A DNA stretch of 64,000 nucleotides. Source: Patescibacteria group bacterium (GTDB taxonomy: Bacteria > Patescibacteriota > Minisyncoccia > 2-02-FULL-40-12 > IGHO2-01-FULL-4-A). A model generated the notes under the pieces. The model did no database searches and was not told the DNA's origin. It saw nothing but the letters and a program-made list of their open reading frames with translations. Shown one piece after another: positions 1 through 64,000 of this stretch (positions are counted from its first letter, which is position 1; every line of letters begins with the position of its first letter). The DNA lies in contig JBBTSB010000006.1 in the NCBI GenBank assembly GCA_038064915.1, positions 4,864 to 68,863 on the forward strand, written 5' to 3'. The translations under genes were made by a program, and so were the position numbers.

Positions 1-863
1 CAGGATTTAGAAAGGTAGTAATTCTTTCAAATGGCACGACTTCATGGACAGTTCCCAGTGATTGGAATAATTCAGCCAATGTCGTCGAGGTAATTGGCGG
101 TGGTGGCGGTGCGGGAGACGGAGGTGGCGAGGGTACCGGGGGAGCGGGAGGCGGGGCATATGCTAGAAGTGTGAATATTGGACTCACTCGCGGTACCGTT
201 TTGAGTGCCCCAACGAATTTTGATATTGGAGACGCCGGGGTGGGGGGTGCGACGAATAACGCAAGCGGAACTAGTGGCGGTGATACTTGGTTTAATGCCT
301 CAAGTCTTGCGAATTGTGTGACGCTTACCAATACAATATGCGCCGCGGCCGAAGGTGGTAAACTAAGCGCGGGCAACGCTACAACTGCGGGTGCCGGTGG
401 CTTGGGTTCCAATAGTGTCGGGGTTACAACGTTTAATGGTGGCACTGGTGGTATTGGTACTGGCACAGGAGATCTGGGTGGTGGTGGTGGCGGAGGCGCT
501 GGTAAGTGGGGTATTGGAAATACGGGTGGAACTGGTGCCGGTGGCGGCGCCGGAGGGTCGGGTGATGCTGGTTATGGCGGTGCAGGAGGGACAGGGGGGA
601 CAACCAATGGAAACAATGGCGGAAATGGCGCAGAGTGGAGTAACGGTACAACCGCAGGTTCCGGCGGAGGAGGTGAAGGAGGCGCAGATACTGCCGCAGG
701 AGGGAACGGCGGCAACTATGGAGGAGGAGGAGGAGGAGGAGAGGGAAACGATGTGACAGACACCGGAGATGGCATCGGCGGTGTTATTGTCATTACCTAT
801 ATTCCTTCCGGGCATGTGGTACGAGGTGGAGTGAAGGTCCGTGGATTGGTAAGATTTCGATAA
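1..863 (+). CDS. Glycine-rich repeat protein, truncated at the 5' end by the window edge (Gly_rich / phage tail-fibre-like family)
   Basis: The ORF frame runs open from base 3. Translation begins ...SNGTTSWTVPSDWNNSANVVEVIGGGGGAGDGGG and is followed by about 200 aa of GGxG/GNGG repeats. The C-terminus is hydrophobic (VIVITYIP). Confidence 0.5.
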   Translation, partial: GFRKVVILSNGTTSWTVPSDWNNSANVVEVIGGGGGAGDGGGEGTGGAGGGAYARSVNIGLTRGTVLSAPTNFDIGDAGVGGATNNASGTSGGDTWFNASSLANCVTLTNTICAAAEGGKLSAGNATTAGAGGLGSNSVGVTTFNGGTGGIGTGTGDLGGGGGGGAGKWGIGNTGGTGAGGGAGGSGDAGYGGAGGTGGTTNGNNGGNGAEWSNGTTAGSGGGGEGGADTAAGGNGGNYGGGGGGGEGNDVTDTGDGIGGVIVITYIPSGHVVRGGVKVRGLVRFR

Positions 864-1483
864 TGATGAAAAAGTTATTGATCATTTTTGTTGTTTCTGT
901 TGCCACTGTCATTGGATATGTACTAGGCTCAATGCAAGCAGAAGAGCAGATTACGCCGGTGGGTACTACTCCAATGACTTCGATCACTACAGCTCCACAA
1001 ACGGGGGATACGAAGACGTTTGTATTTGACAGTTTTCATGGGAGCGCGGATATCAGTGACAAGTTTCGATTTCAGTATCCCGCGAATTGGTTCAATGATG
1101 GCCAGTATTTTAGCCCACATAAGATACAGTTCTATAATAAGCTTAATGTCAAAGCGCCGATATATTTTGATCTGGTCCAAGCTGATGTTTTTCACCTGAC
1201 GGAACTGCAATATCAAATCGACAATAGCAAAAAACGGAATCCTGATACGACAGGAATACTGGACGGCAAGAAGTTTACCAAATATGATTTGACTGATTAT
1301 GGATCGTATGGAGGTGATAGCGCGGGACGGGTCAAGATATTCGTCGGACCCAAGATTACTATCGATGGCGTTGAGTATGTACTAGTGTTTCATTGGGAGG
1401 AATTGCCGCTGGCAGAATATGTGCAAGGGAACACGGTAGAAGTATTTGATGCTATGATGTTAAGTCTACAGTTTTACCACTAG
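863..1483 (+). CDS. Hypothetical secreted/membrane-anchored protein
   Basis: 206-aa ORF. N-terminal signal/TM segment MMKKLLIIFVVSVATVIGYVLG. The start codon overlaps the upstream stop. Confidence 0.4.
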   Translation: MMKKLLIIFVVSVATVIGYVLGSMQAEEQITPVGTTPMTSITTAPQTGDTKTFVFDSFHGSADISDKFRFQYPANWFNDGQYFSPHKIQFYNKLNVKAPIYFDLVQADVFHLTELQYQIDNSKKRNPDTTGILDGKKFTKYDLTDYGSYGGDSAGRVKIFVGPKITIDGVEYVLVFHWEELPLAEYVQGNTVEVFDAMMLSLQFYH

Positions 1484-1491
1484 CTACGGAC

Positions 1492-1869
1492 ATGAAAAAA
1501 ACATTGATTATAAGCGGTTTACTGCTCCTCATCTTGATCCTAGCTGGGATAGGGTACTTCTGGTACCAGCATCGTGACTCATATATTGAAATTTCAAGGA
1601 CAAGTCCAACGCCAATGCCTGGAGGAGAAGATATCCGGGCATTGCTGGAGCGAGTAGGACAACTCATCGTATTGCCGACTGACGAGGAGCCGACGGTTGC
1701 CACCGTTACCGATCCGGACGTGCTGAAGGGTGAAGCATTTTTTGTAAATGCCAATAAGGGAGACAAGGTTATCATTTATGTAAAAGCCAAGCGAGCAATT
1801 CTCTATGATCCTGTACAACACAAGATTGTTGAGGTCGCGCCGTTCAATATGAATCCCACCCCTCAATAG
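1492..1869 (+). CDS. Hypothetical membrane-anchored protein
   Basis: 125-aa ORF. N-terminal TM segment LIISGLLLLILILAGIGYFWY. Confidence 0.4.
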   Translation: MKKTLIISGLLLLILILAGIGYFWYQHRDSYIEISRTSPTPMPGGEDIRALLERVGQLIVLPTDEEPTVATVTDPDVLKGEAFFVNANKGDKVIIYVKAKRAILYDPVQHKIVEVAPFNMNPTPQ

Positions 1870-1939
1870 ACGGTATGTCAATATTGCATATGAAGACAAA
1901 ACATAAGAAAATTAATACATAATTCAAGAGCATCGGTTC

Positions 1940-4354
1940 GTGATGCAATATCAGAACGCTATTACATCACTACCTGAGCTTCTATTTCGTATGGAGGAAC
2001 AATACTTGGAAGACGTAGGAAACAGTCAAGCCCGAGACGACGGTGGACAACCATTTCCATTGCGCAAGATACTTCGCTGGATTGTATATACGGCAGCCTT
2101 TTTGGTACCGTTGTTGTTTTTGCCATTTACCTCGGATGTGCTCGACTTCAACAAAGAAGTGCTCATCTATATTCTTGCCGGAGCTGGACTCGTTTTGTTT
2201 CTGGTGGATATGATCAAGGAGGGGACGCTGCGGTACCGTCCGAGTACGTTCACCTGGCCGCTGATCGGATTGCTCGTTGCAGGCATTATTTCCGTGGCCT
2301 TTTCAGTCAATCGGTATACGAGCATCTTTGGAGTAGGAAATAGTCACTCGTTCTCACTCATGAGTTTGCTTTCCCTGGCAGTTTTGTTTTTTCTGGCCTT
2401 GCAAGTCATGGAAGATCGCGGCCGCACTCTACGCAATGTTTTTGTCGGCTCACTATCACTCGCTCTTCTCATTGGCGCTTTTCAAATGCTCGGAATTCAT
2501 ATCTTTTCCGGCGAAGCGTTTAGCAAGTCGAGCTTCAACACGATCGGGTCACTCAATGCCCTTGGATTTCTCGCTGCACTTCTCCTTCCCGTGTTTCTGA
2601 TTTCTCCGGGACGGAGTATGGATTGGCGCACGATACTCCTTCAAATCCTTCGCGGTATTGGATTTGCGTCGGCATTGTTTATCTTGATTGTTTTGAATTG
2701 GACGTATATTTGGATTGTGGCGTTTATCGGTGTTCTCGCCTACATTGCGTTCTCTTCTTCCAGCGAGGTCATTCATCGAAAAATGGCGTTTTTCGCATTT
2801 CCCATGGCCATTATCATTCTTGGCATTCTGCTGATAGTGATCAAATTCAACTGGACTTCCATAAAGGCTGATTTTCCTGTTGAAGTTTCACCCACCCATC
2901 GAATTTCCTACAGCATCGCCGGGGATGCTTTGAAAGCCAGGCCTCTCGGGTACGGACTTGAAAACTTCTCAATAGGATACGATAAACTTCGTCCTGCCGC
3001 ATCGGTCAATAATCTGTTGTTTCAGGCTCGATTCACTGACGCAACATCCGAATTTGCGACCATGGCGGTTGAGGGTGGAATTCCTATGATCGTGGCTTTC
3101 TTGGTGTTTTTGCTTTTTCTGGTAAGGGTGTTGTGGAAAAACATAAAAAATAAATTTGGCGGTGATGCTGACCATGGAAAATTGTGGGCATCGGCATTTG
3201 CTGCGGCTGTGGTTTTCTTCCTGTATCCAATTCCGTTGACCATCCTGTTTGTCTTTTTGTTCCTCATCGCACTTGGAGAACTGTCTTCGAGTAACGATGC
3301 ATCGTCTGAAAAGGTATTCAACCTTGAAGATCGCAGTGTGTATTCGCTGTTGGGCTCGGTAGGATTCATCGTCGGATTGGTTGCCGTTCTTGCGGGTGGG
3401 TATTTCATGGTAAATAAGTATATCGCAAATGTGCAGGTGGCTCATGCCTCGCGGGCCAGCAATGCCAATGATGCTATTGCCAGCCTGGTGGAAAGTATCA
3501 ACAGTTACCCGCATGATGCACGAAGCTACCGTATTCTTTCCCAAGTGCTGATTACACAGATCGCCGATGATCTCAAAAAGGGTCCTGTTGGTGTTTCTCA
3601 AGCTGAATTCAATTCTCAACTCCAAAATCATATTGCTTCCGTCATCAACGTGGCGGTGCGTGGGACGGAAGTGGATCCGTCGGATTCTGAAAATTGGATG
3701 AATCGAGGCTTTATCTATCAGAATCTTATTACTCTCGTCAATGGTTCTGATGAAGCGGCAATTAATATGTACAATGAAACACTTGCTCGGAGCCCGGCAA
3801 ATGCTCTTGCGCGCGTGCGCATTGGCAATATTCACTTGACGCTCGCTGACACGGCTCGCAAAAACAACAATCGAGAGGCGATCGAGACTCATTTGAAAGC
3901 GGCTGAAGATGAATACAAGGCGGCAATCGGACTCTACAACAACTACGGACAGGCGCTCTACAATCTGGCCGCTGTTTACGATCGAAAAGGGGAATTACCC
4001 CAGGCCATCAAGCAGTTTGAGCGCCTTCAAGCGACGAGCCCTCGGGATCCCAGTATTCTGTTTCAGCTTGGTCTTTTGTACTACCGCAACAATCAAAAAG
4101 ATGCCGCGCTTCGCGCGTGGGAACAGGCTGTGCTTTCGTTCCCGAATTATTCCAACGCTCGCTGGTACCTATCACTCATTTACGAAGAGCGAGGAGACTT
4201 GAAGAGAGCGTTGGCCGAAGTTGAGGCGATTGAAAAGCTAAATCCCGACAATGAGCTGGTCATTGAACGTTTGGAAGTTCTCAATGCCGGCCTCAGGCAG
4301 ATTATTCCTCCGGAGGATGTCTTAGATCAGACTCCGCTGAACAATGAGCAGTAA
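1940..4354 (+). CDS. O-antigen ligase/polymerase-like polytopic membrane protein with C-terminal TPR repeats
   Basis: 804 aa. At least ten hydrophobic helices in the N-terminal two-thirds. The C-terminus carries TPR-like repeats (YNNYGQALYNLAAVYDRKGE..., NYSNARWYLSLIYEERGD). Confidence 0.55.
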   Translation: MMQYQNAITSLPELLFRMEEQYLEDVGNSQARDDGGQPFPLRKILRWIVYTAAFLVPLLFLPFTSDVLDFNKEVLIYILAGAGLVLFLVDMIKEGTLRYRPSTFTWPLIGLLVAGIISVAFSVNRYTSIFGVGNSHSFSLMSLLSLAVLFFLALQVMEDRGRTLRNVFVGSLSLALLIGAFQMLGIHIFSGEAFSKSSFNTIGSLNALGFLAALLLPVFLISPGRSMDWRTILLQILRGIGFASALFILIVLNWTYIWIVAFIGVLAYIAFSSSSEVIHRKMAFFAFPMAIIILGILLIVIKFNWTSIKADFPVEVSPTHRISYSIAGDALKARPLGYGLENFSIGYDKLRPAASVNNLLFQARFTDATSEFATMAVEGGIPMIVAFLVFLLFLVRVLWKNIKNKFGGDADHGKLWASAFAAAVVFFLYPIPLTILFVFLFLIALGELSSSNDASSEKVFNLEDRSVYSLLGSVGFIVGLVAVLAGGYFMVNKYIANVQVAHASRASNANDAIASLVESINSYPHDARSYRILSQVLITQIADDLKKGPVGVSQAEFNSQLQNHIASVINVAVRGTEVDPSDSENWMNRGFIYQNLITLVNGSDEAAINMYNETLARSPANALARVRIGNIHLTLADTARKNNNREAIETHLKAAEDEYKAAIGLYNNYGQALYNLAAVYDRKGELPQAIKQFERLQATSPRDPSILFQLGLLYYRNNQKDAALRAWEQAVLSFPNYSNARWYLSLIYEERGDLKRALAEVEAIEKLNPDNELVIERLEVLNAGLRQIIPPEDVLDQTPLNNEQ

Positions 4355-5084
4355 GTATTGGAACGTCGTACCGATTGCCGTGCTAGTACTGATGGGAGCT
4401 TATTACATCCGCTATCACCCGAGTTTTGTCTTCATTCCCAACGATGTTCAGGTTGTCATCCCGGAAGGGACCAATATCGCTGACATTGATCGTCTCATTT
4501 CCGAAGCAGGAGTGTGGCCGCAAGGCACACTCCTGAAATCGGAGTATCTCTCTCTTGAAGGTACGCTGTTCCCCGATACGTACAGGTTTGATCGTGGAAG
4601 CACCGCGGAGGATGTTATTACTCGTATGCAAGCGGTGAAACCGCTGAATTCCGGACTTAGCGGTTTCACCGCTAAGTCACTGATCATCGCTTCCATGCTG
4701 GAGAAAGAAGTGCAAATCGAATCTGACATGCGTATTGTCACTGGTATCATAGAAAAACGCCTGGCGGCCGGTATGCCTTTGCAACTAGATGCTACCGTTG
4801 CCTACGGTGCCTGTCTACCGAGGTTTAACCTTGGTGAATACTGCGACGTGAGCCAAGTCAATCTTGTTGATAACATCAAGCGTGATTCAGCATATAATAC
4901 GTATACGAGGCGGGGACTGCCTGTCGGGCCGATTTCCAACCCCGGGCTGAAAGCCCTGCGTGCCGCAGAAAACCCGCACGTGAGCGATTACTGGTATTAC
5001 TTGAGTAAGCCGGACGGAACCACGGTGTTTTCAAGAACCCTAGAGGAACATAACACAGCAAAATGGCGTTTCTTCCCACGATAG
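4344..5084 (+). CDS. mltG: Endolytic murein transglycosylase MltG (YceG family)
   Basis: N-terminal TM anchor. YceG-like motifs: ASMLEKE, YNTYTRRGLPVGPISNPG. Confidence 0.75.
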   Translation: MSSKYWNVVPIAVLVLMGAYYIRYHPSFVFIPNDVQVVIPEGTNIADIDRLISEAGVWPQGTLLKSEYLSLEGTLFPDTYRFDRGSTAEDVITRMQAVKPLNSGLSGFTAKSLIIASMLEKEVQIESDMRIVTGIIEKRLAAGMPLQLDATVAYGACLPRFNLGEYCDVSQVNLVDNIKRDSAYNTYTRRGLPVGPISNPGLKALRAAENPHVSDYWYYLSKPDGTTVFSRTLEEHNTAKWRFFPR

Positions 5085-5431
5085 AACCAGGACAAAATTT
5101 AGGCGAGTTCATCGCCGGTGTTTATAATCTTGCCATCGGTCTCGTGGGTCTTGCGGTATTTATCCAATTTATTCGAGCGGGTCTTACCTACTTGCTTGCC
5201 GCCGGCAATGCCGCCGAAGTCAACAAAGGCCGTGACATGATGCAAAACGCCATCCTCGGCGCGATCCTACTTCTCTCGTCATATCTGATTCTTAACGTCA
5301 TCAATCCTGATTTGGTGAATGTGAATTTGTTCAATCTTAATGAAATCAAACAGCAAATCCGAGGCACGCCAACAACGAGCAAAGCACCGAGCACGACATT
5401 TAATCCGGGAAATCAACCACCGCCCAATTGA
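5063..5431 (+). CDS. Small two-TM protein, TrbC/VirB2-like pilin candidate
   Basis: 122 aa. Two hydrophobic helices (LAIGLVGLAVFIQFI and AILGAILLLSSYLIL) separated by a short loop. The layout is typical of the TrbC/VirB2-like proteins common in CPR genomes. Confidence 0.3.
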   Translation: MAFLPTIEPGQNLGEFIAGVYNLAIGLVGLAVFIQFIRAGLTYLLAAGNAAEVNKGRDMMQNAILGAILLLSSYLILNVINPDLVNVNLFNLNEIKQQIRGTPTTSKAPSTTFNPGNQPPPN

Positions 5432-5543
5432 CGGACGTCTATATCTCTGCTAATATTCAATTACCGTAGACAGAGAGCAGCCAATAGGCAGAAGTCTCTC
5501 CGAGGGTCGATCACGGCCACAAGCCGTTTTTAGTTAGAAAAAT

Positions 5544-6014
5544 ATGAAAACAAAGGCTCAAAAACAAGACAGTCTTAAAGAAATCAAAGAAAAAGTGGCT
5601 CGTGCCAAGGTCACTATTTTTACTTCGTTTGCTCAAGCTGGAAGTAAAGGGCTGAACGTTTCCGGCATGAAAGAGCTCCGCAATAGTCTCCGTCCGCTTG
5701 ATGCTGAATACTCGGTTGAGAAAAAAACGATTTTTAGTCGTATTATTGAGCAAGAAATTCCCGGTTCTCTGGGCGTGACGTATGGCTACGGCGATCCGTA
5801 TGCTGTCGCGAAGGCGCTGTATCAATTTGCGAAGAAAAATCCCATCATGCAGCTTTTTGGAGGGCGGATGGGTGATACCGTACTTGACGAAGCAATGGTA
5901 AAAGAAATGGCATTGATGCCAAGCAAAGAAGTATTAATCGGTCGTCTCGTGGGCATGCTGTCGTATCCCATGAGAAGCTTAGCAGTCGTATTAAGTCAAA
6001 TAAAACATGAATAA
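5544..6014 (+). CDS. rplJ: 50S ribosomal protein L10
   Basis: 156 aa. L10-like sequence ([27 protein letters not shown]...). Sits immediately upstream of rplL. Confidence 0.85.
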
Positions 6015-6378
6015 AGATGAATTTATCAAGCAAGTAGAAACTATGTCAGTTGCAGAACTGAATGAATTAGTGAAGGCGTTGGAAGAGAAGTTTGGCGTTT
6101 CCGCCGCTGCGATGTCAGCCGCACCCGCCTCCGCTGAAGCTTCGGCGGGCGAAGCCGCAGAAGCGAAAGATAGCTTCAATGTGTTGCTGAAGACCGCCGG
6201 TGACCAAAAGATCGCTGTCATCAAAGTTGTTCGTGAAGCAACTGGTAAGGGTTTGAAAGAATCCAAAGATCTTGTTGATGGCGCACCGAAGATGGTGAAG
6301 GAAGGCCTCAAGAAAGCAGAAGCGGATGAATTGAAAGCAAAGTTGGAAGCTGCGGGGGCTACAGTGGAATTGCAGTAA
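6007..6378 (+). CDS. rplL: 50S ribosomal protein L7/L12
   Basis: 123 aa. Ala-rich hinge, then the conserved C-terminal domain [55 protein letters not shown]. Confidence 0.9.
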
Positions 6379-6396
6379 GAGGAGTTACTAATATGC

Positions 6397-6430
6397 AAAA
6401 ACAACCCACGATTGGGTTGTTTTTGTTTTC
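6397..6430 (+). terminator. Rho-independent terminator after rplL
   Basis: Stem AAAAACAACCCA / TGGGTTGTTTTT with loop CGAT, followed by a T-rich tract. Confidence 0.7.
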
Positions 6431-6442
6431 CACAACTACACC

Positions 6443-6478
6443 GTTCTGACTATTACACGATCGTGGTACAATCAGAAC
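6443..6478. repeat. 36-bp nested-palindrome repeat, copy 1 (GTTCTGACTATTACACGATCGTGGTACAATCAGAAC), overlapping a -10 box
   Basis: Outer inverted repeat GTTCTGA...TCAGAAC. Central perfect palindrome ACGATCGT. TACAAT at 6467..6472 lies 6 nt before the ATG at 6479. A second copy is at 7003..7038. Confidence 0.55.
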
Positions 6479-7000
6479 ATGGGTGGATATCCAAGTTATG
6501 GGATTCTCAACGAACTGGCAGAGATGCTCTCGTATAAGCCCCTAAAAACTATTTTACGGGATTTGCTTTTCGATAAGGTTTCACAGCGCGATGGCATCAA
6601 TAAAACAACGTTCGCGCGCAAAATGTATGATCTACAAAAGGGAAACTTTGTCACTATTAAGGGAGATCAAGTCACGGTTACGAAGAAAGGGTGGCAGCGT
6701 ATTGATTTAGAACGGATTGATAAGCTTCAATGGGATGATAAAAAACAAGATGGGTTCTTCCGTTTGATCATTTTCGATATACCAGAAAAACGCCGCAGAG
6801 CGAGAGATATATTACGTGAAAAGCTTCGAGAATTTGAGTGCCATCAAATCCAGAAAAGCGTTTTTGTGACACCCTACCGCTGTGAAGAGGTGATGAATGA
6901 GCTGGTCAAATTGTTACACGTTGAACGACATGTTCATATCATAAAAGCGGTCCACCTTGGACACGACGATGCGAAAGTTCGAAAACATTTTCGTAAGTAA
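6479..7000 (+). CDS. PaaX-like protein: N-terminal winged-helix DNA-binding domain plus C-terminal Cas2/VapD-like domain
   Basis: 173 aa. The C-terminus FFRLIIFDIPEKRRRARDILREKLREFECHQIQKSVFV matches the Cas2 beta1-alpha1 signature (hydrophobic strand, D, KRRRx, Q.SVF). The N-terminus looks like a wHTH. Confidence 0.45.
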   Translation: MGGYPSYGILNELAEMLSYKPLKTILRDLLFDKVSQRDGINKTTFARKMYDLQKGNFVTIKGDQVTVTKKGWQRIDLERIDKLQWDDKKQDGFFRLIIFDIPEKRRRARDILREKLREFECHQIQKSVFVTPYRCEEVMNELVKLLHVERHVHIIKAVHLGHDDAKVRKHFRK

Positions 7001-7002
7001 TT

Positions 7003-7038
7003 ATTCTGACTATTAAACGATCGTTGTGTGGTCAGAAC
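7003..7038. repeat. 36-bp nested-palindrome repeat, copy 2 (ATTCTGACTATTAAACGATCGTTGTGTGGTCAGAAC)
   Basis: About 27 of 36 positions match copy 1. Same outer inverted repeat and the same central ACGATCGT. Lies between two convergent genes. Confidence 0.55.
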
Positions 7039-8804
7039 GAGAGTTGCCAGACTTTATAGTCTTTGGAGAGCAACCAAATACTACCGTCAGCAGAGACGGT
7101 AATGTCTTTGAGTTCGCCGATGTTATCGAGCTTGTAGGTGGTCTGGAGGGAGCCGTTGGTTTTGTCCAGGGCGTAGAGGCGTTTCGTGACGGGATTGGCA
7201 AGATAGATCAGTGTCGCATCTTTTGAGGTCACGATTTGGTTCTGTTCATTGACCGGAAGGCTGGGGTCAAATTCTGACTCTTTTTTTCCTTTGAAATATG
7301 TTTCCACTTTTCCACCGTTGGTCAATACGAAAAGGTTGCCGTCAACGGCGATAGACTGTGCCACGCCTTCAGGAGTTCCCCAATCGGAACGCTTTGTGCC
7401 ACCAGCCAACGCATCCGCATATTTATACAAGTTGTTACCCGCGAGTGTATACAAATTTCCTTCGTACAAGGTGGCATCCGTTGCAGTGACGGGATCTTGC
7501 AATGTGTACGTTTTGTCTTTGACCGTTAATACTTCGGATCTATTGTACACCACCGAAGGTGTGTTGTTTTCGAATGCCAGTACTATACCTGTAGCTTCTG
7601 CAGTGCCTACTTCTTTTGGCACGAGAGAACTGACGTGGTCAACGCTATCCATAGATTTTTCAAGTTCTTTTCTTAGTTCCGAGATTTTCTCGCTTTCGAA
7701 GGGCTGAATTTGAGCCAGTGTTTGTTGGATGAGCGAGCGAGCTTCCTGGGTGTCATTTTGAGCCAGCTTCGCATGGATAGACTTGAGATTTTCAGCTCCG
7801 TTAGCATAGGCCGCCTTGAGACCCTTCGCATCACCACCTGATCGTATCAGGACAATGCTAAGCAGGGGGATAAAAACCACGAGGGCAATGATGATAAATC
7901 CCTTGAATCGTGAGTGAATCGGCAGACGATCCATACTTTTAAGTTTACCAGCAACATTGGAAAGTGAGCTGATAACATTACCTTTTTTAGAGACAGAAAG
8001 CTCAGCAGCGATAACACGCGGCTTCTCAGAAACTTGAGCTGTGCGACCGCCTGATACGGAATCAGCGGTCGGACCGCCGGGTTGTGATGCCAGCGTTGCT
8101 GTCGCAGGTACATCCAAGGGAATTTCTTTGATTTGCTCAATCGCAATATGAACGCCGCAACAAGTAAAGGTATCAAGATGTTCCGCCAATTGGGAGATTT
8201 TTTCCAAAAACTGTTCCTGGGGTTCTTTCACGAGCATCGTTTGCAGCATTTTTTCACGAGAGGTGATGGGGCGAGCGGGGTAGTAAGCAAATAGTTTATC
8301 ACCCGGCTGGAGTTTTCCCGAGATAATGTTAGAAAACTGTTGTTCGTCTTCGGCAGATTTCTGGAAGAGGGCAATGTTATTGAGAACGTCTATGTGTTCC
8401 CCATTTCTGGCAAGACCGACCTTGAATTTTCCCAATTTTGAAATATAGAGTTGATCTCCGGCGATTGCAGCAAGACCCAGGTTGAGAGCAAAAGATTTGT
8501 TTTTAAAAAAATCCTGAAGGATTTCATTGAGTTTTTTCAGGGTGCCTTCAAACGATTTTTTGGGATCTTGGCTTTTGAGTGCCTGCTCGGAATAGTATTC
8601 GCGCTTTGCTAGCGATGAAACCAGACTGATCACATACCCAAGATCTTCCTCGTCGTATTTTACGTGCCCAATGAGGTATAGTGAGCCAAGAGTTTTTTCC
8701 TGCGTGGTGGTCCCGGAATACGAAAGAACATCAACATGGGTATTGACTTCATCGGTCTTATAGAGTAATTCTTTAACGACGGGTTTGAGAGTGATTTTTT
8801 CCAT
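7032..8804 (-). CDS. Hypothetical single-pass membrane protein: N-terminal cytoplasmic domain (possibly PP2C/SpoIIE-like) and C-terminal extracellular beta-propeller-like repeats
   Basis: 590 aa. Central TM segment FIIIALVVFIPLLSIVLI. The C-terminus has repeated DGNLFVLTNGGKV / YALDKTNG-type beta-strand motifs. Confidence 0.35.
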   Translation of the reverse strand: MEKITLKPVVKELLYKTDEVNTHVDVLSYSGTTTQEKTLGSLYLIGHVKYDEEDLGYVISLVSSLAKREYYSEQALKSQDPKKSFEGTLKKLNEILQDFFKNKSFALNLGLAAIAGDQLYISKLGKFKVGLARNGEHIDVLNNIALFQKSAEDEQQFSNIISGKLQPGDKLFAYYPARPITSREKMLQTMLVKEPQEQFLEKISQLAEHLDTFTCCGVHIAIEQIKEIPLDVPATATLASQPGGPTADSVSGGRTAQVSEKPRVIAAELSVSKKGNVISSLSNVAGKLKSMDRLPIHSRFKGFIIIALVVFIPLLSIVLIRSGGDAKGLKAAYANGAENLKSIHAKLAQNDTQEARSLIQQTLAQIQPFESEKISELRKELEKSMDSVDHVSSLVPKEVGTAEATGIVLAFENNTPSVVYNRSEVLTVKDKTYTLQDPVTATDATLYEGNLYTLAGNNLYKYADALAGGTKRSDWGTPEGVAQSIAVDGNLFVLTNGGKVETYFKGKKESEFDPSLPVNEQNQIVTSKDATLIYLANPVTKRLYALDKTNGSLQTTYKLDNIGELKDITVSADGSIWLLSKDYKVWQLSF

Positions 8805-8837
8805 TCGATAACCTCATTGTAGGTTTATTCTATCCAC

Positions 8838-9413
8838 ATGTCAAAACAGAGTCTAGAAGTGCTTTTTGAATCAAGAACACGGCTAAAAATCCTCAAATTT
8901 TTATTTCGAAATTTTCCCAAGTCGTACTCTTCTCGAGAAATTGTCGCGCACACGCAGGAAGATACGTCCGCAGTTCGGAAAGAATTGAAGCGTTTGATGG
9001 AAATAGGTCTGATCGAAAACAAAAAGACCGTCTATGGAATCAGCCCCGAATTCGAATATTTTACCGAGCTTCGTGATCTCATCATCAAATCTTCGCCTTC
9101 TGAAAAACGGGACCTCATTGAACGAATTCATAAACTTGGTAAAATCAGAGTGGCGATCATTTCGGGAATTTTCTTGGATAAAGAACTGAACGATCCGCTC
9201 GCTGTGGATTTATTTCTTGTGCATGACTATCTGGACAAGCGCAAGCTGACGCTATTTCTCAAGGCGATAGAGTCCGAGATTGGTACTGAAGTGCGATTTG
9301 CGGCGATGGATAAAGAAGAGTTCAAATATCGGCTCGCGATGTTTGACCGATTTGTCCGGGTCCTGCTAGAAGGTCCTCACGAAAAGCTGATAAATAAATT
9401 AGGGATTGAATAA
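8838..9413 (+). CDS. Hypothetical wHTH-type regulator-like protein
   Basis: 191 aa. N-terminal ArsR/MarR-like wHTH (RLKILKFLFRNFPKSYSSREIVAHTQEDTSAVRKELKRLMEIGLIE). Confidence 0.35.
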   Translation: MSKQSLEVLFESRTRLKILKFLFRNFPKSYSSREIVAHTQEDTSAVRKELKRLMEIGLIENKKTVYGISPEFEYFTELRDLIIKSSPSEKRDLIERIHKLGKIRVAIISGIFLDKELNDPLAVDLFLVHDYLDKRKLTLFLKAIESEIGTEVRFAAMDKEEFKYRLAMFDRFVRVLLEGPHEKLINKLGIE

Positions 9414-9422
9414 CGAAAATTT

Positions 9423-9497
9423 GGGCGCTTAGCTCAGCGGCAGAGCACTGTCCTCACACGACAGGGGCCACTGGTTCGATCCCAGTAGCGCCCACCA
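9423..9497 (+). tRNA. tRNA-Val (anticodon CAC), CCA encoded
   Basis: Hand-folded cloverleaf: acceptor GGGCGCT/AGCGCCC, D-arm GCTC..GAGC, anticodon stem CTGTC/GACAG with loop CTCACAC, T-arm ACTGG TTCGATC CCAGT, then CCA. Confidence 0.85.
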
Positions 9498-9562
9498 AAC
9501 TACGAGGCCCCGGCGCTGTGAAGCGTCCGGGGCCCGCACGTTGTGCGTGGGAACTGGCCCTC

Positions 9563-10117
9563 TTAGGGCCGGAGAATTGCGTGAACGCGGTGAAACTTGT
9601 TGTTCACGAACTCGACGATTGCTGATTGCCCAGGAGCGACGTTGAAATCTGGCGAGCCGCGGTCACTTTGGCCCTTGGCAACCATGATGGTAACGCCGAG
9701 AATGCTCTGGTGCGTCACACACACGGCTGATTCCCGGTCTTGGAGAATGCGTGTAGAAACCGTGACCAGGAATTCAAGAGCAATCTCTCCGGCTACAACC
9801 GCCCGTTTCTGATCCGCCATGAAGAAATCATGAGCGGTGCCTTGGACCACGGGGTCTGCCCGCGAACCCAGGCGCTTAAACCTTCCGACCTGACACCTGC
9901 CCGGGCTCACAATTCCCCCGATCAGCTCCGCTGTCTGAAATGCCGATTGGTACTCGGAGCTGAAAAACCCTTGAACTTCTCCGGAGGTTTTCCATGTTCG
10001 AATCAGCTTGCCGGTCTGTTCGGCCATGGCTTCTCCAACGAAGGAGAGGGGCGAGGTTGGTTCAGCAGAAACAGCCTCCGCATGGGAGACGAGGTAGATA
10101 GTTGTTGTCTTTGGCAT
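9563..10117 (-). CDS. Histidine phosphatase superfamily protein (phosphoglycerate mutase/SixA-like), GC-rich
   Basis: Start taken at MPKTTTIYLVSHAE (an RBS-like AAGGACGG lies upstream). The SHAE motif sits in the position of the catalytic RHG. Confidence 0.55.
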   Translation of the reverse strand: MPKTTTIYLVSHAEAVSAEPTSPLSFVGEAMAEQTGKLIRTWKTSGEVQGFFSSEYQSAFQTAELIGGIVSPGRCQVGRFKRLGSRADPVVQGTAHDFFMADQKRAVVAGEIALEFLVTVSTRILQDRESAVCVTHQSILGVTIMVAKGQSDRGSPDFNVAPGQSAIVEFVNNKFHRVHAILRP

Positions 10118-10216
10118 GCCGTCCTTTCTCTCGACGTGTGAAAGTGCTGTCGCGTCTCGACTGTACCAAAAAACTGTGGTTTTGTAAACGTTCGTACTTT
10201 GTGATAAATTTCTTTT

Positions 10217-11773
10217 ATGACTAACCAAGTGAAAATCAGCAGCAATTGCAAACAACAATTTGAGATCACCTCTGATGATCTAATTTTTTATGAAAAAATG
10301 GCTGTGGCGGAGCCCGGATATTGTCCGCAATGCCGGATGCAAAGACGGCTTTTGCATCGCAATGAGCGTACGCTCTATCGGCGACCGTGCGACAAGTGTG
10401 GCAAAGATTCAGTGTCCATTTATCCGCCGGGTAAGTTTGTTGTCTACTGTAATCCTTGTTGGTGGGGGGATTCGTGGGATGGCAAAGACTCTGGGATTGA
10501 CTACGATCCCAATCGGCCGTTTTTTGAGCAATATATAGAATTGCAGTCAAAAGTCCCGCGTATCAATCTTTTGAGTATTACGAGCGTTAACTCGGAATAC
10601 ACGAACAACGCTGAAGACAACAAAAACTGCTATCTTATTTTTGCCGCGCAAAAAAACGAAGACTGTATGTACGGTCGGCTGGTCCAGCGTTGTAAGTCGG
10701 TGGTTGATACCGCATGGATTTATGACAGTGAGCTATGTTATGAATGTTTGGATGTTAGGAATTGCTACGGTTGTATGTACTGTGAGCGGTGTCAAACGAG
10801 CAAAGATTTATTGTTTTGCTTTGATGTGCGTGGCTCGCAAAACTGTATTCTCTCTACGAATTTGAGAAATAAAAACTACTATATAGAGAATAAGCAGTGT
10901 ACAAAAGAAGAATATGAAAAGAAAAAGAAAGAAATTTTGGCGGATATCGAATCTGCGAAAAAAAGATTCGAAGAGCTCAAGAGCCAGGCAATCGTGAAGT
11001 ATGCATTTCAAACCAAATGCGTAAACACGACAGGGGACTATCTCTACAACGTCCACAGCTCCCGCATGATGTTTGATACGGAAAACGCCAAAGATTGTGC
11101 CTATATGGCCGATGCCGAATCATCCGAAGATTGCATGGATGGCAACAACATGTATTATAAGCCCGAGAAGTGTCTCGACATGATGGGGGTTTTGCAAACA
11201 TCCAATTCTGCTTTCTGCACGTATGTATTTTATTGCCACGATGTTTTTTATTCCAATAGCCTCCAGAGCTGCGAAAATTGTTTTGGTTGTATTGGTTTGA
11301 AAAAAGCTAGCTATTGTATTTTAAATAAGCAATATACAAAAGAGGAATATGAGAAACTGCGAGAAACAATAATTTCAAACATGTCTGAATATGGAGACTT
11401 TTTGCCGCCTGAAACTTCACCGTTTAAATACAACGAAACACTTGCAAAGGATTATTTTCCAGATCCGGCAGCCGAAGAAATAAAGACTGGAACCTATGGC
11501 AAAGAGAATGGCAAGGATGTATTTGCGTGCGTGGACTGCAAAAAGAATTTTAAAATCACACCCAACGAGTTTGCTTTTTATGAACGCATGGGGCTACCAT
11601 TGCCGCTCAAAGACTTTGAATGCCGTATGCAGGATCGTCTTCGTAAACGCACACCCCGCAAACTCTGGCATCGCAACTGCATGAAGTGTGACAAAGATAT
11701 CGAAACGACCTACGCACCCGATCGTAAAGAAACGGTATATTGTGAGGCCTGCTACCAGGCGGAAGTCTCGTAA
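10217..11773 (+). CDS. Cysteine-rich protein built from internal duplications (terminal zinc-ribbon-like modules flanking two Cys-rich repeats)
   Basis: 518 aa. N-terminal module FYEKM..CPQCRMQRRL..CDKCGKD..VYCNPCWW mirrors the C-terminal module FYERM..ECRMQDRL..CMKCDKD..VYCEACYQ. Two central ~125-aa repeats each end in ..NC.GC...YCI.NKQ.TKEEYEK. Confidence 0.5.
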   Translation: MTNQVKISSNCKQQFEITSDDLIFYEKMAVAEPGYCPQCRMQRRLLHRNERTLYRRPCDKCGKDSVSIYPPGKFVVYCNPCWWGDSWDGKDSGIDYDPNRPFFEQYIELQSKVPRINLLSITSVNSEYTNNAEDNKNCYLIFAAQKNEDCMYGRLVQRCKSVVDTAWIYDSELCYECLDVRNCYGCMYCERCQTSKDLLFCFDVRGSQNCILSTNLRNKNYYIENKQCTKEEYEKKKKEILADIESAKKRFEELKSQAIVKYAFQTKCVNTTGDYLYNVHSSRMMFDTENAKDCAYMADAESSEDCMDGNNMYYKPEKCLDMMGVLQTSNSAFCTYVFYCHDVFYSNSLQSCENCFGCIGLKKASYCILNKQYTKEEYEKLRETIISNMSEYGDFLPPETSPFKYNETLAKDYFPDPAAEEIKTGTYGKENGKDVFACVDCKKNFKITPNEFAFYERMGLPLPLKDFECRMQDRLRKRTPRKLWHRNCMKCDKDIETTYAPDRKETVYCEACYQAEVS

Positions 11774-11847
11774 CTTGTAAGACTCTTAAACTCGTGGTAT
11801 AGTATCAACTATATCGTCCTGGAAAACGGGGCGAAGGAGGAATAAAG

Positions 11848-12066
11848 ATGAAGAGCGAACCCGAAGTCCGGGCGATGCTGACCAAGGCCCGGAAACGTTT
11901 GGAAGTGGGTGATGTCGGTTCGGGCAAGAACGATGCGGTCTGGACCGAGGCCAATGTTCTTCGAGATGTCCTCGGCTGGCGGGCCCTACCTACGTTCACT
12001 GATCCGTGTCTGGTCGACCAGCCGGACGCGCGAGATGACTCCCGCCCCAACGACCAGCGCGAGTAG
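11848..12066 (+). CDS. Small hypothetical protein in a GC-rich island; C-terminus DDSRPNDQRE is encoded by direct repeat 1
   Basis: 72 aa. Canonical RBS GAAGGAGGAATAAAG then ATG. Confidence 0.3.
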   Translation: MKSEPEVRAMLTKARKRLEVGDVGSGKNDAVWTEANVLRDVLGWRALPTFTDPCLVDQPDARDDSRPNDQRE

Positions 12067-12069
12067 CGG
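12034..12069. repeat. 36-bp direct repeat, copy 1 (GATGACTCCCGCCCCAACGACCAGCGCGAGTAGCGG)
   Basis: 35/36 identical to 12685..12720. Each copy supplies the last 10 codons and the stop of a small ORF. Confidence 0.7.
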
Positions 12070-12076
12070 AGGTACA

Positions 12077-12469
12077 GTGAAAACGCACAAAAAGTCTCCC
12101 ATTCGTCGTTACGTGCAGGACGCGGGGAAGCTCGAAGAGCTAGAGCGGGATCTTCAAAGAGTCGAAGATCCCGCGACTCCTGAAGAGGACCGGAATCGCA
12201 TCCTCTCGAAGTTCCAAGAGATCTTCGAGATCGAAGCGTTCACGTTCAAGCGGGTTGCCGAACTCGCTCGCGAGGCGATCGCAACCTCGCGCCGCCGAAT
12301 GCTCCTCCTGCAACTTGTGGAGGGAATGGATGTGATCATTCGAGGGGTGAGCAGGCCGGTTCGGGTACTCGCCCTCGATCGCCACAAGGGTTTGCTCCTG
12401 GTGAAGCGTCCAGGTAAGCTAACCTGGGTCTCACCCGAAGAAATCAACAACATCATTCTCACGAGTTAG
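12077..12469 (+). CDS. Hypothetical protein between the two direct repeats; putative GTG start
   Basis: 131 aa. GGAGG lies 4 nt upstream of the GTG. GC-rich. Confidence 0.3.
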   Translation: MKTHKKSPIRRYVQDAGKLEELERDLQRVEDPATPEEDRNRILSKFQEIFEIEAFTFKRVAELAREAIATSRRRMLLLQLVEGMDVIIRGVSRPVRVLALDRHKGLLLVKRPGKLTWVSPEEINNIILTS

Positions 12470-12477
12470 GAGGGCCA

Positions 12478-12717
12478 ATGGCAGCGAAACCGAACGCGAT
12501 ATTCGGGCTCATCGAGCGGGCAGGGACGCCCCTCGAGCTCAAGAACATCAACCTCTATTTCTTGCAGGGCGACTGGAGCCTTGGTGATAGCGCCCTGATC
12601 TTCGAGGCGATCGAAAGAAGGGCACGTGAACTCCACGTGGAGGTCACGGAGTTCGTTCCTCCTCCGGAAGTCCGGAGCAGGGGTGATGACTCCCGCCCCA
12701 ACGACCAACGCGAGTAG
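12478..12717 (+). CDS. Small hypothetical protein in a GC-rich island; C-terminus DDSRPNDQRE is encoded by direct repeat 2
   Basis: 79 aa. RBS GGAGGG then ATG. Confidence 0.3.
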   Translation: MAAKPNAIFGLIERAGTPLELKNINLYFLQGDWSLGDSALIFEAIERRARELHVEVTEFVPPPEVRSRGDDSRPNDQRE

Positions 12718-12720
12718 CGG
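12685..12720. repeat. 36-bp direct repeat, copy 2
   Basis: See 12034..12069. Confidence 0.7.
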
Positions 12721-12849
12721 TCTGCCCCGCGCGGACCGCGCAGCACTAACAGAGACGGAGGTGCGGCGGCGCTAACCACGCGTTGCCCCCTCCGGTCATC
12801 AAACTCAACCCCAAGAAGGGGATTTTTATTTTCTATCGCCCACCTTACA

Positions 12850-12877
12850 CCCTCCCTCTTACCGATAAGAGGGAGGG
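12850..12877. repeat. GC-rich palindromic hairpin element, class 1 (CCCTCCCTCTTA-CCGA-TAAGAGGGAGGG)
   Basis: Perfect 12-bp stem with a 4-nt loop. Shares the 20-bp core CCCTCTTACCGATAAGAGGG with the reverse complement of 30902..30925. Flanked by inverted repeat CCTTACACCC / GGGTGTAAGG. Confidence 0.7.
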
Positions 12878-12892
12878 ACGGGGAGGGAGATA

Positions 12893-12996
12893 GTGGATAA
12901 CTGCCCCTTGCTCGGGTGTAAGGCAGTGGTGTATGATGGTCGAGTGGTGGTGAGAAGTGGATAGAAGTGGGGATAACCACCCCAATCTGTGGATAT
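12893..12996. promoter_or_regulatory. Cluster of DnaA-box-like 9-mers, all in one orientation, followed by an AT-rich stretch upstream of mraZ
   Basis: Three 9-mers each 8/9 against the TGTGGATAA consensus: GTGGATAAC at 12893..12901, TGGGGATAA inside TGGGGATAAC at 12969..12978, TGTGGATAT at 12988..12996. AT-rich TTTTATAAGTAAAAAATAG follows. Confidence 0.3.
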
Positions 12997-13063
12997 GTAC
13001 GAGCAAACAGCTGACCGGACCTGTTCTTTTATAAGTAAAAAATAGTTGGCTGTTTGCTCATAC

Positions 13064-13498
13064 ATGCTCATAGGGGAATACAAACATACGTTGGATCCCA
13101 AGAAACGCTTAGCTGTCCCCGCTAAATTGCGCAAAGAAGTGGGTGAGCGGGCGGTCCTTACGCGTGGATTGGAAAACTGTTTATTTCTTTTTTCTATGAA
13201 AGAGTGGGAAGTTTTGGCGGAGAAGATTAGTCAGTTGCCCATGGGTCAGAAGGATTCTCGTGGATTTGCACGATTGTTGCTTTCTGGAGCCAGTGAAGTC
13301 GAGTTGGATCAGTTGGGCAGGGTGTTAGTGCCGGACTATCTACGAGATTACGCAGGGCTCCAAAAAACAGTGATTGTGGCAGGAGTGGGGAAGAGGTTAG
13401 AAATATGGGATGAAGCAAAATGGAATGTGTATAAGCAGAAATTGGAAAGTGACGGAGATGCCATAGCAGAAAAGTTAGGTGAGATTGGCATGATCTGA
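13064..13498 (+). CDS. mraZ: Transcriptional regulator MraZ
   Basis: Start taken at MLIGEYKHTLDPKKRL. Two MraZ-type repeats. Heads the dcw cluster. Confidence 0.8.
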   Translation: MLIGEYKHTLDPKKRLAVPAKLRKEVGERAVLTRGLENCLFLFSMKEWEVLAEKISQLPMGQKDSRGFARLLLSGASEVELDQLGRVLVPDYLRDYAGLQKTVIVAGVGKRLEIWDEAKWNVYKQKLESDGDAIAEKLGEIGMI

Positions 13499-14265
13499 TG
13501 CATACGCCGGTTCTTTTAAAAGAGGTGCTTGAAATATTCAAACCGGAGCCCGGTAAAGTGTTTGTAGATGGCACCGCCAATGGTGGTGGCCACACAAACG
13601 CCTTGCGTGCGGCTGGAGCGCGTGTCATTGCCATTGAACTTGACCCTGATCTGGCAAAAGAGATTGGTGCAATTCATGGCAATTATGCTGATATTGCAAC
13701 GTTGGTCCATGAGCAAGTTGACGGTGTTCTCTTGGATCTAGGTTTTTCATCACAACAGCTTGAGTCCGGTCGTGGGTTCAGTTTTAAAAAAGATGAACCA
13801 CTTGATATGCGATACAACTACGAAGAAGGTGAGACTGCGGCGGACATTTTAAATACACGATCAGAAGAAGAAATTGCAGGGATTTTGAAGGAATATGGAG
13901 ATGAGCGGTTTGATGGAAGAATTGCTAGTGCCATTGTGAAAGCCAGACCGTTGAGAACGACATATGACTTGGTAAATGCAATAGTTCGGGTAGTACCAAG
14001 AAGAGGAAGAATACATCCGGCTACCAGAACATTTCAAGCTTTGAGGATCGCCGTAAATCATGAGCTAGAGAATTTGCAAAAAGGATTGGAGGGCGCATTG
14101 AAGATCGCGCCACTGGTAGCAGTGATCACATTTCATAGTTTGGAAGATAGGATAGTAAAAAAATACACAAAAAAGAAAATAAAGCCGAGTTGGGAAGAGA
14201 TTAAACAAAATAGAAGAGCACGAAGCGCAAAATTACGGGTTGTTGAACGCACAACTCCCGCATAA
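13498..14265 (+). CDS. rsmH: 16S rRNA (cytosine1402-N4)-methyltransferase RsmH
   Basis: MHTPVLLKEVLE...FVDGTANGGGH...ITFHSLEDRIVK. Conserved order with mraZ. Confidence 0.85.
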   Translation: MHTPVLLKEVLEIFKPEPGKVFVDGTANGGGHTNALRAAGARVIAIELDPDLAKEIGAIHGNYADIATLVHEQVDGVLLDLGFSSQQLESGRGFSFKKDEPLDMRYNYEEGETAADILNTRSEEEIAGILKEYGDERFDGRIASAIVKARPLRTTYDLVNAIVRVVPRRGRIHPATRTFQALRIAVNHELENLQKGLEGALKIAPLVAVITFHSLEDRIVKKYTKKKIKPSWEEIKQNRRARSAKLRVVERTTPA

Positions 14266-14612
14266 TGACAGTGTATTCAGGAGTTTTAGATCACTCATTA
14301 CACATTAAAGAATCCGCTGTGTCACACTCTCCGTGGCTATTTAGACTCAACATAATGATCGTGGCAGGTTTGTTGTTGATGCTTGCATCGTATATTTTCA
14401 TCTCGAATCGACTCGTTTCACAGCGCTATATCCTCTCCCTTCAGCAACAAGAATTGCATTCCGTTGGTACCGATGTTGCAACTCAAGAAGAGCAGATCAC
14501 TCGTGGTCAGGATATGGAAAACTTGCTAGCATTAGTCAGTCAGCAAGGAATGATTGCCAATCACGATGGTCAAACACTCTTTATCACATCGAAAGTCGCT
14601 CGTCTCCCCTAA
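14265..14612 (+). CDS. FtsL-like cell division protein (positional call)
   Basis: 115 aa. Single TM segment IMIVAGLLLMLASYIFI. Located between rsmH and ftsI. Confidence 0.4.
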   Translation: MTVYSGVLDHSLHIKESAVSHSPWLFRLNIMIVAGLLLMLASYIFISNRLVSQRYILSLQQQELHSVGTDVATQEEQITRGQDMENLLALVSQQGMIANHDGQTLFITSKVARLP

Positions 14613-16041
14613 TCGCATACATGTTTTTGTTTTTGTTGGTTTTCTGGCAACCCTTGTAGTGGGATATCGGCTTTTCCGACTCACGTACATTGATCATGTA
14701 GTCTATGCTCAGTCTGCGCAACGCCAACAAGTCGCTCCTTCGGCTCGTCTTTTGGGAAGGGGTTCGGTCTTTGTCTTCGATCTTTCAGGTGGTGAAAAAA
14801 AATTAGTTGCGACCAATTCCGTGACCGAGCTAGACACAGAGCGGCTCTATCCAAAAGGAACATTTGCCGCTCATGTGCTGGGTTTTGTGGGGTATAACGA
14901 GCATGATCGAGTGGGACAGTATGGGGTGGAGGGATTTTACGACAGCGTACTCCGTGCTTCGGCATCAAACCAGAAAAATATTGGCAGTGACGTTGTACTT
15001 ACTATTGATCCGAATATTCAGGCATACAGTGAGGCAACGTTACAGGCACTATTAAAAAAATGGTCATCTCCTCGTGGTTCCATCATTGTGCAGGAACCTA
15101 CGACTGGTGCGATTTTAGCGATGACCTCGTCGCCAAGTTTTGACCCCAACCAATATGGACAATTTGCATTTGACGATTACGTCAATCCTATCGTTCAAGA
15201 GCAATTTGAGCCGGGGTCGTCGTTTAAGCCCGTTACCATGGCAGCCGCATTGGATTCAGGATCGATTACTCCTACTACGACGTACGACGACACAGGGGCG
15301 GTGACGATCGGGACGTACACGATCAAGAATTTTAATGAAAAAACGAATGGTTTGCAAACAATGAGACAAGTACTGGAAAAGTCACTCAATACCGGTACCA
15401 TCTTTGCTCAGCGTCGGACGGGAAATGATGCATTTCTTAACTACATCGTTGCTTTTGGATTTGGTCAAAAAACCGGTGTAGATCTTGCCGGTGAAGTTCC
15501 AGGCACGATCAGCAACCTCTACCAAGGACGCGCGATCAACTTTGCTACCGCATCATTTGGTCAGGGTATCGCCGTCACTCCTCTACAGCTCGTTAGTGCC
15601 TATTCCGCAATAGCAAACGGCGGAAGGCTCATGAAGCCCTATGTTGTTCGTGAGATCGTGCATGCCGATGGTAGCAGTACGATGACCAAGCCAAGCATCC
15701 TTGGTGCACCCATTTCAGAAAAAACATCAACGCAACTGCGTTCTATGCTTGTTGATGTTGTCGAAAAAGGCTTTGATAAAGCACGAATCAAGGGCTATGA
15801 TGTTGCAGGAAAAACGGGGACAGCACAAATTCCCAATAGAGAAGGCGGCTATCTTGAGGACGAACAATTCATCCACAACTTTGTCGGTTTTGCACCTGCT
15901 TATGCGCCACGATTTGTCATTCTGATCAAAATGGACAAGCCAAAAGGGATCACGTTTGCCTCTGATAGCTTATCACCGGTATTTGGCGATCTTGCTTCGT
16001 TTATTCTGCGATATCTCAAAGTACCACCCACACGCCAATGA
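14554..16041 (+). CDS. ftsI: Peptidoglycan D,D-transpeptidase FtsI / PBP2-family penicillin-binding protein
   Basis: SSFKP (SxxK), SLN (SxN) and GKTGTAQ (KTG) motifs. N-terminal TM. The start is uncertain and overlaps ftsL. Confidence 0.8.
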   Translation: MPITMVKHSLSHRKSLVSPNRIHVFVFVGFLATLVVGYRLFRLTYIDHVVYAQSAQRQQVAPSARLLGRGSVFVFDLSGGEKKLVATNSVTELDTERLYPKGTFAAHVLGFVGYNEHDRVGQYGVEGFYDSVLRASASNQKNIGSDVVLTIDPNIQAYSEATLQALLKKWSSPRGSIIVQEPTTGAILAMTSSPSFDPNQYGQFAFDDYVNPIVQEQFEPGSSFKPVTMAAALDSGSITPTTTYDDTGAVTIGTYTIKNFNEKTNGLQTMRQVLEKSLNTGTIFAQRRTGNDAFLNYIVAFGFGQKTGVDLAGEVPGTISNLYQGRAINFATASFGQGIAVTPLQLVSAYSAIANGGRLMKPYVVREIVHADGSSTMTKPSILGAPISEKTSTQLRSMLVDVVEKGFDKARIKGYDVAGKTGTAQIPNREGGYLEDEQFIHNFVGFAPAYAPRFVILIKMDKPKGITFASDSLSPVFGDLASFILRYLKVPPTRQ

Positions 16042-17195
16042 GAATTCTTCTCAAATTCATTCTTCGAATATTAGCTCAACGCACCCTTGCTCGCTACAAG
16101 CCGATCGTCATCGGTATTACGGGTTCTGTCGGAAAGACGACCGCAAAAGAAGCGATCTATGCTGTGCTCAATAAAAAGTTTTTTGTGTGGAAAAACGTCG
16201 AGAACTTCAACAACGAAATCGGTGTGCCGCTCGCCATCCTGGGTGTTGTGCCGATGACCAGGCATCACAGCAAGATTCGTTTCATTGGCCAATTGCTGGA
16301 AGCCTTCTGGAGCGCCTACGCAACAAAACGCAAGTGGTATCCACGCTACCTGGTCCTGGAGCTCGCTGCGGATCGGCCGGGGGATATTGAGTACCTTGTC
16401 CGCATGGTACGGCCTCACATAGCCGTTGTGACGGCGATCGGCGACGTACCCGTGCATGTGGAGCACTATGCGAGTCCGGAAGAGGTGGCCCGTGAAAAAG
16501 CTCACTTGCCCGCCTCTGCCACTCAGCTCACTGTTCTCAATGCCGATGATTCAATCGTGATCCGTATGAGGGACGTGACAAAAGCTCCTGTAACAACATT
16601 TGGTTTTTCCAAAGAGGCCATGTATCGCGGATCGGACATTTCGTTTTTTATGGAAGGGGAGCATGTGGGCGGGCTTTCGTTTCGTATCAATAAGGGCGAA
16701 AATTTTATGCCCATACGACTTCACCGGATGATCGCGGTGCATCAGATCTATGGTATTTTGGCGGCGACGGCCGTAGCACAGCACTTGGGAATGAATTTGA
16801 TCGATATTGCTGACGCCATTGCGTCTGTTGAACTGCCTCGCGGCCGCATGATGCTGATCCGAGGAAAAAACAACACCACGATCATCGACGACACCTACAA
16901 TGCTTCGCCGCTCTCTATGAAAGCGGCATTAGATACATTGAAACAGTTCCCGGGTATACGAAAAATCGCCTTGCTTGGGGAAATGGCCGAGTTGGGGCAC
17001 TTTACAGAACAGGAGCATAAAAAAGCAGATGCCTACTCAAAGGAGCGTGCCGACGTGGTGCTGTGGTGCAAGACATCCGATGAACTGTTGCAAAAACTGC
17101 AGGAGATCATCAAGGAAGGCGACGTTATCCTCGTGAAAGGCTCCCGAGCGGCAAAAATGGAGAAAATTGTTGATCTTTTGAAAGAAAAGCCGTAG
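16038..17195 (+). CDS. murF: UDP-N-acetylmuramoyl-tripeptide--D-alanyl-D-alanine ligase MurF
   Basis: GITGSVGKTT P-loop. MurF-typical IIDDTYNASPLS and LLGEMAELG motifs. dcw context. Confidence 0.75.
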   Translation: MRILLKFILRILAQRTLARYKPIVIGITGSVGKTTAKEAIYAVLNKKFFVWKNVENFNNEIGVPLAILGVVPMTRHHSKIRFIGQLLEAFWSAYATKRKWYPRYLVLELAADRPGDIEYLVRMVRPHIAVVTAIGDVPVHVEHYASPEEVAREKAHLPASATQLTVLNADDSIVIRMRDVTKAPVTTFGFSKEAMYRGSDISFFMEGEHVGGLSFRINKGENFMPIRLHRMIAVHQIYGILAATAVAQHLGMNLIDIADAIASVELPRGRMMLIRGKNNTTIIDDTYNASPLSMKAALDTLKQFPGIRKIALLGEMAELGHFTEQEHKKADAYSKERADVVLWCKTSDELLQKLQEIIKEGDVILVKGSRAAKMEKIVDLLKEKP

Positions 17196-17207
17196 GATTT
17201 AGTTGAT

Positions 17208-17279
17208 GGCGCCATCGTCTATCGGCTAGGACACATCCTTCTCAAGGATGGAAGCGGGGTTCGATTCCCCGTGGCGCTG
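17208..17279 (+). tRNA. tRNA-Glu (anticodon CTC)
   Basis: D-arm TCGTCTATCGGCTAGGACA closely resembles bacterial tRNA-Glu. Anticodon stem CATCC/GGATG with loop TTCTCAA. T-arm CGGGG TTCGATT CCCCG. Acceptor GGCGCCA/TGGCGCT carries a G1-U72 pair, which is why confidence is not higher. Confidence 0.6.
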
Positions 17280-17280
17280 C

Positions 17281-17493
17281 ATGACCAAACCAGAACAACC
17301 AAATATCCCATCTGAAGTTGAGGTATTGAGGGAGAAAGTTTATAAGGCTACTGAACGCCTATTGAATATTACTGGGGAGATTAAGAGCACCGAAGCAAAA
17401 CTGATCGCTTTACGAAAGGCGGAGACTCTCATAGCCGAACAACGCACACAACTTGAAAACCAACTCGACGAGCTTGAAAAAACAAAGCTCTAG
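17281..17493 (+). CDS. Small coiled-coil hypothetical protein
   Basis: 70 aa, starting at MTKPEQ after the tRNA. The longer ORF from 17248 overlaps the tRNA and is rejected. Confidence 0.35.
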   Translation: MTKPEQPNIPSEVEVLREKVYKATERLLNITGEIKSTEAKLIALRKAETLIAEQRTQLENQLDELEKTKL

Positions 17494-17525
17494 CTTTTTT
17501 TACGGCTTTATGCCATACTACAGGC

Positions 17526-17714
17526 ATGGAGCAAGAAGCTACAAAACTTCGACAGGCTATCCATGAAAAGGGCCGCCGACAGCTCATTTTAGGGCGAAGG
17601 GCGCAGGAGATCAAAAATCCCAAAGAACTGAAGGCGTTATTGAATGAACAGAAAGTGTTGGGAAGAGAAATTGTGGCGCTCAAGGCCGACATTGTGCGTA
17701 TAGAACAAGCATAA
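17526..17714 (+). CDS. Small coiled-coil hypothetical protein
   Basis: 62 aa. Heptad-like, K/E-rich. Confidence 0.35.
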   Translation: MEQEATKLRQAIHEKGRRQLILGRRAQEIKNPKELKALLNEQKVLGREIVALKADIVRIEQA

Positions 17715-17717
17715 ACC

Positions 17718-18023
17718 ATGACGTTTGCGGTCATAAAAACGGGAGGTAAGCAATATAAAGTCGCCCAAGGCGACAAGATTTTGGTTGAAAAGCTTGAGAC
17801 TCCGGTTGGGGAACAGGTGACATTTGACCAAGTGCTTATGACCGATGATCAAATTGGGACTCCACTGGTGAGCGGCGCTTCTGTTACCGGAAAGGTTCTC
17901 GATCAAGGCAAAGCCAAGAAAAAGATCGTCTTTAAATATTCGTCAAAAACTCGCTATAAAAAGAAAAAAGGCCACAGACAGCCATTTACCAAAGTAGAGA
18001 TACTCTCTATTTCCGGTGTTTGA
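17718..18023 (+). CDS. rplU: 50S ribosomal protein L21
   Basis: MTFAVIKTGGKQYKVAQGDKILVEKL is the canonical L21 N-terminus. Confidence 0.9.
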   Translation: MTFAVIKTGGKQYKVAQGDKILVEKLETPVGEQVTFDQVLMTDDQIGTPLVSGASVTGKVLDQGKAKKKIVFKYSSKTRYKKKKGHRQPFTKVEILSISGV

Positions 18024-18603
18024 GGGCGTTTGCCAGTGTAATCTCATCCGCATACTCTACTGATGTGCCAGCTGCTAAACCCCGCGCCAAGCGGGTGATT
18101 TGTCCTCCGAAGGAGGATCCGCCTCGGGCGGATTTTAATTCCTGCTCCAAATACAAAGCAGTAGTTTCTCCGTAGGTGTTTGGATTGGTGGCCAAGATGA
18201 TTTCCTGTGCATCTTTAGCGCGAATGATAAGTTGACTAATTTTTAGCTTTTCCGGTAAAACACCGCCGGCCGGATTGATCGCTCCTCCGAGGACATGATA
18301 AACGCCATCATACACACCCGCCTTTTCCATTGATGCCAGATCGGTCACTTTCTCTACAATGGCAATTTTCCGCTGGTTTCGACGCGGATTACTGCAGATA
18401 TTGCAGAGATCTGCATCGGCGAAATTAAAACACTGCTGGCAGAGCGTCGGGCCTGTCTTGAGAGCTTCGATATGTTGCGCAAAAGTCTCGATGTCTTCGG
18501 GCGACCAATCCAACATCGCCAAAATCAAACGCGTAGCATGCCGCGGACCAACTCCCGGCAACTTCGTAAAAAAAGCGACTAGATTTTTGAACTTCTCTGA
18601 CAT
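18007..18603 (-). CDS. recR: Recombination protein RecR
   Basis: HhH motif LPGVGPRHATRLILAML, C4 zinc finger CQQCFNFADADLCNIC, and a Toprim domain. Confidence 0.85.
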   Translation of the reverse strand: MSEKFKNLVAFFTKLPGVGPRHATRLILAMLDWSPEDIETFAQHIEALKTGPTLCQQCFNFADADLCNICSNPRRNQRKIAIVEKVTDLASMEKAGVYDGVYHVLGGAINPAGGVLPEKLKISQLIIRAKDAQEIILATNPNTYGETTALYLEQELKSARGGSSFGGQITRLARGLAAGTSVEYADEITLANALKHRK

Positions 18604-19949
18604 TAAAAATGCTTTGCTAGATTTTTAAACGACACATGATCCTCATCAAAATACAGATCCACTTCACCGGTGGGGCCGTTGCGGTGTTTGGCAATGAGAA
18701 TTTCGGCGATATTTTTCTTGTCAGAATCGGGCTTCACTTTATCCTCGCGATAGATAAACATGACCAAGTCTGCATCCTGCTCGATACCACCGGAGTCGCG
18801 AAGGTCAGCAAGCCGTGGTCGCTGGTCGGGCCTACTTTCCACAGCACGATTCAGCTGGGAGAGCGCGAGCACTGGAACATTGAGCTCACGGGCGAGTGCC
18901 TTGAGGTTACGGGAGATCTCACTGATTTGATGGACCATACTGTCATAGTTTTTTGTTGCATTGATGAGCTGGAGATAGTCTACGACAATCAGGCCAAGCC
19001 CATGTTCAGCCTGCAATCGCCGAGCCATCGCGCGCATTTGCATGACGGTGGGGGATGAGGAGTCGTCAATAAAAATTCTCGTTTTTGCGAGACTATCCAG
19101 TCCCATGGCGACTTTTTCAAAGTCATTGTTTTCTCCTTCCGAGGAGAGCTTGCCCGTGCGCATTTTCCATAAACTTACCCCTGATTCGGCCGCGATCAAG
19201 CGATCCGTGACTTCTTCGCGGGACATTTCTATCGTAAAAAATCCCACCGGCACCTCACGTCCCACACTACGCACAATGTCCAGCGCAAGAGAAGTTTTTC
19301 CCATAGAGGGACGTGCGGCGAGGATGATGAGGTTTGATTTTTGGAGACCGGCGGTGATATTGTCCAGATCTACAAACCCAGTCGGCACGCCGCGCAATGC
19401 ACCATCACCCTTGTGAAGCTTGTCGAGACGATCAAAAGCATCGTGGAGAGATTTGTCCAGGCCCATGAAGTTTTGCTGGATAGAGCGCTGGGAGACAGAA
19501 AAGAGACGCTGTTCTGCGCGGTCGAGCAGTTCATCCACATCTTCGTCTTCCTGATAGCCCATGCCGATGATATTGTGCGCACTGTCGATGAGATCTCGCA
19601 GAATCTTTTTGCGCTGAACGATTTTTCCATAGTTGGTGACATGCGCGGAGGTGGGGACGGAATTCATGAGCGATGTGAGATAGCCAAGTCCGCCGACGGC
19701 ATCAAGCTGATTGGTTTCGGTGAGGGCATTGGAAAGGCTCAAAAGATCGATCGGTTCACGCTTTTGATACAGCTTCAGGACATTTTCGTAAATGATTTGA
19801 TGCGCGCGGCCATAAAAATCTCCCGGTTGCAAAAAATCCGCCACACGGTTGATTGATTCCTTATCAAGCAAAAGCGAGCCTAGGAGGCTTTTTTCCGCCT
19901 CAATATTTTGCGGGGGGAGCTTATCTGCGATTGTTCCGTTGCCTGGCAT
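18603..19949 (-). CDS. dnaB: Replicative DNA helicase DnaB
   Basis: N-terminal NIEAEKSLLGSLLLD. Walker A GKTSLALD. RecA-like core. Confidence 0.85.
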   Translation of the reverse strand: MPGNGTIADKLPPQNIEAEKSLLGSLLLDKESINRVADFLQPGDFYGRAHQIIYENVLKLYQKREPIDLLSLSNALTETNQLDAVGGLGYLTSLMNSVPTSAHVTNYGKIVQRKKILRDLIDSAHNIIGMGYQEDEDVDELLDRAEQRLFSVSQRSIQQNFMGLDKSLHDAFDRLDKLHKGDGALRGVPTGFVDLDNITAGLQKSNLIILAARPSMGKTSLALDIVRSVGREVPVGFFTIEMSREEVTDRLIAAESGVSLWKMRTGKLSSEGENNDFEKVAMGLDSLAKTRIFIDDSSSPTVMQMRAMARRLQAEHGLGLIVVDYLQLINATKNYDSMVHQISEISRNLKALARELNVPVLALSQLNRAVESRPDQRPRLADLRDSGGIEQDADLVMFIYREDKVKPDSDKKNIAEILIAKHRNGPTGEVDLYFDEDHVSFKNLAKHF

Positions 19950-19969
19950 GGTAAAGCCAGTATAGCGCG

Positions 19970-21253
19970 TTATTTTTTCTTTACCAGCGGACCATATCCC
20001 GTATCGTCCACACGATATCCACTCTCTTCTATTTGTTTGCGGACTTTGTCTGCGAGGTCATAGTTTTTGTCCTGGCGTGCCCGCTCGCGCTGGTCGAGCA
20101 TCATTTCAACGGTTTTTGGAAGGGATGGAAGATCCGTCGGTATGATGCCAAGAATTTCATTGACGGACTTGAAAAATGCCAGCAGTAGCGCTGCCGATGG
20201 CCTATCAAACTTTCGCTTGGTCATGAGTGGGTTGAGGTTTTTTATCAGATCAAAAAGTACGGCAAACGCCTGAGGGGTATTGAAGTCATTTTCCAGCGCC
20301 TCATAAAAATCCTTTTCTCCCTGATCGATCATCATGGCAATTGCAGGGTTGGGATCTTTGAGCATTTCGTCTTCAAAACGATTGATCTTGTTCACAAACT
20401 CCGCCAACCGCGATGTCGCCGCCTCGGCTTGCTTTAGATTGTCTTCAGAATAATCAAGAGGCGAGCGGTAGTGCGAACTCAACAAATAAAAGCGTAGAGT
20501 TTCTTTTGAATAAATTTGCAAGGCCTCGCGAGCAGTCATGAAGTTCGCATTTGATTTGCCCATGCGCTTGCCTTTGTTTATCAAAAAGCCCGCATGCATC
20601 CATTTCTTTACAAACGGCACGAGGCCGGAGATTGACTCCATGATCGCAATTTCTGCTTCGTGATGGGGAAATTTGAGATCAGCGCCACCGCCGTGGATAT
20701 CGTACTGCGGGCCAAAATATTTTTCGGTAATCGCAGTGTCTTCAATGTGCCAACCAGGACGATCTTTTTTCCATATGCAGAAATCCCCAGGATTTCGTTT
20801 GTTAGGGTTTTCATCTATGCGCGAAACGGCGTCATCGCCTTGTATATCGGTACGACCGGAAAGTTTGCCGTAGTCGGGGAATTTGGAAAGATCAAAATAG
20901 GTACCGTCCTCAAGTTCGTATGCGATGCCTTTATCACGAAGTCTTTGTACTTGTGACTGAATTTCTGGGACGTGATCCATGGCACGTTTATATACTGGTG
21001 CGGTGATACCGAGCGCCTTGGCGTCTTCATAAAATTTTTCCTCCCACTCTTTAGCAAATTCAGCTGGTTCGCGACCCTGTTCTTTTGCCCGGGCGATGAT
21101 CTTATCATCGATGTCCGTGATATTCATAATATACTCCAAATCGACTCCAGTAGAGCGGAGGTATTTCGCAAACGCATCAAAAACCACAAACGTCCTGGCA
21201 TTGCCGATGTGGATGTAGTCATAGACGGTAGGTCCGCAAACGAAGAGTTTCAT
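19970..21253 (-). CDS. cysS: Cysteine--tRNA ligase
   Basis: Class I synthetase HIGN motif (YIHIGNARTF) and KMSKS equivalent (KMGKSNAN). Zn ligands present. Confidence 0.85.
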   Translation of the reverse strand: MKLFVCGPTVYDYIHIGNARTFVVFDAFAKYLRSTGVDLEYIMNITDIDDKIIARAKEQGREPAEFAKEWEEKFYEDAKALGITAPVYKRAMDHVPEIQSQVQRLRDKGIAYELEDGTYFDLSKFPDYGKLSGRTDIQGDDAVSRIDENPNKRNPGDFCIWKKDRPGWHIEDTAITEKYFGPQYDIHGGGADLKFPHHEAEIAIMESISGLVPFVKKWMHAGFLINKGKRMGKSNANFMTAREALQIYSKETLRFYLLSSHYRSPLDYSEDNLKQAEAATSRLAEFVNKINRFEDEMLKDPNPAIAMMIDQGEKDFYEALENDFNTPQAFAVLFDLIKNLNPLMTKRKFDRPSAALLLAFFKSVNEILGIIPTDLPSLPKTVEMMLDQRERARQDKNYDLADKVRKQIEESGYRVDDTGYGPLVKKK

Positions 21254-21405
21254 AATGATATCTTAGCATCGTTTTGAGTAAAAAAAAACCTTCGGACAGG
21301 ATCGAGCTTGGGGGCCGTCTCCTTTCGCTACGCGAAAAGTCCGAAGGTTGAACTAATCTTACCTCTACGCCCAGTGCAGTGTATTGTCAAGTTGAATACA
21401 CCCGG

Positions 21406-21432
21406 TTGGCACTCTTGACATGAGAGTGCTAA
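21406..21432 (+). promoter_or_regulatory. CIRCE operator (HrcA binding site) TTGGCACTC-N9-GAGTGCTAA, overlapping a TTGACA -35 box
   Basis: Matches the CIRCE consensus TTAGCACTC-N9-GAGTGCTAA at 17/18 positions. Immediately upstream of hrcA-grpE-dnaK. Confidence 0.8.
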
Positions 21433-21449
21433 TTTAATAAACTGGATCT

Positions 21450-22148
21450 ATGATAAGTGAGAGACAGCAAAAACTACTCGAAAAGATCATCAAAGAATTT
21501 GTAGCCACGGCACAACCCGTGAGCTCAAAAGCCCTCGAAGAATCGGGGTTTTTGGATGTAAGCTCGGCTACGATCAGAAGTGAGATGAATGAGTTAGAGA
21601 AACTCGGTTTTTTGGAACAGCCACATACTTCAGCGGGCCGGATTCCTAGCGACAAGGCTTATAGGTTCTTTGTGGATAACATGGTCAAGCAGGATGATGT
21701 GACGCCGAAAGAAAAAAAGCGTCTTGATCAGGCCATCGAGCAAAGTCCGCGCGACCCGCATTTTCTCAATCGAGCCATCGCCCAAGCTCTGTGTGAGTTG
21801 TCTGATAACCTGGTCATCGTCAATATTCGCGATCAGCAAGACTTCTTTAAGATTGGTTTGAAAAGTTTGTTTGAAATGCCGGAGTTTCAAGAAATTGAAC
21901 GAGTGTTCCGGATGACGAGTTTGTTTGAGGAGTTTGAGCAGGTTTTTGATCAAATGATGGTCGATGCGCACGATCAAGTCGGGCATGTCAAAATTTTGAT
22001 TGGTCCGGAGACGATGCTGTTTGCGGAATACCGGTTACCCCAGCATCATACCGGTTCCGTCACATTAATCGGCCCGACGAGGATGGATTATGAAAGGAAT
22101 ATAGCTTTGTTAAATTATTTAACTAACAAAATGAACCATGAGCGATGA
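21450..22148 (+). CDS. hrcA: Heat-inducible transcription repressor HrcA (short form)
   Basis: Begins with a wHTH (LLEKIIKEFVATAQPVSSKALEE). Sits directly downstream of CIRCE. At 232 aa it is shorter than typical HrcA. Confidence 0.75.
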   Translation: MISERQQKLLEKIIKEFVATAQPVSSKALEESGFLDVSSATIRSEMNELEKLGFLEQPHTSAGRIPSDKAYRFFVDNMVKQDDVTPKEKKRLDQAIEQSPRDPHFLNRAIAQALCELSDNLVIVNIRDQQDFFKIGLKSLFEMPEFQEIERVFRMTSLFEEFEQVFDQMMVDAHDQVGHVKILIGPETMLFAEYRLPQHHTGSVTLIGPTRMDYERNIALLNYLTNKMNHER

Positions 22149-22545
22149 TATTGTCGAAGAGAAGAGTATGGAAGAAGAGTATCTGAATAATTGGAAGCGG
22201 GCGCAGGCGGATCTGGCTAATTATAAAAAAGAGGAAATGCGGAGAATGGAGGAATTGGTGAAGTATGGAAACGAAGCAATTATTTTGGAGGTACTTGATG
22301 TAGTTGGAAATCTGGAGTTGGCCGCCGAGCATTTGAAAGATGAAGGATTAAAGCAGGTAATAAAGCAGTTTGAACGTTTACTAAAAAAATATGGTGTCGA
22401 GCGGATTGTGGTAGGCGATCACTTTGATCCCAATGTACATGAAGCAGTCGACGCTATAAATGAATCTAAACCGCTGGAAGAAGTCCGGCCGGGCTATACA
22501 TTGCACGGTAGGGTTATCCGCCCAGCGCGAATTAAAAACAAATAA
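22138..22545 (+). CDS. grpE: Nucleotide exchange factor GrpE
   Basis: [14 protein letters not shown] motif. Positioned between hrcA and dnaK. Confidence 0.8.
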
Positions 22546-22546
22546 C

Positions 22547-24400
22547 ATGGCAAAAATACTAGGAATCGATTTGGGAACGACAAACTCTGCGATGGCCATC
22601 GTCGAAGCCGGCCAGCCGAGGGTTCTGGAAAATAAAGAGGGTATGCGCACTACGCCGTCTATGGTGGCGGTAAAGGGCGCGGAACGGTACGTGGGAGTTA
22701 CGGCAAAGCGACAAGCGGTAACAAACCCAACGAATACCATCTTTTCAGTCAAGCGTCTCATTGGACGGCGCTTTAGTGATCCGGAAGTACAGCGCGATCA
22801 AAAACTCTTACCCTATGAGATTCGCAAAGGCCAGCACGACGATGTCGAGGTAAAACTTGGAGAAAAATGGATGAAGCCGGCAGAAATTTCGGCTATGGTT
22901 TTGCAAAAAATGAAGGCCGATGCGGAAGATAAACTTGGCGAAAAAATCACGGAAGCGATCATCACCGTACCTGCATACTTTGATGACTCACAACGCAAAG
23001 CTACAAAAGACGCAGGTGAAATTGCAGGACTTACCGTAAAGCGCGTGATCAATGAACCAACCGCGGCCGCGCTTGCGTACGGCTTTAACAAAAAAAAAGA
23101 CGAAAAAATCGTCGTCTATGATTTTGGTGGAGGTACGTTTGATATTTCGGTACTTGAGGTTTCAAGTGACACTATTGAAGTAAAAGCCACTGGCGGTGAT
23201 ACGCACCTGGGCGGCGATGATATTGATCAGCTGATCATCAATCACTTCATCGATGAGTTCAAAAAAGATCAGGGAATTGATGTCTCCAAAGATCGTCTTG
23301 TGGTCCAGCGCCTTAAAGACGCAGCTGAAAAGGCCAAGCATGAATTATCGAGCACGACTCAGACCGAAATCAATATCCCATTCCTTACGGCTGATGCCTC
23401 TGGCCCGAAGCACTTCAATCTGAACTTTACCCGTGCCAAGCTCGAATCCCTTACCCAGCCTCTCATCGACAAGTCCATTGAACTTACGAAAAAAGCGCTT
23501 GCTGATGCCAAGCTATCAACAAATCAGATTAATGAGGTTGTATTAGTAGGCGGCCAGACTCGCATGCCGGCAATTATTGAGGCAGTGAAGAAGCTTTTTG
23601 GCAAAGAGCCTCACAAAGATATCAATCCTGATGAAGTTGTTGCCGTTGGTGCGGCAATCCAGGGCGGTATCATGCAAGGCGACGTCAAAGACGTACTTTT
23701 GCTTGATGTCACGCCACTGTCACTCGGAATAGAGACTGCCGGCAACGTGATGACCAAGATGATAGAAAAAAATACTACGGTGCCGACAGCAAAGTCGCAG
23801 GTCTTTTCGACCTACTCCGACAATCAGCCGCATGTAGAAATACATGTATTACAGGGTGAGCGTGCTATGTCGGCGGACAACAAGACACTAGGCAAATTTA
23901 TCCTCGATGGCATTCCTCCTGCCCCCCGCGGCGTCCCACAGATCGAAGTCACCTTTGACATCGATGCAAATGGAATCTTGCACGTAAAGGCAAAAGATAA
24001 GGCGACGGGCAAGGAGCAAAGTATCCGTATTGAAGGCTCATCTGGAATCACTGACGAAGAGAAAAAGCGCATGATGGCTGATGCTGAAGCGCATGCGGCC
24101 GAAGACGCAAAGAAAAAAGAGCTCGTGGAAGCTCGCAATATGGCGGAGGCATTGGTATACTCGACGGAAAAGGCACTCAAGGATGCAGGTGATAAAGTCA
24201 GCGCCGATGATAAGAAGAATATCGAGGAAAAACTTGAGGCACTCAAGAAATTAAAGGACAGCGAGAACGTAGAAGAAATCAAAAAAGCCTCTGAAGAACT
24301 CTCGACTGCGGCGCAGAAAATAGGGGAGGCTATGTATAAGGCCCAACAGGCGCAAAAGCCAGAGGAGCCTAAAGTTGAAGAGAATCCACACCAAGAGTAA
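22547..24400 (+). CDS. dnaK: Chaperone DnaK (Hsp70)
   Basis: [20 protein letters not shown]; DLGGGTFD; substrate-binding domain; EEVD-less tail. Start adjusted to the MAKILG methionine. Confidence 0.9.
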
Positions 24401-24442
24401 CCCCCTCGAAGTCCCCCTTATAGATAAGGGGGAAGGGGGTTA
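24398..24442. repeat. Nested GC-rich palindromic element, class 2 (TAACCCCCT-CGAAGT-CCCCCTTAT-AG-ATAAGGGGG-A-AGGGGGTTA), probably also the dnaK terminator
   Basis: Inner stem CCCCCTTAT/ATAAGGGGG and outer stem TAACCCCCT/AGGGGGTTA. Same architecture as 41992..42036. Begins at the dnaK stop codon. Confidence 0.7.
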
Positions 24443-24456
24443 TGATATAATGAGTC

Positions 24457-25266
24457 GTGTCTAAAATTATCTCTATCATCACGACAGTCACGCTTATATC
24501 CCTTGGGTTTTGGATTACCGCAGAGCCGTGGGTGAATAGCGAGACAAAGTTCAGTGATCCGAGTCTGTGGATCGCTCCTGCGGCGGTGCTGATCGTGTTT
24601 GCGGCGGTAATTTCACTTGGCTACATGTTGTTGCCGCAAAAACGGCTGAAGCTATTATTGGCAGGGCTGATTGGTTCCACTTACCTCGTAATCTTCGGTG
24701 TTCACTATCTAAACATCATCGCTTTTTTTGTCATCATTCTTTTTCACGTCTTTGCCATCCGTGCCATCCACCTCGAATCCGAAGAACGTCTCAAAATCCA
24801 CCCGATTCACATCATCCGTCGGGGAATCACTGAGGTCATGCTTCCGCTGTACTTTGCCCTCTCGTTTGCGTATTTTTTGAGCCCCTCAATCCAGGAGCGT
24901 GTAAAAGATCCCGTTCTTTCGCCTAGTCTCAAACAAGCCGTGAGTCGTGTGATGGATGAGTTTTTGGAGGCGGAAAAGAACATTCCCCAGGCGCAAAAGC
25001 AAATTGCAAAAAACTATGCATTGGAACAAACCTATGATACTATTACCCGCTGGAGCGATCCCTATCGTGTCTACTTTCCACCGGTGCTGGCGTTTGGATT
25101 ATTCCTAATGTTGTGGGGTCTGGGGTTTGCCTTGCACTGGTTGAGTACATGGATTGGAGCGCTTTTATTTGTCCTTTTGCGCAAAACCAAATTTGTTGTT
25201 ATTGAAAAAAGAAACATAGAAGCCGAGCACATTGCACTATGGCAGCAGACTACTACCAAACTTTAG
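24457..25266 (+). CDS. Hypothetical polytopic membrane protein
   Basis: 269 aa with at least five hydrophobic helices. Confidence 0.4.
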   Translation: MSKIISIITTVTLISLGFWITAEPWVNSETKFSDPSLWIAPAAVLIVFAAVISLGYMLLPQKRLKLLLAGLIGSTYLVIFGVHYLNIIAFFVIILFHVFAIRAIHLESEERLKIHPIHIIRRGITEVMLPLYFALSFAYFLSPSIQERVKDPVLSPSLKQAVSRVMDEFLEAEKNIPQAQKQIAKNYALEQTYDTITRWSDPYRVYFPPVLAFGLFLMLWGLGFALHWLSTWIGALLFVLLRKTKFVVIEKRNIEAEHIALWQQTTTKL

Positions 25267-26066
25267 GAATTTCTAAAACTGCTTCTGCAGATGAGATTAA
25301 GCGTGCGTACCGCAAACTTGCTCACCAGCATCATCCAGACAAAACTGGCGGTAATGAGGCGAAGTTTAAGGAAATTAACGAAGCCTACCAGGTGCTTTCG
25401 GATGACAAAAAGCGACAGCAGTATGATGCGTATGGATCAGCTGGTCCGCAGGGATTTTCCGGTGGTGGCTTCCAAGATTTCGGGGGCTTTTCGCAGGGGT
25501 TTGGTGGGATCAATGTAGAAGATATTTTTGATATGTTCGGATCCTCCTTCGCGCAAGGCTTCGGAGGACAAGGGGTGGATTCGCGGGGCCAGGATATTGA
25601 AGTAGCTCTTACGATAACCCTTCCGGAAGCGTTGCTTGGAGGTCAGAAAATTTTTGAAATAGAAAAACAAAATATATGCGAAGTCTGCAAAGGCGCAGGA
25701 GGAAGTGATATTTCCACTTGCAAGGTTTGCGAGGGGAAAGGACAAGTGAATCAGCAAATGTCGTCGCTTTTCGGCAGTTTTACGCGGAGGACGGTGTGTG
25801 CAAATTGTCACGGCTCCGGCAAAGCTCCAAAAGAACTGTGCAAAGAATGTAAAGGTGATGGACGGAAGCGTGGGCGTGAGCGAATTGAGTTTGAACTGCC
25901 CAGCGGCATTGAAGAAGGCGCTACGTTTAGTATAAAAAACAAAGGTCAGGCAGGCTATCGCGGTGCATCGGCGGGAAATCTCCATCTCCGCATCCATATC
26001 AACATGCCCCGCAAACTCTCGCGCCGCGCCCGCGAGCTTGTGGAAGAATTGTCACTTGAGCTATGA
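25239..26066 (+). CDS. dnaJ: Chaperone DnaJ (short form)
   Basis: J-domain with HPDK (YYQTLGISKTASADEIKRAYRKLAHQHHPDK). G/F region. CxxCxGxG zinc-finger repeats. Confidence 0.8.
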   Translation: MAADYYQTLGISKTASADEIKRAYRKLAHQHHPDKTGGNEAKFKEINEAYQVLSDDKKRQQYDAYGSAGPQGFSGGGFQDFGGFSQGFGGINVEDIFDMFGSSFAQGFGGQGVDSRGQDIEVALTITLPEALLGGQKIFEIEKQNICEVCKGAGGSDISTCKVCEGKGQVNQQMSSLFGSFTRRTVCANCHGSGKAPKELCKECKGDGRKRGRERIEFELPSGIEEGATFSIKNKGQAGYRGASAGNLHLRIHINMPRKLSRRARELVEELSLEL

Positions 26067-26078
26067 TATACTTTTCGT

Positions 26079-26429
26079 ATGGCTGTACTTGATTCAGTTG
26101 CAAAATTTTTTCAGAGCACCTTAGGGTCTATTTCATTGTCCACCGTTGATCACCGCTGGCTCATTGTTGCCGGTGCCGTTTTTGTGATTGCGTTGATCGT
26201 TTTCACGCAAGACAAAGCAAGGGCGATCAAGTACTTGATTTTACTCTACGCGCTTTGGTTCGTGGCTTCGCTGGTGCCCGGCGTGATGGATAAAATCGAA
26301 AAAGCCGTCCCTGCGGACCAACTATTTGTTATTCAAATTATCTTCGGCGCTTTGCCGCTCGTGGCCGTTATTGTCCTTAAGAAGAAGCACGCTCAACGTA
26401 CTCGCCAGTCTCGGTATTCACGCGAATAA
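26079..26429 (+). CDS. Hypothetical membrane protein
   Basis: 116 aa with three hydrophobic helices. Confidence 0.35.
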   Translation: MAVLDSVAKFFQSTLGSISLSTVDHRWLIVAGAVFVIALIVFTQDKARAIKYLILLYALWFVASLVPGVMDKIEKAVPADQLFVIQIIFGALPLVAVIVLKKKHAQRTRQSRYSRE

Positions 26430-26946
26430 CTTCGCCTTCGTTGATAAAGAGCGGAACGTTGATCATGGCGCCCGTTTCGATTTTGACTTGCTTGGTACCG
26501 CCCTGTGCGGTGTTACCGCGTGTTGACGGGGGAGCTTCGATGACTTTGAAATCCATCTTTACCGGCAATTCCACCGTGATAGCCTTGCCGTTGTATTCGA
26601 TAGCGGTCACCACCGTGTTGGGCTTGAGAAACTTCGCACCATCTCCAAGAATGCTTTCTTCAATTTTGAATCGATTTTTGGGGTTGTCCTTATCGGTGAA
26701 CCAAAATTCCCCACGATGCGCATAGAGAAAATTTGCTTCTCGCTTCTGGATATCGGCTTCTTCGAGAACGTCGGACACCATAAAATTGTGTTCAATGATT
26801 TTGCCGTTGATCAAATTGCGCATGCGGGTTTGGAATACCGGCTTCCGTTGCTGCATCCGCAAGGGTTGGGACGACAAAACTACAAAAGGTTGGCCCTCGT
26901 AAATAAAAAAGACTCCCGGACGCAATTCATTGTAGGCGTATGACAT
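26377..26946 (-). CDS. efp: Elongation factor P
   Basis: 189 aa. MSYAYNELRPGVFFIYEGQPFVVL... is the typical EF-P N-terminal KOW-like domain. Confidence 0.85.
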   Translation of the reverse strand: MSYAYNELRPGVFFIYEGQPFVVLSSQPLRMQQRKPVFQTRMRNLINGKIIEHNFMVSDVLEEADIQKREANFLYAHRGEFWFTDKDNPKNRFKIEESILGDGAKFLKPNTVVTAIEYNGKAITVELPVKMDFKVIEAPPSTRGNTAQGGTKQVKIETGAMINVPLFINEGEVIRVNTETGEYVERASS

Positions 26947-26973
26947 AGGAAAGGTGATAAGCTGATTAGGTTA

Positions 26974-27738
26974 TTAGGACTTTCGAAAGAGGAATGATAG
27001 GCCAAACACGGCACTGGACGCAAGAACTACTATCGGTCCCGCAGGAAGTGCAAACCATTCTGCAATAAGTATTCCAGCCAACATACTAGCAAATCCAATC
27101 AAACTACTCAAGCGCGCGTAGCCTGACAGGCTTGTCGTCATATTCCGCGCGGCAATCGCTGGGATGATGACCAAGGCTCCCATGAGGAGCGTGCCAACGA
27201 CTTTGATACCGAGCGCGACGATGATGGCAACCAGGAGGAGAAAAACAAAATTGACTCCCGATACGCTCATTCCCGATGAACGGGCAAGATCACTGGAAAC
27301 GGTGCTCAAAACAAACTTTCGGTAGATCATCTGCATGACGACGACAACGAGTATGGAGAGCACAACAGTAATCGCGGTATCGACAAGAGTCACATTTGCT
27401 ATATCGCCAATCAGTGCATGGAAGATTTCTTCTTCCGGGGTAATCAGTAAACCGACGGCTAGAGCAAACGTAAACATCAGACCGACCAAGGACTCGGTGG
27501 GAAGAGTGGTTTTCGATTCGATGAGCCAAATGATGAGAATTCCGATAAACAGTGCAACAAATGCGCCTATAAAAGGATTAAAGCTATATACAAAAGCCAA
27601 TGCCACTCCGGGAAGTGCCACATGCGATAGCGCGTCTCCCACGAGTGCCATACGGCGCAATACCATAAAGGAGCCGATGTATCCCGCCGCGGCGCCTACA
27701 AAAATTCCTGTAATGATTGGTAGAAGATCAATGTTCAT
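26974..27738 (-). CDS. Metal (Zn/Mn) ABC transporter permease, ABC-3 family
   Basis: Polytopic, ZnuB/MntB-like (GSFMVLRRMALVGDALSHVALPGVA). Confidence 0.7.
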   Translation of the reverse strand: MNIDLLPIITGIFVGAAAGYIGSFMVLRRMALVGDALSHVALPGVALAFVYSFNPFIGAFVALFIGILIIWLIESKTTLPTESLVGLMFTFALAVGLLITPEEEIFHALIGDIANVTLVDTAITVVLSILVVVVMQMIYRKFVLSTVSSDLARSSGMSVSGVNFVFLLLVAIIVALGIKVVGTLLMGALVIIPAIAARNMTTSLSGYARLSSLIGFASMLAGILIAEWFALPAGPIVVLASSAVFGLSFLFRKS

Positions 27739-28393
27739 GAAGGTGCTGAAAATATTTTTGAGTATGAAGCATTTCGCTAGTTTCGCCGAAGCAAATCATT
27801 TGCTTGTCGAGGCACAAGATGTTGTTGGTGTATTGTGTTACCACATTCATATCATGAGAAATAATCAAAACAGTAAGCTCGTGAGAGTCGTGGAGTTTTT
27901 GTAGTAAGTGGTAAATTGTTTCTTCGCCACTTACATCAATGCCTGCAGTTGGCTCATCGAAGAGAAGTACATTTGGGTTTCCCAACAGCGCCCATGCAAT
28001 AAGAACACGCTGGAGTTCACCACCAGAAATCACTCCCAGAGAGTGATCGAGGATATGCTCATGAATGCCTACTTCTTTCAGGACAGATTTATAATTTTCA
28101 CTTTTTAATTTTAGAAATTCCCGAACTGTCAAAGGTAGATCTCTCTCGAGAGCCATTTTTTGGGGAACATAACCAATGCGCATTTCATTTGACCATTTGA
28201 TAGTACCAGAGTAGGGGATGAGCCCCAAAAGCGCACGAAAGAGCGTGCTTTTGCCAGCGCCATTTGGACCCACAATTGCCATGACTTCGCCTTTATTCAA
28301 ACTAAAATTGACGTTTTCGAGAATAACACGATTTTCAAGTTCAACTTTTAGGTCACTGACTTCAAGTATTGATTTTTCCGTATCCATTCTCAA
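27728..28393 (-). CDS. Metal ABC transporter ATP-binding protein
   Basis: Walker A GPNGAGKST, signature LSGGELQR, Walker B LLFDEPTAGID. Confidence 0.8.
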   Translation of the reverse strand: MRMDTEKSILEVSDLKVELENRVILENVNFSLNKGEVMAIVGPNGAGKSTLFRALLGLIPYSGTIKWSNEMRIGYVPQKMALERDLPLTVREFLKLKSENYKSVLKEVGIHEHILDHSLGVISGGELQRVLIAWALLGNPNVLLFDEPTAGIDVSGEETIYHLLQKLHDSHELTVLIISHDMNVVTQYTNNILCLDKQMICFGETSEMLHTQKYFQHLHEH

Positions 28394-29201
28394 AATCCTT
28401 TAAACTCATTGGCTGTCTGCCCTCCGGTTGTAAAGTGATAATTTCATTAGGTTTGTATTCTAGTATCTTAACACGTTTTCCCTTATGTAAAAACCACAGT
28501 CCCGGCCAGTCGTGGTAGGCGCGAAATTGATTGTAAATCTCCTGTGGTGTGCGTGACCAATCAATTTTTCCATCTTCGCGATTGAGCATTTTGGTATGTG
28601 TTGCTTTGCTGTGATCCTGCGTCACCGGCTTAATTTTCCCAGCAATATAATCCGGAATTATTTTTAACAGCAATTCCGCCCCTAAATTTGCAAGTTCATC
28701 TCTTATCTCCGTATGTAATTTGTTATTTGTAATTTGATATTTGATATTTCCCACGATGGGTCCATGGTCCATTTCGCTATCCAACTCAATGATCGTCACA
28801 CCAGTCGTCTCGTCGCCATTGTAGATTGCCGTCTTGATAGGGGATGGTCCTCGGTATTTTGGTAGTAGCGACGGATGAATATTGAGAAAACCGTGCTTGG
28901 GCTTTTTGAGGAGTTTGCCCGGAATGATTTTGCCGTACACCACAACCACACCTAGATCACAATCCGGCATCTCAAAGTCCTTGAGCCGAGCGGGCTGCAA
29001 CAGGGCTAGCTTATAGCTTATAGCTTGTAGCTTCACTGCGGAAGCTTTTAACTCCTTCTTTCTTCCCGCTCTCTCATCGGGTGGCGTCACGACAGCTTTG
29101 ATATCAAAACCAGCCTCGACAAGCTTTTGAAGCACAAGAGCAGCAAAATCGTCAGTCCCGAAGAAGACGATCTTTGATGAGTGTTCCTTGAAGGTGGTCA
29201 T
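28362..29201 (-). CDS. fmt: Methionyl-tRNA formyltransferase
   Basis: IVFFGTDDFA... and NIHPSLLPKYRGPSPI formyltransferase motifs. Adjacent to def. Confidence 0.85.
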   Translation of the reverse strand: MTTFKEHSSKIVFFGTDDFAALVLQKLVEAGFDIKAVVTPPDERAGRKKELKASAVKLQAISYKLALLQPARLKDFEMPDCDLGVVVVYGKIIPGKLLKKPKHGFLNIHPSLLPKYRGPSPIKTAIYNGDETTGVTIIELDSEMDHGPIVGNIKYQITNNKLHTEIRDELANLGAELLLKIIPDYIAGKIKPVTQDHSKATHTKMLNREDGKIDWSRTPQEIYNQFRAYHDWPGLWFLHKGKRVKILEYKPNEIITLQPEGRQPMSLKDFENGYGKINT

Positions 29202-29604
29202 ATTCGTGTTGAAAAATGCGCGCGAGAAATCCGCGGGCTTTGAGCTTGATTTTATTACCGTGCTCGTCGAGCGCTTTAAGACGGACTTTTTTTGAGCGGG
29301 GGATTTGCCTCCAATAATCGGGCATACTCAAGCAGCCCTCCTCCATCTCATCCTTGTCCCGCGAAAACTCGTTCATCTCCGGATTAATGTATGCATCCGG
29401 CACCTTGTGCTCCTCGGCGATTTTTTTGTCGATAATAAAAATTTGGAGATCTTTGCCCACCTGATTTGCCGCCAGTCCCACACCCTTTGCCTCGATCATC
29501 GTCTTGCGCATCTCTTCGATCAATTCCAAAATCTCCGGCGTAATCTCTCCAACCGGTTCCAGTTTTTTATGGAGGATTTTATTGGGCTCCTTGGTGATTT
29601 GCAT
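29152..29604 (-). CDS. def: Peptide deformylase
   Basis: Three Def motifs: GVGLAANQVG, EGCLS, HEYDHLQG. Confidence 0.85.
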   Translation of the reverse strand: MQITKEPNKILHKKLEPVGEITPEILELIEEMRKTMIEAKGVGLAANQVGKDLQIFIIDKKIAEEHKVPDAYINPEMNEFSRDKDEMEEGCLSMPDYWRQIPRSKKVRLKALDEHGNKIKLKARGFLARIFQHEYDHLQGTLIKDRLLRD

Positions 29605-29676
29605 CTACCAAATGTATACCATTTCTTGAAGAAAATTGACAGATCAGGTAGGATAGGGCTGCCTGGAAGGAGGAGC

Positions 29677-29898
29677 ATGGAGAAAATCACGGTAATTCGC
29701 GAAAAGGACCGGGGAATGGTCGAGTTGATTGGCGTCCCCGAGCACCGACGAGGTGAGTTGTCTCGTGTAGCGTTAGCCATTGGAGCCGAAAGGGTGGAGT
29801 ACGCTGGCAATGATCGGTGCGCCACGATTGTCTTTACCTTCGCTGGCGGAAAGAGTATCACGTCGATGGGATTGGCAACGTTCCGGGTCTCCGAGTAG
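29677..29898 (+). CDS. Small GC-rich hypothetical protein with a canonical RBS
   Basis: 74 aa (MEKITVIREKDRGMVELIGVPEH...). GGAAGGAGGAGC then ATG. Composition is clearly more GC-rich than the flanks. A GGCCGCGA...TCGCGGCC hairpin follows. Confidence 0.35.
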   Translation: MEKITVIREKDRGMVELIGVPEHRRGELSRVALAIGAERVEYAGNDRCATIVFTFAGGKSITSMGLATFRVSE

Positions 29899-29965
29899 GA
29901 GACCACAGGGCCGCGATTACTGCAGAGGTTCACGAGATGAGCCCGAGCATCTCGCGGCCTTTGCA

Positions 29966-31303
29966 TTACACGACCGTGATTGGGTCTACGTCAATTTGCC
30001 AGTCGGGGGGGAGGTTACGCAGAAGGTTTAAAGTTTCAGGTTTAAAGTTTAAAGTGGGGGCGCTCTTCAGAAGTACATTCCAGACATAAAGTCCGCGTTC
30101 GCGGAAAATGAGGGCGGGGTAGGGGACGCCGCCGAGTTTCGTGGCCATGTTTTGTGCGACTTGTTTTGCGATTCTTGCGTCACGATTCTTATACGTAAGT
30201 TTTATGAGTTTCGTAAACGGGGGATAATCAAACTGTTTGCGGAACTCCAGCTCGCGCTTCCAAAACTCGTCTACGGTTCCCGTCGCGGCGGCTACGAGTG
30301 CCGGATCTTCGGGATTGTAGGTTTGGATGATCGTGCGTTCGGACATGGAGGCCAGGAGGAGGGTTTGTTTGAGGAGCTTCTCTTCAGCACTGTAATCAGG
30401 GATATTAATTAATGCATCTGCATTCATGATGCAGAGAAAAGGCACTTTAATGTTTTGATTAAAAATACTTTGCGTGGCAAGCAAAATTTGCCAGTCTTCA
30501 CCGATCTTCTTTGACTCCGAGGTAAGCTTCGCGATTTTTGGAGCTTTTAGATTTTGATAGTTAAAGAATTTGAGGAGTTCGGTTTCTACTTTTTCTATTC
30601 CTACGCCACGACCTTTCAAATTATATCCTTTGCACTTTGGGCATTGTTTTGGTTGTGGCACTTGGTAACCGCAATGGTGACACTCCAAATTTTGATGAAC
30701 AACTAACGATGCGGAGCAGCTGGGGCAGGTAAACATGTGGCCGCATGATTCACATCGTAGAAAATTTGCGTAGCCTTTGCGCGGGATGAAGATAATAATT
30801 TTATCGTAGGTTTGCAAAGCCTCTTTGAGATGACGAGAAAAAATAGAGTAGTTTGCATCGCGTATCTCTTTTCTCATGTCTACGATCCGTATCTCCCCCC
30901 GCCCCCTCTTATCGGTAAGAGGGGGAAGGTCCAGAATTGGACCTGGGGAGATATATTTCTTGAAGTTTTTCTCTTCTGGATGCAGGAAAACCGCTCGCAT
31001 AGTAAGACCGAGAGAGATGAGGTAGTAGTCAGAAAGCTCTTGGGCTTTTTTGATGTGCTCTCCGGTGACGTTTTTTTTGAGAACTTTATCGATTTTTTTG
31101 AGAGTAAAATCAGCCTGCTTTTTAAATTGCAGTTTGCGCTCGGCAAGTGAGGCGGAAGCGACCACGACTGCTTTGATTTTGCGATTGTGAAACAAAACCT
31201 GGACGACGGAACCAACCGGCAGGGGAGTAGAGTGGAAATAGCTCACGATTTGGGGTTGATTCCGGGGCAGGAAAACAAGGGGTATGACGTCCAAAATAAC
31301 CAT
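29966..31303 (-). CDS. priA: Primosomal protein N' (PriA)-like protein lacking helicase lobe 1 (no Walker A/B)
   Basis: N-terminus is the PriA 3'BD-like domain (PLPVGSVVQVLFHNRKIKAVVV). Cys-rich CxxC x4 region CESCGH..CPSC..CHHCGY..CPKC. Helicase lobe 2/C-terminal domain with IIIFIPRKGYANFLRC. No GxxGxGK(T/S) anywhere in 445 aa. Confidence 0.55.
   Translation of the reverse strand: MVILDVIPLVFLPRNQPQIVSYFHSTPLPVGSVVQVLFHNRKIKAVVVASASLAERKLQFKKQADFTLKKIDKVLKKNVTGEHIKKAQELSDYYLISLGLTMRAVFLHPEEKNFKKYISPGPILDLPPLTDKRGRGEIRIVDMRKEIRDANYSIFSRHLKEALQTYDKIIIFIPRKGYANFLRCESCGHMFTCPSCSASLVVHQNLECHHCGYQVPQPKQCPKCKGYNLKGRGVGIEKVETELLKFFNYQNLKAPKIAKLTSESKKIGEDWQILLATQSIFNQNIKVPFLCIMNADALINIPDYSAEEKLLKQTLLLASMSERTIIQTYNPEDPALVAAATGTVDEFWKRELEFRKQFDYPPFTKLIKLTYKNRDARIAKQVAQNMATKLGGVPYPALIFRERGLYVWNVLLKSAPTLNFKPETLNLLRNLPPDWQIDVDPITVV
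30902..30925. repeat. GC-rich palindromic hairpin element, class 1 (CCCCCTCTTA-TCGG-TAAGAGGGGG), in-frame inside priA
   Basis: 10-bp stem with a 4-nt loop. Its reverse complement shares 20 bp with the 12850 element. Encodes PPLTDKRGRG in the priA frame at the junction where the ATPase lobe is missing. Confidence 0.7.
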
Positions 31304-31317
31304 GGTATAATGCTACT

Positions 31318-32559
31318 ATGAACCCCGCAGAAATACGAGTCCGTTTTCCGCCCTCGCCCACGGGCTTTTTACACATAGGCAATATACGCACCTTTGTGTT
31401 TAATTGGCTATTTGCAAAACAAAACAAGGGCATGATTGTGCTGCGTATGGAGGATACCGATAGGGAACGGTCTGAAAAACATTTTGAAAAATTAATTATT
31501 GAGGATTTGAAGTGGCTCGGTTTGGATTATGATGAATTTGGTGGCCGCCAAAGCGAAAGAACGGACATTTACAACAAATACCTCAAGCAATTACTTGATT
31601 CGGGTGAGGCTTACGAAGATGACGGTGCAATAAAAATAAAAGTTGATACGGGTAAAACGATTATTTTTGATGATGTCATCCGAGGTCGTATAGAATTTGA
31701 TACAAAGCATGAAAAGGATTTTGTGATAGCGCGAAATCTCGACTCGCCGCTATATCACCTCGCAGTGGTAGTGGATGATTACGAAATGCGGATTTCACAT
31801 ATTATTCGTGGCGAGGATCATATTGCGAATACGGCAAAGCATATCTTACTTCAAGAGGCACTGGGATTTACTTCGCCGATCTATGCGCATTTGCCGCTGA
31901 TTCTTGGTTCTGACAAATCAAAGCTCTCCAAGCGTCATGGGGCAGTGGCACTCGATGAATATAAAGAGCAGGGCTTCCTACCTGATGCGATGTTTAATTA
32001 TCTTGCGATACTTGGCTATACGCCGTCGGCAGAAATTATTTCTCGGGAAGAACTCATCAAAGAATTTGAGCTTACCAAAATCCATAAAGCGGGCGCGGTG
32101 TTTGATATCAAGAAGCTGGAATGGATAAATGGAGAATACATAAAGAAAATGTCGAATGATGAACTGTTGGCGACGATCGGACAGAAGTATGAAAAGATAT
32201 TGCCGATGGTGCGAGAGCGGATGAAAAAAAAGAGCGATCTTGAAGAGTTTGATTTCTTCTTTGAAGCTCCGACGGTAGATCCTGAACTCTTGAAGTGGAA
32301 AAAAGCCAGCCTCGAAGAATCAAAAGCAATGCTTGCACAGGTGAAAGAAATAATAGAACAAACCGGTTTAGAAGATATACGTGCAAAATTGGATGCCATA
32401 GGGGCAGGGGATAGGGGACTCGTTTATTGGCCCTTTCGGGTGGCTTTGAGCGGCCGCAAGGCATCGCCTGATCCCGTAGATATTGCTATAATACTTGGTA
32501 AAGATGAAGTTCTGCGAAGAATTGAAAATGTAAATATCAAAGATCAAAATGACAACTAA
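31318..32559 (+). CDS. gltX: Glutamate--tRNA ligase
   Basis: PSPTGFLHIGN (HIGH motif) and KLSKR (KMSKS motif). 413 aa. Confidence 0.85.
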   Translation: MNPAEIRVRFPPSPTGFLHIGNIRTFVFNWLFAKQNKGMIVLRMEDTDRERSEKHFEKLIIEDLKWLGLDYDEFGGRQSERTDIYNKYLKQLLDSGEAYEDDGAIKIKVDTGKTIIFDDVIRGRIEFDTKHEKDFVIARNLDSPLYHLAVVVDDYEMRISHIIRGEDHIANTAKHILLQEALGFTSPIYAHLPLILGSDKSKLSKRHGAVALDEYKEQGFLPDAMFNYLAILGYTPSAEIISREELIKEFELTKIHKAGAVFDIKKLEWINGEYIKKMSNDELLATIGQKYEKILPMVRERMKKKSDLEEFDFFFEAPTVDPELLKWKKASLEESKAMLAQVKEIIEQTGLEDIRAKLDAIGAGDRGLVYWPFRVALSGRKASPDPVDIAIILGKDEVLRRIENVNIKDQNDN

Positions 32560-33814
32560 AAATTCAAGAATTATTTATTTTGCACTGTCATTTTTCATTT
32601 TGATATTTGCATTTTCAATTTTACCTGTGCGCGCCGATGAAATTGAGGACAAGATCGCTGAACTGCGTGAAAAAATCGAAGAGCTCACCAAACAAGCCGA
32701 AATGTATCGAGGAAATGTGCTTGAGAAACAAAAGGAAGCCGACACACTTAAGCGCCAAATTGATATTCTCAACAACCAAATCAAGCGTTTGGAAACGGAA
32801 ATCGATATCACCGAAAATCGCATTTTATCTTCAGAAATGGAGATTGGCGATCTACAGGAGAAAATTTTTGATGCACAACATGATATCGAATTCACACGAG
32901 CTACTATCGGACAAATGATGACTGACCTGGACGAAAGGGATCGACTCAATATGCTTGCCACCATCATCAAGAATCCAAATTTGTCAGGATTTACAAATGA
33001 AGCGCAGCGTGCAGAGACCCTTAATGGGCGATTGAACCAATTACTGGTTCAAATTAAAGATCAAAAGATACAGCTTGAGGAAAGGAAAAAAAGTGTTGAA
33101 CAAAAAAAAGTGGAGTTGGAAAAACTCAATGATCGCCAGGTCAACCAACGTGCCTCACTATCGGGAACTAAATCCTCCAAAAATAGACTTCTGGTCGATA
33201 CCAAGGGCCAGGAAAGTAAATATCAGCAACTATTGAGTTCTGTAGAAAAACAAAAAGCTGCATTCTTTGCCGAACTCCAGGGTATGGAAAACAGCGCAAT
33301 CGCAAACGGAACCGTTATTGTACACGTTAAAGCGACGGCCGTCCCTCCCCGTGGCACAAAAATTTTTCAGGAGCCCTATCATGATAAGTTTTATACCACC
33401 CAAGGATATGGGATGACCTCCTATGCGAAAAGGGGAGCGTATGGAGGGGCGATTCATAATGGGCGTGACGTTGCTAGCGGATGCAGTAGTGCCATATATG
33501 CGATTGGAAATGGTGTTGTGCTTGCGAGCGGATATAATGCAGGTTTTGGAAATTGGATTGCAATACGGCACGACGCTGGCGGGGGAATGGTCAGTGTGTA
33601 TGCGCACATGGTGCGTGGGACAACGCTTAGCAACGGAAAACTCGTGACTACAGAAACTGTGCTTGGCTATGAAGGCACCACCGGAACCTCTACGGGATGC
33701 CATTTGCATCTTTCCCTCTATCGAGAGTTTTTCACTTATATAAATACAAAAAACGATCAACTCTACTTCAATTACGCAAACGGATCTTTGAATCCCGTTG
33801 ACTACATTAAATAG
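32549..33814 (+). CDS. M23 family peptidoglycan hydrolase with an N-terminal coiled coil (EnvC-like)
   Basis: Signal/TM, long coiled-coil region, C-terminal LytM domain (HNGRDV..., GNWIAIRHDAGGGMVSVYAHM, GTSTGCHLHL). Confidence 0.75.
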   Translation: MTTKNSRIIYFALSFFILIFAFSILPVRADEIEDKIAELREKIEELTKQAEMYRGNVLEKQKEADTLKRQIDILNNQIKRLETEIDITENRILSSEMEIGDLQEKIFDAQHDIEFTRATIGQMMTDLDERDRLNMLATIIKNPNLSGFTNEAQRAETLNGRLNQLLVQIKDQKIQLEERKKSVEQKKVELEKLNDRQVNQRASLSGTKSSKNRLLVDTKGQESKYQQLLSSVEKQKAAFFAELQGMENSAIANGTVIVHVKATAVPPRGTKIFQEPYHDKFYTTQGYGMTSYAKRGAYGGAIHNGRDVASGCSSAIYAIGNGVVLASGYNAGFGNWIAIRHDAGGGMVSVYAHMVRGTTLSNGKLVTTETVLGYEGTTGTSTGCHLHLSLYREFFTYINTKNDQLYFNYANGSLNPVDYIK

Positions 33815-34118
33815 ATGTGGTCTTATCTCCTACCTGTGGATAACTATTATAAAGGTTGTCGCACAATGTAGGCAGGGAAGGGGTACAAATGTCGAATGAC
33901 GAATTCCTAATGACGAATCAATTTCCTAATGTTTCAATAATTTAAACATTGATTCGACATTCATCATTCGAAATTAGTCATTGCTGGCGATCTGTACATC
34001 CTAGGTTATATCCATATCCAGTACTCACCAGCTTAGCATATGTCGCATAAGTATCATTGTGCGACGCATAGCAATAGCTCGAAACCTCTATTCCCCATCG
34101 ATGTGATACAATAGAGCG

Positions 34119-34916
34119 ATGTATTATAGAGATCTGAATGAATTCAAATCCTCCAACGGGTATGAGATAGATGGGATGTGGTACCCCAGGGTCACAGCTA
34201 TCGTGTCTATAAAGTCAAAACCAGCCCTTTATAAATTTTACGCGGATCAGAAAAGCTTTGCTTCTGCGGAAGCCATGAAAAATAAGTCTGCCGAAGAGGG
34301 AACTCTGGTCCACGAGCTTGCGGAGGGCATTTTGGCGGGGCAATCCCCTGTCATTCCAGATTCCTACGCGGCTCTTATGGACGCATTTCATGTATTTTTA
34401 CAGCAGCATGATATTGTTCCGCGCAGTATTGAGCGCAAAATCATCAGTCACAAGCATGGTTATGCAGGGACGATTGATGTACTGGCTGAAGTGGATGGGA
34501 AAATAGGTGTTTTGGATATAAAGACTTCACAGGCAATCTATCGCGACTATGGAATCCAAACGGCCGCGTATGTGGAGGCGCTTCATGAGGAAGAAAATAT
34601 GCCTTCGCTCACGCGGTGGATTTTGCGCTTGGACCAGGCGCGCCTCTGTATGAACGGTTGTGGGGCGCGGATGCGGGACAAAGGCGGGACAGAAAAAATA
34701 AAAAATGGGTATGGATATAAGGCTCGTAGTTGCAGTCACGTCTGGGGTGCATCGGTCGGCGATGTGGAACTCAAAGAACTCCCCGACCTCGCACATGATA
34801 CCCAGGCCTTCTTGGCCTCCAAAACCCTCTGGGAATGGGAACACCATGACTGGCTGCGTCATCTGCCACGTATCAACGCTGACAATTCCCTGCCAGAGAG
34901 TACCCCGCCGCTATAG
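34119..34916 (+). CDS. PD-(D/E)xK nuclease, RecB/Cas4-like family
   Basis: Nuclease motifs: E in GTLVHELAEG, D in GYAGTIDVL, D-x-K in VLDIKTS, QxxxY in QAIYRDY / QTAAY. C-terminal C-x3-C...C-x-H cluster. Confidence 0.5.
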   Translation: MYYRDLNEFKSSNGYEIDGMWYPRVTAIVSIKSKPALYKFYADQKSFASAEAMKNKSAEEGTLVHELAEGILAGQSPVIPDSYAALMDAFHVFLQQHDIVPRSIERKIISHKHGYAGTIDVLAEVDGKIGVLDIKTSQAIYRDYGIQTAAYVEALHEEENMPSLTRWILRLDQARLCMNGCGARMRDKGGTEKIKNGYGYKARSCSHVWGASVGDVELKELPDLAHDTQAFLASKTLWEWEHHDWLRHLPRINADNSLPESTPPL

Positions 34917-35262
34917 CGGCGGATTCGTTGGGGAAGGTAATTTTGTTTTTTTCGGCAATGCGCTTGGCGCCAGAGCACCAGGTAAAGTGGTAGAGGTGGC
35001 TGGAGGCGGCTTTGGAGGCAACGACAGTCTGGTCTTTAGCGGTCGGACCGCTAGATTCCGAATTAAGCGGTCCGACCGCTTGTCCGCTTGCATTCGGGCT
35101 CGAGATCGTCAGCGGTAGCTTAGCTACTTGATTCCCTACGGACATGCGGCCAAGGTTGAAGCTGATTATTGTTATGGAAATGATGGCTATGCCAAGGGTG
35201 AGTTCAGAGTGATAGACTTTGACGAATTCTTTAATCTTTGCTATCATATAGTAAGTATACAA
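34873..35262 (-). CDS. Membrane-anchored protein with a C-terminal Ada-type zinc-binding domain
   Basis: N-terminal TM LGIAIISITIISF. The C-terminal YHFTWCSGAKRIAEKNKITFPNESAAIAAGYSLAGNC matches the Ada_Zn_binding pattern YH...C...F...E.A..AGY..C..C. Confidence 0.45.
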   Translation of the reverse strand: MYTYYMIAKIKEFVKVYHSELTLGIAIISITIISFNLGRMSVGNQVAKLPLTISSPNASGQAVGPLNSESSGPTAKDQTVVASKAASSHLYHFTWCSGAKRIAEKNKITFPNESAAIAAGYSLAGNCQR

Positions 35263-35355
35263 TTTCTAAATACTAATATCTAATTTCTAAACAAACCTTA
35301 AATCACAAGTCCCAATTTAGAGTTTAGGATTTAGAGCTTAGAATTTTCCAGAGAT

Positions 35356-35628
35356 ATGGCACATACAAAAGCAGGTTCGACAACAAAACTCGGTCGCGAT
35401 TCGGAATCAAAACGCCTTGGCGTAAAGCTTTATGCGGGCCAAGTTGCTATTCCCGGTAATATCATCATCCGCCAGCGCGGATCGAAGTTTGTTGCCGGAA
35501 CCGGCGTACGAATAGGCAAAGATGACACCTTGTATGCCGTCAAGTCTGGAAAAGTAAATTTTACTACTCGTAAAAAGAAAAACTACGACGGCAACACGCG
35601 CACTGTCAAAGTGGTTGCAGTTGTCTGA
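35356..35628 (+). CDS. rpmA: 50S ribosomal protein L27
   Basis: [29 protein letters not shown]... is the canonical L27 sequence. Confidence 0.9.
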
Positions 35629-36011
35629 TGTAGTTTAAGTTCAACCTTATGCTCCCCCACTGTCTTGATCGGTTGGTCCAAGAGAACTTGATCGGACGGT
35701 ATGTTGATCGCGTGGGCGATTTTTTTTGCATCTATAGAACCGTATAAATGACCTTCTTGATTGGCACTTTCTTTGAATTCAATGACTGTATCCTTTAGTT
35801 TTTCTGCGAGCTCTTTGGCTTGAGCCATGGATCGAATATCTACTTCTTCGCGTTGTTTTTTGAGTCCCTCGGCTTCCTTGGCGACGTCACGTGTTGCCGG
35901 TTTGGCAAGCTTGTGAGGTAGCAAATAATTCCTCGCGTATCCATCGGAAACCTCTTTGATATCCCCTATTTGCGCAACCCCTTTGATATTGTGGGTGAAT
36001 AAAACCTTCAT
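35583..36011 (-). CDS. rplI: 50S ribosomal protein L9
   Basis: [32 protein letters not shown] is the L9 N-terminal domain. Confidence 0.85.
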
Positions 36012-37315
36012 AGTGATTTGATTAATTCTAATGCTTTATCAAGTTGCGGATCGAGATCTTTTTCAAAATCTTCCTCCGTTCGTTCTACCGCGACATTGGG
36101 CTCTATTCCATTTTCATCAATGGAAGATCCATTTGGCGTAAACCACTTGGCAAACGTGATCTTTACCGATGCACCTTGGGGAAGATTAAAGATATCCTGT
36201 ACGGAGCCTTTCCCGAAAGATGTCTCCCCAACCAGGGCAATATTCCGATTGTCTCGCAATGCGCCGGCGAGAATTTCCGAAGCAGACGCAGAACCTTTGT
36301 TGATGAGAATAACCACAGGATAGTTTTTGAGAAGTGCATTTCGCTCCGTCTTGAAAATCGTTTCACTGCCACTTCCCTCTCGCTGGATTGTAACCGTTTT
36401 TCCTTCATCGAGGAAGTAGCCGGCCAAATTGACGGCAGAATCCAGAAGTCCCCCGGGATTGTTACGAAGATCTAATACGATTCGAGTTGCAGAAGACTTG
36501 GTAATTTCCACAGCTGCCTTGTGGAATTCCTCGTCAACGTTTTGATTGAAAACAAGTACTTGGAGATAGGCCACGCTGCCATTTTTGAGCTCCCATTCCA
36601 CCGCGGGGATTTTGATGGTTTCACGTGTCAGTTGAACCTCCTTGGTGGTCTTGAGTGATTCACGAAAGATCGTCAGGGTTACCGTGGTGCCCTTCGGACC
36701 ACGAATGAGTGTGACCGCTTCTTGAACCTTCATGCCTTCGGTAGATTTGTCGTCGATTTTGATAATTCTATCTCCAGCCAAAAGACCAGCGCTATACGCC
36801 GGCGTGTCTTTGATAGGCGCAATCACGGTTAGTACGTTGTCCCTCATGCCAATCTCAATACCCACACCTCCAAATGCGCCTTGGATTTGTTCCGTAAACG
36901 CCTTACTTTCAACGGGAGGGAAAAATACCGTATACGGGTCATCCAGACTGCCAACCATGCCCTCAATAGCGCCGTACACGAGGTCTTGAGTTTTGACGTT
37001 GTCTTTATCAACAAAGTTCTCATGCAGTAAATTCCAAACATGCCAAAATGTGCCGAGATCAACATCTTCGGGTTTCGTCGCGTCGAATCGTTGTTCCTCA
37101 TACCTGTCGTACGCCAATCCCCCGCCAAATCCTACGGCGAGACATATGACGATGATGATGGGAGTGAGATATTTTTTCGAGACCACTTTTTGAAAAACTT
37201 CATGGCGCTCGCTATGTGCCATAAGGTTGTTTTGTTCCATGACGTAGATGTTCGGGGGTAATAATGATAAAAAATGGCCTGAGGATAGTAGACCACCATG
37301 TATCCATTGTGCCAA
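36008..37315 (-). CDS. Carboxy-terminal processing peptidase (S41 family, Ctp)
   Basis: TM anchor, PDZ domain, and S41 catalytic region (GSASASEILAGALRDN...LVGETSFGKG). The start is uncertain; the listed ORF overlaps the upstream GT2 gene by about 180 bp, so the true start is probably downstream (about 37222 to 37240). Confidence 0.7.
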   Translation of the reverse strand: MAQWIHGGLLSSGHFLSLLPPNIYVMEQNNLMAHSERHEVFQKVVSKKYLTPIIIVICLAVGFGGGLAYDRYEEQRFDATKPEDVDLGTFWHVWNLLHENFVDKDNVKTQDLVYGAIEGMVGSLDDPYTVFFPPVESKAFTEQIQGAFGGVGIEIGMRDNVLTVIAPIKDTPAYSAGLLAGDRIIKIDDKSTEGMKVQEAVTLIRGPKGTTVTLTIFRESLKTTKEVQLTRETIKIPAVEWELKNGSVAYLQVLVFNQNVDEEFHKAAVEITKSSATRIVLDLRNNPGGLLDSAVNLAGYFLDEGKTVTIQREGSGSETIFKTERNALLKNYPVVILINKGSASASEILAGALRDNRNIALVGETSFGKGSVQDIFNLPQGASVKITFAKWFTPNGSSIDENGIEPNVAVERTEEDFEKDLDPQLDKALELIKSL

Positions 37316-37890
37316 AATCTACGACACCAGTCAACGTCCTCAAAATACAAAAAATATTGTTCGTCCATGAGGCCGACTCGTTCGAGAGCATTGCCACGCA
37401 CCAGCATTGCCGCACCGAGAATCCAATCGGGAGTTTGGATCTTGTTCGGATCGGTGTCGTTCATCATAAAGTCGTCTATGACGTTTTTAAAGATCCTTCC
37501 CAAAAACGATCGACGAGCGAGAATTGTCATCGGCCGATAGAGGCGATGGTACGAGCGTTGGTGTTCGCCATTGAAATATAAAAGCTGTGGGCCCATGATG
37601 CCGATATCTTCGTGCTTGTCCATGTAGGCAAGCATTTTCTGTACGGAGCCTTCGGTAATCATAGTGTCCGGGTTGAGGATGAGGCGGTACTGGCCGGTGG
37701 TTGATCGCAGTCCGGCGTTCACCCCTCGCGCGAAACCAATGTTATTCTTAGAATTGTCTATGACGTTTACCTCGTAGTCTATCCCCTTCAGATGCTCATC
37801 CAGACGCTTCAAACAGAGCCGTAACAGCTCCGGTGTGCGATAATGGACGATAATAACGGAAAGCTTGGGTTTCTTGACAGAATCATGCAT
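37132..37890 (-). CDS. Glycosyltransferase family 2
   Basis: PKLSVIIVHYRTPELLRLCLKRL, DNS, DED/DxD-like motifs. Start taken at MHDSVKKPKL. Confidence 0.65.
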   Translation of the reverse strand: MHDSVKKPKLSVIIVHYRTPELLRLCLKRLDEHLKGIDYEVNVIDNSKNNIGFARGVNAGLRSTTGQYRLILNPDTMITEGSVQKMLAYMDKHEDIGIMGPQLLYFNGEHQRSYHRLYRPMTILARRSFLGRIFKNVIDDFMMNDTDPNKIQTPDWILGAAMLVRGNALERVGLMDEQYFLYFEDVDWCRRFWHNGYMVVYYPQAIFYHYYPRTSTSWNKTTLWHIASAMKFFKKWSRKNISLPSSSSYVSP

Positions 37891-37938
37891 GAATGACACT
37901 ATATACCATATGCCGAAGTTCGGCAAGAAGGAGGATTC

Positions 37939-38214
37939 ATGGAGAGGAGGAGGGTCAGCGAGGCATTTCGAGATTCACTCGCGACGGCCATCGGCATGAT
38001 GGTCGGAAGAGGAAATCAGGCGCGCGAGTTCGCCGATGCGCATGCTCGCATCGAGGTACTCGTCGAGCTATGCACGCCGAGCGTTATCGATGCGGAGTGT
38101 CGTCCGGACATGGCTGCCGGCCTTCGGTTCGCTGCTGCCATTCTCAAGAGCAGCGATGCCGAGATGGCAAACAAGCTGATCGAGGCGGCGAAAAACCTCG
38201 AGACCACTACCTAG
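37939..38214 (+). CDS. Small GC-rich hypothetical protein with a canonical RBS
   Basis: 91 aa. AAGAAGGAGGATTC then ATG. Followed by two GC hairpins: GCGCGGCATGCCGCGC, and GAAGCCG...CGGCTTC. Confidence 0.35.
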   Translation: MERRRVSEAFRDSLATAIGMMVGRGNQAREFADAHARIEVLVELCTPSVIDAECRPDMAAGLRFAAAILKSSDAEMANKLIEAAKNLETTT

Positions 38215-38275
38215 AAAGGAGGCGCGGCATGCCGCGCGCACCGTAGTACCAGAAGCCGTGCCGAAAGGGGCGGCT

Positions 38276-39367
38276 TCACTCGTTTAAGATCGTTCTGAAA
38301 TACTCCTGGAAGAGTTTGAAGTCATCGCCCTTGGGGAGGAGTACATACTCGCCGTTTTCCAGATGCGTTTCATACATGAGATTGTCCGTAGACACAACAC
38401 CCTTTTTCAGTTGATCGCCCTTAAATGACTCCGCGAGTTTCAGGAGATCTTTAATTTCCCATATTTGAAAATTCGTCCGTACGTTGCCTTTGAGGGCATC
38501 AAGAAGATCGGTCACTTTGGTTGGATTGGCAAAAAACCCCAGTTGCGTAGCTTTATTTTTTATCGCCAAAATCACTTCCTGTTGCCGTCGTGCGCGATCA
38601 AAATCGCTCGAGGAAAATCGTGATCGCACGTAGTACAGAGCCTGCTCGCTGTTGAGGTGATTTTTGCCAGCCGGAAGCGAAAATTCATATCCCCACTGCT
38701 TTTTTTCGCTAAACGGTTGCGCAAGATAGACGTCTATGCCTCCCAATACATCAATCAGTTTTCCAAATGCCGTAAAGTCAAAGAGGACCGCCTTATCAAC
38801 GTATACACCGGTGAGTCGTGATATCATCTGGCTCGAATAGGTAAGCCCTTCACGATGCTCGAGTCCGCGTACGTAGATTTCATTTACCTTGCCCTTTACC
38901 GACAATACATCGCCATCCGTTAGGGTGCCTTTCATGTCGATGTAGATATCGCGGGGCAAAGAAGTGAGAGCAGCTCGCCCCGTTTCCTTGTCAACACTGA
39001 GCAGTAACATCGTATCCGTGAGCAAACTTCCCGCCTCTTCTATGTCATCCTCTCCTCGGATGCCCAACAGTAGCACATCAAGCCGATGCTCTTCTTTTTG
39101 GGGAATCGGATTGGGGTCGTTGGGAAGATTGCCGTCCTCGTCACCCCGAAGCCATTTTGAAAGGTATCCTTTTAAGGATCTATCCCCTTCCTCCCCTACG
39201 ACAATGGTTCGATAGGCAGACGCAAAATGTACCCCGACATAGCCCGCGACGATAATGAGGACAATGACTACAAGCCAAAGCAGGCGTTTTAGGTATACAA
39301 AGAGCGAAGATCTCGGGCGGATATCTTCGCTTTCTTCATAATCAATTTTCGTCGGCGCAACATACAT
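38276..39367 (-). CDS. LytR-CpsA-Psr (LCP) family cell-envelope phosphotransferase
   Basis: N-terminal TM. LCP core LLLGIRGEDD...TDTMLLLSVDK...SLPRDIYIDM. Confidence 0.7.
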   Translation of the reverse strand: MYVAPTKIDYEESEDIRPRSSLFVYLKRLLWLVVIVLIIVAGYVGVHFASAYRTIVVGEEGDRSLKGYLSKWLRGDEDGNLPNDPNPIPQKEEHRLDVLLLGIRGEDDIEEAGSLLTDTMLLLSVDKETGRAALTSLPRDIYIDMKGTLTDGDVLSVKGKVNEIYVRGLEHREGLTYSSQMISRLTGVYVDKAVLFDFTAFGKLIDVLGGIDVYLAQPFSEKKQWGYEFSLPAGKNHLNSEQALYYVRSRFSSSDFDRARRQQEVILAIKNKATQLGFFANPTKVTDLLDALKGNVRTNFQIWEIKDLLKLAESFKGDQLKKGVVSTDNLMYETHLENGEYVLLPKGDDFKLFQEYFRTILNE

Positions 39368-40170
39368 GATAATAGGCTAAAAAACCTCGGGTAGATCGCA
39401 AACACTCGTGGCTCAAGCAACAAGGTATATACCATGACTCCAATCTCTCTGACGAGCCAGAACGGCAAGTCTTTCAAGATATTAATTATATACTCGTTTT
39501 TGATGAGGGTAAAGCGCACATTGCACCAATCCAACTGGCGTTTGATGAGCGGAATCTTGTCTCGCGCAATACTGGTCGATCGGTCGTGGTAGCCGATCAC
39601 CGAGGGCGCATACCACTGCTTCCATCCAAAAAGTCTCATGCGCCAGGCAAGATCCAAGTCGTCGCCATAGCCAAAAGGCCCGATGCGATAATCAGGATCA
39701 ATGATGTGACCTTCTATTTTGCAATCCTCAATGGCTTCCCTGCGAAAAATCGGTACGGCGCCCTCCACGGCAAAAATTTCACCCTCGGGATATTCGTTGC
39801 GAGTTTGCTTTCCCCGGTTTAGTATTTTTCTAGATCTAAAAATTTCAAAGCCAGTCGTGTCTATCAGACCATCGCTTTGTAGAATTTTTGCCTGAAGAGC
39901 TCCAATGGCCTCATCTTTCTCCATGATTTCCACCGCTTTGTTTACGAAGTTTTTATCCAAAATCACGTCGCTCATGCAGATAATATATTTACCATTACTT
40001 TTCTCGAGAAGCTTTTCCTGTCCCGCCCAGAAGCCGATATTGTTTTGTTGACCATCAAAAATATTGACCTCTCTATTTTTGTAGGTTTGAGCTTCGATTG
40101 AATCAAGTTGCGGCTTGAAGAAGCTTTTGTCTTTATGAAAGACGAGATTGATTGATACTAAGGGTTCCAT
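39289..40170 (-). CDS. Glycosyltransferase family 2-like protein
   Basis: GT-A fold features (FDGQQNNIGFWAG, CMSDVIL, WRMRLFGW). Overlaps the LCP gene start. Confidence 0.5.
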   Translation of the reverse strand: MEPLVSINLVFHKDKSFFKPQLDSIEAQTYKNREVNIFDGQQNNIGFWAGQEKLLEKSNGKYIICMSDVILDKNFVNKAVEIMEKDEAIGALQAKILQSDGLIDTTGFEIFRSRKILNRGKQTRNEYPEGEIFAVEGAVPIFRREAIEDCKIEGHIIDPDYRIGPFGYGDDLDLAWRMRLFGWKQWYAPSVIGYHDRSTSIARDKIPLIKRQLDWCNVRFTLIKNEYIINILKDLPFWLVREIGVMVYTLLLEPRVFAIYPRFFSLLSCMLRRRKLIMKKAKISARDLRSLYT

Positions 40171-41560
40171 AGACTGCGGCGAAGATTAAAAACGCTCGTT
40201 CATCAAAGAGTGCGGCATCGGTCAATAAATATCCATAGATCCACGGCAACATAATCAGCAATGCAGAGCCATATAGTGTAGATCGAAGCTCCCACGCACG
40301 GCGGAGAGGAATCCAGAGTAGCCACAGAAAGAGTATCAACGCAGGAATCCCAATTTCCGCGGCGACATGCAGGTAGACATTGTGCGCGGAGGAGCCGGCC
40401 TTGGCAAGTTCAATATCTTGTTGTAAGACTACGGGAAAATTTCCAATGCCAACTCCAAGCAATGGGTGCTGAACAATGGATCGCAGTGAAGCTTTCCAGA
40501 TTGCTATGCGAAGAGCGTTGGATGTCTCACCAAAATTTAAAATAGAACGGATACGACTACCCAGCGTGGCATTCCAGCCAAGACCGAATTGCGGCGTGGC
40601 GGAAAGCGGATACACAAAAGCAAACAGGAGTACGAATGCTACGAGCCACGGGGCGACTTTTCGAAATGAGCCTCGTAGCCATATCATGGCGATCATCGCC
40701 GCCAGAGTCATCACCCATCCTGCCAGCCACATACCACGGGTGTTGCTAAGAATTACTGCTAGGAAAGCGATAGGGATGAGGATGGAGGGCCAGTGGCGTT
40801 TGGTGTCGAGTTTTGCAAATATCGCCGGCAGTGCTAGCAATACAAACATCGGAAACGTGTGTGAATCAGTGAACAGCGAAAACATCCGTAAATTTATATT
40901 GCCGAACGTATTATATGTAAACCACGTATTTCCCTGCTCTACCGCTATCCGGCACCACTCCATTCCGAATTGCCGGCATTGTGCTCCCCAGCCCCAAAAG
41001 TCTACGAATTGATAAATATCTCCAAAATAGGTGCTAGCCAATTGCAAAAATCCGACCGCGAGCACAATAAAAAGAGGCGGAATAAAAGCGTTGACAATAC
41101 GACTTAGGTGTTGGACACCTAAGTGACTGATTACTATCGGCACCATGAGCAAGTTTGCAAAATAAATAATGCGTAGCACTGAAGCGGTTTTGTCCTGTGC
41201 TACAAATATAGAAAGAATAGAAATTAATAATAAAAGAATTAATAAAATTGAAAATTTGGATTTGATTGGAAATTGAAAATTGAAAATTGAAAATTTCGCA
41301 ATAATAAATTTTATGAAAATTATTATTGCGAGTACCCGCCACGTATTAAAATTATCAAAACTCGCCGTGAGTGGCAGTGCAATAAAAAGCGGAATAGATC
41401 GCACAAAAAGCACGGTTGCATCTTCTAGTGATGCAAAAAGCGTATAGATTATCAAAATACCAGCCAGCACAAACGCAAACCATCTCGGCAGTGCGCCAAA
41501 GATAATCAGAAAAAATAATACGACTTCTACGGCGTATACGCGATTTACATATTTCGACAT
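40133..41560 (-). CDS. O-antigen polymerase/ligase-like (Wzy/WaaL family) polytopic membrane protein
   Basis: 475 aa. More than ten TM helices, with a large periplasmic loop near the C-terminus. Sits inside the glycosyltransferase cluster. Confidence 0.55.
   Translation of the reverse strand: MSKYVNRVYAVEVVLFFLIIFGALPRWFAFVLAGILIIYTLFASLEDATVLFVRSIPLFIALPLTASFDNFNTWRVLAIIIFIKFIIAKFSIFNFQFPIKSKFSILLILLLLISILSIFVAQDKTASVLRIIYFANLLMVPIVISHLGVQHLSRIVNAFIPPLFIVLAVGFLQLASTYFGDIYQFVDFWGWGAQCRQFGMEWCRIAVEQGNTWFTYNTFGNINLRMFSLFTDSHTFPMFVLLALPAIFAKLDTKRHWPSILIPIAFLAVILSNTRGMWLAGWVMTLAAMIAMIWLRGSFRKVAPWLVAFVLLFAFVYPLSATPQFGLGWNATLGSRIRSILNFGETSNALRIAIWKASLRSIVQHPLLGVGIGNFPVVLQQDIELAKAGSSAHNVYLHVAAEIGIPALILFLWLLWIPLRRAWELRSTLYGSALLIMLPWIYGYLLTDAALFDERAFLIFAAVYGTLSINQSRLS
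41269..41295. repeat. Heptanucleotide tandem repeat: GAAATT followed by (GAAAATT)x3
   Basis: Near-perfect 7-bp unit repeated about 3.9 times inside the Wzy-like CDS, which is on the opposite strand. Confidence 0.8.
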
Positions 41561-42498
41561 AATTGCAAAAATCTATCCGTATGAGCTTTCCAGGAAAAAT
41601 TATTTGTGAGTGCAGGTTTTGGCATAGCCAATCCCCTGCTAATTCCATCAGCAATGCCATCAACCGTTGGCTGGCAATAAATTGCATAATCGCCAAGTAG
41701 CTCATGAGCTACGTCCGTATCGGCAACTACGGGTCTCACTCCCCTAGCCAGAGCTTCCAACGGCGGCAATCCAAATGCTTCCGTATCGGATACATACACA
41801 AATAGTCTGGCATTTTTATATAATTCTTCAAGCTTCTCATCAGTTACTCTCTCATAATATTCCACATCCAAATTTAATTTTGGATTATACTTATCTACAC
41901 CGACAACGATCAATTTAACTCCTAGTTTTTTGCAGGCCAAGATCGTCTCTCGTGCATGACGTCGTGGGAACATCTGACCAACGTATAATACATAACCCCC
42001 TTCCCCCTTATCATAAGGGGGACTAGAGGGGGTTATCCCCAGATAATTTACAAAAATTCTTCTGCTATCTATGCCAAATAATTTTGCCACGTTCTTGCCA
42101 GAAGTTTTAGAATAGACGCTAATCATAGTTGCCTTGCGGGCCGCGTGATTACTAAAGATTTTGTAGGCCAAGCGATATCTAAAAGGCAAATCTTTGCCGT
42201 GCATTTCGCGATGCAAGTCCTCCGTGAGCGCAACAATCGTCTTACAAAAAATGCCATAAGGTAGCATGTAATTGGGAAAAAAGACGATGTCGGGTTTCGT
42301 GAGCCAAATCTTGATAGGCAAAATAATATAATAGTACAAACTGAAACTCGGTATCTTGCCTTTATAATAATAAATAAATTTAAACTCTTCTGTTTTGGGC
42401 AGGTTTTTGATGAGCTCTTTGACCGTGCGGCCGATCCCCCACGAATCGCCTTCACCCGACTCGCATTCGATACCGATTTTTATCATAATCTCTAGCAC
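41545..42498 (-). CDS. Glycosyltransferase family 4 (GT-B fold)
   Basis: C-terminal EAFGLPPLEALARGVRPVVADTDVAHELLGD is the typical GT4 E-x7-E region. Confidence 0.7.
   Translation of the reverse strand: MLEIMIKIGIECESGEGDSWGIGRTVKELIKNLPKTEEFKFIYYYKGKIPSFSLYYYIILPIKIWLTKPDIVFFPNYMLPYGIFCKTIVALTEDLHREMHGKDLPFRYRLAYKIFSNHAARKATMISVYSKTSGKNVAKLFGIDSRRIFVNYLGITPSSPPYDKGEGGYVLYVGQMFPRRHARETILACKKLGVKLIVVGVDKYNPKLNLDVEYYERVTDEKLEELYKNARLFVYVSDTEAFGLPPLEALARGVRPVVADTDVAHELLGDYAIYCQPTVDGIADGISRGLAMPKPALTNNFSWKAHTDRFLQLCRNM
41992..42036. repeat. Nested GC-rich palindromic element, class 2 (ATAACCCCC-TT-CCCCCTTAT-C-ATAAGGGGG-ACTAGA-GGGGGTTAT), in-frame inside the GT4 gene
   Basis: Inner and outer stems as in the dnaK-proximal copy. 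Translated in the GT4 frame it gives ..SSPPYDKGEGGYVLYVG.., an insertion just before the conserved GT4 core. Confidence 0.7.
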
Positions 42499-43216
42499 CT
42501 TGCAGAATTGCTTTTGACTCTTCTATATTACGACCAAGTAAAATTTTTATGCGTTGTTTAAGCTTAATCCAAAAACTCCATATCGGCAACGCGAGACGGA
42601 CATACCAGGTACCGTGGGTTTTGTTGAGAAGCAGTGCGTTGCGTGTGTGGTAGTAGAGTAGATTAGCAGAGCCAAGGGTGGAGGTAGTGGCAGAAGTCGC
42701 ATGCATAAATTGAGCGGTTGAACCGCTCAATTTGAAGCCGGCTTTTTGGGCTCGCACACAAAACTCGACATCTTCGTAGTACAAAAAATATCTCTCATCA
42801 AAGAAGCCAATTTTACTAAAAACTTCTTTTTTAATTAATAAAACAGCTCCCGAAAGATAGTCAAAGCCAAAGACTCTCCCCTGCTCCAGGCCGACGATGT
42901 CCGCATCGCCGGATGGCATTTCTTTGAGAACGACATCGTTATTGAGAATTAATATTTTTTCCGCGCCATGCTCGAGCGCGTATTTAATGCCAATGTTGTT
43001 GCCACCGGAATAGCCGAGATTTTTGGGAGAGTTTAAGAGTTTAAAGTTTAAAGGTTTAAACGTTTCAAGCCAATACTCAACGTTTTTCAGATGCTCTACG
43101 TCGGATCCGTTGTCGACGACGATCACGTCGGCATTTAGAGGCCGGAGAGACTCCAGGCACGCTAGCGTACGACCTGATTGATTATATTGGAGAACGACGA
43201 TTGAAAGTTTTGCCAT
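42452..43216 (-). CDS. Glycosyltransferase family 2
   Basis: LSIVVLQYNQ, VVDNGS, YSGGNNIG, YYEDVEF (DxD-like). Confidence 0.7.
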   Translation of the reverse strand: MAKLSIVVLQYNQSGRTLACLESLRPLNADVIVVDNGSDVEHLKNVEYWLETFKPLNFKLLNSPKNLGYSGGNNIGIKYALEHGAEKILILNNDVVLKEMPSGDADIVGLEQGRVFGFDYLSGAVLLIKKEVFSKIGFFDERYFLYYEDVEFCVRAQKAGFKLSGSTAQFMHATSATTSTLGSANLLYYHTRNALLLNKTHGTWYVRLALPIWSFWIKLKQRIKILLGRNIEESKAILQGARDYDKNRYRMRVG

Positions 43217-44220
43217 GAAAATTTCTCTGCGCTTTGTTTTATTTTTTCTCTATCAAAACTCATCTCGCGAATTCTGCGAGCCCCATCAGCCAGAACGGCC
43301 TCGTGGGGGTCATCAAAAAACGTGCCATTTATTCCCTCTTGAACATACTCTAGCGCGCCACCGGCTCGCAGTGCAAGGACCGGTTTGCCGTGCATGAGGG
43401 CTTCGACAGGCGCGATGCCGAAGTCTTCTTCCTGGGGCAAGATGAAAGCAGTCGACAGTGAATAGTGGGTAGTGAGTAGTTCATCAGGTAAAGAGCCAAG
43501 AAGATGCACCGTAGGGCCTGCTAGAGCCTCTAGGCGGGCACGTTCGGGTCCATCTCCGATGATCGTGAGCGGCCAACCGAGCTTATTAAAGGCCTTGATA
43601 GCAATGTCTATGTTTTTGTGGCGATATAAGCGTGATACGATTAAAAAATAATTTTTGAATTTTACACTGTCATTTTGCACTTTGATATTTACATTTTGCA
43701 CTGGTGGATATATGACTACAGAATCTCGTCTATAATATTTCTTAATTCTTGCTTTGATATGTTCCGAATTTGCAATATACATATCCACGCGTGTTGAGGC
43801 CTGTCTGTCCCAGATGCGCAAAAGATGTTGAAAAATTTTGTGTCGGTACTCGTGCGAAAGATCCCAGACCTGGCGTGTTGGGCTATGGCAGTAATTGATA
43901 TGGTATGTTTTGGGACGCAAGATGAGGCCTTTGGAAAAAATGCTACCGGTGGAAATTACCAGATCATATGATCGCAAATCCAGGGACTCAACGCGAATAG
44001 GAAAAAAGGGAATTACAAAGCGTGAAGGTTTTCCATCGGAAAGGCAGATGGTATCGGCATCGGGGTACATTTGCTGCAGTGCATGGAGCACCCGTACATC
44101 TCCGGCAATTCCCGTGATCCAATCATGAACGAGTGCGATGCGCATTAGCGTTTTGCTACGATGTTCTTTTTGTATACTTCGAGACTTGCAAGCACAACTC
44201 CCGTCCCACGTGCCACACAA
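43162..44220 (-). CDS. Glycosyltransferase family 4 (GT-B fold)
   Basis: EEDFGIAPVEALMHGKPVLALRAGGALEYV is the GT4 signature. Confidence 0.7.
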   Translation of the reverse strand: MCGTWDGSCACKSRSIQKEHRSKTLMRIALVHDWITGIAGDVRVLHALQQMYPDADTICLSDGKPSRFVIPFFPIRVESLDLRSYDLVISTGSIFSKGLILRPKTYHINYCHSPTRQVWDLSHEYRHKIFQHLLRIWDRQASTRVDMYIANSEHIKARIKKYYRRDSVVIYPPVQNVNIKVQNDSVKFKNYFLIVSRLYRHKNIDIAIKAFNKLGWPLTIIGDGPERARLEALAGPTVHLLGSLPDELLTTHYSLSTAFILPQEEDFGIAPVEALMHGKPVLALRAGGALEYVQEGINGTFFDDPHEAVLADGARRIREMSFDREKIKQSAEKFSWQNFQSSFSNIINQVVR

Positions 44221-45254
44221 AGTAATGGCTCGTCGGCTACGCGCGCAGGAACGCCCGTGACATGGGTAATTAGGGTATCAATGTTTTTGAGAAGCGCTCC
44301 CCCGCCGGAGATGATGATACCTTTTTCGATAATATCAGAGCAAAGTTCCGGAGGTGTTTCCGATAGAACTTTTTTTACGGTTTGAACGATCTCACGAAGC
44401 TGTTCTTGAATCGCTTCAGAGATTTCGTTCGATGAAAGCTCTACCGTTTTGGGATATCCTGACGAGAGATCACGACCACGAACGTTTATTTTCTCTTGCG
44501 TCGCCTGCTTTACCGCACTGCCAATGGCAATCTTAATAAGTTCAGCCGATCGCTCCCCTATCGCAAGACCATGTTTCTTTTTTACGTAATCTACAATCGC
44601 CTGATCGATCTTGTTTCCACCTACCCTTGTGGATGCCCAACTCACGATGCCACCAAGGCTCACCACTGCGACATCCGTCGTTCCACCACCAATATTGAGA
44701 ATTAGACTTCCAATGGGACTGTTAATGGGAATCTTGGCACCGATGGCGGCAAGCACTGGTTCCTTGACGAGAATTGCACTTTTTGCTCCAGCGTTGATTG
44801 TAGCTTCGATGACCGCACGCCGTTCAGTGGAGGTGATTCCCGCCGGTACCGAGACGAGAACTTCCGGTTTAAAAAAACTCAATTTGCCGACGGCTTTGGT
44901 AATAAAATATTTGAGCATCGCTTCGGTGATACGGTAATCAGCAATAACGCCGTCACGAAGCGGGCGCGAGACGATAATACTGTCCGGTGCGCGGCCAATC
45001 ATTTCCTTCGCCTCGTTGCCGACAGCAATAATTTTGTTATCGAGTATCGAAATGGCAACGACAGAGGGTTCGTTAAGAATAAGGCCTTTATGAGGCACAA
45101 AAACTAAGGTGTTCGTTGTGCCAAGATCGATGCCGATTTTTTTAGCTAACACGTTTAATATCCGCCCCGAGCGCTTTGAGTTTTTCTTCGATACCTTCGT
45201 AGCCTCGATCAATGATTTCCACGTCGTGAATAGTGGTCTTCCCTTTGGCGACAA
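44145..45254 (-). CDS. mreB: Rod shape-determining protein MreB
   Basis: [16 protein letters not shown] actin-fold phosphate-1 motif. GGGTTD. The start may be internal, at VLAKK. Confidence 0.8.
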   Translation of the reverse strand: MSPKGRPLFTTWKSLIEATKVSKKNSKRSGRILNVLAKKIGIDLGTTNTLVFVPHKGLILNEPSVVAISILDNKIIAVGNEAKEMIGRAPDSIIVSRPLRDGVIADYRITEAMLKYFITKAVGKLSFFKPEVLVSVPAGITSTERRAVIEATINAGAKSAILVKEPVLAAIGAKIPINSPIGSLILNIGGGTTDVAVVSLGGIVSWASTRVGGNKIDQAIVDYVKKKHGLAIGERSAELIKIAIGSAVKQATQEKINVRGRDLSSGYPKTVELSSNEISEAIQEQLREIVQTVKKVLSETPPELCSDIIEKGIIISGGGALLKNIDTLITHVTGVPARVADEPLLCVARGTGVVLASLEVYKKNIVAKR

Positions 45255-46398
45255 GTCCGGCGATGATGTAGGCCATCCCAGCTCTCAAATCCGGGCTTTT
45301 GAGCTCCTTGCCTTTGAGCTTTGAAGGACCCTCAATGCTTCCTCGGTGGGTATCGAGGATCATAACGTGTGCGCCCATACGTTTCAAGTCCTCAAGCCAA
45401 AACATGCGGCCCTCAAACACCGTCTCGTGCACAATACTTTTGCCATTAGCTTGGGTAAGCGCAATAATGAGCGGAGACTGAAGATCGGTGGCGAACCCGG
45501 GATATTCATGGGTTTTGACACTTACTGCCTTCATGACGTCGGGAGGAAATATTTCAATCGTATCGGCGGTGATGGTTGTTGTTACACCCATGCGTGCCAG
45601 GAGGTCCAGCACTACGGCCTGGTGGCTAGGGTTGGTATGCGTGAGGGTAAGGTGACCCTTGGTGGCCGCGGCGAGAAACAAAAATGATCCAGTCTCCACC
45701 CGGTCCGGAATGTTGCTAAAGGCGATCTCTCGATCCGGATATTTTTCGATGCCCTCTATAGTAATCGTTGGACTGCCGGCTCCTGACACATTTGCACCTG
45801 CCTGATTGAGAAAATCGGCGAGCATCGAAATTTCCGGTTCGCATGCGCAGTTTATCAACGTTGTTGTTCCGTCCGCAATGGTGCCGAGCATCATCAAACA
45901 CATCGTCGCCGTGGTGCTCATGCTCGGAAAAACGAACGTGATTGCTTTCGGTCTTTCCATGGATAGCTCATGCATTTCTTCAATCACGGAGCTGATAGCC
46001 CCCATTTTTTGGTAGCCATCCAAAAAAAGGTCAATGGGACGCTCGCCGATTACGCAACCTCCGGGATGAGGAAATACGACCTTTCCGAGACGCACCAGAA
46101 CCGGTGCCGTAAGTTCAATAGAAGCACGCAGACGCTTTGAAATGTCGCGCTTTAGTTCGTGCGACGTCAATTGACGTGCGTGGATTTTAAGGGTATGATT
46201 TGCAAAGCTGACCTCGACGCCTAGGGCAGTAACCAGCTCTATCATGTTCCGAATGTCAGCAATATCGGGGATGTTGTGAAGCGTCGTCGATTGTCCGGTC
46301 AGCAATGCAGCTGCCATGAGAGGGAAAGCACCGTTCTTTGCTCCACCGATGGCAACTTCCCCTTGGAGAGGTTTTCCTCCTTGAATAACAAATTGCAT
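45142..46398 (-). CDS. murA: UDP-N-acetylglucosamine 1-carboxyvinyltransferase
   Basis: MQFVIQGGKPLQGEVAIGGAKNGAFPLMAAALLT is the MurA/EPT family N-terminus. 418 aa. Confidence 0.85.
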   Translation of the reverse strand: MQFVIQGGKPLQGEVAIGGAKNGAFPLMAAALLTGQSTTLHNIPDIADIRNMIELVTALGVEVSFANHTLKIHARQLTSHELKRDISKRLRASIELTAPVLVRLGKVVFPHPGGCVIGERPIDLFLDGYQKMGAISSVIEEMHELSMERPKAITFVFPSMSTTATMCLMMLGTIADGTTTLINCACEPEISMLADFLNQAGANVSGAGSPTITIEGIEKYPDREIAFSNIPDRVETGSFLFLAAATKGHLTLTHTNPSHQAVVLDLLARMGVTTTITADTIEIFPPDVMKAVSVKTHEYPGFATDLQSPLIIALTQANGKSIVHETVFEGRMFWLEDLKRMGAHVMILDTHRGSIEGPSKLKGKELKSPDLRAGMAYIIAGLVAKGKTTIHDVEIIDRGYEGIEEKLKALGADIKRVS

Positions 46399-46417
46399 CT
46401 TCCAATTCTAGACCATT

Positions 46418-47161
46418 ATGTCAAAAAAAACCAGATGGATTCTCTTCTGTATCGCAGTCATCCTGTTTCTCGGATTGAGCTACTCGATGGTTGTGTTTTC
46501 GCTTGGGTACAAATATGACTTTGTAAACCGAACATTTGTTTCCACCGGATCCTTTCGTGTCATAGCTAACACCGATGCTGATGTGTACATAAATGACAAG
46601 CTGTCGGGAAAGACCTCATTTTTAGGAAATAGTTTTTCAAAAGGGAAGTTATTGCCGCGGAGCTATTCGGTGCGGCTTGAGCGTGATGGATATTTTACAT
46701 GGCAAAAAAATATCCCGGTTGTGGCGAGCTTGTTTACTGATATTCCGAAAATTGTGCTTTTTCCCACGGAGCAGATTTTTGAGCAGGTTTCCACGAGCTC
46801 GTTTGGGTTTCCGCTTGCTGATTCCAATGTCCGATCGACTAAAGGGAAATTACTTACATTCGACGATCATGAGATAACAATCGAATGGCTAGATAATACG
46901 GATTATCAGCCATTTAAGGAAGCTGGAGATGTCGAAATTCTCCTTCGACTTCCCAGCGTGATCGATGATGTGCAATGGTACAAGGACCACGATCATATCT
47001 TCGTTGCCGCAGGTGGAATCTTGTATTTTTATGAAATCGACAAGCGCGGCGGCCTTAACTCGTACCAACTCAGCACTCTGAAAAGCCCTTTTTACTATGA
47101 CGCGGACGAAAACGCCATCTACTTGATGGAAAACGGCGAAATCGTGAAGATGAAGTTGTAA
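46418..47161 (+). CDS. Hypothetical membrane-anchored protein with a PEGA-like domain
   Basis: TM ILFCIAVILFLGLSYSMVVF. NTDADVYINDKLSGKT...RSYSVRLERDGY resembles PEGA. Confidence 0.4.
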   Translation: MSKKTRWILFCIAVILFLGLSYSMVVFSLGYKYDFVNRTFVSTGSFRVIANTDADVYINDKLSGKTSFLGNSFSKGKLLPRSYSVRLERDGYFTWQKNIPVVASLFTDIPKIVLFPTEQIFEQVSTSSFGFPLADSNVRSTKGKLLTFDDHEITIEWLDNTDYQPFKEAGDVEILLRLPSVIDDVQWYKDHDHIFVAAGGILYFYEIDKRGGLNSYQLSTLKSPFYYDADENAIYLMENGEIVKMKL

Positions 47162-47231
47162 AAAATGTGAAGGCTCCGACGGGTCGGACGGGCGGGTGAC
47201 CGCACCGGAGACCTCACATCAGAGCCGTGGT

Positions 47232-47471
47232 TCAGGAACACGTGTGAGGGTCGCGAGAACCCCTTGGTGCATTGCGCGGGTTGGTCACCGCGCAATTGTG
47301 CTCGCCGCAGTGATTGCAGTACCGGCCCGTGTGACCCGCTACCGTGCAGATCCCGTCCGACCCCTTGCATCGTTCGCAAGTATCGGGGTTCTTCGGTGAG
47401 GCAGTATTGTGACCGCAGTCGGGTTCACAGCACCCGACGATGCAGCCACAAGAAGCGGTGGCAATGGTCAT
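47232..47471 (-). CDS. Small cysteine-rich (15 Cys in 79 aa) GC-rich protein: metallothionein-like or RiPP-precursor-like
   Basis: MTIATASCGCIVGCCEPDCGH...CERCKG..C....CNHCGEHNC. Canonical RBS AAGGAGG 8 nt upstream. A GC hairpin plus T-run terminator lies downstream. Confidence 0.4.
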   Translation of the reverse strand: MTIATASCGCIVGCCEPDCGHNTASPKNPDTCERCKGSDGICTVAGHTGRYCNHCGEHNCAVTNPRNAPRGSRDPHTCS

Positions 47472-47527
47472 GAAAGTAACCTCCTTCAAAAACAAAGTAC
47501 CACTTTCGTGGTACTTTGTCTAGAAGT

Positions 47528-48013
47528 CTATCGCTTCGCCCACTGTGGAGCTTTGCGGGCTTTCTTGAGACCGTACTTGCGGCGTTCTTTGACGCGGGCG
47601 TCGCGGGTCAGAAATCCTGCCTTGCGGAGTTTTTTGGTAAAATTCGTATCAAAAAGTACAAGTGCACGAGAAAGACCAAACTTGATTGCATCCGCTTGTC
47701 CGGACATTCCCCCGCCGTAAACGTGAACCGTAGCTTTAAATCGATTTATAGATTTCAGTTTGCGTAATGGGGACTCGACAATGTTTTGCAATTTTAAACT
47801 ATTGAAATATTCAACGTATGGCTTTTCATTTACCATGATGATCGCCTTCTCTTCATCAGGCTGTTTGTCGGCTGATTTTTTGGTGAGTACACGAACGCGT
47901 GCCGTTGCCTCTTTCCGTCGGCCTACCGCCTCAAAATATTTTTCGGGCCCCTTTTCGGCTTCTTTAAATTTTTGTTCGTCAATGATGACGTCGTCTTCGG
48001 CTGTGGTGATCAT
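47528..48013 (-). CDS. rpsI: 30S ribosomal protein S9
   Basis: C-terminal ...GGGMSGQADAIKFGLSRAL...KKARKAPQWAKR. Start taken at MITTAED, directly after the rplM stop. Confidence 0.85.
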   Translation of the reverse strand: MITTAEDDVIIDEQKFKEAEKGPEKYFEAVGRRKEATARVRVLTKKSADKQPDEEKAIIMVNEKPYVEYFNSLKLQNIVESPLRKLKSINRFKATVHVYGGGMSGQADAIKFGLSRALVLFDTNFTKKLRKAGFLTRDARVKERRKYGLKKARKAPQWAKR

Positions 48014-48348
48014 TTTTCTATGATTAAATTTTTCATCATTTTTGCACGTAAGCGGTTTGGCGCAAGCATACGATAGACTGCGAGCCACAGTACTTTGCGT
48101 GGATCACGCTCCATTTGTGTTTGCATGGTGCGGGCCTTCATGCCACCTGGATACCCAGAGTAATGGAAATATGTCTTTTGATCAAGTTTTTTGGTCGAAA
48201 GCTTTAGTTTTGAGACGTTTGTTACCGTAATCTTTTCCGCAGGAATGAGATTAGGTTGGTAAGTAGCCTTGGTTTTTCCGCGCAATAAAACGGCAATCCT
48301 CGTAGCCAAGCGTCCCAGTACTTGATTTGTTGCGTCAATATAGGTCAT
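48010..48348 (-). CDS. rplM: 50S ribosomal protein L13
   Basis: MTYIDATNQVLGRLATRIAVLLRGK is the L13 N-terminus. Confidence 0.85.
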   Translation of the reverse strand: MTYIDATNQVLGRLATRIAVLLRGKTKATYQPNLIPAEKITVTNVSKLKLSTKKLDQKTYFHYSGYPGGMKARTMQTQMERDPRKVLWLAVYRMLAPNRLRAKMMKNLIIEK

Positions 48349-48692
48349 ACGAATTCAATTATCGCCATACGTGCTCCGTCGCTCATTCGTGGGGCAAGAT
48401 TGCGTATCCGGGTATACCCTCCGGGGCGTTGCGCGTATTTCGGCGAAATTTCTTTTACGAGTTTGTTCACGGAGGCCGTTGGCAACATACTACTGAGATG
48501 CCGCGTCGTAGAGAGGCTTTGCACTTTGCCTTTGGTAATCATTTTTTCTATGTAGGGACGGAGGGCCTTTGCTTTCGCCTGTGTTGTGGTAATGCGGTTG
48601 TTTTGGATCAAAGCCACCGCTAAGCTGCGCATGAGGGCCTTACGCTGTTTTGTCTCCCGTCCAAATGTTTTGCCTTTCTTGCCGTGTTTCAT
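48345..48692 (-). CDS. rplQ: 50S ribosomal protein L17
   Basis: MKHGKKGKTFGRETKQRKALMRSLAVALI... matches L17. Confidence 0.85.
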   Translation of the reverse strand: MKHGKKGKTFGRETKQRKALMRSLAVALIQNNRITTTQAKAKALRPYIEKMITKGKVQSLSTTRHLSSMLPTASVNKLVKEISPKYAQRPGGYTRIRNLAPRMSDGARMAIIEFV

Positions 48693-48695
48693 GGT

Positions 48696-49439
48696 CTACT
48701 CGTCTTTCTTCTTCTTAGTTTTCTTTTCTTTTACCACTTTTTTCTCAACTTTTTCCGGAAGCTGAACTGCATGCATAATTTGAAAATGATCTAGCATGAT
48801 TTGTGATGCGGTCTGCAATGTTTCTTCGGGCGATATACTTCCATCGGTTTCTATTTCCAGAATAATCTTGTTGTAGTCCGTGCGTTGACCAACGCGGATA
48901 TTTTCAACCGTATAGTGGACATTTCTAATCGGAGTAAAAATTCCATCGATGGCAATTTCGCCCACAGTCAGTTTTTCCTTGTGGCGCTGTTCAACGGGAA
49001 CATACCCGACACCTTTCTCGACTTTGATTTCCATTTCAACTTCAGTCTTTTTATCAGTAATGGTTGCAATCTTTTGATCGGGGTTGACGACTTCAACATC
49101 CGCAGTTTCCGCAATGTTATTGGCAGTGATATCCCCCGCGCCTTTTGCGGAAAGGGTGAGAGTTACCGGCTCATCAATGAAAACCTTGAAGCGAACTCGC
49201 TTGAGGTTCATGATAATCTCCAAAATATCTTCCATGACGCCAGGTATTGTAGTAAATTCATGATCGACACCTTTGATTTTTACGGAAGTAATAGCGGCCC
49301 CACTGATGGAAGAGATGAGGACACGACGGAGACTATTGCCGATGGTAATACCGTATCCGGGATAGAGAGGAGCAATTTCAAAAATGGCTTTGTTATCGAC
49401 CTTCGAAACTAATTTTGGTTCTGTAGGCAATTGAATCAT
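48696..49439 (-). CDS. rpoA: DNA-directed RNA polymerase subunit alpha, N-terminal domain only (no alpha-CTD)
   Basis: 247 aa. The alpha-NTD is conserved (ITIGNSLRRVLISSISGAAIT). The protein ends in a K-rich tail instead of a CTD. Confidence 0.8.
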   Translation of the reverse strand: MIQLPTEPKLVSKVDNKAIFEIAPLYPGYGITIGNSLRRVLISSISGAAITSVKIKGVDHEFTTIPGVMEDILEIIMNLKRVRFKVFIDEPVTLTLSAKGAGDITANNIAETADVEVVNPDQKIATITDKKTEVEMEIKVEKGVGYVPVEQRHKEKLTVGEIAIDGIFTPIRNVHYTVENIRVGQRTDYNKIILEIETDGSISPEETLQTASQIMLDHFQIMHAVQLPEKVEKKVVKEKKTKKKKDE

Positions 49440-49468
49440 AATAAAAAGGTTATTAGGTGATTAGCTTA

Positions 49469-50104
49469 TTAGCGAGAATAAAACTCAATCAAGGACTGCA
49501 AGTCACCCGCGTCGATACCGCTTTCGGCGAAGGAAGGAACTCCCTGTACCGTTGCGGTAAATTGCTCATGGTCGACCTTGAGCCACTGGGGCGATTCGTG
49601 TTTTTTAATCCATTGGGGAACAAGTGCTGAAAAATACTTCGTTTTCAAACTTCCCTCGCGTACTTTAATGACATCACCTTTGCGAATTTCAAATGAAGGG
49701 ATAGATACGCGATGTCCGTTAACAAATATGTGTCCATGATTGACTACCTGCCGGGCTTGATCGCGAGATTGCGCAAAACCTGAGCGGTAGACAACGTTGT
49801 CAAGACGGTGTTCGAGTCGTCGAACGATTGATTCTCCGGTCTCTTCTTTAGACTCCATAGCTGCTTTTACCCAATTTTTAAACTGGCGTTCAAGCATGCG
49901 ATACATGTTGCGGACTTTTTGCTTTGCTTTGAGCTGTTGGCCAAACTCGGATGCTTTTCGTGCAAACCGTTTTCCATGCACACCAGGCGGGTACATTCGT
50001 TTTACCGTAGCAGATTTTGGCGAATTTGAGCGCTCACCTTTGAGGCCGAGTTTTGCGCCTAGTCTTCGCTCTATTTTCTCTCGTGGTCCTAAATATCGTG
50101 CCAT
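49469..50104 (-). CDS. rpsD: 30S ribosomal protein S4
   Basis: MARYLGPREKIERRLGAKLGLKGER is the canonical S4 start. S4 RNA-binding domain present. Confidence 0.9.
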   Translation of the reverse strand: MARYLGPREKIERRLGAKLGLKGERSNSPKSATVKRMYPPGVHGKRFARKASEFGQQLKAKQKVRNMYRMLERQFKNWVKAAMESKEETGESIVRRLEHRLDNVVYRSGFAQSRDQARQVVNHGHIFVNGHRVSIPSFEIRKGDVIKVREGSLKTKYFSALVPQWIKKHESPQWLKVDHEQFTATVQGVPSFAESGIDAGDLQSLIEFYSR

Positions 50105-50125
50105 GGAATAAGGGTTATTAGGTGA

Positions 50126-50560
50126 TTAGACTCTTCGTGGTTTCGGGGGACGAACGCCATTATGGGGTTGGGGGGTATCATCAACAATTGACGTCACATT
50201 GATACCGGCACTGACGATACCGCGAATTGCAGCTTCGCGGCCGGGGCCGATTCCGCGAACAATAATCCTCGCTTCCTGAAGTCCAAATCGTTTTGCGCGT
50301 TCTGCAGCTTCTTTTGCCACCAACGTTGCTGCATACGGGGTGGATTTTCGAGCGCCTTTGAATCCCATGTTGCCGGCAGTTGTCCAGACGAAGACGTCAC
50401 CATTGGAATCCGCCACCGAAACGATTGTGTTATTGTACGAGGATGTGATGTGGAAGGTACCCTTGAGTACCTGATGTTTTGACTTTGAAGATCCCGAACC
50501 TTCCGCTTTTTTTTCGGGATTGGAACCGCCTTCAGTTGTAATAATTCGCTTTTTGCCCAT
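50126..50560 (-). CDS. rpsK: 30S ribosomal protein S11
   Basis: ...GTFHITSSYNNTIVSVADSNGDV...GIGPGREAAIRG matches S11. Confidence 0.9.
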   Translation of the reverse strand: MGKKRIITTEGGSNPEKKAEGSGSSKSKHQVLKGTFHITSSYNNTIVSVADSNGDVFVWTTAGNMGFKGARKSTPYAATLVAKEAAERAKRFGLQEARIIVRGIGPGREAAIRGIVSAGINVTSIVDDTPQPHNGVRPPKPRRV

Positions 50561-50563
50561 GGT

Positions 50564-50950
50564 TTATGTTTTTTGAGCCGTTGGTTTTCGGCCTGATCCC
50601 ATTGTTTTGCGGACATTACCACGCGTGGTACGGGAGTTTGTCTTCGTGCGTCCGTGAATGGGAAGTCGTCTGGCATGCCGAACACCGCGCCAAGCATTGA
50701 TTTCCTTCAAGCGTTTGACGTTATTTGCGATCTCACGTCTCAAATCACCCTCCACTTTATATGTTTTGTCTATGATGGTTTGGATTTTGTTGATTTCCTC
50801 GGCACTTAAATCTTTTGCTTTTTTGGTGAGCGGTATATGGGCTGTTTTCAATATCAGACGGGCATTGGTAAAACCAATACCAAATAGGTACGGCAGTGAA
50901 AATTCTACGGTTTTGTTGTCTGGGATATTGATCCCTGAAATACGTGGCAT
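50564..50950 (-). CDS. rpsM: 30S ribosomal protein S13
   Basis: MPRISGINIPDNKTVEFSLPYLFGIG matches S13. Confidence 0.9.
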   Translation of the reverse strand: MPRISGINIPDNKTVEFSLPYLFGIGFTNARLILKTAHIPLTKKAKDLSAEEINKIQTIIDKTYKVEGDLRREIANNVKRLKEINAWRGVRHARRLPIHGRTKTNSRTTRGNVRKTMGSGRKPTAQKT

Positions 50951-50951
50951 G

Positions 50952-51065
50952 TTATCCTTGACGTTGTTTATGCTTGGGGTTTTTACAAATACAGAAAAGT
51001 TTCCCCTTGCGGCGAACGATTTTGCACGAATTGCACATCTTTTTTACTGATGCTCTTACTTTCAT
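50952..51065 (-). CDS. rpmJ: 50S ribosomal protein L36
   Basis: Not in the ORF track because it is under 60 aa. Hand translation gives [37 protein letters not shown]. Lies between infA and rpsM, as in most bacteria. Confidence 0.8.
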
Positions 51066-51066
51066 A

Positions 51067-51276
51067 TTATTTGCGATATGTGATACGGCCTTTCGTACCA
51101 TCGGGACTCATCTCAACCGTCACCCTGTCGCCGATCATAACTTTGATATAGTGAAGTCGCATTTTGCCAGAAAGATAGGCATGAATTTCCTGGCCATCGT
51201 CAAGTTTTACCTTAAATTTCGTATCGGGCAACGTCTCAACGACGGACCCATCTTTTTTGGGTTTTTCTGTGTTCAC
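51067..51276 (-). CDS. infA: Translation initiation factor IF-1
   Basis: 69 aa. S1-like fold ([31 protein letters not shown]...). Confidence 0.9.
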
Positions 51277-51303
51277 TATTCCGTTATTGAAATGTTAGCA
51301 ATT

Positions 51304-53049
51304 CTATGACGAGATGTCAATGGACAACTCGATTTTCTTAGGATTCTTGGGTACGTCGCTGACCCAGAACGGGGAAAGCATAATTTTTGCCTTGAATACT
51401 TCGTCAATCGACTTGAAGTAAGACTCAAGATCAGTTTCGTTCATACCCGGTATTTCCTTGAGAATTTTTTGTTGATCAAGTTTTCCTGCGGCGCGACCCT
51501 TGACTGTCGTCTCAAATCGCACGCTTTTGGTGGTGGTGTCAGTAGAAAGAAGTTTATGAGAGACATCAAGGTCCTTCGTGATGAGTTCCAGATTGCCATT
51601 TTTATCCAAATAGCGCTGAATGAGTAGCAGAACATCATCTGGTCGAAAGGCAATGGTTGAAACGGACGCCTGAATTTTCATCTCAAGTGAATCAGCCGCT
51701 TCACCCGCTTTGGCGTTGACGATGGGGATTCCCACGGTGATATCGTAGGGCTCAAATGTAGTGAAATTACCAAGTTGTTCCTTGAGTGCCAGTACTGCTT
51801 CTTGCTTTGCTTTCGTTGTCAGCTCTTCCTGTGCTTTGATGTAATCCTGTTCCGAAACGACCTTCGCAGTTCCTATCAATCCCCCCGTCATTGGCTCCGA
51901 AGAGACGGCATAGAAAAGGTCATATCGGGGGGTTCCCTCAAAACCGGGAATGGTAAATCGTGCGGGGCCGATGTTGTATTCTTTGCCGGGTCGGTCGGCA
52001 TTCGCGACAGATTCAATTGAGCCCGAAGCAGGGACGGTGATAGTTGCGGGGATGCGAAAAATTAAACCTTCCTTTGTGGCAAATCTAGTTGTAGCTACGA
52101 GTTTTTGTGATTCTTTCGAGGTGTTATAGATTCTGATTTTTCCCGTAGCCTTTTGTGCCACTTCTTTTTGACTCGTGCTCGGGTAACTACCCGCTACATC
52201 TTTTTGTATCGAAAACTGTTGCCCGGGTATTTTATCAAATTCCGCTTGTACATCTTGGATCGTTGCTGATGCAGTAATTTTGAGCTTGAAACTCACATCC
52301 TGTGTCCGAGGCGTAATAATAACCTTGGCATGTCCGAGAGTGACGTACATAGTGGCCGCAAGGACCAGAACCGCAAGAACAAAAGGTATAATGAAGAATT
52401 TTTTGGAAATTGAGCCAAAAAACTTGCGACGTGGTTTTGGACTATTACCAATAACACCGGGTGTTTGTCGTTTTTCTTCCTCTTCCCAAAGCCTTTCAAT
52501 GTCAGTGAAATTTCCACTCACGGGCGCAGCTGGCACCGGTCGTACAATCGGAGCCGGAGGAGGTGGCGGAGGAGTGGCGGGTGGCTCAACAGTCTCTGGA
52601 ATTTCGGGTGGCCGTGAAATTTCGATATCTTGCTCTTCTTCATCTGCTTCTTGAATTTTTACATCGCGATCATTTTCGAGAGAAACGATATCTCGTATTC
52701 TTTTTCCGGCATCTTCCGGCGCAACTGCAATCACTTGTTGTTTTCTACGAGTGGCGGCCAATTCAGCAACCGCAGGATCACGTTTCTTTGGAGTAGCGGC
52801 CTGCAGGATAGTCATTCCGTTTGCAGAAGCCTGTTCAATAATATTTGGATCCGCGCTCATGACGCTTATGAGCTTTCCGCTTTTCTCTGCTTCGGCTTTA
52901 ATTGCATCAAAGTGACTCGCGTCGCGACCAAAAGCAGTACCTTTGGGAAAAATGAAAATCACCTCTTGGGCATCCGTACGAGAAAAAGCATCAAAAACTT
53001 CATCGAACGAGTCGTTCTTTTGGATGTTGAGAATTTTGGTTCCAGGCAT
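51304..53049 (-). CDS. Hypothetical membrane protein: N-terminal cytoplasmic domain, Pro-rich linker, single TM, large extracytoplasmic domain
   Basis: 581 aa. PPPPPAPIVRPVPAAP linker, then TM FFIIPFVLAVLVLAATMYV. Confidence 0.4.
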   Translation of the reverse strand: MPGTKILNIQKNDSFDEVFDAFSRTDAQEVIFIFPKGTAFGRDASHFDAIKAEAEKSGKLISVMSADPNIIEQASANGMTILQAATPKKRDPAVAELAATRRKQQVIAVAPEDAGKRIRDIVSLENDRDVKIQEADEEEQDIEISRPPEIPETVEPPATPPPPPPAPIVRPVPAAPVSGNFTDIERLWEEEEKRQTPGVIGNSPKPRRKFFGSISKKFFIIPFVLAVLVLAATMYVTLGHAKVIITPRTQDVSFKLKITASATIQDVQAEFDKIPGQQFSIQKDVAGSYPSTSQKEVAQKATGKIRIYNTSKESQKLVATTRFATKEGLIFRIPATITVPASGSIESVANADRPGKEYNIGPARFTIPGFEGTPRYDLFYAVSSEPMTGGLIGTAKVVSEQDYIKAQEELTTKAKQEAVLALKEQLGNFTTFEPYDITVGIPIVNAKAGEAADSLEMKIQASVSTIAFRPDDVLLLIQRYLDKNGNLELITKDLDVSHKLLSTDTTTKSVRFETTVKGRAAGKLDQQKILKEIPGMNETDLESYFKSIDEVFKAKIMLSPFWVSDVPKNPKKIELSIDISS

Positions 53050-53057
53050 TGATTGGA

Positions 53058-54650
53058 TTATAGCACAGTTGCCCGAATTCTTCTGGTACCTGTGGATACT
53101 GATTCCTCCTTTAGAATTTTAAACTGACCAATTTCCGATGTATGTGACACATGAGGTCCCCCGCAAAATTCCTTTGAAAAATCCCCAACGGAGTATACCT
53201 TCACTTTTTCGGGATATTTTTCTTTAAAGAAATACAGCGCTCCGGTCTTTTTTGCTTCTTCGATAGGCAATTCTACATAATTCACTCCTAAATCTTCACC
53301 AACCCTTGCATTTACCAAATCTTCTACCTGTCTTATTTCCTCTGGAGTCATCTTACGTGAAAATTTAAAATCAAACCGTAATCTTTCTGCAGTTATATCC
53401 GATCCGTCCTGTTGTACCTCGGGCCCCAGCACCTTGCGCAGCGCCGCCTGCAACATATGCGTGGCCGTGTGTAATCGCGTGACTTTTTTGAGTTCTTCTT
53501 CATTTGCAGCCTTGAGCTCGCCGGTATCGAGAATCAATCCGTGGCCACCAAACTTTTTTACACTTCCTTCTCGCGACTTTGCCTGATGTTTTTTGAATTC
53601 TTCATCAAATGCCGTCCGATTCAAAGCTGGTTCGATGTCATGCATTACCTCGAAAGGCAAACCGTAACTTTCGTACAATCGAAAAGCTTTTGGCGCATCA
53701 AGATCATGGATCTTTTTGAGTTCGCGTAGACCGGAATCCAGAGTTTTTAGGAATTTATTTTTTTCCTGCTCGAAAATTTCTCGCACCCCCTCAAGATTGA
53801 TTTCCGTATAAATCTGTTTGATTTTAACAAATATTTCTTCGAAATCTACTTGTTTATGTACGATAATACGCCGCATGAGACGACGCAAAACATACCCTTG
53901 ATCTTTATTTGAAGGCAGGACACCATCAGTGATCAAAAACGCAATTGCACGCGAATGGTCGGCTATGACGAAGGGGAGGCCTTTTGCAAAAGCAAACAAA
54001 TCAGTCTCAAACACATTTTCAACACCTTGTGAAACCATCGCGAGACGCTCAAGTCCCATACCCGTATCAATGCCGGGAGTATCGAGGGGTTTTCGAGAAC
54101 CGTCTTTTGCCTGATAAAACTCGTTAAACACTACATTCCAGATCTCAATGCCGTTCACGTAGATTTCCGTCGTGGGTCCGCATGGTCCCTGATCCCCTGT
54201 CGGCCCCCACCAGTTGTCTTCCTTGCCCATTTTGCGTGCCGTATATCCAAGCTCCCTCCAAATCGCATATGATTCGATGTCGTCTTGATAAACGGTGACG
54301 TAATCGATAGTGAGGCCCATCTCCTTGGTGATAAATTCATGTGCATACGCAATCGCTTCTTTCTTAAAATATCCGCCAAATGAAAAGTTGCCGAGCATTT
54401 CAAAAAACGTGAGATGTCGCTCATCGCCCACTTCATCAATGTCAGACGTCCGCATGCTTTTCTGAATAGATGCGACATTCAACGCAGGCGCAAGCTCTGG
54501 ATTTGTATAGTATTTCTTGAACTGTTGCATTCCGGCAGTCGTAAACAGCACCGATGGATCATCGGGCAGGAGTGAAGACGAAGGCACTATTTTGTGTCCC
54601 CTCTTCTCAAAAAAATCTAAGAATTGTTTCCGGATTTCTGTATGTGTCAC
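53058..54650 (-). CDS. alaS: Alanine--tRNA ligase, short form (catalytic plus editing-core region; no C-terminal C-Ala domain)
   Basis: N-terminal FTTAGMQQFK, class II motifs, editing-domain HTATHML. 530 aa, against roughly 870 in full-length AlaRS. Confidence 0.8.
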   Translation of the reverse strand: MTHTEIRKQFLDFFEKRGHKIVPSSSLLPDDPSVLFTTAGMQQFKKYYTNPELAPALNVASIQKSMRTSDIDEVGDERHLTFFEMLGNFSFGGYFKKEAIAYAHEFITKEMGLTIDYVTVYQDDIESYAIWRELGYTARKMGKEDNWWGPTGDQGPCGPTTEIYVNGIEIWNVVFNEFYQAKDGSRKPLDTPGIDTGMGLERLAMVSQGVENVFETDLFAFAKGLPFVIADHSRAIAFLITDGVLPSNKDQGYVLRRLMRRIIVHKQVDFEEIFVKIKQIYTEINLEGVREIFEQEKNKFLKTLDSGLRELKKIHDLDAPKAFRLYESYGLPFEVMHDIEPALNRTAFDEEFKKHQAKSREGSVKKFGGHGLILDTGELKAANEEELKKVTRLHTATHMLQAALRKVLGPEVQQDGSDITAERLRFDFKFSRKMTPEEIRQVEDLVNARVGEDLGVNYVELPIEEAKKTGALYFFKEKYPEKVKVYSVGDFSKEFCGGPHVSHTSEIGQFKILKEESVSTGTRRIRATVL

Positions 54651-55159
54651 GATGACAGTGTAACAAATTCCTTGAGTTTTCGAAATGCCTGGGCGCGGTG
54701 GCTAAAGTGGGATTTTTCTTTGCGGGCCATTTCGCCAAAGGTTTTATCGGAACCATCGGGCTGGAAAATAGGGTCAAAGCCGAATCCATTGGTACCACGT
54801 GGAGCAACAATTGTTCCTCGAACACGACCTTCAAAAAAATGGAGTTTTTTGTTTCTGTAACCGACAAGCACAGCAACAGTCGCTTTTGAGTTTGGCGCAA
54901 GCAGAAATATCCCCTTGGCGCCGATAGTTTTCTCAAACCACTTGATCAACGGGCCAGGTAGTCCATGCAAGGCGTCAATTTCCAGAGATACATCCTCTAC
55001 GATGACATTGTTTTGCTTGAGATGCGAAATTTTGTGCTCGATGATCTTCTTGAGGTCAAGCCCCTGGATTTCCGGTAGGTCAATGTTCAACTGCTCGAGT
55101 TCTGTAATGACCTCTTTCGCTTCCTGAAATTTTGAAGCATTTCCTGTTGCAAAATACAT
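54647..55159 (-). CDS. rdgB: Non-canonical purine NTP pyrophosphatase (RdgB/HAM1 family)
   Basis: FATGNASKFQEAKEV...GFGFDPIFQPDG...SHRAQAFRKL are Ham1 motifs. Confidence 0.8.
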   Translation of the reverse strand: MYFATGNASKFQEAKEVITELEQLNIDLPEIQGLDLKKIIEHKISHLKQNNVIVEDVSLEIDALHGLPGPLIKWFEKTIGAKGIFLLAPNSKATVAVLVGYRNKKLHFFEGRVRGTIVAPRGTNGFGFDPIFQPDGSDKTFGEMARKEKSHFSHRAQAFRKLKEFVTLSS

Positions 55160-55181
55160 AAATCCATAGTACCATCGTCAT

Positions 55182-56096
55182 ATGAAAAAAACTAATCTGC
55201 GTGTCGGCGTCATCGGTTTGGGCATGGTGGGCGATCCTATACGGCGCTGGTTTGAGGAAATGAAAGGCTATATCCGAGGAAAGGACCTTTTTTGTTTTGA
55301 CGTAGATCCAAAAAAAGACTTCCACGATGACATCAATCAGGCTGAAGTGATCTTTGTTGCCGTTCCCACACCATCTCCCAAAGGAGGCGGAGCGGATCTT
55401 TCTATTTTACATGCTGCAATTAAGACCGTGAACGACGGAAAAATCATTGTTATCAAGTCAACCGTACCGCCGGGAACCGCCGAGTCTCTCCAGAAAAAGT
55501 ATCCCAAGAAAAAGTTTATATTCAGTCCTGAATTTTTGACGGAGTCTCAAGTTTGGAATGACTTCGTTCGTCCCGATCGGCAGATCCTGGGTGCCACAGA
55601 AAAAGCCCGCGATGTCCTGAAAGAAGTACAAATGCTCCTCCCCATCGCGCCATTTTCTCGTCCTTGGAGCAGTGATTACACAAAAAAGGAGGTAACCGCA
55701 ACTGAAGCGGAACTGGCTAAATATGCAAGCAATGTATTCGGCTACATCAAAGTCATCTATGGCAATATACTAGCGGACATCTGTTCGTCCATGAACATCA
55801 ATTATGAAGCTGTCCGTGAAATGATTTCCGCTGATCCTCGCATCGGGCCCTCCTGGCTTGATGTGAACCACGGAAACTACTGCGGCGCAGGCGGTTACTG
55901 TTTCCCCAAAGATATGAATGCCCTGATAGGATTTATGGAAAAAAATGTTTCGGCAAAACACAACGATGGTCTTCCTGTGCTCAAGGCGGTTCGTACCTAT
56001 AACAGAAATTTGCTCAAGAAACAAAATCTATCGGAAGAAGTGGTAAGTCGCCACGATAGGGATATAAACGTACGAAAACGTAAAAAGGCTAGATAA
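55182..56096 (+). CDS. UDP-glucose/GDP-mannose 6-dehydrogenase family protein (nucleotide-sugar dehydrogenase)
   Basis: Rossmann VGVIGLGMVG, then GGYCFPKD catalytic Cys motif. Confidence 0.7.
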   Translation: MKKTNLRVGVIGLGMVGDPIRRWFEEMKGYIRGKDLFCFDVDPKKDFHDDINQAEVIFVAVPTPSPKGGGADLSILHAAIKTVNDGKIIVIKSTVPPGTAESLQKKYPKKKFIFSPEFLTESQVWNDFVRPDRQILGATEKARDVLKEVQMLLPIAPFSRPWSSDYTKKEVTATEAELAKYASNVFGYIKVIYGNILADICSSMNINYEAVREMISADPRIGPSWLDVNHGNYCGAGGYCFPKDMNALIGFMEKNVSAKHNDGLPVLKAVRTYNRNLLKKQNLSEEVVSRHDRDINVRKRKKAR

Positions 56097-56146
56097 CTCT
56101 TGCTTTTCGGTGTCACAAGTGTTCGCACAATACGTTATATATAACA

Positions 56147-56611
56147 ATGAATACAAAAATTGTTTCGGCAGTGGTCGGTTTAGGGGTTTTCACAATCATT
56201 GGCGCTTTTAGTCTTAGTGCTTCGGCAGTCGGCAAGCCTACCGATGTTCCTCGTGGACCGAAGGTCACTCCGACACCCACGGCGCTGAATGTTGCTTGCA
56301 TTCAGGGGGCTATTGTGGAACGCGATAATGCGGTAATTGCATCAGTTACTACCTACCACACGGCAATCATCAATGCCCTTACAGCGCGTCGCGATGCTTT
56401 TAGTGCGGCATACGCGATCACTGATCGACAGGACCGCAAAAAAGCATTACGTGATGCGTTGAGCGACTTTAAAGATGCTCGCAGAGCGGCTTCAGAAACT
56501 TTTCGCAAGGCAAAAGATGCGGCGTGGAGTGAGTTTGCTAAAGACCGCAAAGCTTGTGGCGTTGGTCCTCAAGACGGCCAAGGGAATTCAAAACTCGACA
56601 GTGCAATTTAG
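56147..56611 (+). CDS. Hypothetical secreted protein
   Basis: Signal peptide MNTKIVSAVVGLGVFTIIGAFSLSASA. Confidence 0.4.
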   Translation: MNTKIVSAVVGLGVFTIIGAFSLSASAVGKPTDVPRGPKVTPTPTALNVACIQGAIVERDNAVIASVTTYHTAIINALTARRDAFSAAYAITDRQDRKKALRDALSDFKDARRAASETFRKAKDAAWSEFAKDRKACGVGPQDGQGNSKLDSAI

Positions 56612-56622
56612 TTTTCTCAAAT

Positions 56623-56650
56623 AAAAACCCCCTTTCGGGGGTTTTTATTT
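56623..56650. terminator. Bidirectional rho-independent terminator
   Basis: AAAAACCCCC-TTTC-GGGGGTTTTT lies between two convergent genes. Confidence 0.8.
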
Positions 56651-56663
56651 GGATATAATATAA

Positions 56664-58448
56664 TTAGTATCCTGTATTGTTGATCATATCGAACTGTCCT
56701 GCGAGCGTGAGGTAGTCGGCGCGAAGACCGGAATCTACCCAAGCTTCCGCCGCCGCAATAATATCATCAAGCTGTTCCATCGCTCCAAGTCCAAGCAATG
56801 CTTGTGCAGCTGGAGACACGGAATACCACGTGTCCATGTCCTTGCGTCCAGACATCACATCAAGTCGCGTGGAAATGTACTGTGCATAGAACTTGTTCTT
56901 GGCACATTGGGTTGTTGAGAATCCTTTTGAGCAGTTTTTGGTCGCATCATCAATGAGTTTGGTAAGAGAGGCACCCGTTGGAGTGTAACCAGACGGCATA
57001 AGCCAATTTGAGTCATTGTGAATCGTCAACAGCCAAGCTTGCAGGGTCGCTTGAGAGGTTGTCCTGGTGTGGTTTTTCCAGTTTCTCCAATAGCCCTGTG
57101 TTCCCTCGCGATCTTGGAGGTTAACGAAGTTGATACCAGTCATATTTTCACCGCTCATATCAACCACGACATCCTGGCAGAATGTTCCTGACTGTGGCTG
57201 CCATCCTGATTGAATCATTTCGCACACATGGTACGTTCCTGGACCAAGATCTTCAAACGTGTATCCCATGGAAGAGGTGGTGACCAATGAGTCTTCACCC
57301 GCATCCCATGTATCATTGTAAGGAGTTTCATCAATGAAGATCGTCCATGCGGAAAGGCTTGCGCCGTTTGCGTCAAGCTTAAATCCAGTGATGGACACGT
57401 TGTCAAAGTTCCCAAAGTCGACATCGTTTACAACATCGCCAAGTCCGATAGCAATAGGAGACGGATCAGTGGTTGTTTGCGTCCATCCGGTCATTTGGGT
57501 TTCACGGACATTGTAGGTTCCCATGTCCAAATCATCGAATTCATAACTTCCGCTAGCATCAGTCGAAGTTGACGCCATGAATACCATACCAGAATCATAG
57601 AGGTTGATGACCCAATCTTGTAGTCCTGGCTCTCCGGTGTCCCAGCCGCCGTCGCCGTTGATATCTTCAAACTTCATGCCATGGATTTCGCCAGGAATGT
57701 CGTCGTTGGTGACCGTGCAGGTTACATCATCACCTGGAGCTAGAGTTACATCTCCATTGCTGTCGCAGGCGCCACTGTAGCTAGCCATATAATCAGAATC
57801 TGCGTCTTCAGTAACGGTGTAGGTCCCATCTGCCAAAGAAAATTCTGTACCCGGAGCACTTTCACCGGCAAAGTCATTTCCGTCGACATGCAAGGTAAAA
57901 TCTCCAGGAACTGCAGTTCCGCCGTTGTCATTCACCACCACTTTTACCACATGCAAAGTAGCATTTGGGGTAGGAGTTGGCGTGACAGAAGGAGTTGGAG
58001 TCACTACCGGCGTTGCTGATGTTGAAGGTGTTGGCGTTGGTGAGCCTCCTTGGGGGCCAGCAACCTGATAATTGTCCGTCTTGCCGTTTACGTCGGCTTT
58101 ATACTCTCCTGAATCACCGGCGAGAACAGTATATGCGGCAAAACAAAACTTTCCTTGACTATCGGTGAGAATTGATCCAGAAGCCACCAAGGTATTGGGA
58201 TCGGACGAGCTTGGCAAACCAACTACTGACCAATCCAAGGTGGTATCACGAGCAAACCCAGTTCCCGTGATATAAACCACATCGCCTTCCACGTACTGAT
58301 TTTTATTGACCGGGCTTCCGCAACTGCCAGTACTTGTTTTAATGGATCCACCAGCTGCGTGTGCAAACTGCACTGCGCCGCCGACCATTTGTAATACTAC
58401 CGCTGCTATTATGATGCCCGCTGACCAGCTGCTTAAAACTTTCTTCAT
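56664..58448 (-). CDS. Secreted surface protein with SdrD/Cna B-type (prealbumin-fold) repeat domains; adhesin-like
   Basis: Signal peptide. PT-rich linker (SPTPTPSTSATPVVTPTPSVTPTPTP). B-repeat signatures DINGDGGWDTGEPGLQDWVINLYD...TDASGSYEFDDLDMGTYNV. Start taken at MKKVLSS. Confidence 0.55.
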   Translation of the reverse strand: MKKVLSSWSAGIIIAAVVLQMVGGAVQFAHAAGGSIKTSTGSCGSPVNKNQYVEGDVVYITGTGFARDTTLDWSVVGLPSSSDPNTLVASGSILTDSQGKFCFAAYTVLAGDSGEYKADVNGKTDNYQVAGPQGGSPTPTPSTSATPVVTPTPSVTPTPTPNATLHVVKVVVNDNGGTAVPGDFTLHVDGNDFAGESAPGTEFSLADGTYTVTEDADSDYMASYSGACDSNGDVTLAPGDDVTCTVTNDDIPGEIHGMKFEDINGDGGWDTGEPGLQDWVINLYDSGMVFMASTSTDASGSYEFDDLDMGTYNVRETQMTGWTQTTTDPSPIAIGLGDVVNDVDFGNFDNVSITGFKLDANGASLSAWTIFIDETPYNDTWDAGEDSLVTTSSMGYTFEDLGPGTYHVCEMIQSGWQPQSGTFCQDVVVDMSGENMTGINFVNLQDREGTQGYWRNWKNHTRTTSQATLQAWLLTIHNDSNWLMPSGYTPTGASLTKLIDDATKNCSKGFSTTQCAKNKFYAQYISTRLDVMSGRKDMDTWYSVSPAAQALLGLGAMEQLDDIIAAAEAWVDSGLRADYLTLAGQFDMINNTGY

Positions 58449-58774
58449 ATTTATTTTGAACGTGCAGAACAAAACCACTCACATAGTGAGATGGCAAGTA
58501 ACCGCCTTATTCAGTTAAATTAATTAAAAAAACCAATGTTCTATATAGGGTTAACGCATAACTCTACTAATTGTGACGTTCATTAGGGGAAAATGGTTTG
58601 CGGAGAAGTACTAGCCAAAGGAAATAAATTGGTATACGGATTCCAATTTGGGTTTTGAGAGTGCTTGTACCAGGCATAGCCTGCCAACACGGCAACACCA
58701 ATGACGAGCAAAATTACTTGCCAACCAGAAGGAGCGTGGCTTGATCCTTTATCATCTGCCATGTCGTCAGTATG

Positions 58775-59863
58775 CTACAGGATAGTTTTTGTTTCAAGGG
58801 GTGGATGTGTGGATACGGTTTCTATGCGAAACGTAGTCCTGCCGATGAGCTGTCCCCGTTGAGTTTCAATATTCACACGCCACAAACCTGGTGTCGCATT
58901 TGATTTGACTGAATATCCACGGTAGCCATTGTCACGACCGCCAACGATTTCAAACGCCACCCGATTCACCGTAATCCATGTATCCTCAACCTCATCATGA
59001 AATTGCCACTCATGTACGATGGTCGTTTTCAGGTCATTGGGCGCAAACACCGATCCTACGACGTACACGGGTTCACCAGATACCGCGTGGTAAACGTTTC
59101 TGCGTAAAAAACTATACCAATGTCGGACTTCACCTGTAACAACGTAGTCGCTCCCGGTTCTGGAAAGGCTATGGTACACGCCGGCCTCTTTGAGGGCCAA
59201 AGGTATGGGGGGTATGATGTTTGTGAAATAAAGAATATTCAGGAGGAGGTAGATACCGCCGATGCTTGCCATGATCTTTTTTCGGGAATTGTAGATAGCC
59301 TTAGGAAGAAGGTAGCGGAGGAGGTGGAGAAAACCCCACAGTACCACCAGACTGACCAGACCGCTCATGAAAAAAATCTCATCGCCAATTTCACGAAGGA
59401 ATATGGGAATGTAGAGAGCCGCAAATGAGAAAAGGATGAAAAAGTAAATGGTAATGCGAAAGATCAAGATCGCATAGCGAGCCTTGAAGATTTCGTTCCC
59501 GATCAAGAGTCCTGCGAGCACAAGAAAAAATGGCCAGCTGGACGCAAATGATCCGCTTCGCGTATAGAAAATGAAAAATGCGCTGAATAATCCTCCAAAA
59601 GCAAACTGGAGCGTGAGCATCAGCCAAAAGTGCCAATCTTCGTGGGTCTCTCCCCGCTCTCGACGACGATCCAGAACGCTCAAACCAACTATGCAAAGAC
59701 CGGCAAGAATGACGTAGGACGTAAGAACCAGCATGTCATAGAGCTGATCTACTCGTCGCAATGTGAGATTGTCGAACACAAACCCAGTCAAAAGCGTGAT
59801 CGACGAAATATGACGTTCGTAGCGCTCCCATTTTGCTTTAATTGTATGTACGAGCTCCCTCAC
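58775..59863 (-). CDS. Hypothetical polytopic membrane protein with a C-terminal extracytoplasmic domain
   Basis: 362 aa with at least six TM helices in the N-terminal two-thirds. Confidence 0.4.
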   Translation of the reverse strand: MRELVHTIKAKWERYERHISSITLLTGFVFDNLTLRRVDQLYDMLVLTSYVILAGLCIVGLSVLDRRRERGETHEDWHFWLMLTLQFAFGGLFSAFFIFYTRSGSFASSWPFFLVLAGLLIGNEIFKARYAILIFRITIYFFILFSFAALYIPIFLREIGDEIFFMSGLVSLVVLWGFLHLLRYLLPKAIYNSRKKIMASIGGIYLLLNILYFTNIIPPIPLALKEAGVYHSLSRTGSDYVVTGEVRHWYSFLRRNVYHAVSGEPVYVVGSVFAPNDLKTTIVHEWQFHDEVEDTWITVNRVAFEIVGGRDNGYRGYSVKSNATPGLWRVNIETQRGQLIGRTTFRIETVSTHPPLETKTIL

Positions 59864-59867
59864 GGTG

Positions 59868-59940
59868 GGTGAGCGATGGGATTCGAACCCACAACCCTCG
59901 GGACCACAACCCGATGCTCTGCCATTGAGCTACGCCCACC
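59868..59940 (-). tRNA. tRNA-His (anticodon GTG) with genome-encoded G-1
   Basis: Read on the minus strand: acceptor GTGGGCG/CGCTCAC, extra 5' G pairing with discriminator C, D-arm GCTC AATGGCA GAGC, anticodon stem TCGGG/CCCGA with loop TTGTGGT, T-arm GTGGG TTCGAAT CCCAT. Confidence 0.85.
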
Positions 59941-59960
59941 ATATTCGGATGCGCCATTCG

Positions 59961-60656
59961 CTAAGCATATCCACTAAATTCCTCGGTTCTTATATTATCC
60001 TCGTCTACACCCTTTTCGTCAAGGATTCTACGCATGGCGAAGACAAATCCCGGTGGGCCGGCAAGATAGTATCGCACCGAGAGCAAATCACCCAAATGAC
60101 GCGTAAGCATACGTCCGTCCACGCGGCCGCGCTCGTAAGGCCATAAAGTGGAAACTTTGTCGGTGATGGTGGGAATAAGAGCAAAGCGGGAATTTTCTGC
60201 GGCGATATGTTCTAGTTCTTTCAAAAAAGGTGCGGAAGCAATGGTGGTATTAGAGTAAAAAAGATACAATCGATGAGGAAAGTTTTCGCGCGTCGCCGAT
60301 GAGACTATGCTAAGAAAAGGGGTAATACCAATTCCTCCCGCAAGCATTGCAATGCGCTGGGTAAATTTTTTGGGAAGCACAAAGTCTCCGCTGGGACCTT
60401 GGATTCGCACCTTCTCCCCTTTTGTCAAACGACCAAGTTCTTTCTTAAATTCTGAATTCCGCATTCGTGTTGCAATGCGAATGACTGGTTCGTGTGGTGC
60501 GGAAGCGATGGAAAACGTGTAGACCCTCGTTCCCAGGGTCACATCAACCGTTTGTCCGGCAATAAAATCAAACTTGGCTGGTTTTTCAAACTCAAACGCC
60601 ATCGTGTCTTGTGCGATTTCACGCTTAGTTTTTAGTGGCGTTATGAAGCCATTCAT
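59961..60656 (-). CDS. FAD/NAD(P)-binding oxidoreductase (ferredoxin-NADP reductase-like fold)
   Basis: FAD-binding beta-barrel segment, then the NAD-binding motif MLAGGIGITP. Confidence 0.6.
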   Translation of the reverse strand: MNGFITPLKTKREIAQDTMAFEFEKPAKFDFIAGQTVDVTLGTRVYTFSIASAPHEPVIRIATRMRNSEFKKELGRLTKGEKVRIQGPSGDFVLPKKFTQRIAMLAGGIGITPFLSIVSSATRENFPHRLYLFYSNTTIASAPFLKELEHIAAENSRFALIPTITDKVSTLWPYERGRVDGRMLTRHLGDLLSVRYYLAGPPGFVFAMRRILDEKGVDEDNIRTEEFSGYA

Positions 60657-60676
60657 GCTACCATCATGACGTATTT

Positions 60677-60748
60677 GCCCCTGTAGTTCAATGGATAGAA
60701 CAGGAGACTTCTAAGCTCTTAATAGAGGTTCGATTCCTCTCGGGGGCA
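60677..60748 (+). tRNA. tRNA-Arg (anticodon TCT)
   Basis: Acceptor GCCCCTG/CGGGGGC, D-arm GTTC AATGGATA GAAC, anticodon loop CTTCTAA, T-arm AGAGG TTCGATT CCTCT. Confidence 0.75.
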
Positions 60749-60752
60749 CATG

Positions 60753-60823
60753 CGGGCTGTAGTGTAACGGTAGCACGAGACGTTTGGGACGTTTTAGTCC
60801 GAGTTCGAATCTCGGCAGCCCGA
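60753..60823 (+). tRNA. tRNA-Pro (anticodon TGG), C1-G72 acceptor
   Basis: Acceptor CGGGCTG/CAGCCCG, anticodon stem AGACG/CGTTT with loop TTTGGGA, T-arm CCGAG TTCGAAT CTCGG. Its 3' end overlaps the left inverted repeat by 3 nt. Confidence 0.8.
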
Positions 60824-62347
60824 CAAAAAGCAACGTTCGGAAAAATCAGGCTCCGCACTCCGCCGCGCCGAAGGCGCGAATGGAATGGTGGGGGTGAATC
60901 CGGCGAGACTGGAAGCCAAAAATTGAAAGGGTGGGGTGAGAGTCTGGGAGAGGGAGCGGTCGGTAAGTTTTGGGTTCGTTCCGAGTTTTGGCAAAAGTTG
61001 CCTCATCTCGTGATAATTTTCGGAGGAAGCCAGGAAACTGGCTTTTTTCGTGTCCAAAATGAATTGTCTGACGGGTTCGAGCGGATTTGCGGTTGTTTGT
61101 CCATGATCTTGTTTTTGGTCGGCAAGGGAAACTTTCTGTTTCAGCAGCTCTTCCTTTTTAGCAAGATAACTTTCCTTGGGAATATCACCGTCAATATATG
61201 CGCTAACTAATTTATCCAGTTTCTCTTGCGTCTCATGTTGTTTCGCTTTGATGTCTCGGACGAACGACTGTGATGAGTGGACTGATTCCTTTTCTTCCTT
61301 ATCTACTTCCTTGAGCATCCAATCAGTCCACTCATCGGGGAGCGCGATAGATTGAAGCCGTGCCTTAATTTGGAGGACAAGATCTTTTTCTTGGAGGTAC
61401 TTTTGATTACAGAGGCCGCGCTTCTTGGTGCATCGGTAATACCGATAGATACCGCCATGAGCACCCTTTGCCCATTGAGCGGTGATTGGAGAATTACATT
61501 CACCACAGGTCATCATCCCGATAAAGGGAAAGTCATGGCGAATCTTTGATTTGCGCGGCCGGGATCTATCCTTCAATATATCTTGCACGGCTTCAAAAGT
61601 TGTATGATCGAGAATCGGCGGAAACTTTCCTTCGTAGTATTCACCTTTATGAGCGATCAACCCAAGGTACGCTTTGTTCGAGAGCATAATCCTCACATTC
61701 GCTTTTGCAAGTGGCGTTCGGTGTCTAGCCTCAATACCGTAGCCCGCCAAAAACTCTCCCATTGATTCGAGAGTGTACTTTCCGGTCGCATATTCCTTAA
61801 AAGCGCGAAGGATAATTTTGGATAGTGTCGGATGTGGATCAATCGTTCGCGTCTTTGGATTGTTCACGTAGCCAAAGGGGGCTTTGGTGAGCCATTCTCC
61901 GCGACGGAGTTTTTGGCGGATACCACGCTTTACGTTTTCAGAAAGATTATCTGAATAATATTTGGATTGACCGAACGCCACTTGGAGCATGAACAATCCT
62001 TGGGGTGTAGGTTCGAACCAAAATGTCGGAAATCGCAAAGAAACTATCTTGGTGGTATCTATGGCGTAGATGACTTGCCCACCATCAACGGAGTTACGAG
62101 CTAACCTATCTGGATGCCAAGCGAGCAAGCCGACAGGTTCACTTGATGAGGCAACTTTTGCCATCATTTGATTAAAGATTTCTCTGCCTGGTTTCTTTGC
62201 GCTTTTCGACTCGATGAAAGTCTCGGCAATCAAAATATTTTCTCTCTTCGCGTATTCAGTGAGTTCAGCAAGTTGAGCTTCAATACTCATTACTTGCCGT
62301 TCCTCATCTTCCGTAGATTTACGAGCGTAGAGAAAATATTTTGTCAT
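60794..62347 (-). CDS. Large serine recombinase (resolvase/invertase catalytic domain, recombinase domain, zinc ribbon, coiled coil)
   Basis: N-terminus YARKSTEDEERQVMSIEAQ (catalytic Ser region). DRLARN. Zn ribbon CGECNSP...YYRCTKK..C. The C-terminal 57 or so codons lie inside the left inverted repeat. The ORF reads through into the tRNA-Pro 3' end. Confidence 0.8.
   Translation of the reverse strand: MTKYFLYARKSTEDEERQVMSIEAQLAELTEYAKRENILIAETFIESKSAKKPGREIFNQMMAKVASSSEPVGLLAWHPDRLARNSVDGGQVIYAIDTTKIVSLRFPTFWFEPTPQGLFMLQVAFGQSKYYSDNLSENVKRGIRQKLRRGEWLTKAPFGYVNNPKTRTIDPHPTLSKIILRAFKEYATGKYTLESMGEFLAGYGIEARHRTPLAKANVRIMLSNKAYLGLIAHKGEYYEGKFPPILDHTTFEAVQDILKDRSRPRKSKIRHDFPFIGMMTCGECNSPITAQWAKGAHGGIYRYYRCTKKRGLCNQKYLQEKDLVLQIKARLQSIALPDEWTDWMLKEVDKEEKESVHSSQSFVRDIKAKQHETQEKLDKLVSAYIDGDIPKESYLAKKEELLKQKVSLADQKQDHGQTTANPLEPVRQFILDTKKASFLASSENYHEMRQLLPKLGTNPKLTDRSLSQTLTPPFQFLASSLAGFTPTIPFAPSARRSAEPDFSERCFLSGCRDSNSD
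60821..60965. repeat. Left copy of a 145-bp inverted repeat
   Basis: Reverse complement of 62361..62505 with about 95% identity (differences are confined to two short patches). Confidence 0.85.
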
Positions 62348-62360
62348 ACTTTTTTTGTAT

Positions 62361-62505
62361 TACCGACCGCTCCCTCTCCCTGCGATTCACCCCACCCTTT
62401 GAATTTTTGGCTTCCAGTCTCGCCGGATTCACCCCCACCATTCCATTCGCGCCTTCGGCGCGGCGGAGTGCGGAGCCTGATTTTTCCGAACGTTGCTTTT
62501 TGTCG
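62361..62505. repeat. Right copy of a 145-bp inverted repeat
   Basis: See 60821..60965. Encodes a duplicate C-terminal peptide ..FLASSLAGFTPTIPFAPSARRSAEPDFSERCFLS in a spurious plus-strand ORF. Confidence 0.85.
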
Positions 62506-62580
62506 AAAATCTTAAACTTTGTTCGAACTTATCATTCCCCTGATCGTAGCAAAAAACCGTAGAAAAAGGAAACCTAAAAT

Positions 62581-62800
62581 GGTGCGTCCGCCCGTGCGCT
62601 TGCTCGTAGCTCGCGCACGCAGGCCGGAGCGGTTGTATCCGTCTGTTAATGCGCGCGGTGATCTGATTATGGATTGATCCCACCGCTCTGGCCTGCATCG
62701 AGTCTGACTCGATGGGCGGATGCTCTGTTGATGCTCGCTTCGGGCATGGCGGAATTCCACACACACCTTCCGCCATGCCCTCGAGCGAGGGGAGGGGCGT
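62581..62800. ncRNA. Candidate structured RNA / structured GC-rich element (identity unknown)
   Basis: Nested helices: GCGTCCGCCC pairs with GGGCGGATGC; hairpin GTGCGC...GCGCAC; GCAGGCCGGAGCGG pairs with CCGCTCTGGCCTGC; hairpin CATCGAGT-ctg-ACTCGATG; 13-bp helix GGGCATGGCGGAA / TTCCGCCATGCCC extended by CTCGC/GCGAG. Several G-U-compensated pairs. Confidence 0.3.
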
Positions 62801-62853
62801 AAGTTTCAGAAAGCTCTGGAAAGAACACGATTTTAAGAGTAAGCTATACGCAT

Positions 62854-63201
62854 ATGGATAGTAGACTTTCTAAATATACGCTTGACGAGCTCGCAGAAAG
62901 AGTTGAAGGAGGCGGAGATAGTAGCGCTCAAAAAGCCGAACCAATTTTGATTGCCAAAGCCCTTGTTGAGTTACAGCAATCTATTACAACGCTTCAAAAG
63001 CAAATACCTCAAACAGGATCAGAAATCCGAAGCACTATTGGAAGAGTGAGTGAAGAATTATCGGAGACTGTTCGGGGACTCCGAACCGAGATGCAAGCAT
63101 ATTCCGCTTCGAACGATAAGTACGCAACCGCAATGAAGTGGTTGACTGTTGGGTTAGTGGTTGTTGGAGTTGGTCAGGTTATTGTTACGCTTATAAAATA
63201 A
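62854..63201 (+). CDS. Hypothetical coiled-coil protein with a C-terminal TM anchor
   Basis: 115 aa, ending in WLTVGLVVVGVGQVIVTLIK. Confidence 0.35.
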   Translation: MDSRLSKYTLDELAERVEGGGDSSAQKAEPILIAKALVELQQSITTLQKQIPQTGSEIRSTIGRVSEELSETVRGLRTEMQAYSASNDKYATAMKWLTVGLVVVGVGQVIVTLIK

Positions 63202-63206
63202 ATAAG

Positions 63207-63596
63207 ATGCTTGAGCACAAAACTAATAAAGAGAACATCCGTAAATACCTTCGTTGCTTAGAGAGATCGGATTATGAGAATTTGATAGGTCTATTTGCAT
63301 CAAGTGCTATTATCCATTCTCCTTTATATGGAGAAGTTGAAGCAAAAAATTTTTATAAGGATCTATTTAAGGATACAACAAAATCCACCATATCTCTGAA
63401 AGATATTTTTATGAATGAGGATGAGTCCAAAGGAGCGGTAAACTTTCTTTACGATTGGGTTTTAGCGGACGGATCACGAGTCTCTTTTAATTGCGTAGAT
63501 ATTTTCAAATTTAGTTCAGAAGGGAAAATAAAAGAATTAACAATTATCTATGACACTTCGCAAACTCGCCCGAAATTTGATAAAATGAAGTCATGA
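63207..63596 (+). CDS. SnoaL/NTF2-like fold protein
   Basis: 129 aa from MLEHKTNKENIRKYLRCLERSDYENLIGLFASSAIIHSP... (typical N-terminus of ketosteroid-isomerase/SnoaL-like proteins). Composition is AT-rich. Confidence 0.4.
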   Translation: MLEHKTNKENIRKYLRCLERSDYENLIGLFASSAIIHSPLYGEVEAKNFYKDLFKDTTKSTISLKDIFMNEDESKGAVNFLYDWVLADGSRVSFNCVDIFKFSSEGKIKELTIIYDTSQTRPKFDKMKS

Positions 63597-63766
63597 AATG
63601 AGGAGAAAACAGACTTGACTTATTTATTAGAAAGTGATAGTCTTATTTTGTCAAACATTATGAATTCTACCAACCTACAATCAAGCTCATATTACTACTA
63701 TTATTCAACCTCCTCGAGGCTAGTTTTACGGCGTTGAAATAATAGGAATACTCATTTCAAAATCTC

Positions 63767-63797
63767 AAACTGGTCTTAGAGGGGACCAGTTTTTTGT
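63767..63797 (+). terminator. Rho-independent terminator
   Basis: ACTGGTC-ttagaggg-GACCAGT followed by TTTTTT. Confidence 0.75.
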
Positions 63798-63830
63798 TCT
63801 TTCACACCCACCCTCACGAGAGGAGTAACC

Positions 63831-64000
63831 ATGCCATCGGCAAGCAGCTTCAAGTCCGTCAAGGGTCTTCTCAATAAGCTCCGGGATGAAGTGTGCCCGA
63901 GCTCTCCCAAGAAAAAGGGAAAGCACGAGTTCAATACGACGGGATGCCAAGGTTCCTGGCATCACAACGATCAGGGCGGCCCGATCTACAGCCACCAGTC
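63831..64000 (+). CDS. Hypothetical protein, 3'-truncated by the window edge; GC-rich with a canonical RBS
   Basis: GAGAGGAGTAACC then ATG. Translates as MPSASSFKSVKGLLNKLRDEVCPSSPKKKGKHEF... The overlapping minus-strand ORF 63765..63995 has no RBS. Confidence 0.3.
   Translation, partial: MPSASSFKSVKGLLNKLRDEVCPSSPKKKGKHEFNTTGCQGSWHHNDQGGPIYSHQ

Follow-up and report, generated by a model that had tools for sequence, protein, structure and literature searches.

Among the repeats described in other bacteria, the REP/BIME sequences (GTAG- or CGTC-tagged; REPIN/RAYT) are stem-loops of 20-40 nt with stems of 5-13 bp and loops of 2-20 nt. They are found singly, as dimers or in mosaics, for the most part 3' of genes. 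A minority lie inside genes, where units occupy linkers or loops, and the end of a unit can supply a stop codon (Di Nocera et al. 2013, PMC3733652). For the CGTC class, no transposase is known (PMC3733652). We analyzed a 64-kb stretch (hereafter the window) of a MAG from an uncultured Patescibacteria (CPR) bacterium with a small genome, in which a first-pass annotation had noticed palindromic elements. These elements resemble REPs in size (stems of 10-12 bp, loops of 1-4 nt), in their single and compound arrangements, in having units within linkers or loops inside genes and in supplying a stop codon. They differ from REPs in lacking a GTAG or CGTC tag and G.T pairs, and in having homopyrimidine/homopurine C/G-run stems nested in an outer C-run/G-run stem. 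Across roughly 55 of the 78 window ORFs and 1.16 Mb of loci, no RAYT turned up. Orthologous copies are conserved well above neutral sites, and intergenic space is very scarce in the CPR host.

The Rickettsia palindromic elements (RPEs) were reportedly described by Ogata et al. in 2000, a study cited in PMC3733652. Like RPEs, the repeats found here are both intergenic and in-frame within protein-coding genes, specify surface or loop peptides that leave the protein intact, and recur at the orthologous sites of related species. RPE-1 and its like measure about 100-150 bp and add 30-50 aa. The elements described here are shorter (24-64 nt, 8-21 aa), have no sequence similarity to RPEs, add no net length in the window and are not confined to one genus. 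The first-pass annotation had called them RPE-like and a notable feature for this lineage; the likeness holds for placement and loop peptides but not for size, and the family is found in other lineages as well.

Bacterial MITEs such as Correia/NEMIS, the Coxiella QMITEs and Nezha (PMC10969869, PMC2229807) are also small and non-autonomous with inverted ends, may sit in genes in-frame and fold as RNA. Unlike MITEs, our elements are much shorter, lack target-site duplications and consist entirely of a hairpin instead of two TIRs around a core, and no related full-length IS was seen near 127 hairpins. An outer stem of 8-9 bp might be taken for TIRs. Mitochondrial GC clusters, double-hairpin elements, repetitive hairpin-forming elements and coding palindromes (PMC2800124, PMC6649704) are likewise GC-rich hairpins that spread in compact genomes, some of them in coding sequence with both arms translated. 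Those repeats have organellar hosts and different sequences, with no evidence of a relationship. The family described here is REP/RPE-like in behavior and fits none of the described families. A full-text literature search with the exact motifs, and for CPR together with REP or MITE, returned nothing relevant.

Results

We confirmed four hairpin elements in the window, whose strings and coordinates matched the first-pass annotation on reading. The family consists of nested palindromes of 25-65 nt. Each unit is a perfect 10-12 bp stem with a pyrimidine-run 5' arm (C3-7, interrupted at times by T, then TTA, TTAT or TTAC), a 1-4 nt loop and a complementary purine-run 3' arm. An outer C-run/G-run stem usually wraps one or two units, its arms being TAACCCCC and GGGGGTTA or TATCTCCCC and GGGGAGATA in the window and GATCCCCC and GGGGGATC in other lineages. 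All stems are perfectly Watson-Crick paired. The four elements are far beyond chance: CCCCCTTAT occurs 4 times in the window against 0.24 expected and CCCTCTTA 5 times against 1.28, and there are 13 perfect hairpins (stem ≥10, loop ≤12) against 0-1 in dinucleotide shuffles. Folding supported the stable hairpins that had been proposed, with energies of -12 to -18 kcal/mol as DNA (z -2.8 to -5.0) and -27 to -41 kcal/mol as RNA (z -2.7 to -4.5). The reported GC contrast with the surroundings is present but modest (51-62% in the elements, 46.6% in the window). Rfam covariance models identified only tRNAs in the window at the gathering threshold, only noise in region 12300-13200 at E≤1, and only tRNAs in eight multi-copy loci at E≤0.1.

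One class-2 nested palindrome, delimited by sequence reading and folding, lies at 41992-42036 inside a family-4 glycosyltransferase gene (GT4; 41545-42498, minus strand; Pfam Glycos_transf_1 and homologs). This gene is part of an envelope cluster ordered murA-mreB-GT4-GT2-GT4-Wzy. In gene sense the element reads ATAACCCCC-TCTAGT-CCCCCTTAT-G-ATAAGGGGG-AA-GGGGGTTAT, and it is read through in-frame as ITPSSPPYDKGEGGY (residues ~156-170). An AF2 model places residues 151-168 in a predicted coil between two Rossmann-like domains, with a confidence dip (pLDDT 65) at residues 161-170, and in a PDB profile alignment the solved GT4 C-domain begins directly past this coil. The linker is 14 aa long with the hairpin, compared with 14-17 aa in hairpin-free homologs. 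A strongly folding palindrome occupies this site in 9/9 close orthologs, and these palindromes come from at least three sequence families. The paralogous GT4 in the window carries no hairpin.

The class-1 hairpin at 30902-30925 (CCCCCTCTTA-TCGG-TAAGAGGGGG) lies inside the gene for a short PriA of 445 aa (29966-31303, minus strand; PriA_3primeBD, Zn_ribbon_PriA, PriA_C). This protein comprises the 3'BD, a Cys-rich Zn ribbon and the C-terminal domain, without helicase lobe 1. The first-pass annotation correctly described an in-frame hairpin but missed that it is part of a larger composite of 64 nt (30890-30953), recognized from sequence and RNA fold. Its outer stem is formed by TATCTCCCC and GGGGAGATA, and its second hairpin (30927-30944, AGGTCCA-GAAT-TGGACCT) uses the codons of conserved G-P and L-D residues. 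The RNA is predicted to fold into a three-way junction at -41.5 kcal/mol (z -4.45). The copy is read through in-frame as LPPLTDKRGRGE and sits between the N-terminal domain and the remainder of the protein, that is, between Pfam domains. With the hairpin the PriA linker is 12 aa long, and hairpin-free orthologs have 11-12 aa. About 5 of 21 sequences, the window counted, carry a family hairpin at this site, and the linker of the closest ortholog (74% identity) is AT-rich and unrelated. Both host genes, GT4 and PriA, are conserved in relatives.

The other two window copies are intergenic, in a window of which only ~7% is non-coding (p about 0.02-0.05). The first of these is a class-2 nested palindrome at 24398-24442, also delimited by sequence reading and folding. 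It had been placed immediately after the dnaK stop codon; the stop TAA (24398-24400) is itself the first three bases of the element, which ends 14 nt ahead of the next gene (GTG at 24457). Both class-2 copies have the inner stem (T)CCCCCTTAT/ATAAGGGGG(A) and the outer stem TAACCCCC/GGGGGTTA. They are identical at 42/45 positions and, because this identity extends through the unpaired spacers (TCGAAGT/TCTAGT and AA), they are true copies. The comparison shows that copies arise from other copies. A family hairpin also lies 3' of dnaK in two of three related genomes examined (L151 and L152, not L127).

The second intergenic element (12850-12889) is located in an island of 60% GC, ~170 nt upstream of mraZ. 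It consists of a class-1 hairpin at 12850-12877 (CCCTCCCTCTTA-CCGA-TAAGAGGGAGGG) and a trailing G-run, AC-GGGGAGGGAG. As reported, this hairpin and the reverse complement of the 30902 copy have a common 20-nt core, CCCTCTTACCGATAAGAGGG. The 3' arm and tail (12871-12887) read GGGAGGGACGGGGAGGG; a G-quadruplex or triplex switch is possible from the G3-N1-2 runs there.

We considered whether the elements are ordinary intrinsic terminators or attenuators, as the stable hairpins and the copy directly after dnaK might suggest. Terminator and promoter scans called nothing at either intergenic copy, and direct reading found no T-run after them. The other two copies lie mid-CDS in essential genes, and true terminator-like matches to the same hairpin in Firmicutes have a different architecture (A-run, hairpin, T-run, no C/G-run flanks). 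A terminator identity is thus very improbable.

The elements are conserved at the nucleotide level. Outside the element, the window GT4 gene and its ortholog in L001 are 71% identical in nucleotides and 46% identical at third positions; inside, they are 93% identical and match at 14/15 third positions, making the element the most conserved 15-codon stretch of the gene. The GT4 elements of L003 and L006 differ at 4/51 nt. An A-T pair at the base of the L003 stem is G-C in L006, through Thr>Ala and Ser>Pro changes, so that pairing is compensated at an amino-acid cost. We read these changes directly from the sequences because MAFFT had aligned the GT4 elements in a register unsuited to counting pairs. 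A difference of 1 nt in the loop separates the PriA elements of the window and L128, and therefore the 3' arm is read in another frame (KRGRGE and IRGGQGA) before the shift is compensated downstream. In L151 and L152, an intergenic hairpin and G-run of 38 nt is 38/38 identical beside a protein that is only 52% identical. Preservation of complementarity and of much of the sequence is a feature of the DNA, not of the peptide. On the best reading, the copies are maintained either by selection or by a process acting on the DNA itself.

The copies are unusually well conserved, and the occupancy of the GT4 site together with its strong conservation exceeds what a purely selfish repeat predicts. The GT4-site hairpin is held at the nucleotide level across saturated divergence, which is not expected of passive selfish inserts. 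One explanation is that the hairpins are host-selected, cis-acting RNA or DNA structures at domain boundaries and gene ends, with roles such as pausing ribosomes for co-translational folding, protecting or processing mRNA 3' ends, or exerting control around stop codons. The nucleotide conservation and compensated stem changes described above support such structures, as do the folding palindromes of differing families at the GT4 linker, the recurrent hairpin after dnaK and the recruitment of codons for invariant residues into the PriA fold. Several observations point the other way. Most PriA orthologs and the paralogous GT4 of the window are hairpin-free at the site, perfect pairing without any G.T is unusual in selected RNA structures, the elements sit at unrelated host sites (a kinase ATPase loop, a PurQ loop, intergenic arrays), and elsewhere the dozens of copies in a genome resemble the spread of a repeat. 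Host-selected cis structures are possible, if on the unlikely side, as a full explanation, and they can coexist with a repeat origin through domestication.

The intragenic copies are in-frame and encode Pro/Gly-rich peptides (PPYxKGG, PLTxKRG) in inter-domain loops. Such peptides suit linkers, and the palindromes could in principle be a by-product of protein constraint, with CCC and GGG codons encoding Pro-Pro...Gly-Gly linkers. This explanation is already contradicted by the results and is scarcely credible: half of the window copies are intergenic, third positions are conserved, PriA orthologs and other hosts read the same DNA in different frames (PPYDKG and SPLIYKGG in the latter), hairpin-free orthologs have quite different peptides, and motif counts exceed those in all shuffles.

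We examined the distribution of the family in relatives and other lineages. Related CPR contigs contain further members in the linker of another GT4, within Wzy_C and a GT2 gene, and 3' of dnaK, and most copies there are intragenic, in coding linkers. Classes 1 and 2 are often paired ~13 nt apart. In relatives and other lineages the two classes occur within one outer stem, bearing out the proposal that they are one related family. Clusters also occur, with 8 copies in 1.3 kb of L116 and pairs in L006 and L009; the window has 4 copies per 64 kb. In CPR, host genes of the family include PriA, envelope glycosyltransferases and MltG. A pattern scan of species-representative genomes found at least 117 loci, and single MAGs held dozens of loci with the same composite of class 2, class 1 and outer C/G-runs, although some taxonomic labels of these multi-copy MAGs look unreliable (one labeled 'Hyphomicrobiales' has 38-42% GC). 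A metagenome scan found in-frame copies in PurQ and in the HATPase domain of a Bacteroidota-type hybrid (histidine) kinase. In viral contigs, 10 matches lacked C/G-run flanks and were terminator-like or chance, and blastn of a plasmid collection with a 77-nt composite and the 54-nt window element gave no match, to which low-complexity filtering may contribute.

The first-pass annotation expected ortholog alignments to reveal inserted segments of 8-15 aa. Its reading of in-frame insertion holds only in part. Linker peptides and patchy presence at the PriA site are consistent with it, but the GT4 and PriA linkers described above show no net gain in length. Net insertion was confined to certain relatives and other hosts (P0129, P0136, P0010, L134, L139). 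It amounts to +9 aa in P0129 and +11 aa in P0136, and P0010, the L006 paralogous GT4 and the kinase also have net additions. The kinase HATPase domain has 126 residues against 109 matched profile positions. PurQ has a net +19 aa relative to PDB 3d54; its first hairpin aligns over native residues (TP......KGE) and the second is a net addition.

These lengths led us to consider spread by length-neutral overwriting instead of insertion. A nascent strand ending in a C/G-run would switch template to another copy or to the opposite arm, copy 30-45 nt and switch back at a second run, converting a Pro...Gly linker to a perfect palindrome of the same length. The unchanged window linkers (despite 45- and 36-nt elements), the near-baseline length of single-hairpin linkers in the paralogous GT4 of relatives, the first PurQ hairpin, the perfect complementarity of every stem, the C/G runs that flank every unit and the failure to find a transposase or target duplication all agree with overwriting. 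Against it, hairpin-free PriA orthologs lack C-run/G-run microhomology at the site, the net insertions listed above exist, and linker alignments at 50% identity are uncertain. We know of no citable precedent for frequent template switching between distant loci. We judge overwriting quite unlikely.

We searched for a partner that could mobilize the hairpins. No Pfam match to a Y1_Tnp or HUH transposase was found in the roughly 55 of 78 window ORFs surveyed, and the only mobile-type gene there, for a large serine recombinase, is 18 kb distant from the nearest element. An IS200 TnpA tblastn search of 1.16 Mb of loci gave one unrelated match, ~4.9 kb from a hairpin in a cyanobacterial MAG. Clustering ORFs within 400 nt of the 127 hairpins revealed no recurrent family. 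No copy read in the window or orthologs is flanked by a target-site duplication or carries a GTAG/CGTC tag; the flanks are C-runs and G-runs.

Other candidates were rejected. A DUF559 endonuclease is encoded by a hairpin-flanked ORF in L116, but tblastn found none in the other loci or the window. TA target duplication (IS630-like) was ruled out because removing the element and a TA breaks the frame and deletes the linker. We dropped attC-like, DNA-uptake-sequence and phase-variation readings because the 9-mers are never found outside inverted pairs, some of the copies are within CDSs and the runs are of insufficient length.

Discussion

We conclude that the elements are probably a dispersed family of short palindromic repeats, REP/BIME-like and residing inside genes like Rickettsia RPEs. 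Neither outcome that the first-pass annotation named as refuting was seen: hairpin-free orthologs carry different peptides, and the motif recurs elsewhere. Weighing against the repeat reading are the failure to find a transposase in the sequence surveyed, the lack of target-site duplications and of a tag, the unchanged length of the window linkers, the full occupancy and strong conservation of the GT4 site, and a count of only 4 copies in 64 kb. We consider it less likely, though possible, that the hairpins are not passive at all, being either selected structures at domain boundaries and stop codons or the product of length-neutral, microhomology-guided linker overwriting.

The repeat reading suggests a mechanism. 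The active form of the hairpin would be single-stranded DNA or RNA, and new copies may be made by a hairpin-recognizing enzyme acting in trans, whether RAYT/HUH-like or of another kind. Microhomology-guided template switching at the C/G runs is a candidate alternative route. Inside genes, copies would persist only at sites with a linker flexible enough to accommodate them. A cis function that preserves resident copies was probably acquired by them, or was theirs from the start; candidates are an RNA 3'-end or processing structure and a translation pause at a domain boundary.

In practical terms, these elements break MAG assemblies and give rise to P/G-rich "inserts" and spurious small ORFs, and they could serve as strain markers. 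The architecture shared with other lineages points to a widespread, uncatalogued class of repeats. If true, length-neutral overwriting would add a way of propagating that has not been described for REP, RPE or MITE sequences. The nucleotide-level conservation and compensatory changes make the hairpins candidate cis-regulatory structures embedded in coding sequence. CPR genomes are tiny, gene-dense and usually described as repeat-poor. A palindromic family in essential CPR genes shows how selfish or regulatory DNA can persist where intergenic space is scarce, and how such DNA reshapes protein linkers.

Structure and genomic context of the elements

Direct reading of the window confirmed the coordinates and sequences of four hairpin elements described in the first-pass annotation. 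Class 1 comprises copies at 12850..12877 and 30902..30925 (in priA), and class 2 comprises copies at 24398..24442 (3' of dnaK) and 41992..42036 (in a family-4 glycosyltransferase, GT4, gene). The window contains CCCCCTTAT 4 times against 0.24 expected, always in inverted pairs, and CCCTCTTA 5 times against 1.28 expected. It has 13 perfect hairpins whose stems reach 10 bp or more, compared with 0-1 in shuffles. The proposed hairpins are stable, folding at -12 to -18 kcal/mol as DNA (z -2.8 to -5.0) and at -27 to -41 kcal/mol as RNA. Their suggested GC contrast exists but is only modest (51-62% versus 46.6% for the window, which is gene-dense with ~93% in ORFs).

The units are built on perfectly paired stems of 10-12 bp: the 5' arm is a pyrimidine run, the 3' arm a purine run, and the loop measures 1-4 nt. 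An outer C-run/G-run stem wraps the units. Both class 2 copies share the outer stem TAACCCCC/GGGGGTTA. The PriA copy has the outer stem TATCTCCCC/GGGGAGATA, which encloses a class 1 hairpin and a second hairpin; this 64-nt composite is predicted to fold as a three-way junction (-41.5 kcal/mol, z -4.45). Because the two class 2 copies are identical at 42 of 45 positions, unpaired spacers included, they are related by common origin and not by convergence. The 3' arm and tail of the other class 1 hairpin (12871-12887) read GGGAGGGACGGGGAGGG, a canonical G-quadruplex motif that, as GGGAGGGccGGGGAGGG, also terminates the composite element in other lineages.

The window derives from a Patescibacteria (CPR) MAG, and its proteins match 'Patescibacteria group bacterium' entries at 100%. 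The GT4 ORF (41545-42498, minus strand) belongs to a murA-mreB-GT4-GT2-GT4-Wzy cluster. The PriA ORF (29966-31303, minus strand) codes for 445 aa and lacks the DEAD/helicase lobe-1 domain; this short form (442-497 aa, without lobe 1) is kept in ~20 relatives, and farther Patescibacteria (CPR) homologs have 600-750 aa. dnaK ends at 24400, where its TAA stop is the first triplet of the class 2 element. Upstream of mraZ by ~170 nt, the 12850 copy falls within a GC island (12470-13045, 57-60% GC versus 46.6% for the window). The sole ORF of this island is a 79-aa orphan that belongs to no Pfam family and lacks real homologs among 1.8 billion representatives, and the island has no Rfam match.

Other repeats and junctions were observed in the window. 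Two similar 36-nt palindromes (TTCTGACTATTA.ACGATCG...) at 6443-6478 and 7004-7037 bracket an ORF (6479-7000) with a PaaX_M/Cas2-like domain. Long AT-rich imperfect inverted repeats (arms 35-44 nt, 74-80% complementary) lie at the start of an M23 peptidase gene (32520-32620) and just beyond its end (33885-33982). A large serine recombinase gene (60794-62347, minus strand; Resolvase, Recombinase, Zn_ribbon_recom) adjoins tRNA-Arg and tRNA-Pro (60677-60824), and this junction may mark the edge of an integrated element.

A second palindrome family, AGCGGT-NNN-ACCGCT, is present in 6 copies against 0.05 expected. Its units frequently come in pairs spaced by 12-13 nt, which together make up a larger inverted repeat. 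In the window, this family lies at 4631-4673, 35038-35080, 42713-42727 and 8064-8078, and on related contigs at L001 10794-10835, L127 1688-1729 and 5807-5848, L128 6117, L129 4086-4132, L009 2746, L151 582-606 and L005 2340-2366. Copies lie in frame in YceG/MltG (peptide KPLNSGLSGFTAK), a GT2 gene and ORF 34873-35262. A variant, AGAGGT..ACCTCT, occupies the GT4 linker of L005 and of the homologous protein P0009.

Distribution in related and other genomes

The class 1/class 2 family is dispersed among unrelated sites and genomes. Further members were present in related groundwater CPR contigs: in the linker of a paralogous GT4 (L001, L003, L006), in Wzy_C (L009), and directly 3' of dnaK (L151, L152). 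Class 1 and class 2 units are frequently spaced ~13 nt apart. In a Jorgensenbacteria MAG (L116), the composite TAACCCCTCC-[hairpin]-[hairpin]-GGGAGGGGTTA lies in frame within a GT2 gene, and 8 hairpins fall within 1.3 kb, including around a DUF559-like ORF. At L116 1017-1664, hairpin composites flank this predicted endonuclease ORF (1103-1462). The dnaK-downstream members sit in a ~130-nt conserved non-coding stretch (L151 610-760, L152 9630-9760) in which a convergent-gene terminator follows the family hairpin.

Scanning one genome per species with CCCCCTTAT-N1-3-ATAAGGGGG returned at least 117 loci. Among the matches listed, a small number of MAGs, labelled as different phyla, carry dozens of copies each, mainly intergenic and arranged as GATCCCCC-[class 2]-[class 1]-GGGGAGGGATC. 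Some MAG labels are doubtful ('Hyphomicrobiales' at 38-42% GC), and we therefore limit the claim to other lineages, with no list of phyla. The so-labelled MAG, CAZOBD01 (L010-L126 range, e.g. L029, L054, L043), has this 38-42% GC together with Bacteroidota-like proteins, and bears mosaic arrays made of the composite hairpin element in alternation with an AT-rich module of ~100 nt that is conserved. Isolated Firmicutes matches to the pattern were ordinary terminators. When metagenomes were scanned with the TAACCCCC-type nested form, in-frame copies turned up in two hosts: in the ATPase domain of a Bacteroidota-type hybrid sensor kinase (126 residues versus 109 profile positions) and in PurQ (net +19 aa versus PDB 3d54).

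Linker occupancy and nucleotide-level conservation

The two intragenic window copies were proposed to be in-frame insertions. They are in frame in GT4 and PriA, but the linkers are no longer than in hairpin-free orthologs. The GT4 linker (conserved LG to Y[IV]LYVGQ) has 14 residues in the window and 14-17 in hairpin-free homologs (~50% identity); the PriA linker (GPxLD to IxIVDMR) has 12, compared with 11-12 in hairpin-free orthologs. Presence is patchy: the closest PriA ortholog (74% identity) is hairpin-free within that length range, with unrelated AT-rich DNA at this site. Some relatives do show net additions, in PriA (P0129, +9 aa; P0136, +11 aa) and in GT4 (P0010, P0005, P0006).

A palindrome occupies this linker in each of the nine close GT4 orthologs (67-79% identity), though not the same one throughout. 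The C-run family accounts for six of them; in L005 and P0009 the palindrome belongs to a second family (AGAGGTGAAACCTCT-13-AGAGGTTTCACCTCT), which is also present between genes in L127; and L008 has a structured insert of 125 nt (-29 kcal/mol, z -3.9). An AF2 model of GT4 (pLDDT 86) predicts coil with a confidence dip at residues 151-168, and a solved GT4 C-domain starts immediately after the element-encoded peptide, which by this model is part of the inter-domain loop.

The conserved entity is the DNA (or RNA) palindrome and not the peptide. Between the window and L001 GT4 genes, nucleotide identity is 71% outside the element (46% at third positions) and 93% inside it (14/15 third positions); a simple calculation gives P ~2e-4 for at least 14/15 at a rate of 0.46. 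Of 51 positions in the GT4 element, 4 separate L003 from L006, and two of these differences convert an A-T pair to G-C at the cost of Thr->Ala and Ser->Pro. At the apex of the stem, the window and L001 have a T-A pair, and L003, L006 and L007 have C-G. Between the window and L128 PriA genes, the stem is kept, the loop differs by one base and a compensating indel lies downstream; the 3' arm is therefore read in another frame (KRGRGE versus IRGGQGA). An intergenic hairpin with its G-run is identical at 38/38 positions between L151 and L152; the protein encoded next to it is only 52% identical. All of the ~30 CPR-locus stems are perfectly Watson-Crick paired, with no G.T pairs. Peptide constraint or chance is contradicted by these patterns and is scarcely credible as the source of the palindromes. 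A role as intrinsic terminators was rejected by terminator scans at the two intergenic copies and is very improbable.

The linkers might also have been overwritten under guidance from microhomology. The length neutrality of the linkers, the perfect stems and the C/G runs flanking the units are in keeping with this proposal, which we regard as rather unlikely.

Discussion

We conclude that the elements probably constitute a REP-like family of dispersed palindromes with intragenic units. The mobile-palindrome interpretation survives in part: a family, copying, and in-frame placement in loops stand, and simple insertion into the window genes does not. GTAG- and CGTC-tagged REPs have 5-13 bp stems and form dimers and clusters, their ends can supply stop codons, their intragenic units are thought to be located in linkers, and CGTC REPs have no known transposase (PMC3733652, Di Nocera et al.). 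The present family behaves likewise but has no GTAG or CGTC tag. Its intragenic behaviour resembles that of RPEs, but its elements are not 100-150 bp long, and unlike MITEs it has no TIR/TSD. For these reasons we assign it to none of the three.

No matching Rfam family was found for the elements, and a literature search did not recover the family. Viral and plasmid collections held no match in family form. Genes near the hairpins included no recurrent family, the DUF559 partner was seen in no locus other than L116, and a homology search of about 1.16 Mb of loci and a Pfam survey of roughly 55 of the 78 window ORFs revealed no association with a Y1 transposase. In the REP-like model, the hairpin would be the active form, and either a hairpin enzyme acting in trans or template switching would be needed for spread. 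The strongest competing explanation, possible though less probable, sees the resident copies as cis structures under selection at the borders of domains and the ends of genes; it may hold together with a REP-like family.

These elements reside in a CPR host in which the linkers of essential genes are occupied by several palindrome families, and their pattern of conservation hints at a function or an unusual mode of spread.

What the first reader, a model, noticed from the sequence alone, without database searches (positions are those of the whole stretch)
60753..62505. Large serine recombinase gene exactly bracketed by near-identical 145-bp inverted repeats, abutting the 3' end of tRNA-Pro
The left repeat (60821..60965) is the reverse complement of the right repeat (62361..62505), with only two short divergent patches. 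Between them sits a single 517-aa large serine recombinase gene whose last ~57 codons are inside the left repeat. The right repeat therefore carries an inverted ghost copy of the gene's 3' end (spurious ORF 62341..62562). The left repeat starts at the last 3 nt of tRNA-Pro, directly downstream of tRNA-Arg. Terminal inverted repeats this long around a lone serine recombinase do not fit standard IS families: IS607/Tn4451-type elements lack them, and hix-type invertase sites are about 26 bp. One explanation is a self-contained inverton, where recombination between the repeats flips the recombinase together with any outward-reading promoter. The other is a tRNA-targeted integrative element whose recombinase C-terminus was duplicated. 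The GC-rich structured region immediately to the right (62581..62800) may be cargo of the same element.
Basis: seen in the sequence. Interest (0 to 1): 0.8.

Follow-up and report, generated by a model that had tools for sequence, protein, structure and literature searches.

The report
tRNA-integrated serine-recombinase element with twin sites
The inverted repeat is real and marks one end of a small mobile element, common in Patescibacteria (CPR bacteria) and not described in the papers I searched, that inserts at the last bases of tRNA genes. Its recombinase gene lies between two inverted copies of its own attachment site, so the protein's last residues depend on which flank the gene's end touches.

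Summary
Two 146-nt arms (60821-60966 and 62360-62505, 96% complementary) bracket a 517-aa large serine recombinase gene. The left arm starts in the last 3-4 nt of tRNA-Pro.

It is a family trait, not an artefact. About 72 of 80 homologous loci from Patescibacteria MAGs carry the same 90-190-nt repeat. In about 50 of them the arm at the gene's 3' end overlaps a convergent tRNA gene of many different specificities by 3-5 nt.

The flank outside the other arm (window 62506-62562, called F here) is conserved. It continues the reading frame into a conserved C-terminal peptide (..ILNFARTxFE..). Relatives with longer flanks have a second, inverted F copy 1.4-3.6 kb away. Comparing the three sites (tRNA|arm, arm|F, D|F, where D is unrelated flanking DNA) leaves only a 3-6-nt shared core. 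That is the pattern of attL and attR plus an extra intact attP-like site.

The repeat is therefore a duplicated, inverted attachment-site module, not the element's termini. The element runs past the window's end. Both gene orientations occur among near-identical relatives. Whether this comes from flipping in place or from integration through either site is unresolved.

I rate it a new variant of a known kind, interest about 0.6.

The parts
60677..60749 (+). tRNA-Arg(tct). Host context, 3 nt upstream of tRNA-Pro.
   Evidence: ARAGORN; Rfam 65 bits. The same tRNA-Arg/tRNA-Pro pair precedes the element in L083/L085.
60753..60824 (+). tRNA-Pro(tgg), the integration target. It is the outer (attB-type) half of the attL-like junction. 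Its T-loop GTTCG (60803-60807) begins 18 nt from the arm boundary.
   Evidence: In about 50 of 80 homologous loci a convergent tRNA overlaps the 3'-side arm by 3-5 nt. The motif spacing was measured in 49 loci.
60821..60824 (.). Left copy of the short core (CGAC) shared by the tRNA end and the arm; inferred crossover region.
   Evidence: Three-site comparison in 10 relatives leaves only a 3-6-nt overlap, for example CGACAA in L083 at the same tRNA site. The 100% identity between L081 and L100 stops exactly at CGAC.
60821..60966 (-). Left arm. It encodes recombinase residues 461-509 and carries a GC hairpin (stem CGCGCC, loop GAA, stem GGCGCG, about 60863-60877).
   Evidence: 52 of 68 arms carry a perfect hairpin with a stem of at least 6 bp, against 6.3 expected.
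60794..62347 (-). Large serine recombinase CDS, 517 aa, identical to NCBI MEK7616052.1. The last 8 codons are antisense tRNA-Pro.
   Evidence: Pfam: 77.9, 43.7 and 36.5 bits. Distantly related to SPbeta integrase, E = 7e-7. P0121 is identical.
62360..62505 (+). Right arm, the inner half of an intact attP-like site. It lies 13 nt upstream of the start codon. Read on the + strand it repeats the C-terminal coding region.
   Evidence: About 72 of 80 loci have the equivalent upstream arm.
62502..62505 (.). Right copy of the core (GTCG on the + strand).
62506..62562 (+). Flank motif F. It is the outer (attP-type) half-site and also an alternative in-frame C-terminal tail, KILNFVRTYHSPDRSKKP followed by a stop. 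Its CGAAC motif (62524-62528) starts 19 nt from the boundary.
   Evidence: The tail is in frame in 53 of 65 loci. Conservation is codon-like but the CGA/CGAAC is invariant. The motif sits 5-6 nt further out than on the tRNA side. The L094 contig ends at 62555, which implies a repeat starting at the core.
62563..62800 (.). GC-rich structured part of the repeated module, including the hairpin at 62741-62781. Function unknown.
   Evidence: Folding z-scores are -7.4 (+ strand) and -5.7 (- strand). The hairpin motif occurs once in the window and otherwise only inside F modules of relatives, in both proximal and distal copies. In relatives, F plus the GC-rich stretch forms a second inverted repeat of 97-208 nt.
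62854..64000 (+). Probable cargo (115-aa ORF 62854-63201 and SnoaL-like ORF, listed as 63138-63596), running to the window's end. The distal end of the element is not in the window.
   Evidence: Inferred from the position of cargo in relatives. Only one F motif is found in the window. Pfam hit to SnoaL_2.

Best explanation
The region is the tRNA-proximal end of an integrated mobile element from a large family specific to Patescibacteria (CPR bacteria). Its large serine recombinase integrates the element at the extreme 3' end of tRNA genes. The crossover lies within a 3-6-nt core made of the acceptor end, the discriminator base and, where encoded, CCA, so the tRNA stays intact.

The recombinase gene sits between two inverted copies of its own attachment-site module. 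Each module consists of the arm, the core, the flank motif F and a GC-rich stretch. In the window, integration has split the left copy into tRNA|arm, which is attL-like. The right copy, arm|F, is an intact attP-like site. The matching attR-like junction F|D (D being unrelated flanking DNA) should lie beyond a 1.4-3.6-kb cargo, past position 64000. The 146-nt inverted repeat is therefore the inner half of a duplicated site module that also carries the gene's last ~50 codons.

Because the site overlaps the gene's 3' end, the protein's C-terminus depends on its context. Next to F it ends in a conserved ~12-18-residue tail. Next to the tRNA, as in the window, that tail is replaced by antisense-tRNA residues.

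Shown: the anatomy, the family-wide conservation, the short shared core, the two classes of tail, and exchange exactly at the core. Inferred: that the recombinase reads the T-loop GTTCG and a mimic of it in F placed 5-6 bp further out; that the element excises as a circle carrying two inverted attP-like sites; and that losing or regaining the tail regulates activity or directionality.
For: The repeat is a family trait. About 72 of 80 loci have arms of 90-190 nt, mostly 97-100% identical.

A convergent tRNA abuts the 3'-side arm with a 3-5-nt overlap in about 50 loci. The tRNAs include Ala, Arg, Gln, Glu, Gly, Leu, Lys, Met, Phe, Pro, Ser and Val.

The flank F outside the 5'-side arm is conserved, and it is in frame with the C-terminus in 53 of 65 loci. 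Its information content by codon position is 1.13, 1.30 and 0.82, with synonymous Leu, Ile, Ala, Thr and Glu codons, yet CGAAC is invariant.

A distal inverted F copy lies 1.4-3.6 kb away in every locus checked that has enough flank (L002, L005, L006, L025, L035, L060, L068, L072, L076, L082-84, L088). The three-site comparison leaves a 3-6-nt common core.

CGAAC starts 14 nt from the boundary on the tRNA side and 19-20 nt on the F side, a difference of 5-6 nt. This matches the 5-bp shift of the zinc-ribbon-domain motif between attB and attP reported in PMC3783163.

L081 and L100 share a 1,504-nt inner segment at 100% identity. The identity ends exactly at CGAC. Outside it is tRNA-Pro(cgg) in L081 and F in L100.

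Among 120 cluster representatives about 22 carry the F tail. Within 90%-identity clusters, both tail classes and several different tRNA-derived tails co-occur.

Cargo between the two F copies varies between loci. The other assembly of this genome breaks 50 nt past the core, as expected if F is repeated in the genome.
Against: No empty attB site was found; one 30-mer scan for L083 gave 0 hits. No circular form was demonstrated, since L091, L093 and L095 have no terminal overlap. The window contains only two of the three sites, so its own distal boundary is inferred from relatives.

Canonical large serine integrases need only ~50 bp of attP. The model does not explain why ~90-190 nt of arm plus ~100-200 nt of GC-rich sequence are kept near-identical in two inverted copies.

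Some loci (L088/L089, L093) carry three module copies, so the architecture may be more complex than attL plus attP plus attR.

Orientation calls rest on short-read assemblies, in which perfect repeats longer than k can be mis-threaded.
Confidence: 0.75

Rival explanations
1. In-place inverton, which could coexist with the best explanation. The arm-bounded recombinase segment flips within the integrated element, either through the recombinase acting at the two cores or through RecA-type recombination between the long arms. Flipping would toggle the gene between a tRNA-convergent state with a junk tail (the window) and a state co-directional with the tRNA that carries the conserved tail. The second state might be the active one and might prime excision.
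For: Two tRNA-adjacent loci are in the flipped state, with the tRNA immediately upstream on the same strand (L081, L090). L081 and L087 occupy the same PolyA_pol/tRNA-Pro(cgg) context in opposite orientations. L093 and L095, whose genes are at least 90% identical, have the same F1 flank on opposite sides of the gene. The unused tail keeps coding-type conservation in loci oriented like the window. Arms within a genome are 96-100% identical, whereas arms at the same tRNA site in different genomes barely align, which points to concerted evolution. L097 and L101 show the same arm-IS junction attached to a tRNA in one and to F in the other.
Against: Every flipped case can also be produced by integration through the other attP-like copy. 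L100 and L081 fit that reading, because their F flanks are only ~86% identical although the inner segment is 100% identical. The ratio of roughly 50 loci oriented like the window to 2 flipped is far from an equilibrating switch. The exact protein P0005, with its tRNA-derived tail, recurs on 15 contigs from several samples, so that orientation is stable. Canonical serine integrases do not recombine attL with attP or attP with attP (PMC3783163, abstract). No sample was shown to contain both orientations.
Confidence: 0.35
2. Autonomous IS-like transposon whose true termini are the 146-nt arms. The recombinase would act as a transposase, moving only the 1.7-kb arm-to-arm unit into tRNA ends.
For: The arm-to-arm unit (its 5' arm and all but about 240 nt of the gene) is 100% identical in two different contexts (L081 and L100). 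Many homologues sit on ~2-kb contigs.
Against: The DNA outside the 5'-side arm is not random target DNA. It is the conserved F motif, in frame with the gene in 53 of 65 loci, followed by a conserved GC-rich module and a distal inverted copy. No tRNA directly abutting F, which would be the 'empty target', was seen in 100 loci. The short contigs are explained by assemblies breaking at the repeated modules.
Confidence: 0.07
3. Assembly artefact, or a chance local duplication of the gene's 3' end with no function.
For: None beyond the fact that all the data are short-read metagenome assemblies.
Against: Two assemblies of the same genome agree. About 72 of 80 loci from different MAGs and studies have the repeat at the same position, with lineage-specific sequence. 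Shuffles give 0 expected copies.
Confidence: 0.01

Closest known systems
Phage and ICE large serine integrases (phiC31, Bxb1, A118/LI, SPbeta SprA)
   Same: Same three-domain protein with a coiled-coil insert. Attachment sites share only a short core. The outer half-sites carry the same motif, shifted 5-6 bp between the bacterial (tRNA) side and the element (F) side, as described for the zinc-ribbon-domain motif in attB versus attP (PMC3783163).
   Different: At most ~25% identical to any annotated phage integrase, and E = 7e-7 to SPbeta integrase. The target is the extreme 3' end of many different tRNA genes. The site overlaps the recombinase's own 3' coding end. The site module is ~250-330 nt long and present in two inverted copies flanking the gene. 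No recombination directionality factor was identified.
SSV-type 'suicidal' integrases of archaeal viruses and plasmids (SSV1, pTN3, pT26-2)
   Same: The att site lies inside the integrase's own gene, and in the best-known case (SSV1) the target is a tRNA gene (the tRNA target is from my own knowledge; the review passages read give only 'specific chromosomal loci'). Integration changes the gene product, which offers a built-in control of directionality (PMC8371274).
   Different: Those enzymes are tyrosine recombinases, and integration splits the gene into two parts. The review describes them as exclusive to archaea. Here a bacterial serine recombinase loses only its last ~12-18 residues, and a second intact site copy remains.
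Integration-dependent immunity of mycobacteriophage BPs and relatives
   Same: attP lies inside a coding sequence, so the integrated and free forms encode proteins with different C-termini and different properties (PMC4557955).
   Different: There the affected gene is the repressor, and the lost tail is an ssrA-like degradation tag. Here the affected gene is the recombinase itself, and the tail's function is unknown.
Invertible-segment systems (Hin/Gin/Pin invertases, shufflons) and the yeast 2-micron plasmid FLP/FRT flip-flop
   Same: A recombinase gene is associated with inverted sites. Both orientation isomers are observed. There are alternative C-terminal coding ends, as in the Gin/Cin tail-fibre switches and in shufflons. 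The inferred free form has two unique segments separated by two long inverted repeats, as in the 2-micron plasmid. This comparison rests on my own knowledge of those systems.
   Different: This enzyme is a large serine recombinase, not a small invertase with a C-terminal helix-turn-helix domain, nor the tyrosine recombinases Rci and FLP. Its repeats are 146 nt or longer, against ~26-bp hix sites. The element is integrated at a tRNA and carries variable cargo. Flipping in place is not demonstrated.
Serine-recombinase transposons (Tn4451/Tn5397 with TnpX/TndX; IS607)
   Same: A serine recombinase is the only mobility gene of a small element, and closely related recombinases are found at several different targets.
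   Different: IS607 transposases are small and have an N-terminal DNA-binding domain. From my own knowledge, Tn4451-type elements lack long terminal repeats and do not target tRNA ends. Here the long repeats are internal site duplications, not termini.

Membership tests
Large serine recombinase (LSR) | N-terminal resolvase-type catalytic domain with a serine nucleophile | tested here: met
   PF00239 scores 77.9 bits against a cut-off of 23.3, over residues 5-152. The Y-A-R-K-S-T motif occupies residues 7-12, with R9 and S11 at least 90% conserved in the 21-sequence alignment and invariant among the 18 F-tail proteins.
Large serine recombinase (LSR) | Recombinase domain plus zinc-ribbon domain with a coiled-coil insert | tested here: met
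   PF07508 scores 43.7 bits and PF13408 scores 36.5 bits, both above their cut-offs. The Cys residues C281, C284, C306 and C313 are invariant. The AF2 model of the 90%-identical homologue P0001 has long helices at 338-385 and 391-417. The phmmer match to SPbeta integrase covers residues 3-413.
Serine-integrase integrative element (attP x attB giving attL + attR) | The element's junctions and the attP-type site share only a short core containing the crossover | tested here: met
   Met in 10 relatives, with cores of 3-6 nt, and by the L081/L100 breakpoint. In the window itself only tRNA|arm and arm|F are visible; the distal junction lies outside the window.
Serine-integrase integrative element (attP x attB giving attL + attR) | The distal DNA-binding motif lies ~5 bp closer to the centre in attB than in attP half-sites | tested here: met
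   CGAAC starts at nt 14 on the tRNA side (42 of 48 loci) and at nt 19-20 in F. The difference is 5 nt in 18 loci and 6 nt in 30. Reference: PMC3783163. That the protein actually binds these motifs is inferred.
Serine-integrase integrative element (attP x attB giving attL + attR) | An unoccupied attB and an excised circular form exist | tested here: inconclusive
   One empty-site 30-mer for L083 gave 0 hits in JGI metagenomes. Contigs with F on both sides show no terminal overlap. Neither search was exhaustive.
Serine-integrase integrative element (attP x attB giving attL + attR) | A recombination directionality factor controls excision | not tested
   Cargo ORFs are variable and none was examined as a candidate.
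DNA invertase / inverton (Hin, Gin, Pin type) | Small serine recombinase (~190 aa) with a C-terminal helix-turn-helix domain | tested here: not met
   The protein has 517 aa and the LSR domain set.
DNA invertase / inverton (Hin, Gin, Pin type) | Short (~26 bp) inverted crossover sites bounding the segment | tested here: not met
   The arms are 146 nt here and 90-190 nt in relatives. Only their outer ~16 nt are conserved between loci.
DNA invertase / inverton (Hin, Gin, Pin type) | Both orientations coexist in one population | tested here: inconclusive
   Orientation isomers are seen between samples (L081 vs L087 and L100; L093 vs L095), but never within one sample. No reads are available.
IS607-family serine transposon | Small serine transposase with an N-terminal MerR-like DNA-binding domain; no terminal repeats | tested here: not met
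   The catalytic domain is N-terminal and the C-terminal domains are of LSR type.
SSV-type suicidal integrase | Tyrosine recombinase catalytic fold | tested here: not met
   Only serine-recombinase domains are found. The resemblance lies in the logic (att site within its own gene, tRNA target), not in ancestry.

The most novel reading that the evidence does not exclude
A new class of minimal serine-recombinase element in CPR bacteria whose free form has two unique segments (recombinase and cargo) separated by two long inverted attachment-site modules. Its recombinase would rewrite its own C-terminus, by integration or by flipping, to set directionality. With the conserved tail it would be active and mobile. 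With the tail replaced by tRNA antisense it would be locked in. The tail's coding sequence would double as a mimic of the tRNA T-loop that the enzyme itself reads, so that a single protein could target essentially any tRNA gene.
Probability: 0.3. Interest if true: 0.8.

Novelty: new variant of a known kind. Interest (0 to 1): 0.62.

Why it matters
CPR/Patescibacteria have tiny genomes, and few of their mobile elements have been characterised. This family is abundant: at least 592 hits in a one-genome-per-species collection, and more than 120 protein clusters at 57-90% identity. It carries variable cargo such as transporters, hydrolases, and methylase or restriction-type genes, so it is probably a significant route of gene flux in these bacteria.

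Mechanistically, it is a bacterial serine-recombinase counterpart of the archaeal 'att site inside its own gene' logic. It would be a natural case of a serine integrase aimed at the universal tRNA T-loop and acceptor end. Its twin inverted sites around the recombinase gene resemble engineered cassette-exchange and latch designs. If the tail really gates activity, it would be a way of controlling directionality without a separate directionality factor, which would interest people who build integrase tools.

On the practical side, the nested inverted repeats explain why many CPR contigs end at these genes.

Tried and rejected
1. Rfam scan of 58000-64000 at E <= 1 found only the three tRNAs and a sub-threshold group II intron fragment. 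The GC-rich region matches no described RNA family.

2. The sigma-70 promoter and terminator scan of 60500-63300 found no more hits than in shuffles, so it says nothing about how the gene is expressed.

3. Looking up the window protein by exact sequence found nothing on record. Its twin contig L094 ends at 62555. The distal end of the window's own element could therefore not be reached.

4. An empty-site 30-mer for L083 gave 0 hits in metagenome contigs.

5. AlphaFold2 of a protein carrying the conserved tail, with an 18-sequence alignment, gave mean pLDDT 63.8 and below 50 for residues 456-528. It is uninformative about the tail, so no fold search was run.

6. Searches of annotated phages and plasmids found only distant integrases below 30% identity. 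IMG/VR gave a single 39% relative. There is no sign that the free form is a known phage or plasmid.

7. Literature searches for this element in Patescibacteria/CPR found nothing.

8. I considered that F is conserved only as a DNA-binding site. I rejected this as the sole explanation because of the synonymous-codon pattern, but kept it as a joint constraint because the Arg codon is always CGA.

9. I considered the 25-nt internal repeat (60989-61013 and 62139-62163) as part of the system. I dropped it because it is absent from the closest relatives.

10. I considered that the 'solo arms' in L097-L102 mean the arms are cassette boundaries. They are explained better by an IS5-like insertion and by decay.
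Full report
**1. The observation.**
The window holds an inverted repeat with arms at 60821-60966 and 62360-62505. It is 146 nt long, 96% complementary, with 1393 nt between the arms. The arms differ at 60925 and in a patch at 60941-60946 and nowhere else. A 35-mer from the arm occurs only at these two places in 64 kb, against 0.00 expected. tRNA-Arg(tct) is at 60677-60749 and tRNA-Pro(tgg) at 60753-60824, both on the + strand, so the left arm begins in the last 3-4 nt of tRNA-Pro. Between the arms lies ORF 60794..62347 (minus strand, 517 aa), which has Resolvase, Recombinase and Zn_ribbon_recom domains all above the Pfam cut-offs. Its closest solved relative is the SPbeta integrase, at E = 7e-7 over residues 3-413. 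Residues 461-509 are encoded by the left arm, and the last eight codons read antisense through tRNA-Pro. The protein is identical to NCBI MEK7616052.1 from a Patescibacteria MAG. A second assembly of the same genome, L094, is 99.99% identical and contains both arms.

**2. The repeat is a family trait.**
The recombinase belongs to a very large family. More than 120 cluster representatives are 57-90% identical to it, and the named ones are Parcubacteria/CPR lineages. A scan of one genome per species gave at least 592 confirmed loci, of which I took the best 80. In about 72 of these 80, an inverted repeat of 90-190 nt has one arm 40-200 nt upstream of the start codon and the other arm over the last ~50 codons. 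Arm identity is mostly 97-100%. In about 50 loci the outer end of the 3'-side arm overlaps the 3' end of a convergent tRNA gene by 3-5 nt. The tRNAs include Ala, Arg, Gln, Glu, Gly, Leu, Lys, Met, Phe, Pro, Ser and Val. L083/L085, whose recombinase is 75% identical, sit at the same tRNA-Arg(tct)/tRNA-Pro(tgg) pair as the window.

**3. The flank outside the other arm is part of the system.**
The ~30-45 nt outside the 5'-side arm are conserved between loci regardless of which tRNA is involved. I call this flank F. I read the reverse complement of the upstream arm plus flank in the frame of the real C-terminus. In 53 of 65 loci with enough flank, the frame runs on into a conserved peptide (..W.[ILV]L..[AV]RT.F[EQ]..) and stops 12-20 codons later. 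Most of the failures are indels in the arms that break my frame mapping. In the window this is the 'ghost' ORF 62341..62562, which ends ..CFLSKILNFVRTYHSPDRSKKP*. Conservation in F looks like coding sequence: information content by codon position is 1.13, 1.30 and 0.82, with synonymous Leu, Ile, Ala, Thr and Glu codons. However, the Arg codon is essentially always CGA, and CGAAC is invariant. CGAAC is the reverse complement of the tRNA T-loop GTTCG. F is therefore under both a coding constraint and a DNA-site constraint.

**4. Two classes of C-terminus.**
Among the 120 representatives, most tails are antisense-tRNA translations (..SGCRDSNP....WESNPV.. and similar). About 22 end with the F-encoded tail. 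Within single 90%-identity clusters, both classes and several different tRNA-derived tails co-occur; about 20 of 106 complete tails are of the F type.

Contigs of F-tail proteins are of two kinds.
- tRNA immediately upstream of the 5' arm and on the same strand as the gene, with F after the 3' arm: L081 at tRNA-Pro(cgg) and L090 at tRNA-Ala(tgc). I had predicted this arrangement before fetching L090.
- F on both sides of the gene and no tRNA: L089, L091/L092 and L093.

**5. Where the element ends.**
In the eleven loci checked that have enough flank on the cargo side, a second F copy lies 1.4-3.6 kb away in the opposite orientation: L002, L005, L006, L025, L035, L060, L068, L072, L076, L082-84 and L088. 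F plus the adjoining GC-rich stretch forms a second inverted repeat of 97-208 nt around one to three variable cargo genes. The cargo includes an SSF transporter, HAD hydrolases, a Dam methylase with a LexA-like repressor, and an M64 peptidase.

I aligned the three junctions of each element: tRNA|arm, arm|F (proximal) and D|F (distal, where D is unrelated flanking DNA). The stretches of identity overlap only in a 3-6-nt core: CCACCA in L005, CGACAA in L083, GGACAC in L025, CCGCAA in L072 and TCA in L076. This is the signature of site-specific integration, with tRNA|arm as attL and F|D as attR. The unusual addition is an intact arm|F site, of attP type, inside the element in inverted orientation.

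The window contains only one F (62506-62562). The alternative assembly L094 stops at 62555, about one k-mer past the core. That implies the sequence from ~62501 onward is repeated elsewhere in the genome. The window's distal junction should therefore lie beyond position 64000.

**6. Exchange exactly at the core.**
Searching metagenomes with a 32-mer from the arm recovered L100. It shares 1,504 nt (all but about 240 nt of the gene, plus the whole 5' arm) at 100% identity with L081. The identity ends precisely at CGAC. Outside the core, L081 has the 3' end of tRNA-Pro(cgg), whereas L100 has an F flank almost identical to the window's. In L081 the outer ~40 nt of the two arms differ from each other, so this cannot be a mis-threaded repeat. 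It is the most direct evidence that recombination joins an arm|F site to a tRNA end at the core.

**7. Half-site geometry.**
In 49 loci, CGAAC (T-loop antisense) starts 14 nt from the arm boundary on the tRNA side (42 of 48 scored). The CGAAC of F starts at 19-20 nt. The difference is 5 nt in 18 loci and 6 nt in 30. Rutherford et al. showed that serine integrases read the same zinc-ribbon-domain motif 5 bp closer to the centre in attB than in attP (PMC3783163). The tRNA side therefore looks like a B-type half-site and F like a P-type one. This is inference. It would explain how one family can use many different tRNAs, and why the tail's Arg-Thr codons are frozen as CGA-AC.

Inside the arm, only the outer ~16 nt are conserved between loci (cCACAaaaa.AaACTT). 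That is also where the two arms of a locus almost never differ: 0.4% mismatches against 1.6-4% elsewhere.

**8. What the inverted repeat is.**
Taken together, the recombinase gene is bracketed by two inverted copies of a ~250-330-nt module consisting of the GC-rich stretch, F, the core and the arm. In L089 the whole module is a perfect 273-nt inverted repeat. Integration through the copy at the gene's 3' end produces the window's arrangement: tRNA|arm, gene, arm|F, GC-rich stretch, cargo, GC-rich stretch, F|D. The 146-nt repeat is the inner part of that module. It is long because it also carries the gene's last ~50 codons. In 52 of 68 arms it also contains a perfect GC hairpin whose stem sequence differs between lineages, against 6.3 expected. 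The reason the two copies stay near-identical is not explained by site recognition alone.

**9. Orientation: flipping or alternative integration.**
Both orientations of the arm-bounded segment exist among close relatives.
- L081 versus L087 in the same PolyA_pol/tRNA-Pro(cgg) context.
- L093 versus L095 (genes at least 90% identical), with the same F1 flank on opposite sides of the gene.
- L097 versus L101, with the same arm-IS junction attached to a tRNA in one and to F in the other.

The coding-type conservation of F in loci where it is not attached to the gene means that the F-joined form is visited regularly. This fits recurrent inversion. It fits equally well a cycle of excision and re-integration through either site copy. 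The L081/L100 pair fits the second reading, because their F flanks are only ~86% identical.

The window's orientation is heavily favoured: about 50 tRNA-adjacent loci against 2 examined loci in the flipped state. It is also stable across samples, since the exact P0005 protein occurs on 15 contigs. I therefore treat flipping in place as plausible (about 0.35) but unproven. Assemblies with perfect arms longer than k could in principle be mis-oriented. The strong bias and the cases with diverged arms argue that most calls are right.

**10. How it most likely works.**
Shown: an LSR element that sits at tRNA 3' ends, with a crossover in a 3-6-nt core, a site that overlaps the gene's end, two tail classes and variable cargo.

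Inferred:
- The free form is a circle in which the gene reads across an arm|F site and makes the full-length protein.
- Integration through that site swaps the conserved tail for tRNA antisense. This may reduce or alter activity and stabilise the insertion. The logic parallels SSV-type 'suicidal' integrases (PMC8371274) and the integration-dependent immunity of phage BPs (PMC4557955).
- Re-joining the gene to F, by excision or by flipping, restores the tail.

The AlphaFold model gave no usable information on residues 456-528, where pLDDT is below 50.

**11. The GC-rich region.**
Positions 62563-62800 fold far better than shuffles, with z = -7.4 on the + strand and -5.7 on the - strand, and match no Rfam family. 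The terminal hairpin (62741-62781; motif GGCGGRA..TYCCGCC) occurs once in the window, against 0.01 expected. In relatives it occurs only inside F modules, in both proximal and distal copies. Its C-rich loop points either way in different lineages. It belongs to the repeated module. Its role (terminator or insulator, accessory site, or RNA) is unknown.

**12. Comparison and novelty.**
The protein is a bona fide LSR but is remote from characterised ones, with below 30% identity to anything in annotated phages or plasmids. I found no paper describing this element. The large LSR survey I checked mentions neither tRNA targets nor Patescibacteria. It works like a serine-integrase integrative element. 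It is not a Hin-type inverton, an IS607- or Tn4451-type transposon, or a shufflon. The new features are tRNA-end targeting through an apparent T-loop mimic, a site inside the gene's own 3' end that gives context-dependent C-termini, and twin inverted site modules around the recombinase. I rate it a new variant of a known kind, with interest 0.62.

**13. Caveats.**
- No empty site or circular form was found.
- The window's distal end is inferred from relatives.
- Some loci have three module copies (L088/L089, L093), so the architecture may extend to arrays.
- All of the data are short-read assemblies.

Noticed in passing
window 62563-62800 (hairpin 62741-62781): A very stable GC-rich structure (z = -7.4 and -5.7) with no Rfam match. 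Its terminal hairpin, a 13-bp GC stem with a C/A-rich 13-nt loop, recurs only inside the F modules of related elements. The loop points in either orientation in different lineages (C-rich in the window, L005, L025 and L072; G-rich in L002, L006, L017, L035, L055 and L080).
   Followed up: partly
window 60863-60877 and 62449-62463; arms of L001-L080: Each arm carries a perfect GC-rich hairpin (stem CGCGCC, loop GAA, stem GGCGCG in the window). 52 of 68 arms have one, against 6.3 expected from shuffles. Stem sequences differ between lineages, so the structure is conserved rather than the sequence, even though it lies inside the coding region for the recombinase C-terminus.
   Followed up: partly
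window 60989-61013 and 62139-62163: A 25-nt inverted repeat (23 of 25 matching) lies inside the recombinase gene, built around the palindrome GGCAAAAGTTGCC. By my own rough estimate (no tool run) it is far beyond chance for this region, but it is absent from the closest relatives (L081, L083, L086, L087).
   Followed up: partly
L097 1-880; L101 2489-3186; L102: An IS5-like element (120-aa ORF that looks by eye like the DUF4096 N-terminal region of IS4/IS5-family transposases; no domain search run) is inserted about 4 nt inside the arm's inner end, disrupting the recombinase. The same arm-IS junction is attached to tRNA-Pro(ggg) in one contig and to the F flank in others.
   Followed up: partly
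L098 1-130; L099 207-435: Decayed remnants are present: an arm plus ~30 nt of the frameshifted 3' end of the gene next to tRNA-Pro(ggg), with no recombinase gene. Old insertions therefore erode in place.
   Followed up: no
L087 3417-4280: In this relative the upstream arm lies 735 nt from the recombinase start, and a 178-aa NYN-domain ORF sits inside the arm-bounded segment. The arms are only 86% identical.
   Followed up: no
L040 1832-1905; L090 4543-4617: ARAGORN calls tRNAs with anticodon TTA (reported as 'tRNA-Stop'). In L040 this tRNA is the integration target. It may be a suppressor tRNA or a miscall.
   Followed up: no
L088 1711-3239; L093 1-126, 3587-3712 and 5642-5691; L089 1-273: Some elements carry three copies of the F/GC-rich module in alternating orientation, bracketing separate cargo segments (a 368-aa ORF; an MmeI-like restriction-modification gene). 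This hints at array-like or multi-cassette organisation.
   Followed up: partly
L083 2255-2316 and 12564; L049 8403: Additional F-like motifs lie away from the recombinase (LSGLVDDVRTYFMNT.. in L083; YLLDKVRNYFELNPD in L049). The D flank of L083 contains a terminator hairpin preceded by a tRNA-like 3' end. These may be relics of other insertions.
   Followed up: no
window 62555 (end of contig L094): The alternative assembly of the same genome (ENA ERZ1292627, 67,180 nt) ends 50 nt past the right arm. Many homologues lie on ~2-kb contigs or at contig ends. These nested inverted repeats seem to be a systematic cause of contig breaks in CPR assemblies.
   Followed up: partly
window 62854-63596: The first ORFs beyond the module are a 115-aa protein with a C-terminal hydrophobic stretch (weak DUF7521 hit) and a SnoaL-like protein. 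They would be the element's cargo if the architecture matches that of relatives. Close relatives (L100, L101) carry a different 539-aa cargo gene behind an almost identical F flank.
   Followed up: partly
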